A stretch of DNA of 20,000 nucleotides. It comes from Bilabrum cf. latius. Taxonomy: Eukaryota. The stretch is from contig OZ237736.1 of assembly GCA_965178125.1 (NCBI GenBank), positions 1,722,788 through 1,742,787 of the forward strand, read 5' to 3'. Position 1 is the stretch's first letter, and each line of letters opens with the position of its first letter. The position numbers and the translations under genes were made by a program. The notes beneath the pieces were generated by a model, which saw only the letters and a list, made by a program, of their open reading frames with translations, made no database searches and was not told the origin of the DNA. Of the stretch, positions 1-20,000 are shown in pieces.

Positions 1-1
1 C

Positions 2-3000
2 GATCGACTAAGCGACGTGCAGGGCACACCGGCATTCCAACCGCCGGAGATTTTCACGATGGAGCGGGGGTCTGGCAACACGTACAGTGGGTTTGCATTT
101 GACATGTGGTCGGCAGGGGCAACCCTATATTCGCTTGTGTTCGGGCGGCCCCCATTTATGGCAAAAGGCCAGGTGGCGCTGGTGGAGGCTGTCACCCATG
201 ACGAGCTGAAGATAGAGGAGAGCAAGGTGAACCCATTCTTGCGCAACTTGCTCATGGGTCTGCTTGAGAAGGACCCGTCCAAGCGCATGACGCTGCCCGG
301 CGCGATGACGCATGACTGGGTCACGCAGGAGGGGGCTGACCCTCTGATCACAGCTAGACACAAACGGTTGCGTCTCCACGACATTGCAGAAAGGTCGCGC
401 ATGGCATAGCTCGCATCGATTACCGTGCAGAAGGTGGCAGGTCCCGAGCAGCAGGTAGGCACAGCTGCCGCAGGGTCATCGAGGGCACAGTCCAAAGGTG
501 CTGGAGCGTCCGGTCGCCCAACACCTCCACCTCGAGGGCTGCGCCCGCCGCCACGTCCAACAGTGCGGATTGGCCGGTAGTCCTCCAATGAATCCACTGA
601 TACATTCGCCAGTGCTGTGCGTGGATCACCCACCACACCGACGTCGGGAACAGGCATAGGGTAGGGCCGCCCTGCAGTTGCCAGTCTCAACCTCGGGTTA
701 CGAACAGGAGATACCGCTGCACCGCCTACAACAAAGAGTGGGCAGCGCGCGAGGAGACGGAGCGTTGCTGTGGCCGGATACCGATACAACCCTATCACAC
801 CGCTGTCTGCTCGTGATGGATTCGGTGGTGGCTAGTCACTCCTGAAGGGAGCTTCTACGTCTCGCGGTGGCGGCAAGGGCTTCAATAAATGGGGATCAAA
901 GGAGGCTGCCGGTGGCAGAGGAGACGCCCCAGCATCGGGTGCAGGTGCAAGCGAGCGGCCGGGTGGGGGCCCCAGTGGTGCAGAGCTACTCGCGAAGAGT
1001 TTAACTCGAACCTAGTCTGCTCCCTACTTGCTTCCGAGCGTTCGAGAGGACCCGCTGCTCAAGTCGTAGACTGCAGTTAGTCGGCACGAGTATGAAATGA
1101 GGCAGAATCGTTTCGGCCGCCTTTGGCGCACCAAAAACCACAGCCATGCAAAGCATGGCATGCCCCACGCTGGGCATGCCAAGGGCAAACGGCGCAGCAT
1201 CTTCATCAAAAACGACGTGGAAGTCGGAATGGAGGGCGTTACGCAATCCCCCCGCATTGACCACGAGCTTCAAGTGAGGCCGGGTAGGGGCCATGGCGGC
1301 GGTGTAGATAGTGTCGGATACTCTAGCCCAGATGCTGCGGCTGGAGGTGGTGCTGGGCCTGCCACTTCAGTTTCGGGCAGCAGTGCTGGACCACGGGGCG
1401 GACGAGTGGTCGGCCTTCAGGAGAAGAAAAGGGCCGAAACTCGCCGGAAGAAGCAGCAGGAGACGCAGGCTAAGATTCGTGAGCTGTGCCGAGCAACGCA
1501 GAAAAAGAGGATGCGCCTTTTCAAGGGCTACGAGGGTCAGTTGGACAGCAAGACGCTCCAGGTGCTCATGGACCAGGGCAGGCTCCCAATCGCAGCAGAA
1601 CGTGCAGCGGCTCAAGTTGTCGACATGGAAATTTTCAGCGGTGGGGGAGGGAAAGACGATGCCAAGTCAACGGACAGTGACGCGAGTGCCAATGGCAACG
1701 CAAGCCCGCCAGGTCATGTTACAATGGAAGGACTTGGGCCAGCTTCACCTGGAGCTGGCAGTCGAAATCTGGGCGGCAGCAGCGGCCTCGGATTAAATTC
1801 TTCCTTGAAAGGCAAGCTTGGAGGCTCCGGTGAGCTCAGCAAGTCCAAGCAGGTTCTATCCCGGGCTGAGAGTGAGGCGAGACTTCACAAAGGTGGCCTC
1901 AGTCGAACGAAGGACTTTGTGATGGTCCGCCACGAAGCTGCTGCCGGAGGTGCGGATGGCGGTCGAGCAATGAAAGGAGTCGTATTCACTTCGAACACTG
2001 ATTCGCTCAGTCTTGTGGGTGGCTTGAGAAATGCGCAGCTGAACAAGAGGGGTCAGGGCTAGGACCAGCTGGGAGGCATCGGGGCAACCCATGTAGAAGC
2101 AAGCGATGAAGACTCGTCTGACGACGACGATGCCAGTCTGGACAGCGCTAGCGAATGGGCTGGCGATGGTGGCGGGCGCAAGAGCGGCATTAAGAAGAGC
2201 AGAAAGAATAGGGTCGAGTCGGGCAGCGACAGCGATTCGGACAGCGACAGCGATGGCGAGGAGATCGTCGCATTGGATGGTAATGACGATATCAACGACG
2301 TGTTTGACGAGCTAGAGGCCTACAAGCACAAGCATGACCCCTCGCTGGACGACCTATCTAAAGAGGAAGAAGCTAGGCTTGCCGTCGCTTTGGCCAGTCT
2401 GTCTGTGGACGAGATGGCAGCCACAAAAGCAGGTGAAGTACCTCGGGCAGCAGATGCTGCCAGGCGTGGGGAGCAGCTGGAAGGCGACACCGTCGAGCAA
2501 GAGAACGAAGATGACAGCGATGCTGACGACGTTCACGAAGCAGGATCTGCTGACGGCCTCCGCACTCCGCCCTTGGTGGAGAAGCAAAGTGATGACAGTA
2601 CGCCTCTCTCTCCCGCTGCGAGCAGCGACGCAGCAGTTGGATAGGAAGCAGTGAGCAGGATGTAGGCCAGCAAGGTGGAGCAGAAGCATGCCAAGCAAAG
2701 GGCGAGAGAGGCTATTCCCATGCGGACAGTGCGAAACAACTGGGGTGGTGTGGACCCTATACGAGGCCTTGTGTGGGCTGCTGCTGAGCGCTAGGGCAAA
2801 CCTGACTACATGGAAGATCGTTTCCTTGCTGTACCCACCGTGTACGATCGGCGCGATGTGGGAGGGGCACAGGAGCCAGACTGGGTCAGGGCTTGTGGTG
2901 GGGCTGCCACATTTGCTGTGTTTGACGGCCACAAAGGGGACACTGCGTCTGAGTACCTGCGACGTGGCTGGTAGCGGAAGCTGCGAGATGTGCTTGCGAG

Positions 3001-4231
3001 ACCTGAGTCTCGGCCACCATAGTTACCTCCGATGTCAGCTCGTGATAGCAGCCGTGGCGTAGATGGCGTCAGTGCAGCAACAGGTGGTGCTTTCTCCCCT
3101 CGACCGGGCGACGAGGAGGCCGCTCCCGAGCCTGACTTGCCGATTGGTGTGGCCAGCAGTGGAGACAGCATGGCAAGGGCTCTTCAAGCCGCGTGTACTG
3201 AATTGGATGGCGAGTTGCTGGCTCACTGCAAGAAATACGATGTTGGAGACGGCTCCACTGGAACTGCTGTGGTTTTTATGAGAGATCCTGCAGGTGTAGC
3301 GGGTGACGAGGCCGGTTTGCTGTCTACAGCGAAGGCTCCACTTCGAGTTTGGTGTGCAAACGTTGGAGACACTCGGGCAGTACTTAGTCGAGGTGGCATT
3401 GCTGTTGAACTCTCCAAGGACCACGGCACGGATGATCCCGAAGAGGTCGCTAGGGTACACAGCGTTGGTGGGGCGATCAAGCAGCGCAGGCTGCAAGGCA
3501 TTCTGGCTGTGACTCGAGCTTTCGGTGACATGGAGCTCAAGGTTGACTACGAGGGTCGATATGTTGAGGACCTTACGGGGCCACCACTTATTGCAATGCC
3601 GGATGTCGTGCGTCGTTCCATTGATGCGGAGCGCCCAGAGGATGAGGCCGAAGTGGTAGACGATGATGATGACCCTGATGAGTTGGATCGTGTTGGTAGG
3701 GACGCCAGGAACAGCTCCGCGTCTGCTCGGGACCAAGAGCTAGGCGTCGATCTCACGGCTGGCCGAGTAAGTAGGGGGCGTGATAGCTCTCTTAGTGGCG
3801 AGAAACTGGGTCCAACAGAGGACCGGGACGAGAGCAATTTCAACTTGCTGTCTTCAAAGGCGGGTGCATCGAAATTGACCACCGAGGACAGTCCGAGCAA
3901 GGGTGCAGGAGCAGCCATGGCATCTAGGTCTAAGGAATCGGACGGAGCAGATCGAGGCGTGCTTGACGGATGGCGCACAGCTACAGGGTCTGATGAGTTC
4001 GTCATCATAGCATGTGACGGTCTGTGGGACGTCATGAGCAGCCAGTAGGCCGTGAACTTCGTACGTCGACAGCTTGCTGAGCACGGTGACCTTGTGCGAG
4101 CTGCCAATGAGCTCGTGCAGAAATCACTTGAGCTATTCACCATCGACAACGTCACAGCAATCATCGTTGGTTTCATGAGAGAAGGTGCTGGCGAGCCTGC
4201 AGTTGCTGGCGACAGCCTGATGACCGTGTAA
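2..4231 (+). CDS. 5'-partial LKB1/CAMKK-like Ser/Thr protein kinase fused to a C-terminal PP2C (PPM) phosphatase; 1409 codons in the window, TAG read as sense
   Basis: Track ORFs 17, 1097, 2273 and 3032 share one frame. Manual translation of the gaps finds only TAG interruptions (13: 407, 578, 662, 833, 1013, 1067, 2060, 2642, 2663, 2792, 2972, 3020, 4046) and no TAA/TGA until TAA 4229-4231. Kinase C-lobe motifs: QGTPAFQPPE, DMWSAGATLY, GRPPF, KDPSKR, HDWVT. PP2C motifs: [TAG]GKPDYMEDRF, FAVFDGHKG, DGSTG, ANVGDTRAVL, LSKDH, LAVTRAFGD, DEFVIIACDGLWDVMS, DNVTAIIV. Confidence 0.93.
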
Positions 4232-4314
4232 TTGGTGCATAAGTACATCTGCTAGATTTTGTAATTTGGCTTTAGCTTAACATTCAATTAATTGTAGCGT
4301 GCTCGGCAATCTCA

Positions 4315-4346
4315 CCTAACCCCCCCTAACCTAACCCTAACCCTAA
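4315..4346 (-). repeat. Short degenerate telomeric tract (CCCTAA-type on +), inverted relative to the downstream arrays
   Basis: cctaac cccccctaac ctaaccctaa ccctaa read directly. Confidence 0.85.
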
Positions 4347-4357
4347 ATTCTCCAATC

Positions 4358-4727
4358 GCCCACCTCCATCCGCCGCCCTCTGCAGGCACCACCCACCAGC
4401 CACATCCCAAGCGCCCACCTCCATCCGCCGCCCTCTGCAGGCACCACCCACCAACCACATCCCAAGCGCCCACCTCCATCCACCGCCCTCTGCAGGCACC
4501 ACCCACCAGCCACATCCCAAGCGCCCACCTCCATCCGCCGCCCTCTGCAGGCACCACCCACCAACCACATCCCAAGCGCCCACCTCCATCCACCGCCCTC
4601 TGCAGGCACCACCCACCAGCCACATCCCAAGCGCCCACCTCCATCCGCCGCCCTCTGCAGGCACCACCCACCAGCCACATCCCAAGCGCTCGCCTCTATC
4701 CGCCGCCCTCTGCAGGCACCACCCACC
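4358..4727. repeat. Subtelomeric C-rich satellite, 55-bp unit, ~6.7 copies
   Basis: Unit gcccacctccatccgccgccctctgcaggcaccacccaccagccacatcccaagc starts at 4358, 4413 and onward with few substitutions; it abuts the telomeric array. Confidence 0.95.
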
Positions 4728-4980
4728 TTAGGGTAGATTAGGGTTAGGGTTAGGGTTAGGGTTAGGGTTAGGGTTAGGGTTAGGGTTAGGGTTAGGGTTA
4801 GGGTTAGGGTTAGGGTTAGGGTTAGGGTTAGGGTTAGGGTTAGGGTTAGGGTTAGGGTTAGGGTTAGGGTTAGGGTTAGGGTTAGGGTTAGGGTTAGGGT
4901 TAGGGTTAGGGTTAGGGTTAGGGTTAGGGTTAGGGTTAGGGTTAGGGTTAGGGTTAGGGTTAGGGTTAGGGTTAGGGTTA
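4728..4980 (+). repeat. Telomeric array 1, (TTAGGG)n, ~42 units
   Basis: Perfect hexamers except an irregular start (TTAGGG TAGA TTAGGG); ends in ...GGGTTA. Confidence 0.98.
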
Positions 4981-5013
4981 CAGTACCATCCTAGGCCAGG
5001 CCCGGGCGCCGCG

Positions 5014-5051
5014 AAAGTATCATGTTCCGCAAAAAGTATCATGTTCCGCAA
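5014..5051. repeat. 19-bp tandem direct repeat near the invariant end of the element
   Basis: aaagtatcatgttccgcaa x2, 33 bp from the telomere junction; present in all three copies. Confidence 0.9.
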
Positions 5052-6545
5052 AGACGGTGTTGCCGCGCAGTGTCCAAGTGGTCGCAAGATCGCACTGAGG
5101 CAGATCTGGGCCAGTTGCAGATATGCAAGCAGTCGACAAGAGGTGCAAGTGATTAGCAATGCATATTTGGTGTATGATTATGCTTGTCTGCTTGGTTTAC
5201 AATGAATCTCGGCCTCGGTCTCCTCGGTGGTGCTGCCCGTGGGTGACGAGCACCCAGGGGGCTGCACGGGATGGACGCCCACCCGGCGAGTCTGGACCAA
5301 ACCGCGTCGTGCAAATTGGGTTTGCCAAGGAGGTGTGCCCTGCTGTGTTTCGCCCGCGAGAATAGGGGGTTGTCTCCCCGTCGGGCAGGTGCTCCATCCA
5401 GCTCGCCCGTCCGTGACTGAGACAGCACGGGCCGCGACAAGTGCGCGAGCCCGGGGATCAAGTCAGCGGCCGATGGCAGCGAGCCGGCATGAAGCGCGTG
5501 CACGAGGAGCTTGCGCTTCCCATGCACTGCCTGCCCCACCTCATTGCGGATCTGGGACATCAGGTTCATCGTGTTGCCACACACACCTCCACACTCGACG
5601 ATCGGATCTACAGAGACACCTGTCCCGGGATGCTGCTCCTCGTCATTGGCCTGCTCCTTCTCGCCCCGGGGGCACGCGCTGCCTCGAAGCACGCACCCGC
5701 GCTCCCGCCCGACTCAAGGACTGAGTGCTGGGAGGGTGCGCGGGCAGCCGCGTGAGAGGATGACGGGCGTGCCGCCGAAGGCCGAGTCCAGGAGCTGGGG
5801 ACGGGACGCATCGTTGGGACTGCCCTGAGGAGACCAAAGAATCAACCGCCATCCGTACGGATCCCTATACGGTTGGCCGGTCTGACTCTCTGCTCGCCCA
5901 CCGCACAGATCTGCTCAGTTCCATGCAATGTTTGCCAGAAGCGGCGAGAGGGTCTCATCAGCACAGGTGGGTCCTAAAGGCTGCCTGCAATGCATAGAAA
6001 AAGAATATATCGATTGAAACTAATTAATAGCCCCTCGATGCATGGCAACATACCCGAGTGCTGCCATGAAAACCGGACAACGCACAAGCACGTTAGCAGA
6101 CCAGCGATGATCCCATACAGATGCCAGAACCTAACAGAAACACCAACAATCAATTTGAATGAATACAATAGAATCAAAATACCTGGCGGTTGTTGTACTC
6201 GGGCTATGCGGTACCTAGCTGTTCTGTCTGCAAACGCCATGGCGCGCCCCAATGAGGCGAGACCAAAAGCAGACCCACAGCAGCATGTCACCTTGAACAT
6301 ACAACGACATATGGCAGTAAGTGGTAATTAACATGAATCCCAACAGGCCTCAGTACAGTTGAGCCGGTATGTGGCGCTGAGAGGTGTGGTTGCGCCAGAA
6401 TCCGCAAACGGTCGTGAACAGCGGAACCAGCATGCGCGGCGCCGAGGACGTCCAGCAGGGCAAGCCTGTAGCAGGGTGTGCACCGGTTCACGGTACCGAT
6501 GCTTGGATGTTTGTGGGCTAGGAATCTGTTTTGTAATACACATGA

Positions 6546-6564
6546 TAGGGTTAGCCCTAACCCT
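6546..6564. repeat. Internal inverted pair of telomeric motifs (TAGGGTTAG-CCCTAACCCT)
   Basis: Read directly; repeated in copy 2 at 16995-17013. Confidence 0.8.
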
Positions 6565-6826
6565 TCAGAATCGGATGCATGGTTCATTTACTTCCATGAG
6601 AAGGGCTGACGTCCTGCATGCACTACATTAGCCCAAATACAACACACGCACATGTCGTCTTGAAACAGTGCACCTCTTTATATTACAGTGGATATAACTC
6701 ATGGCGAGAGAGGCTTGTCTGTCTGCAGTGCTGCAATGCAGCTCTTCACTGCTGCACATGCAGCTCGAGGTTCTGCAAGTTATCTGTTCTGCATAGAAAA
6801 TCACAGAACATGACACCTCACTGGCC

Positions 6827-9800
6827 TCATGTCCATTTCTCGTCAAACCCCCAGCCTTCTTGCTCAATTGCTGGGATGTGTACCCACCGTGGAGCGGTGC
6901 CAAGAAGAAGGATCTCGATTTCGCCACGTGCCCGTGAAATATCTCGCTGGCCCATACCACGCAATCCAGCGCCGGGCACTGATGGCGCCATGTTCTGGTC
7001 ACCACGAATTCCTCTAGGTCGTGACAGTGCTGAAGTCGGCGGCTGCGTGATGGCGCTGGAGGCTGCTCCCAGCGGCGGCTGCAACTCGGCAAGGCCGTCA
7101 CTACCAGCCTTGTCGGTAGGCATCTGCAGCAATCGACCGATTGGATCATCATCGCTGCCAGCCCCACTGGATGCTGATTCCGAGGCAGGCCTCAATGGTT
7201 CCGATGCCCTGCTGCCGATCGCAGTTCGGTTGAATGCGTTGGCCTCCGTTCGTTCTGCGGGACTCGAGCTCGCATGCTCGCCGGATTGCCGCATGTGCCT
7301 TGATCGCTTCTATTGCCCTTCTTCCTCATCGCTCTCATGGCCGGGCCAAATATGTCCCAACGAATCTAGGCTATGCTCAAGAGCAGAAGTAGTGGTGGAT
7401 GCCTGTGACAGGATGCTGTCGCCATCGTCAAGAGGACGAGCACGTGTGTACATCCGAAGAACCTAGCTGCAGTGTTGCGATTGAGGTATGTGATACGCAC
7501 GCCAAAGCTCGTGCCTCTGGTCGGCACTCACGCCTGCTTCTCCTGCTTCTGCACGTGCTCGGGCCACCATGGATCGGACATCTCCCACAGCTTTCAAGCT
7601 TTGAGCTAGTGACCTGCGTACCAGCCCCTTGCCTGCTGCCTTGTAGTACGGGGCTTCTGATAGTGCAGGCACTACTGATGGACTACAGGGCAGGTTAATG
7701 CAGAGACCAGCGCCGTAGTAGCCTACATCGATGACACGACGCAGTGACCCATCCTACCTGTTCAGCGCCCCTCTGAAGACTTGAGGACAATCAAAGCCTG
7801 GGTTCATCCACTTGAAATGATCTAGCACGACAGACTCCACGTGCTGGGCAATGGTAACGGCAGGCTGGGCGGTTCTTGGTGGTGGCGAGACGTCGAGCAC
7901 TGTCTAAAGTCCAGATCGTGCAATCGACGGCTGGCCTCCCCTTGGTCGCTTCGTTCCAGGCAGAGGGGGCCGCTGCAACCGATCGGGCAGCAATACTGCA
8001 GACCCAATCACACACGCAGGTAAAAGCCACACTGATACCATACGACGAAACTGCTCGTCTGCGAGGGATGGCTGTCCGTTCTGCCTGGTGCCTACGACAG
8101 CACGAAGAATTGAAGCGACGTACGAGGTCCGGACAGATGACTCGGCAGCAAGCTTGCGTTGCATGGTCCAGGATAACGATGTTATCAACGCATAGCCTAG
8201 CTTGGAGGCCCTAGCAGATGTCGTGGTCGCCAAGTCACCCCTGAGATTCCCAGCGTTCTTAGAGCCGCGCCACATTGCGCCTGCATCTGGCCTGGGACTG
8301 AAGGCAATCTTGGATATGCACATCTGCAAGCCAACTAGTATTGCACTCCTTGAGCACCTGAGCCGAGATAGGAGCAGCCCGTACAGTGCTACAGCTAGGC
8401 TGCCCCTTGCTAGCATTCCTTTCCGTGTGCCACTGCGAAGGTGGAGCTTTGCCAGGTGCATTTGCGCAAGGTAAAGCTTCCGTAGCTGCTGCTCCATGAC
8501 TACAGCGTGGGACATGTCTGTAGACTTGGCAAAGTGCAACAATAGCCTGGACCGCTCAGGCAGTCGAGACAAAATGTCAGCCTGCACGTCAGCCCGTACC
8601 ATAGCACGAAAGCCGGTGATTCCGTTGTTCACACCGCTGATGCCCAACTGGAAGTGCTCGTCACCTTGCGTTGATACGAGTCCAGAAAGACCATACCTCT
8701 CGGAGATCCGAGAGATCTGCCATGTCATGCCCAAGCCTTCTGCCAACGCACACAGGCTCCAAGACGTTACCATGACCTCACAGACGGCAAGCACAGTCCA
8801 CGAGTTCAAGAACGTACCGTTGCACCCCCCAGCCCTGACTGACTACACCGCATTTCCGATTTGATCAATGATGGCGGATGCAACCGCCATTACATTAGAC
8901 TGCTCAGGCATACTGCTAGCAGATTGCAAACAGTCACGGACGCTGGACCACTCCAGTGTCGAAGGCCCTAAGTTTCGAAGAACTGGCCTAGTAGCGGGAA
9001 GCCACGTTACGGCAATTTGCTCTGCAACAACCTGAGACCATGCATCTGTCCGTAGAGCCACGCAGCCTTCCATACAGCATCTGCTCATCGATGCAGCTAG
9101 CGCCCACATCGCCGATCGCTGATACGTGGGAATCCTGTCTGCACCACAGACAGCTGCTACGAGCAGTCTTTCGATTCTGCAAAGTGCCCGACGGAGTGTA
9201 TACCTGAGCATTTCCAAGTGATTCATGATGGATGTCTTCTTCACGACCTCCACGAAGCATTGCGAGAATGGAGCCACTGACAAATGCTCGATAGTGTCGG
9301 CGCGATGTTCACTCCGTAACTGTCCGTACTGCAGTTCAGCTGGTAGCACTACGGAGGCCAGCATCAGACTCATGGTTGACGCGGGTACATCGAACTCGCC
9401 CCTGGTCGATCCAAGGATTCCTGCAGTTAGCCTTGCATAGCTTTGAGTGAATGCCGTTTGCAGCCCAAGGTATATCCGCCGGCGGGTTGGCAGTGCATCC
9501 AGAGCTGCCTAGGCTCGAATCATGCTTGCAGTTCTCGAACTCAAAGTCGATGGAGCATGTGCATCCGATTCAGCGAAGTGGCGAACCTTAGAGAGAACTC
9601 GTCGGCGAAACTGGTCATATGCAGAGTCGTGCGCCCCTGGACTAGGCTGAAATGCTCGGAATGCTCCAGGCTGGTACAAATGCAGCTGAGATGACAGCAT
9701 GCAGCCAAGTGACATAAATGAAGGCATGCCGTAGTCGTTGCCAGTGTCATTCTCGGCTAAAACACGTCGGTGCACGGAAAGCACGTCACCCCAGGATAGC

Positions 9801-12800
9801 GTAGCTGGAAGCATTCCTTGGAAGGTTCCGGCGTACTCTCCAACGGACGCCAGCGCCGCATATGGACGAATTCGCTCTTGCATCACGGCATACCGTGCGT
9901 GTTCGAGCCGTGTTCCGTGTATGACTCCTCGCAGCAACTGATCCCGACAGCTATGCATGTACTGAACTGTTGCTGGGTTTGGTACAGCAACTGACACTGA
10001 GCGTTCACCACACACCTCAAAGCCTACGCCAAAACTGCAGTACATGGCCATATCCGCATCCTGTTGCGGCCACAGCTGTCCGTACGGATGAATTATGGCT
10101 GCGAGATCTCTCATACCTCGGCGTTGATGACGTCCAGTCCAAGCAGGTGCTCGCGCCGCGCCGCGGTACAGCTGTTCCCGAGCACTGCGTGTCAGTGTTT
10201 TCCTGCTCACCTTCCTGTTTGTAGCGCCTGACGCCGATCGCTTGCCATCTCCTGTTGGACCAAACCATTCACCTCTGCGGCCTCTGGCAAACTCCTCATC
10301 GCTCTCATCCATTGCGATCTCCCGAGCACGTTCTTCTTCTGCCTGCTGGGCAGCCAAGTCTTCATGAGCTTTGCGAAGCTGTCCCTGTGCTGCCTGTTGC
10401 AAGAGAGACATAGGATTGCATGCTTTGCAGCCCACTCGCTAGGCGTAGAACACGGAGCACCTGGCTATCTGTCTCATCAGCAGTATCATGAGGAAGCAGT
10501 TGTAGTGTGATACTAAGTGCAGATGATCAAGTAAAGAGTCGTGACTCAAAGACCACTCGTAGGAGCTGCTGTGCTATGCTTCATCATTCTCCACGCCACG
10601 TTGCTTAGCGAAGTCGTCGTCCTCATCCACGTCCACGTCGGTGTCGTCTGAATCGCTCTGCGCAGCAGCACCACCGCTTATTCCCACGCCTTCATTCTGC
10701 TGAGCCTCGTCAGAATCAGAGTCAGAGTCACTCAACTAGTCAACGGCTGGGTAGCCAAGCCACCGTACCCAATGAAATGCGCACGAAAGCAACCGGGATG
10801 GGCTTCTGTGCAGGGTGTGAGAGCCAGGCCAGAATCTACTTGTCTGTGGACCAGGTCCACTCCCAGCGTGTGCGAGCGACGAATGGTATCCACCGGCTTG
10901 GCCTCCACCACGTTGGACACGTACCACTAGCTCTGGACCTAGCCAGTCGAGCCTGCTGGCAGCAGCCGTGAGCCCGCAGCCGAAGACGTACAGCACACAG
11001 CTTCGGATCACATCCACATGGGAGCCCTGGGTCCAGAAGCCTTCATGCATACTCATTTCTACAACACCCTCAGTATCAAGCGTTTGCTGCAAGGACTGAG
11101 ACGGAGGTTCGAACGAGTCTATCAGGTCACGGCAAAGATCAAGCAATCCACTAGGTACAAGAATAGATACCGTAGCAGCACCAACATCGAAAAGTTGAAC
11201 GTGGATGTCAGCAGCGAGTCCGCGCAGTATACGAAGCGTTGGCAATTTCGACGATTGATCGTTTGCGTTTTCTGCTTGCGTGCTGACAGCCCTACTCCAC
11301 AAGGTTCCAGAATGCGGCACCACTGAAGCCCACCCTTCCCTTGCAGCCTTGTCGACATCACGATGGAACTATCGGGTGCACTCCTACTCAATTAGTTTGC
11401 TATACTTGGTAACATCAGACAAGGCCCCGGCAGCCAACACCCGGATGCTTGAGCCACCAAGTCCATTCGGACACTTCTGCTGCAGATCGGTCACCTTGGA
11501 TCGTAAGCTATCAATCTGCTCTTGGTCGCAACGACGCTCAGCCCACAGCATCGCAGTTTGCTAGTCTTTGAAAACGTCATCCCCGTCATCAAGGAATGCT
11601 GTCCATGATATGCGCATTGATCCGCCGGCAGGCGGCCGCTGTGCGTGCGGGGCGCGAACTACCACGCCAGTTGAGGGTGATTGAGACAAGCTGGTATACG
11701 ACGGAAGCAGCGAATCTGAGTCATGTACACCTAGAACGCCATCTGTGATCCAGTCCAGCAGTGCATGGTCCGATCCATCAAGCCCCAGTGGGCTTGCCAA
11801 CGTGTGAGGCAGAAAGTGGTTCGAAGTCTCGTCTGCACTGGATCCATTGAGGTCTGCGACAGCTCCAAGAACAGTGAACCCATCTAAATCAAATGCAGAA
11901 TCGCTGTGACAAGACAGCGGTACGTTTCTGGAACCTGGTGCAGACTTGAACGCTCTATATATCGCAGGCTGGTCCGGAATTGTGCTGTCCATTGATCTTC
12001 GCGGAGAGGCCGAGCTTGACAGGCCTCGGCTTGCACTCGGAGTGACGGGCTAGCTGGATGTTCGACTCTCTTTGACAGCGACTTTCTTCCTTGCTGCGGC
12101 ACGAGATCCTTGCCTTCGGACGGCGGGCAATGGAGCGAACCCAAGGCACATGCCTGCCAAGAAGTCCAGGGGGGATGACAGGTGCTGTAGAGGTCCAGAC
12201 TCCGTTTCTGGTTGGGACATCTGATCGAGCGAGCTGCCAGTGGCCTAGCTGGCACCACGAGAACTACTGCTGTGGCTGCTTGCGGCGCCTGACGACTGTC
12301 GACGGCGGCTTGGCGAGCTGCCAGTGGCCTAGCTGGCACCACGAGAACTACTGCTGTGGCTGCTTGCGGCGCCTGACGACTGTCGACGGCGGCTTGGCGA
12401 GCTGCCAGTGGCCTAGCTGGCACCACGAGAACTACTGCTGTGGCTGCTTGCGGCGCCTGACGACTGTCGACGGCGGCTTGGCGAGCTGCCAGTGGCCTAG
12501 CTGGCACCACGAGAACTACTGCTGGGGCTGCTTGCGGCGCCTGACGACTGTCGACGGCGGCTTGGCGAGCTGCCAGTGGCCTAGCTGGCACCACGAGAAC
12601 TACTGCTGGGGCTGCTTGCGGCGCCTGACGACTGTCGACGGCGGCTTGGCGAGCTGCCAGTGGCCTAGCTGGCACCACGAGAACTACTGCTGTGGCTGCT
12701 TGCGGCGCCTGACGACTGTCGACGGCGGCTTGGCGAGCTGCCAGTGGCCTAGCTGGCACCACGAGAACTACTGCTGGGGCTGCTTGCGCCTCGTGACGAT

Positions 12801-13505
12801 CGTGCACGAGTAGCCGTTTCAGGAAGTTCGAATCCCCGCATCTCACTGTGTGCTCCTGACATCTCTGCTCGGGCAGCGAGAGCAGCTTGGGCAGGCAGAT
12901 ATCCAGTTGGCGCGTACTAGCAGCAATCAACCAGCGATACGTATGTATGCAGATCTGACTCCTTAATCAAGTCGTCAATTAATTGTTTGTGAAATATTTC
13001 TGCATCAGCGCTGGGTGTATCGTAGACCGTGAGAAGATCGGCCAGCATGCCATTTTCGATGACATCGCTTGAGACTCCAAGTTCTCGAAGGCACTCCTAA
13101 ATCTCTTCGACTTCGATGCCATCCATCTGCGATATAATAAACTGAAGTTCAATATACTGCGGTTGCTGCTGAGATGTACTCCTATTATCCCAACTGTAGC
13201 TCTGGCTTACTTCAGCTGGCGGATTCGGCTGCTGGGGATCGAAAGTGCGGATCATCTCTAATTTCTCTTCGGATATCTGCGTAACAATGCAACATAAGTA
13301 TGTATTGAGCTGTCTGCGGCGGATAGCAAATCAATACTGCCCATATACTCCACATAGAACTCACTGGAACGTGCTACCAAAACAGAGCTCGACGATTCAT
13401 TGCTCGCTGCAATCTTTTGAGTACTTTGTGCATAGATTGCATCTAGCGTGTATCATCTAAGACTTTACATGCATCGTCAATGGAACACAAGGTTTCGTCA
13501 GACAT
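6827..13505 (-). CDS. Large hypothetical protein (~2,196 aa with the proposed first exon; main exon 13276..6827), TAG read as sense
   Basis: Track ORFs ending at 11561, 10736, 9509, 8843, 7904, 7463 and 6827 share one frame. Manual translation from 13330 down to 6830 finds 22 TAG and no TAA/TGA; the frame ends at TGA 6827-6829 (...GWGFDEKWT*). Proposed exon 1 is 13505..13365 (MSDETLCSIDDACKVLDDTRqMQSMHKVLKRLQRAMNRRALFWqHVP; q = TAG). Contains Ser-rich repeats and acidic tracts; no family recognised. Confidence 0.85.
12229..12788 (-). repeat. Coding tandem repeat, 84-bp unit (28 aa, Ser/Arg/Gly-rich), ~6.7 copies
   Basis: In the long ORF frame the unit encodes S[P/H]SSSSRGASqATGSSPSRRRQSSGAAS with one in-frame TAG per unit; units differ at essentially one base (tgtgg/tgggg). 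Confidence 0.95.
13277..13364 (-). other. Putative 88-nt spliceosomal intron in the large ORF
   Basis: On - strand: donor CCA|GTGAGT and acceptor ttgcattgttacgcag|ATA. The phase-0 join removes the TGA at 13331-13333 and links to an ATG-initiated 47-codon exon. An alternative in-phase acceptor exists at 13310. Confidence 0.6.
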
Positions 13506-13716
13506 CTTTAGGCCGGTTCTGGCGCAAGCAATACTCAACGGAATATTGTGCGCGTCCCCCTCGTGGGGGGCGAGTGCCACCAGTGGGGGGTGCGTGCGGC
13601 GCCGCGCTCGACGGCGGAACACAGTATCTCAAACTGCAAGTGGTCTCGAACATCAAGATTTTTTTGTTTGCTTGCTGGCATTTTGTTTCTCTTCTGCCAG
13701 GCAGTGTGAAAAATAT
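13506..13716. promoter_or_regulatory. Putative bidirectional promoter / 5' UTR region between divergent genes
   Basis: ~210 bp between ATG 13505 (-) and ATG 13717 (+); GC-rich core at ~13548-13618 and a T-rich tract ending in CAG at 13700. Confidence 0.45.
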
Positions 13717-14664
13717 ATGTCAGACCATGCATCACCGTGGGCATTGCTTGGATTGAAGCCTGTAGACTTCGCAACGGAAAATCTCGCAATCCGCCGAGGC
13801 TTGTGTATCGCAGCTTGCGGCATATCGGTTGAAACCGTGCGGTGCATCTTTTAGGATGGTGCCTATGTATCTGCGCGATAGCGTACATCACTTCATAGTG
13901 TAATGCAGCGTATTTGTGCGACAGATGACGGCAAAGTGCTGCGTGTCGACCCAAGCTTCTTGCTTGCGGAAACAGGCCAAAGACACTTGCGTTATGCTAT
14001 CAATAGTATTAAAGAGAAGTCTGACGACGCAATCAGACGTGCCATGATGAAACTGGCTCCACAGAATGGGTTGGCGTTGCATGGAACCGGCAAGCACGCA
14101 CCAAGCTCGTCGAAGCACGTCGAAAAGATGGCATGTGCTACTGCAGCTGAAGACGACACTGCAAATACTCAAAAGGGCTCATACCTGAGATCATCTGCCT
14201 CTGGGTGTGCAAGATCGGAATCGAAAGGCAATGTTGGCTCAGGCTCCAGCCAGTAGCACCGGCGTGCACGGCGGGGCTAGTCCAAGGTCCACGGCCAGAA
14301 GATGCCGACTCAAGCCCAAGTATACTCGTGGCAAGAGGCAGTACTGCATCTGCGAACGCTCTGTGACGCATGCGAGCAGAAGGCTCACCTGACCGGAGCG
14401 GAAGCTCGCAGCTTGGTCAGATTGGCTAGCAGCAGCATCGAACCAGCTCTCGGGCGTCTAATGCAACTGGCGCGCGCAGACAAGTCTAAGAGGTCTGTGC
14501 CACTTAAGCGGACTGCTACAGCGAGAACGAGCCTATCGCGTACACCCGTCGAGTTGCCCAAAAGGAGGAGAGGGGAGAAAAGGAAATTGCTCGCTGGGGA
14601 TGCGACGCCATCGAAAAGGTGTAGGAGCATCCCTGGTGCAGTTTCGTTTCTTTCAGGGAAGTAA
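13717..14664 (+). CDS. Hypothetical basic protein (~315 aa), TAG read as sense
   Basis: Track ORFs 13480, 13903 and 14302 share one frame, separated only by TAG (13852, 13879, 14254, 14278); ends at TAA 14662-14664. Start is uncertain (ATG 13480 or 13717). The C-terminus has NLS-like basic clusters (PKRRRGEKRK, PSKRCR). Confidence 0.7.
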
Positions 14665-14759
14665 ATACTAGGTCAATACAGGTGGGCACTCGCCATCTCA
14701 CTTCTATATCCACCCAACACTCCCCCCTCCTAACTTCCAGCCAAATTGGCACCACGGCG

Positions 14760-14905
14760 CCATCCATCGCCCGCACAAACAACCTCCTTGCCCCGGCACA
14801 GCCACCATGGCCCCCATCCATCGCCCGCACACCCACCCTCCTTGCCCCGGCACAGCCACCATGGCCCCCATCCATCGCCCGCACACCCAACCTCCTTGCC
14901 CCGGC
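14760..14905. repeat. C-rich satellite, 54-bp unit, ~2.7 copies, at the distal end of element copy 1
   Basis: Unit ccatccatcgcccgcacacccaccctccttgccccggcacagccaccatggccc at 14760, 14814 and 14868; the last unit is cut by the telomeric array. Confidence 0.92.
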
Positions 14906-15429
14906 TAGGGTTAGGGTTAGGGTTAGGGTTAGGGTTAGGGTTAGGGTTAGGGTTAGGGTTAGGGTTAGGGTTAGGGTTAGGGTTAGGGTTAGGGTTAGGG
15001 TTAGGGTTAGGGTTAGGGTTAGGGTTAGGGTTAGGGTTAGGGTTAGGGTTAGGGTTAGGGTTAGGGTTAGGGTTAGGGTTAGGGTTAGGGTTAGGGTTAG
15101 GGTTAGGGTTAGGGTTAGGGTTAGGGTTAGGGTTAGGGTTAGGGTTAGGGTTAGGGTTAGGGTTAGGGTTAGGGTTAGGGTTAGGGTTAGGGTTAGGGTT
15201 AGGGTTAGGGTTAGGGTTAGGGTTAGGGTTAGGGTTAGGGTTAGGGTTAGGGTTAGGGTTAGGGTTAGGGTTAGGGTTAGGGTTAGGGTTAGGGTTAGGG
15301 TTAGGGTTAGGGTTAGGGTTAGGGTTAGGGTTAGGGTTAGGGTTAGGGTTAGGGTTAGGGTTAGGGTTAGGGTTAGGGTTAGGGTTAGGGTTAGGGTTAG
15401 GGTTAGGGTTAGGGTTAGGGTTAGGGTTA
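14906..15429 (+). repeat. Telomeric array 2, (TTAGGG)n, ~87 units
   Basis: Perfect hexamer array ending in ...GGGTTA. Confidence 0.98.
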
Positions 15430-18146
15430 CAGTACCATCCTAGGCCAGGCCCGGGCGCCGCGAAAGTATCATGTTCCGCAAAAAGTATCATGTTCCGCAA
15501 AGACGGTGTTGCCGCGCAGTGTCCAAGTGGTCGCAAGATCGCACTGAGGCAGATCTGGGCCAGTTGCAGATATGCAAGCAGTCGACAAGAGGTGCAAGTG
15601 ATTAGCAATGCATATTTGGTGTATGATTATGCTTGTCTGCTTGGTTTACAATGAATCTCGGCCTCGGTCTCCTCGGTGGTGCTGCCCGTGGGTGACGAGC
15701 ACCCAGGGGGCTGCACGGGATGGACGCCCACCCGGCGAGTCTGGACCAAACCGCGTCGTGCAAATTGGGTTTGCCAAGGAGGTGTGCCCTGCTGTGTTTC
15801 GCCCGCGAGAATAGGGGGTTGTCTCCCCGTCGGGCAGGTGCTCCATCCAGCTCGCCCGTCCGTGACTGAGACAGCACGGGCCGCGACAAGTGCGCGAGCC
15901 CGGGGATCAAGTCAGCGGCCGATGGCAGCGAGCCGGCATGAAGCGCGTGCACGAGGAGCTTGCGCTTCCCATGCACTGCCTGCCCCACCTCATTGCGGAT
16001 CTGGGACATCAGGTTCATCGTGTTGCCACACACACCTCCACACTCGACGATCGGATCTACAGAGACACCTGTCCCGGGATGCTGCTCCTCGTCATTGGCC
16101 TGCTCCTTCTCGCCCCGGGGGCACGCGCTGCCTCGAAGCACGCACCCGCGCTCCCGCCCGACTCAAGGACTGAGTGCTGGGAGGGTGCGCGGGCAGCCGC
16201 GTGAGAGGATGACGGGCGTGCCGCCGAAGGCCGAGTCCAGGAGCTGGGGACGGGACGCATCGTTGGGACTGCCCTGAGGAGACCAAAGAATCAACCGCCA
16301 TCCGTACGGATCCCTATACGGTTGGCCGGTCTGACTCTCTGCTCGCCCACCGCACAGATCTGCTCAGTTCCATGCAATGTTTGCCAGAAGCGGCGAGAGG
16401 GTCTCATCAGCACAGGTGGGTCCTAAAGGCTGCCTGCAATGCATAGAAAAAGAATATATCGATTGAAACTAATTAATAGCCCCTCGATGCATGGCAACAT
16501 ACCCGAGTGCTGCCATGAAAACCGGACAACGCACAAGCACGTTAGCAGACCAGCGATGATCCCATACAGATGCCAGAACCTAACAGAAACACCAACAATC
16601 AATTTGAATGAATACAATAGAATCAAAATACCTGGCGGTTGTTGTACTCGGGCTATGCGGTACCTAGCTGTTCTGTCTGCAAACGCCATGGCGCGCCCCA
16701 ATGAGGCGAGACCAAAAGCAGACCCACAGCAGCATGTCACCTTGAACATACAACGACATATGGCAGTAAGTGGTAATTAACATGAATCCCAACAGGCCTC
16801 AGTACAGTTGAGCCGGTATGTGGCGCTGAGAGGTGTGGTTGCGCCAGAATCCGCAAACGGTCGTGAACAGCGGAACCAGCATGCGCGGCGCCGAGGACGT
16901 CCAGCAGGGCAAGCCTGTAGCAGGGTGTGCACCGGTTCACGGTACCGATGCTTGGATGTTTGTGGGCTAGGAATCTGTTTTGTAATACACATGATAGGGT
17001 TAGCCCTAACCCTTCAGAATCGGATGCATGGTTCATTTACTTCCATGAGAAGGGCTGACGTCCTGCATGCACTACATTAGCCCAAATACAACACACGCAC
17101 ATGTCGTCTTGAAACAGTGCACCTCTTTATATTACAGTGGATATAACTCATGGCGAGAGAGGCTTGTCTGTCTGCAGTGCTGCAATGCAGCTCTTCACTG
17201 CTGCACATGCAGCTCGAGGTTCTGCAAGTTATCTGTTCTGCATAGAAAATCACAGAACATGACACCTCACTGGCCTCATGTCCATTTCTCGTCAAACCCC
17301 CAGCCTTCTTGCTCAATTGCTGGGATGTGTACCCACCGTGGAGCGGTGCCAAGAAGAAGGATCTCGATTTCGCCACGTGCCCGTGAAATATCTCGCTGGC
17401 CCATACCACGCAATCCAGCGCCGGGCACTGATGGCGCCATGTTCTGGTCACCACGAATTCCTCTAGGTCGTGACAGTGCTGAAGTCGGCGGCTGCGTGAT
17501 GGCGCTGGAGGCTGCTCCCAGCGGCGGCTGCAACTCGGCAAGGCCGTCACTACCAGCCTTGTCGGTAGGCATCTGCAGCAATCGACCGATTGGATCATCA
17601 TCGCTGCCAGCCCCACTGGATGCTGATTCCGAGGCAGGCCTCAATGGTTCCGATGCCCTGCTGCCGATCGCAGTTCGGTTGAATGCGTTGGCCTCCGTTC
17701 GTTCTGCGGGACTCGAGCTCGCATGCTCGCCGGATTGCCGCATGTGCCTTGATCGCTTCTATTGCCCTTCTTCCTCATCGCTCTCATGGCCGGGCCAAAT
17801 ATGTCCCAACGAATCTAGGCTATGCTCAAGAGCAGAAGTAGTGGTGGATGCCTGTGACAGGATGCTGTCGCCATCGTCAAGAGGACGAGCACGTGTGTAC
17901 ATCCGAAGAACCTAGCTGCAGTGTTGCGATTGAGGTATGTGATACGCACGCCAAAGCTCGTGCCTCTGGTCGGCACTCACGCCTGCTTCTCCTGCTTCTG
18001 CACGTGCTCGGGCCACCATGGATCGGACATCTCCCACAGCTTTCAAGCTTTGAGCTAGTGACCTGCGTACCAGCCCCTTGCCTGCTGCCTTGTAGTACGG
18101 GGCTTCTGATAGTGCAGGCACTACTGATGGACTACAGGGCAGGTTA
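15430..18146 (-). mobile_element. Telomere-associated element, copy 2 (truncated, ~2.7 kb)
   Basis: Matches 4981-7697 (ORF track identical at offset 10449), then switches into telomeric repeats at the shared GGTTA. Confidence 0.92.
17276..18146 (-). pseudogene. 3' fragment (~290 codons) of the large hypothetical gene, lacking its 5' part
   Basis: Corresponds to 6827-7697; cut at ...GLCI|NLPCS by telomeric repeats. Confidence 0.85.
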
Positions 18147-18488
18147 GGGTTAGGGTTAGGGTTAGGGTTAGGGTTAGGGTTAGGGTTAGGGTTAGGGTTA
18201 GGGTTAGGGTTAGGGTTAGGGTTAGGGTTAGGGTTAGGGTTAGGGTTAGGGTTAGGGTTAGGGTTAGGGTTAGGGTTAGGGTTAGGGTTAGGGTTAGGGT
18301 TAGGGTTAGGGTTAGGGTTAGGGTTAGGGTTAGGGTTAGGGTTAGGGTTAGGGTTAGGGTTAGGGTTAGGGTTAGGGTTAGGGTTAGGGTTAGGGTTAGG
18401 GTTAGGGTTAGGGTTAGGGTTAGGGTTAGGGTTAGGGTTAGGGTTAGGGTTAGGGTTAGGGTTAGGGTTAGGGTTAGGGTTAGGGTTA
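18142..18488 (+). repeat. Telomeric array 3, (TTAGGG)n, ~58 units
   Basis: Perfect hexamer array ending in ...GGGTTA. Confidence 0.98.
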
Positions 18489-20000
18489 CAGTACCATCCT
18501 AGGCCAGGCCCGGGCGCCGCGAAAGTATCATGTTCCGCAAAAAGTATCATGTTCCGCAAAGACGGTGTTGCCGCGCAGTGTCCAAGTGGTCGCAAGATCG
18601 CACTGAGGCAGATCTGGGCCAGTTGCAGATATGCAAGCAGTCGACAAGAGGTGCAAGTGATTAGCAATGCATATTTGGTGTATGATTATGCTTGTCTGCT
18701 TGGTTTACAATGAATCTCGGCCTCGATCTCGGCCTCGGTCTCCTCGGTGGTGCTGCCCGTGGGTGACGAGCACCCAGGGGGCTGCACGGGATGGACGCCC
18801 ACCCGGCGAGTCTGGACCAAACCGCGTCGTGCAAATTGGGTTTGCCAAGGAGGTGTGCCCTGCTGTGTTTCGCCCGCGAGAATAGGGGGTTGTCTCCCCG
18901 TCGGGCAGGTGCTCCATCCAGCTCGCCCGTCCGTGACTGAGACAGCACGGGCCGCGACAAGTGCGCGAGCCCGGGGATCAAGTCAGCGGCCGATGGCAGC
19001 GAGCCGGCATGAAGCGCGTGCACGAGGAGCTTGCGCTTCCCATGCACTGCCTGCCCCACCTCATTGCGGATCTGGGACATCAGGTTCATCGTGTTGCCAC
19101 ACACACCTCCACACTCGACGATCGGATCTACAGAGACACCTGTCCCGGGATGCTGCTCCTCGTCATTGGCCTGCTCCTTCTCGCCCCGGGGGCACGCGCT
19201 GCCTCGAAGCACGCACCCGCGCTCCCGCCCGACTCAAGGACTGAGTGCTGGGAGGGTGCGCGGGCAGCCGCGTGAGAGGATGACGGGCGTGCCGCCGAAG
19301 GCCGAGTCCAGGAGCTGGGGACGGGACGCATCGTTGGGACTGCCCTGAGGAGACCAAAGAATCAACCGCCATCCGTACGGATCCCTATACGGTTGGCCGG
19401 TCTGACTCTCTGCTCGCCCACCGCACAGATCTGCTCAGTTCCATGCAATGTTTGCCAGAAGCGGCGAGAGGGTCTCATCAGCACAGGTGGGTCCTAAAGG
19501 CTGCCTGCAATGCATAGAAAAAGAATATATCGATTGAAACTAATTAATAGCCCCTCGATGCATGGCAACATACCCGAGTGCTGCCATGAAAACCGGACAA
19601 CGCACAAGCACGTTAGCAGACCAGCGATGATCCCATACAGATGCCAGAACCTAACAGAAACACCAACAATCAATTTGAATGAATACAATAGAATCAAAAT
19701 ACCTGGCGGTTGTTGTACTCGGGCTATGCGGTACCTAGCTGTTCTGTCTGCAAACGCCATGGCGCGCCCCAATGAGGCGAGACCAAAAGCAGACCCACAG
19801 CAGCATGTCACCTTGAACATACAACGACATATGGCAGTAAGTGGTAATTAACATGAATCCCAACAGGCCTCAGTACAGTTGAGCCGGTATGTGGCGCTGA
19901 GAGGTGTGGTTGCGCCAGAATCCGCAAACGGTCGTGAACAGCGGAACCAGCATGCGCGGCGCCGAGGACGTCCAGCAGGGCAAGCCTGTAGCAGGGTGTG
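18489..20000 (-). mobile_element. Telomere-associated element, copy 3 (runs off the window)
   Basis: Same junction GGGTTA|CAGTACC; matches 4981 to ~6480 apart from a 12-bp duplication at 18714-18737. Confidence 0.92.

What the first reader, a model, noticed from the sequence alone, without database searches (positions are those of the whole stretch)
2..14664. Non-standard nuclear genetic code: TAG is a sense codon (likely Gln) while TAA and TGA stay stops
Seen: three independent long frames are interrupted only by TAG (13 in the kinase-PP2C gene, 22 in the 6.45 kb minus-strand exon of which 7 are in the tandem repeat, 4 in the 13717-14664 ORF) and end in TAA, TGA and TAA. TAG 2792 sits at the Q of PP2C motif 1 (QG..xxMED), and TAG 4046 lies between the DGLWD and DN motifs, which are both required for a complete PP2C. 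Established: TAA and TAG are usually reassigned together; uncoupled UAG reassignment is known from few eukaryotes (UAG=Gln in the fornicate Iotanema spirale, UAG=Leu in a rhizarian, some phyllopharyngean ciliates). Inference: this GC-rich, TTAGGG-telomere organism may represent a further independent origin.
Basis: partly seen in the sequence, partly recalled or inferred. Interest (0 to 1): 0.92.

Follow-up and report, generated by a model that had tools for sequence, protein, structure and literature searches.

The report
TAG read as glutamine, nuclear genes
In this GC-rich eukaryotic chromosome end the codon TAG is used inside genes as an ordinary glutamine codon while TAA and TGA still end them, a rare genetic-code variant seen so far in only a few protists.

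Summary
Three long frames (2-4231 +, 6827-13255 -, 13417-14664 +) hold 13, 22 and 5 in-frame TAG, with no internal TAA or TGA in 3,966 codons. They end in TAA, TGA and TAA. In-frame TAG is as frequent as in the unselected frames, while about 15 TAA and 74 TGA would be expected there.

A 59%-identical orthologue on metagenome contig L001 shows the same pattern: 12 TAG and no TAA or TGA in 1,348 codons.

Where a TAG can be aligned to a relative's ordinary codon, glutamine is the commonest residue, at 8 of 17 sites. No other residue occurs more than twice. All sites in conserved context give Gln or TAG. TAG 4046 aligns to Gln in 6 of 6 PP2C homologues.

The code therefore matches NCBI table 15: UAG = Gln, with UAA and UGA as stops. 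No tRNA, eRF1, RNA or protein evidence could be obtained, and only four gene ends were seen.

The organism is unidentified. It is not Amoeboaphelidium (GC about 40%), and its nearest named homologues are stramenopiles and alveolates. I rate it a new member of a known kind. An independent origin is plausible but untested.

The parts
2..4231 (+). Gene A, 5'-truncated by the window edge: C-terminal part of a protein kinase domain, a long disordered linker and a PP2C phosphatase domain. 13 in-frame TAG, stop TAA at 4229-4231.
   Evidence: Orthologues P0004/P0233 (92-93% id), P0005 (64% id) and L001 (59% id).
407..409 (+). TAG (residue 136), conserved as TAG in the L001 orthologue (SRMAqLA / SRMAqMA).
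578..580 (+). TAG (residue 193), facing CAG-Gln in L001.
1013..1015 (+). TAG (residue 338) in 'SLTRTqSAPYLLPS', conserved as TAG in L001 with 10 of 10 flanking residues identical.
2663..2665 (+). TAG (residue 888), facing Gln in P0005.
2792..2794 (+). TAG (residue 931) just before the PP2C 'G..xxMED' motif. It faces Gln in P0005 and P0006, V in P0007 and K in P0008. Gln is the commonest residue (14 of 72 non-gap) in this column of 88 PP2C hits.
2972..2974 (+). TAG (residue 991), facing Gln in P0005 and H in P0008.
4046..4048 (+). TAG (residue 1349) in 'DGLWDVMSSQqAVNFVRR', between the DGLWD and DN motifs. It faces Gln in 6 of 6 closest homologues.
   Evidence: In the wide alignment the column holds E 25, Q 20, D 15.
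6827..13255 (-). Gene B: 2,142-codon frame with no Pfam domain. 22 in-frame TAG, stop TGA at 6827-6829. Relatives are only lineage-specific fragments.
12229..12799 (-). 84-nt (28-aa, Ser-rich) tandem repeat, 6.8 copies, inside gene B. Each unit carries one TAG, 7 in all.
13417..14664 (+). Gene C: stop-to-stop frame with 5 TAG, 4 of them after the ATG at 13717, and stop TAA at 14662-14664. No Pfam domain and no codon-position GC periodicity, so it is the weakest of the three frames.
4352..4727 (.). C-rich 55-nt minisatellite (6.8 copies) between gene A and the first TTAGGG array.
4738..4980 (+). (TTAGGG)40 interstitial telomere-type array.
4981..7697 (.). 2,717-nt repeated unit, copy 1. Its right 870 nt are the 3' end of gene B.
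14760..14905 (.). C-rich 54-nt minisatellite (2.7 copies) after gene C.
14906..15429 (+). (TTAGGG)87 array.
15430..18146 (.). Unit copy 2, identical to copy 1 over 2,717 nt. It ends inside the gene-B sequence at ...CAGGGCAGGTTA, directly joined to GGGTTAGGG.
18142..18488 (+). (TTAGGG)58 array.
18489..20000 (.). Unit copy 3, cut by the window end; about 99% identical to copies 1 and 2.

Best explanation
The window is a subtelomeric piece of a nuclear chromosome of an unidentified GC-rich eukaryote. Its translation system reads UAG as glutamine and keeps UAA and UGA as terminators, which is the reading of NCBI table 15. What is shown: TAG occurs inside coding frames at the neutral frequency, about 1% of codons and about 20% of all Gln codons. 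TAA and TGA are fully excluded from these frames. Frames run straight through TAG inside conserved kinase and PP2C motifs. Orthologues exchange TAG with CAG or CAA. What is inferred and not shown: a tRNA-Gln with anticodon CUA decodes UAG, and eRF1 has lost UAG recognition while keeping UAA and UGA, as proposed for Iotanema spirale. At least two further organisms share the trait: the source of L001, and probably the sources of P0005, P0213 and P0221. The reassignment therefore looks clade-wide and not recent.
For: (1) Stop statistics. There are 0 TAA and 0 TGA in 3,966 in-frame window codons, against about 15 TAA and about 74 TGA expected from the other frames. TAG is observed at 13/22/5 against 12.0/23.8/3.6 expected. 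(2) L001 is an independent contig from a metagenome. Its 59%-identical orthologue has 12 TAG and 0 TAA or TGA in 1,348 codons, P 5e-17. (3) Residue identity, taking the closest relative at each alignable TAG site. Gln at window 193, 888, 931, 991, 1349; at L001 798 and 1248; and at gene B 1784, which is 8 of 17 sites. The rest are S, R, I, P, V, G, H, E, P, and two more sites are TAG in both. Where 6 or more of 10 flanking residues are identical, all four sites are TAG/CAA, TAG/CAG or TAG/TAG. TAG1349 faces Gln in 6 of 6 homologues, including a named standard-code protein, P0010 of Triparma laevis. (4) ORF boundaries of relatives called under the standard code fall exactly on TAG sites. P0004 and P0233 start right after TAG1007. 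P0213 ends before TAG1834 and P0221 before TAG939. P0005 ends inside the PP2C domain exactly where the window has CAG-Gln 1161. (5) Terminators. Gene A ends with TAA where its relatives end: P0004 and P0233 at the same residue, P0006 and P0007 within about 5-12 residues. The AP-4 sigma gene on L001 ends with TGA at 145 aa, like its 143-145-aa homologues. (6) TAA is not a hidden Gln codon. With CAA:CAG = 0.54, about 22 in-frame TAA would be expected in the window and none is seen. (7) The sequence of 2-4231 is identical, with 0 differences, in contigs of four public runs from three studies. Some of these may be the window's own source.
Against: There is no RNA, ribosome or peptide evidence. No tRNA gene lies in the 20 kb window or in the 5.9 kb of L001, and eRF1 could not be reached. 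Only four gene ends were seen, so TAG could still terminate some genes. 0 of 4 is not significant. Nine of 17 aligned sites face a non-Gln residue, all in poorly conserved context. In the wide PP2C alignment the column of TAG1349 holds E (25) slightly more often than Q (20), and that of TAG931 holds Q 14, I 13, K 12. Genes B and C are lineage-specific, lie in a repeated subtelomeric block, and gene C shows no codon-position periodicity. The two best orthologue comparisons, L001 and P0005, come from relatives that probably share the code, so they test synonymy rather than give an outside reference.
Confidence: 0.86

Rival explanations
1. Ambiguous code: UAG is translated as Gln inside genes but also ends some genes depending on context, as described for stop codons of Condylostoma, karyorelicts, Blastocrithidia and Amoebophrya sp. 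ex K. veneficum.
For: Only four gene ends were seen (TAA, TGA, TAA, TGA), so terminal TAG is not excluded. Such codes exist (passages of PMC12005148).
Against: None of the four ends uses TAG. TAG frequency in frame equals the neutral expectation and shows no depletion. In the known ambiguous codes all three stops, or both UAR codons, appear in frame, whereas here TAA and TGA never do.
Confidence: 0.07
2. UAR = Gln code (NCBI table 6 type, as reported for Amoeboaphelidium, hexamitids and many ciliates), with TAA merely rare because the genome is GC-rich. TGA would then be the only true stop.
For: UAA and UAG are usually reassigned together (PMC5304391, passages). Two of the window's frames end in TAA, and each could in principle run on to a later stop.
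Against: There are 0 TAA in 5,314 in-frame codons, although A-ending synonymous codons are common (CAA:CAG 0.54, GAA:GAG 0.67, AAA:AAG 0.49). About 22 TAA would be expected in the window. Gene A's TAA lies where homologues end.
Confidence: 0.03
3. TAG is a sense codon but stands for another amino acid: Glu, Lys, Leu, Ser or Tyr, as in other UAG or UAR reassignments.
For: In the wide PP2C alignment E is the top residue at the column of TAG1349 (25 against 20 Q), and K and I are near Q at the column of TAG931. One gene-B site faces E and one faces H.
Against: No residue other than Gln recurs more than twice among the 17 sites. E is absent from the column of TAG931. TAG/CAG and TAG/CAA pairs lie in near-invariant context. 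TAG1349 faces Gln in 6 of 6 close homologues.
Confidence: 0.03
4. The TAGs are not translated. The frames would be decaying subtelomeric pseudogenes, or the TAGs would be removed by splicing or RNA editing, or would be assembly errors.
For: The location is subtelomeric and repeated. No RNA data were available. Genes B and C have no known domains.
Against: Pseudogenes would gain TAA and TGA as well, and none occurs in 3,966 codons. TAGs sit inside conserved motifs with the frame and the alignment continuous on both sides, which leaves no room for introns. Two TAGs are conserved across 59%-identical orthologues. The sequence is identical in contigs of four runs.
Confidence: 0.01

Closest known systems
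Iotanema spirale (Fornicata) nuclear code: UAG = Gln, UAA and UGA stops (Panek et al. 2017, PMC5304391; PMC9161772; passages read)
   Same: The same codon table: only UAG is reassigned, to Gln, in a non-ciliate eukaryote. The same expected mechanism of tRNA-Gln(CUA) plus an eRF1 that no longer reads UAG.
   Different: The organism appears different. AP-4 sigma and kinase-PP2C homologues point to stramenopiles and alveolates rather than metamonads, but this is weak. The eRF1 GTS-to-GGS change described for Iotanema could not be checked here.
NCBI translation table 15 ('Blepharisma nuclei; some phages'), and the UAG = Gln ciliates Protocruzia tuzeti and two phyllopharyngean lineages (PMC11687900, passages)
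   Same: Table 15 reproduces the reading of the window's frames.
   Different: The window has long TTAGGG arrays, and ciliate telomeres are of the T2G4 or T4G4 type (recalled, not tested). It carries several multi-kb genes on one molecule.
Amoeboaphelidium protococcarum: TAG and TAA reported to encode Gln (cited in PMC6299283, PMC5304391, PMC11687900; the original Karpov et al. 2013 paper was not seen)
   Same: A non-ciliate lineage with stop-to-Gln reassignment.
   Different: TAA is not in frame here. Amoeboaphelidium genomes have 40.5% and 39.9% GC (PMC10608142, Table 1) against about 57% here. Its proteins are in NCBI (KAI accessions listed in PMC10608142), yet the PP2C-part search returned no close NCBI hit.
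Other uncoupled UAG reassignments: rhizarian exLh (UAG = Leu) and Scotinosphaera (UAG = Ser) (PMC5304391, PMC11687900, passages)
   Same: UAG changes meaning while UAA stays a stop.
   Different: The amino acid here is Gln, not Leu or Ser.
Amoebophrya sp. ex Karlodinium veneficum: all three stops contextually translated (PMC12005148, passages)
   Same: A SAR-group protist with in-frame UAG probably read as Gln.
   Different: In-frame TAA and TGA are absent here.
Yeast Y'-type subtelomeres, for the surroundings only (recalled)
   Same: Tandem copies of a subtelomeric unit separated by internal telomere-repeat tracts in the terminal orientation.
   Different: There is no helicase and no Pfam domain in the unit. 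Unit copy 2 ends in a truncated gene B capped by telomere repeats.

Membership tests
UAG = Gln, UAA/UGA = stop nuclear code (NCBI table 15 type) | In-frame UAG in conserved protein-coding sequence, with the frame continuous across it | tested here: met
   40 TAG in three window frames and 12 in the L001 orthologue. TAGs lie inside PP2C and kinase motifs.
UAG = Gln, UAA/UGA = stop nuclear code (NCBI table 15 type) | UAG aligns predominantly with Gln in homologues | tested here: met
   8 of 17 alignable sites face Gln, and no other residue occurs more than twice. TAG1349 faces Gln in 6 of 6 homologues. TAG/CAG and TAG/CAA pairs occur in conserved context. The sample is small and partly from relatives that share the code.
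UAG = Gln, UAA/UGA = stop nuclear code (NCBI table 15 type) | UAA absent from coding frames and used as terminator | tested here: met
   0 TAA in 5,314 codons against about 22 expected in the window if TAA were Gln. Genes A and C end in TAA, and gene A does so at the homologues' end.
UAG = Gln, UAA/UGA = stop nuclear code (NCBI table 15 type) | UGA absent from coding frames and used as terminator | tested here: met
   0 TGA in 5,314 codons against about 103 expected. Gene B and the L001 AP-4 sigma gene end in TGA, the latter at the homologues' length.
UAG = Gln, UAA/UGA = stop nuclear code (NCBI table 15 type) | UAG not used as terminator | tested here: inconclusive
   0 of 4 gene ends use TAG, which is too few to decide.
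UAG = Gln, UAA/UGA = stop nuclear code (NCBI table 15 type) | A tRNA-Gln with anticodon CUA | not testable with these tools
   No tRNA gene lies in the window or in L001, and no genome is held for the window.
UAG = Gln, UAA/UGA = stop nuclear code (NCBI table 15 type) | eRF1 N-domain altered so that UAG is not recognised | not testable with these tools
   No eRF1 sequence of this organism could be reached.
UAR = Gln code (NCBI table 6 type) | Both TAA and TAG in frame at Gln positions | tested here: not met
   TAG yes, TAA never.
Ambiguous stop/sense codes (Condylostoma, Blastocrithidia, Amoebophrya Kv type) | All three stops, or both UAR codons, occur in frame and also terminate | tested here: not met
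   Only TAG is in frame. Whether TAG ever terminates is open.
PP2C (PPM) phosphatase, gene A | Match to Pfam PF00481 above the gathering score, with the metal-binding motifs present | tested here: met
   PF00481 at E 3.1e-39, 135.6 bits against a cut-off of 20.3. MED, DGH, GD.R, DGLWD and DN are all in one frame only if TAG 2792 and TAG 4046 are read through. The motif names are recalled.

The most novel reading that the evidence does not exclude
The window, L001 and the sources of P0005, P0213 and P0221 would represent a so far undescribed, probably SAR-affiliated clade of GC-rich protists. Its members, whose orthologues are 59-93% identical, would all read UAG as Gln while keeping UAA and UGA as stops. 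That would be an old, clade-wide and independent origin of the uncoupled UAG reassignment. It would be only the second outside ciliates with Gln as the meaning, and one available as long-read genomic DNA, so the suppressor tRNA and eRF1 could be studied directly.
Probability: 0.5. Interest if true: 0.8.

Novelty: new member of a known kind. Interest (0 to 1): 0.74.

Why it matters
UAA and UAG almost always change meaning together, so cases where only UAG is reassigned are the natural experiments for how eRF1 and tRNAs tell the two codons apart. According to the passages I read, few such lineages are known: Iotanema, a rhizarian, Scotinosphaera, Protocruzia and some phyllopharyngeans. A further lineage would add an independent replicate for testing which eRF1 changes recur. 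This one is GC-rich, is not a ciliate on telomere type (recalled), and has several divergent members and genomic DNA in public archives. There is also a practical consequence. Standard-code gene callers have cut these genes into fragments in public protein sets (P0004, P0005, P0213-P0223), so annotation of this organism needs table 15.

Tried and rejected
(1) Whole-genome tests were not possible: no genome is held for the window.

(3) RNA evidence: no RNA holder was listed. The four runs I laid are long, DNA-like contigs with no joints and no differences, so they say nothing on splicing, editing or expression.

(4) tRNA and Rfam scans of the window, and the tRNA scan of L001, found nothing.

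I stopped that step and did not send those stretches to other search tools. For this reason the cNMP-binding domain that I recognise in L001, where TAG427 sits in 'IVHqGDHGDSFYII', rests on recall only.

(6) Aphelid lead (Amoeboaphelidium, an algal parasite with a stop-to-Gln code): rejected on GC content (40% against 57%; PMC10608142 Table 1), on in-frame TAA being absent, and on the lack of close NCBI hits.

(7) Amoebophrya Kv-type code: rejected, because TAA and TGA are never in frame.

(8) Taxon placement with AP-4 sigma of L001. Identities to named stramenopiles and alveolates are a flat 65-74%. In a FastTree of 103 sequences L001 groups with unnamed sequences at weak support. Cluster look-ups gave only one more name, Alphamonas edax. 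Placement is unresolved.

(9) Gene B was sought in genome contigs and viral contigs and no relative was found. Against 1.84 billion representatives it had only 11 hits, all short fragments. Its function is unknown.

(10) Pfam on four ORFs of the 2.7-kb unit found no family. A fifth ORF (14746-15654), which translates the minisatellite and the TTAGGG array, gave only a spurious KRTAP match.

One paper reading had too short a term and was corrected.

(12) Eight literature searches found no report of a GC-rich, stramenopile or other SAR non-ciliate organism with UAG-only = Gln. The supplementary codon tables of PMC5304391 and PMC11687900 might list further lineages.

Full report
**The observation**

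Under the standard code the window has no ORF longer than 348 aa. With TAG read as a residue, three long frames appear:

| Frame | Strand | Codons | In-frame TAG | Ends in |
|---|---|---|---|---|
| 2-4231 | + | 1,409 (open at the window edge) | 13 | TAA |
| 6827-13255 | - | 2,142 | 22 | TGA |
| 13417-14664 | + | 415 | 5 (4 after the ATG at 13717) | TAA |

Seven of the 22 TAG in the second frame lie one per unit in the 84-nt (28-aa) Ser-rich tandem repeat at 12229-12799. That leaves 16 independent sites in that gene.

**Is it more than chance?**

I used the other five frames of each stretch as the unselected expectation. "Codons" here excludes each frame's closing stop codon.

| Frame | Codons | TAA expected / observed | TGA expected / observed | TAG expected / observed | P of no TAA and no TGA |
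|---|---|---|---|---|---|
| A | 1,409 | 5.0 / 0 | 26.2 / 0 | 12.0 / 13 | 3e-14 |
| B | 2,142 | 7.4 / 0 | 41.6 / 0 | 23.8 / 22 | 5e-22 |
| C | 415 | 2.4 / 0 | 6.4 / 0 | 3.6 / 5 | 1.5e-4 |

- None of 2,000 base shuffles of each frame lacked TAA and TGA.
- TAA and TGA are therefore under the full selection expected of stops, and TAG is under none.
- TAG makes up 1.0% of codons, and 20% of Gln codons if it is counted as one (40 TAG, 55 CAA, 102 CAG).
- Frame C is the weakest. It shows no GC periodicity by codon position and matches no family.

**What the genes are**

- Frame A carries the C-terminal part of a protein kinase domain (PF00069, E 1e-13) and a PP2C domain (PF00481, E 3e-39).
- The PP2C metal-binding motifs lie on both sides of TAG 2792 and TAG 4046, so a complete enzyme needs both codons to be translated. 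The motif names are recalled.
- Frames B and C match no Pfam family.
- Frame B has only 11 hits among 1.84 billion representative proteins. All are short fragments of 43-364 aa, at 59-88% identity plus one at about 35%. It is a lineage-specific gene whose relatives have been cut up by standard-code gene callers.

**Relatives elsewhere**

A search with the PP2C part found two near relatives:

- P0004 is 93% identical, and its cluster mate P0233 is 92% identical.
- P0005 is 64% identical by BLASTP.
- Everything else is distant. The best named hits are plants, fungi and the stramenopile Triparma laevis (P0010, a kinase-PP2C fusion).

A scan of metagenome contigs with gene A returned one locus, L001, of 5,886 nt. 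It holds a 59%-identical orthologue. That frame (L001:1842-5885) has 1,348 codons with 12 TAG and no TAA or TGA, P 5e-17. A second organism therefore shows the same pattern.

L001 also carries an AP-4 sigma gene. It has two exons, a 102-nt GT..AG intron that contains all three stop triplets, and a TGA stop at 145 aa. Its homologues are 143-145 aa long.

**Which amino acid?**

Codon-level alignment of the window and L001:

- L001 TAG faces window CAA in 'GTPAFQPPE', with 9 of 10 flanking residues identical.
- L001 TAG faces window CAG in 'QEETQAKIREL', with 8 of 10 identical.
- Window TAG193 faces L001 CAG.
- TAG faces TAG at 'SRMAqLA' and at 'SLTRTqSAPYLLPS', the latter with 10 of 10 identical.
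- In poorly conserved context the partners are G, S, R and I.

Comparison with the other relatives of gene A:

- Against P0005: TAG888, TAG931 and TAG991 face Gln, TAG881 faces P, and TAG1007 faces V.
- TAG1349 faces Gln in 6 of 6 homologues: P0004, P0233, P0006, P0007, P0008 and P0010.

Gene B:

- TAG1784 faces Q.
- TAG1471 faces H, and A in the distant P0219.
- TAG894 faces E.
- TAG1834 faces P.

Taking the closest relative at each site, 8 of 17 sites face Gln. The other nine are S, R, I, P, V, G, H, E and P. Two further sites are TAG in both organisms.

In a wide alignment of the 88 PP2C hits, the column of TAG931 holds Q 14, I 13, K 12 and R 9. The column of TAG1349 holds E 25, Q 20 and D 15. 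Only Gln is enriched in both columns. This sample is small. It is consistent with Gln and with no other single residue.

**ORF boundaries as indirect evidence**

The proteins in the databases were called under the standard code, and their ends fall on TAG sites:

- P0004 and P0233 begin directly after the position of TAG1007.
- P0213 ends directly before TAG1834, and P0221 directly before TAG939.
- P0005 stops in the middle of the PP2C domain exactly where the window has CAG-Gln 1161.

That these boundaries are TAG codons is therefore an inference.

**Are TAA and TGA stops?**

- No TAA or TGA occurs in 5,314 in-frame codons (window plus L001).
- A-ending synonymous codons are common (CAA:CAG 0.54, GAA:GAG 0.67, AAA:AAG 0.49). 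If TAA were also Gln, about 22 would be expected in the window.
- Gene A's TAA lies where P0004 and P0233 end, and within about 5-12 residues of the ends of P0006 and P0007.
- The TGA of the L001 AP-4 sigma gene lies at the usual length for that protein.
- The four gene ends seen are TAA, TGA, TAA and TGA. None uses TAG, but four ends cannot exclude some terminal use of TAG.

**Mechanism**

It is shown that TAG is tolerated and conserved as a Gln-equivalent codon, and that TAA and TGA are not. The reading equals NCBI table 15.

The mechanism is inferred from what is established for other reassignments (passages of PMC5304391 and PMC9161772):

- A tRNA-Gln with anticodon CUA can read UAG without reading UAA.
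- eRF1 would have lost recognition of UAG.

Neither could be tested. No tRNA gene lies in the window or in L001, no genome is held, and no eRF1 sequence was reachable.

**Rivals**

- Pseudogenes are excluded by the absence of TAA and TGA.
- Introns or frameshifts at the TAGs are excluded because the alignments are continuous through conserved motifs.
- Assembly error is unlikely. Contigs of four runs from three studies carry 2-4231 without a single difference, though some of them may be the window's own source.
- RNA editing cannot be excluded without RNA.
- An ambiguous code, in which TAG also ends some genes, stays open.

**Who is it?**

This is unresolved.

- The window has long TTAGGG arrays and GC of 0.49-0.62 per kb.
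- I considered an aphelid, because Amoeboaphelidium protococcarum is reported to read TAG and TAA as Gln (passages in PMC6299283, PMC5304391 and PMC11687900; I did not see the original paper). I rejected it for three reasons. Its genomes have 40.5% and 39.9% GC (PMC10608142, Table 1). TAA is not in frame here. No close NCBI hit exists, although that genome's proteins are in NCBI (KAI accessions listed in PMC10608142).
- Amoebophrya sp. ex K. veneficum has all three stops in frame (PMC12005148), which does not fit.
- For L001's AP-4 sigma, the best named hits are stramenopiles (Cafeteria, Hondaea, Pythium, Phytophthora, Globisporangium) and alveolates (Alphamonas, Perkinsus, and a record labelled Symbiodinium), at 72-74% identity.
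- A quick tree puts L001 among unnamed sequences with weak support.
- This leans towards the SAR group (stramenopiles, alveolates, rhizarians) but proves little, and it concerns L001's organism, not the window's.

**Literature**

From the passages I read:

- UAG-only = Gln is known in Iotanema spirale, Protocruzia tuzeti and two phyllopharyngean lineages.
- UAG = Leu is known in a rhizarian and some phyllopharyngeans, and UAG = Ser in Scotinosphaera (PMC5304391, PMC11687900, PMC9161772).
- Eight full-text searches gave no report of this code in a GC-rich, stramenopile or other non-ciliate SAR organism.
The absence of a report is therefore weak evidence.

**Surroundings**

The window is subtelomeric.

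- Gene A is followed by a C-rich 55-nt minisatellite, then (TTAGGG)40, then a 2,717-nt unit (4981-7697).
- The last 870 nt of that unit are the 3' end of gene B.
- After genes B and C come a 54-nt minisatellite, (TTAGGG)87 and an identical copy of the unit (15430-18146).
- Then come (TTAGGG)58 and a third copy of the unit.
- Copy 2 ends at ...CAGGGCAGGTTA joined to GGGTTAGGG, where copy 1 continues into gene B. This looks like a break inside gene B healed by telomere addition at a GGTTA microhomology, and then amplified.
- The layout resembles yeast Y' arrays (recalled).
- Short-read contigs stop in the minisatellite, so I could not verify the joins independently.

**Verdict**

The code itself is a known kind (table 15). 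What may be new is the lineage, which has at least two or three divergent members. That part, and the molecular mechanism, remain to be tested on the full genome.

Noticed in passing
window 4738-4980, 14906-15429, 18142-18488 with 4981-7697 = 15430-18146, and about 99% identical 18489-20000: There are three internal TTAGGG arrays, all in the terminal orientation. Each is followed by the same 2.7-kb unit, a Y'-like tandem subtelomere. No Pfam family is found in the unit's ORFs.
   Followed up: partly
window 18135-18150 compared with 7686-7700: Unit copy 2 ends inside the gene-B coding sequence at ...CAGGGCAGGTTA, directly followed by GGGTTAGGG. This looks like de novo telomere addition at a GGTTA microhomology after a break in gene B.
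   Followed up: partly
window 4352-4727 and 14760-14905: C-rich minisatellites with 55-nt and 54-nt units lie immediately proximal to two of the TTAGGG arrays. Short-read contigs of public runs break there.
   Followed up: no
window 12229-12799 (-): There is a near-perfect 84-nt repeat of 6.8 copies, 98% matching, encoding a Ser/Arg-rich 28-aa unit in gene B. Each unit contains one TAG, so the repeat expanded after TAG was already tolerated in frame.
   Followed up: partly
window 13256-13716: Genes B (-) and C (+) are divergently oriented around a roughly 460-bp spacer. The spacer lies in the least GC-rich kilobase of the window (GC 0.49), which suggests a shared promoter region.
   Followed up: no
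L001 1136-1672 (-): An AP-4 sigma gene with two exons and a 102-nt GT..AG intron that contains TAA, TAG and TGA; its stop is TGA. This shows that the lineage has spliceosomal introns and retains the AP-4 complex.
   Followed up: partly
L001 1842-5885 (+): The full orthologue of gene A starts with MGCGQS, a possible N-myristoylation site (recalled). By recalled motif it has a cyclic-nucleotide-binding domain before the kinase, with a TAG at the usually conserved Gln of '..QGD.GD.FYII'.
   Followed up: no
proteins P0004, P0005, P0213-P0223: Public protein sets hold this lineage's genes only as fragments whose ends coincide with TAG positions. Standard-code gene calling has therefore mis-annotated these organisms.
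   Followed up: partly

Follow-up and report, generated by a model that had tools for sequence, protein, structure and literature searches.

Yeast Y′ elements, and the telomeric retrotransposons of fungi and insects, are known to form chains in which long units alternate with telomere repeats. The Y′ elements are multi-kilobase units arranged head to tail, distal to unique DNA, with tracts of telomere repeat between them. They carry ORFs, one of which encodes a helicase, but no reverse transcriptase (RT), and their highly identical copies spread by recombination. In Drosophila, which is without telomerase repeats, the RT-less element HeT-A forms head-to-tail terminal arrays with variable 5′ truncation, its enzyme being supplied from elsewhere; it has a long region downstream of its ORF, encodes Gag and joins via an oligo(A) tail. 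Human subtelomeres contain duplicated blocks bounded by same-orientation interstitial telomere tracts, which have been ascribed to healing and recombination.

As stated in PMC11042809, Y′ elements are present on 17 of the 32 telomeres and provide a fallback in the absence of telomerase. The sections of PMC7367193 drawn on here describe MoTeR arrays of Magnaporthe oryzae that lie in TTAGGG telomeres, with the 3′ end facing the centromere and truncated copies capped by telomere repeats. In that account, MoTeR1 encodes an RT with a restriction-enzyme-like endonuclease, MoTeR 5′ ends carry the variant repeats TTCGGG and then TTTGGG repeated, and interstitial tracts hold up to 18 repeats. The same sections report that telomere-embedded arrays grow through break-induced replication and lose length when interstitial tracts break, that strains without telomeric retrotransposons can hold many long interstitial telomeres, and that Setaria-infecting M. 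oryzae strains without MoTeRs have duplicated blocks bounded by interstitial telomere repeats (PMC7367193). Endonuclease-deficient Penelope-like elements (Athena, Coprina and the Terminons) are defined by a Penelope-type RT, and carry short reverse-complement telomere repeats and an adjacent hammerhead ribozyme, as set out in the excerpted part of PMC8557442. HeT-A was taken as a further comparison system (PMC5537684).

Anatomy of the telomere-spaced chain

The window, the whole stretch of 20,000 nucleotides that was analysed, holds at a chromosome end three near-identical, head-to-tail copies of one unit with TTAGGG arrays between them, in the order given by the assembly. Its features are as follows.

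2..4231, plus strand: host gene of the unique flank, encoding the C-terminal part of a protein kinase domain and then a PP2C phosphatase domain
4316..4347, no strand assigned: C-strand telomere-like run CCTAACCCCCCCTAACCTAACCCTAACCCTAA, seen by direct reading, opposite in orientation to the arrays and just before the 55-bp array
4352..4727, no strand assigned: 55-bp C-rich tandem array, 6.8 copies (Tandem Repeats Finder, repeat search)
4728..4980, plus strand: telomere array 1, variant start TTAGGGTAGA followed by 243 bp of perfect TTAGGG
4981..14905, minus strand (that of ORF-A): unit copy e1, 9,925 bp, the longest copy
4981..4991, plus strand: proximal terminus CAGTACCATCC in e1, invariant, joined to ...GGGTTA
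5014..5052, plus strand: 19-bp direct repeat AAAGTATCATGTTCCGCAA, 2.1 copies, near the terminus and in all three unit copies
14906..15429, plus strand: telomere array 2, 524 bp of perfect TTAGGG, 87.3 copies (Tandem Repeats Finder)
15430..18141, minus strand: unit copy e2, 2,712 bp, equal to e1 4981-7692
18142..18488, plus strand: telomere array 3, 347 bp of perfect TTAGGG, 57.8 copies (Tandem Repeats Finder)
18489..20000, minus strand: unit copy e3, at least 1,512 bp, running past the window end

The flank gene is recognised by Pfam (PP2C, E 3.1e-39; Pkinase, E 9.6e-14), and blastn finds nothing in the left flank (1-4737) that matches e1. With the 55-bp array the non-telomeric DNA of the native chromosome end comes to a close. 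This end and e1 both stop in C-rich arrays with units of about 55 bp. A sequence-only reading of the window had described three same-orientation copies behind pure telomeric repeats, with an invariant proximal and a variable distal end, and this description holds. All three arrays (243, 524 and 347 bp) are free of mismatches to perfect (TTAGGG)n, the TTAGGG part of array 1 spanning 4738-4980 (40.5 copies, Tandem Repeats Finder). The terminus CAGTACCATCC has three matches in the window (4981, 15430 and 18489), all on the plus strand and each directly 3′ of an array, against 0.01 expected from shuffles and with three or more matches in none of 200 shuffles; the 19-bp motif has six matches, against 0.11 expected. 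Array and unit meet in identical phase in every copy, GGGTTA/CAGTACCATCC, reading GGGTTA/CAGTACC (a slash marks the junction). Over its length, e2 is 100% identical and gap-free to the first 2,712 bases of e1 (blastn) and contains only the region downstream of ORF-A and the last 288 ORF-A codons, while the sole difference between e3 and e1 is a 12-bp tandem duplication at 18714-18742. The distal ends are unlike: e1 breaks off within a 54-bp tandem array (...CCCCGGC/TAGGGTTAGGG), where the junction GGC/TAGGG has no match to the telomere repeat, and e2 ends at a GGTTA microhomology with the telomere repeat (GGTTAATG in e1, GGTTAGGG in e2).

This anatomy is like that of Y′ in its head-to-tail, multi-kilobase subtelomeric units, lying distal to unique DNA and split by telomere tracts, its ORFs without RT and its near-identical copies. 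It departs from Y′ in its long (243-524 bp), perfect interstitial tracts and in its strongly truncated copies, where Y′ has two size classes. Subtelomeric duplicated blocks likewise have same-orientation interstitial tracts at their boundaries, but here a single block is present in three consecutive copies, its boundary is exact to the nucleotide and the arrays show no degradation. With MoTeR, as described in the sections of PMC7367193 drawn on, the unit shares a 3′ end that faces the centromere and is joined to telomere repeats, 5′-truncated copies capped by telomere and interstitial tracts; growth by break-induced replication and loss by breakage would be shared as well. Unlike MoTeR in that description, e1 has no variant repeats at its distal end, which is a 54-bp array interrupted by canonical TTAGGG, and the interstitial tracts hold 40-87 repeats rather than up to 18.

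Gene content of the unit

When TAG is taken as sense, e1 contains a long minus-strand ORF, a divergent plus-strand ORF and a distal tandem array.

4981..6826, minus strand: region downstream of ORF-A, 1.85 kb, with a candidate 186-codon minus-strand ORF at 5153-5713
6827..13255, minus strand: ORF-A, 2,142 aa from the first Met, TGA stop
12229..12799, minus strand: 84-bp tandem array in ORF-A, 6.8 copies, encoding a 28-aa Ser/Arg-rich repeat
13717..14664, plus strand: ORF-B, 315 aa from Met 13717, divergent from ORF-A
14760..14905, no strand assigned: 54-bp C-rich tandem array of 2.7 copies in which e1 ends distally, interrupted by telomere repeats

The stop-to-stop frame of ORF-A (6827-13330) has 2,167 codons, with 22 in-frame TAG and no TAA or TGA, and the flank host gene has 13 in-frame TAG and stops at TAA. 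Judged from the sequence, these counts support the earlier proposal that the organism reads TAG as a sense codon. Codon usage scores 0.019 in the ORF-A frame versus -0.16 to -0.29 in the other frames, and -0.006 in the ORF-B frame versus -0.12 to -0.28. Two opposite-strand ORFs with host-like codon usage form the layout of a cellular gene pair rather than of a single-sense retrotranscript. ORF-A is an orphan protein, probably of alpha-helical fold, and ORF-B has a basic stretch, KRRRGEKRK, in its C-terminal part. The candidate ORF at 5153-5713 is mildly coding-like in codon usage and matches no Pfam family.

With all six frames of e1 read through, no Pfam family was matched (minus strand, E<=1; plus strand, E<=0.1), and no RT, endonuclease or helicase was found in any e1 frame at Pfam sensitivity, in agreement with the sequence-only reading. 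ORF-A alone, ORF-B alone (above threshold) and the counterparts of both in a metagenome relative, L001, were likewise without a Pfam family; Gag and zinc-knuckle families were absent from the Pfam results for ORF-A and the e1 minus-strand frames. Neither a hammerhead nor any other Rfam family was found at gathering score in the whole window, or at E<=1 in 4700-15500. The unit differs from Y′ in having no helicase or other Pfam domain and no sequence relationship to it, and from MoTeR, as portrayed in the sections drawn on, in having no RT or endonuclease in e1. It is like Athena, Coprina and the Terminons, as far as the excerpted source describes them, in its chromosome-end location and in having its 3′ side attached to the G-rich strand, but it has no RT in the six e1 frames and no hammerhead in Rfam. 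The terminus adjoins arrays of 243-524 bp in one phase, and repeats carried by an element would look the same there as repeats made by telomerase.

These searches also bear on a TA-targeting DNA transposon (Tc1/mariner or pogo type) inserted in the TA of telomere repeats, a reading to which we give very little credence. Inverted repeats of such transposons often start CAGT. The left junction reads ...TTA/CAGT..., the array after e1 restarts with TAGGG, which would fit a TA duplication, and a public contig from run X7 diverges after 111 bp into sequence that contains part of the 19-bp motif in inverted form. However, neither e1 nor L001 has a terminal inverted repeat, the window has no minus-strand copy of CAGTACCATCC or of the 19-bp motif, a transposase appears in no frame, and the distal ends differ between copies.

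Relatives, public contigs and chain order

The layout of e1 recurs in L001, which carries an array, an opposite-strand ORF and an ORF-A homologue. The match between ORF-A and its homologue comprises a stretch of 850 aa at 29% identity (E 4e-77) and one of 457 aa at 26% (E 2e-24). The other L001 ORF matches ORF-B in position and orientation, with a weak sequence similarity that was reached by 8 of 300 shuffles. No telomere repeat was found in L001.

The unit is not confined to this chain. Public contigs from run X1 hold a further copy of 0.6 kb, truncated at 5603 and capped by TTAGGG, and a diverged subfamily that keeps the junction GGGTTA/CAGTACCATC, in which the 10-base end CAGTACCATC is the same and the next 14 bases are different. 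Other flanks occur in public contigs at 5067, 5108, 5260 and 6264. The first ~1.1 kb of the unit, which is joined to other flanks in these contigs, has the highest contig depth: 2.7-3.6 times that of a 5.5-kb X1 contig that spans 6156-11708, and 2.7 times in X5, contig depth not being equivalent to copy number. The unit appears to be low-copy in public contigs, with depths pointing to a handful.

These contigs also speak to the order of the chain. Its pieces could be real and its order and copy number an assembly artefact, with reads from several ends joined via telomere repeats. Copies of 100% identity with perfect arrays are a typical situation for mis-joins, and the array-unit-array order is that of the assembly. 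In addition, of the 15 loose ends 14 are listed, and the junction of e2 with telomere repeats (7692) is not one of these; a contig from X1 continues through 7692. Against this, both junction types occur independently in public contigs (GGGTTA/CAGTACCATC, and the 5603 truncation followed by TTAGGG), and depth drops from proximal to distal in X1 and X5 much as the chain predicts, although the window may itself derive from one of these runs. Moreover, public contigs show presence rather than absence, and telomere-like records may be filtered out of them. We consider an artefact improbable.

Possible recombination or reverse transcription

The reading that we prefer, with confidence about evenly balanced, is that the unit is a Y′-like subtelomeric cassette that spreads when recombination is primed by telomere repeats and telomerase heals the ends. 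A (TTAGGG)n tract would lie somewhere in the genome directly before CAGTACCATCC. A chromosome end, or a broken end with telomere repeats, would invade such a tract and copy the cassette outward, through break-induced replication or unequal exchange. Where a break occurs, or a template switch at a short repeat match (GGTTA in e2) or in a fragile tandem array, telomerase would then cap or extend the end with TTAGGG, after which the cycle would repeat. Such cycles of invasion, copying and healing would give head-to-tail copies with one inherited proximal junction and differing distal ends and array lengths. This is supported by the identical junctions and the 100% identity between copies, by the lack of an enzyme in any e1 frame, by the conserved layout in L001, and by the mosaic of depths and flanks in public contigs. 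In addition, the five-base match to the telomere repeat at the e2 end is as expected from healing or template switching, and the shared stop of e1 and the native chromosome end in C-rich arrays speaks for the same reading. The changes in length of telomere-embedded arrays set out in PMC7367193 provide a precedent.

Several observations argue against a recombination cassette. Break-induced replication normally proceeds to the donor end, so that each short unit (2.7 kb, and 0.6 kb in X1) would need an extra break or switch, whereas 5′ truncation by incomplete reverse transcription would account for them in one step. The CAGTACCATC end kept in the diverged X1 subfamily hints at a constrained terminus, which simple recombination does not need. 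The e1 distal junction has no telomere-repeat match, ORF-A has the direction of a telomere-primed retroelement, neither a donor locus nor a recombination intermediate was seen, and no telomere repeat was found in L001, so that any telomere association of the wider family would be conjectural.

A non-autonomous, telomere-targeted retroelement, working like HeT-A or MoTeR2 with its RT encoded elsewhere, is possible but rather unlikely in our assessment. Minus-strand RNA ending ...GGAUGGUACUG would be reverse transcribed from a G-strand 3′ end or from a nick at T/TA in the repeat, and incomplete cDNAs would leave 5′-truncated units for extension by telomerase. The polarity noted in the earlier reading is correct, as ORF-A is encoded on the minus strand and its 3′ side meets the C-strand repeats of the proximal array. 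The end and its phase are invariant in all three copies and in the diverged subfamily, and the unit stops at different distal points, giving lengths of 9.9 kb and 2.7 kb, of 1.5 kb or more, and of 0.6 kb in X1. The proximal ~1.1 kb is deeper and found in other contexts, which would be expected of a 3′ module that a partner also carries, and the unequal array lengths are compatible with sequential transposition, according to the sections of PMC7367193 drawn on. Like HeT-A, the unit is RT-less, terminal and head to tail, with variable truncation and a long region downstream of its ORF; unlike HeT-A, it has no Gag and no oligo(A), and its chain alternates with TTAGGG arrays. The retroelement lacks a positive mark, however: no e1 frame holds an RT, no hammerhead or other Rfam family was found, the junction has no A-run (it reads ...GGATGGTACTG/TAACCC), and the predicted fold of the 3′ 220 nt is no more stable than that of shuffles (z 0.16). 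Moreover, ORF-B is antisense to the proposed transcript, and contig depths suggest a handful of copies. A more specific version, a telomere-specific RT-less retroelement with entirely new gene content (a giant alpha-helical protein and a small basic one) that is copied onto G-strand ends by an RT encoded elsewhere or by telomerase, would have chromosome ends alternate between telomerase and element, a HeT-A-like system in which telomerase is kept and TAG is sense; this we find doubtful.

The sequence-only reading had offered a retroelement or a Y′-like unit, and of these the latter fits better. Positive evidence for the former was not found; the unit has two divergent ORFs and is apparently low-copy. 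The data are compatible both with recombination and with reverse transcription in trans. On the recombination reading, the unit would be a two-gene subtelomeric cassette without a replication or transposition enzyme among its products, functionally Y′-like and unrelated to Y′, a description that we hold at even strength.

The units of known chains each carry a helicase, Gag or RT, whereas the present unit has no recognisable enzyme. Its two-gene layout is kept in a relative at just 29% protein identity, and its inter-copy arrays are long and perfect. With the window comes, in addition, a nuclear genome that reads TAG as sense, though neither TAA nor TGA. If the chain arose by recombination, it would be a clean natural case of repeated breaking, healing and copying at one end in a telomerase-positive microbial eukaryote; if it was copied via RNA, it would represent a new class of telomere-building element. 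Whichever way the unit spreads, ORF-A and ORF-B are candidate new chromosome-end proteins.

Anatomy of the telomere-repeat-spaced chain

The window holds three head-to-tail copies of one unit (e1, e2 and e3), each preceded by a TTAGGG array, and the junction between array and unit reads GGGTTA/CAGTACC in 3 of 3 copies.

Arrays and unit copies in the window
4738-4980, plus strand: TTAGGG array 1 (tandem-repeat call, 0 mismatches to a perfect repeat)
4981-14905: unit copy e1, 9,925 bp
14906-15429, plus strand: TTAGGG array 2 (tandem-repeat call, 0 mismatches to a perfect repeat)
15430-18141: unit copy e2, 100% equal to the first 2,712 bp of e1
18142-18488, plus strand: TTAGGG array 3 (tandem-repeat call, 0 mismatches to a perfect repeat)
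18489 to window end: unit copy e3, equal to e1 apart from a tandem duplication of 12 bp

The invariant terminus CAGTACCATCC directly follows every array, with 3 matches in the window against a shuffle expectation of 0.01 and none of 200 shuffles reaching 3. Because TTAGGG lies on the plus strand, the chromosome end is to the right, which makes the invariant unit end proximal and the variable end distal. This orientation bears out the sequence-only reading, which had placed the invariant end towards the centromere and the variable end distally. At its distal stop e2 has GGTTAGGG where e1 has GGTTAATG, with a 5-base match to the telomere repeat, and the distal stop of e1 falls within a 54-bp tandem array, at a point without a match to the telomere repeat. 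The last part of the unique flank is likewise a C-rich array with a 55-bp unit (4352-4727), capped by TTAGGG.

Both leading models for the chain, recombination and reverse transcription in trans, predict identical anatomy. The strong and variable distal truncation and the unequal length of the telomere arrays speak for a retroelement copied by reverse transcription in trans, which we regard as possible but improbable; its minus-strand template RNA would end ...GGAUGGUACUG. The unit-telomere junction was inspected for an A-run and has none. A search for a terminal inverted repeat also found none, and insertion as a TA-targeting DNA transposon is very unlikely indeed.

Two telomere-like motifs lie outside the arrays. 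A C-strand (CCCTAA-like) run at 4316-4347, inverted relative to the arrays, sits 85 bp past the stop of the host gene and directly before the 55-bp array, and may have been left by an old end-to-end event. Within the unit, on the downstream side of ORF-A (the long minus-strand ORF of e1), a head-to-head palindrome TAGGGTTAG/CCCTAACCCT occurs at 6546-6564 and again in e2 at 16995-17013; a telomere-repeat-binding protein might recognise it, or it may have arisen by chance.

Gene content and genetic code

Genes and repeats of the flank and of e1
2-4231: host gene, protein kinase C-terminus (Pfam E 9.6e-14) and PP2C domain (Pfam E 3.1e-39)
5153-5713, minus strand: 186-codon ORF without TAG, in the high-depth proximal module
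6827-13330, minus strand: ORF-A frame, 2,167 codons including 22 TAG, free of TAA and TGA and closed by TGA; first Met at 13255
12229-12799: 84-bp tandem array inside ORF-A, 6.8 copies, 98% matches, encoding a 28-aa Ser/Arg-rich repeat
13717-14664, plus strand: ORF-B, divergent from ORF-A

Reading TAG as sense turns the flank into one ORF (2-4231) with 13 TAG codons and a TAA stop, and taking TGA or TAA as sense did not open the flank and ORF-A frames. Together, 2-4231 and 6827-13330 span about 3,576 codons, of which 35 are in-frame TAG and none TAA or TGA before the terminal stops (TAA and TGA, respectively). Another 28 in-frame TAG occur in the two ORFs (241-1251 and 1671-7379) of L001, a metagenome contig carrying an ORF-A homologue. 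On this sequence evidence, TAG is a sense codon, with TAA and TGA as the stops. One host-gene TAG falls in the PP2C motif DGLWDVMSSQ[TAG]AVNFV, at a position where other PP2Cs have E or Q. In the ORF-A alignment, the residues facing TAG are most often Q-coded or D, tied at 4 of 16 each, with one TAG-TAG pair included in the Q-coded count. Among 15 examined fragments related to ORF-A, four terminate exactly at an ORF-A TAG, the pattern predicted for relatives that share this reading of TAG. A tRNA scan returned 0 genes. Reassignment of all three stops is described in PMC12153298 for trypanosomatids whose GC is poorer than here.

A codon-usage model built from the host gene gave per-codon scores of 0.019 for ORF-A and -0.006 for ORF-B in frame, and of -0.12 to -0.29 for the other five frames. 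These in-frame scores make e1 look like a pair of divergent genes, followed by the 54-bp array on the ORF-B side and by 1.85 kb of downstream sequence on the ORF-A side. The polarity of ORF-A is a further point for reverse transcription in trans. The minus-strand ORF at 5153-5713 is possibly a third gene; it matched no Pfam family, and its codons score as mildly coding-like (in-frame score -0.057 vs -0.14 to -0.28). In the host gene, about 900 low-complexity residues link the kinase and PP2C domains.

Copies in sequencing runs and a distant relative

At least 71% of the sampled words were present in six public runs from two studies, with small shares in three more; no RNA run is listed among them. 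Contigs of four runs (X1, X5, X7 and X8) were compared over 4981-12200. In X1, word depth is 354-475 for contigs over 4981-6093, 133 for one contig over 6156-11708 and 64 for the next, and in X5 it is 26.5 vs 9.8; contig word depth is not a copy number, and the fall fits a chain of truncated copies together with perhaps one or two more proximal ends. One X1 copy ends at 5603 and passes into TTAGGG repeats. The low-depth runs X7 and X8, from other studies, hold identical pieces only between 4981 and 7147, the proximal 2.2 kb, and one of their contigs diverges exactly at 5603, the telomere-capping point of the X1 copy. This position may be a module boundary. Other flanks occur at 5067, 5108, 5260 and 6264, some of them common to X1 and X5, and X5 carries 6270-12200 in a version with 3 differences, plus a diverged paralogue. 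Near 11708-11734 the X1 contigs are broken, a hint of variants in the 84-bp-array area of ORF-A.

A diverged subfamily in X1 (16 differences in 168 bases) retains the GGGTTA/CAGTACCATC junction, the next 14 bases being different. A fixed unit end, retained even at this divergence, again speaks for reverse transcription in trans. The e2-to-telomere junction (7692) is absent among the loose ends listed, although contigs cannot show absence; that the chain was mis-joined is, in our judgement, quite unlikely.

Exhaustive phmmer searching, with the core of ORF-A as query, returned 10 proteins, all short unnamed metagenome fragments and none in a named family, at 60-88% identity plus one 364-aa protein at 35%. 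The contig L001 (8,118 bp, GC 52%) has a comparable layout.

Features of L001
55-192: G-rich 49-bp tandem array
241-1251, minus strand: small ORF, 336 aa, 4 TAG
1671-7379, plus strand: long ORF, 1,902 aa, 24 TAG

Two stretches of the long ORF align with ORF-A, one of 850 aa at 29% identity (E 4e-77) and one of 457 aa at 26% (E 2e-24). The small ORF is placed as ORF-B is, with a BLASTP E of 0.11 and a Smith-Waterman score of 59 that 8 of 300 shuffles matched; as far as these sequences indicate, conservation between the two is of position only. L001 and e1 have no DNA similarity, and a search of L001 for the telomere repeat found none. Its first 54 bases show no resemblance to the terminus of e1 (463 of 2000 shuffles do equally well), and the contig stops 740 bp beyond the ORF-A stop, which leaves too little sequence to reach an e1-like terminus. 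The 54-, 55- and 49-bp array units resemble one another no more than shuffles do. Stretches of GGGTTACAGTACCATC in viral contigs (n=25) were rejected as chance matches because none of all 26 loci scanned has TTAGGG in front.

Encoded functions, affinities and origin

ORF-A, ORF-B and five other ORFs matched no Pfam family above threshold, nor did e1 translated through in six frames, with X at TAA and TGA (0 families; E up to 1 on the minus strand and up to 0.1 on the plus strand). The sole Pfam trace bearing on ORF-A is RICTOR_N (E 0.075). A word-based protein search at near lengths with ORF-A residues 440-2167 found no match, and a PDB sequence search with the protein P0022 gave 0 matches at E up to 1. 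AlphaFold2 modelling of the L001 ORF-A core from a 12-row alignment reached a mean pLDDT of 40.6 and a pTM of 0.28, so the model is unusable. ESM Atlas matches of the database relative P0009 stayed in the chance range (at most 0.80; TM at most 0.41); several belong to HEAT/TPR/ARM-type clusters, which we treat as a lead only. Tentatively, ORF-A is probably an alpha-helical orphan protein. Rfam gave no match at the gathering score, nor over 4700-15500 at E up to 1, and thus no hammerhead ribozyme was found, in contrast to the endonuclease-deficient Penelope-like elements, for which PMC8557442 describes one. On the minus strand, the 3'-terminal 220 nt fold no better than shuffles (z 0.16).

We favour recombination as the process that built the unit chain, at roughly even confidence, because the unit carries no recognisable enzyme, because its divergent genes are host-like in codon usage and keep their arrangement in the distant relative L001, because copies are few and their flanks mosaic, because breaks fall in tandem arrays and one at a telomere-repeat match, and because precedents are published. 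PMC7367193 describes break-induced replication as a way for telomere-embedded arrays to lengthen, and long interstitial telomeres that arise where retrotransposons are absent.

The unit lacks the diagnostic features of each family that was compared, showing no helicase, RT, hammerhead ribozyme, Gag, oligo(A) or inverted repeats. A literature search, framed without a named organism, found no description of such a cassette. In its working mode the unit is most like yeast Y' or a MoTeR array, and it belongs to the chains of subtelomeric units spaced by telomere repeats, here with gene content that is new.
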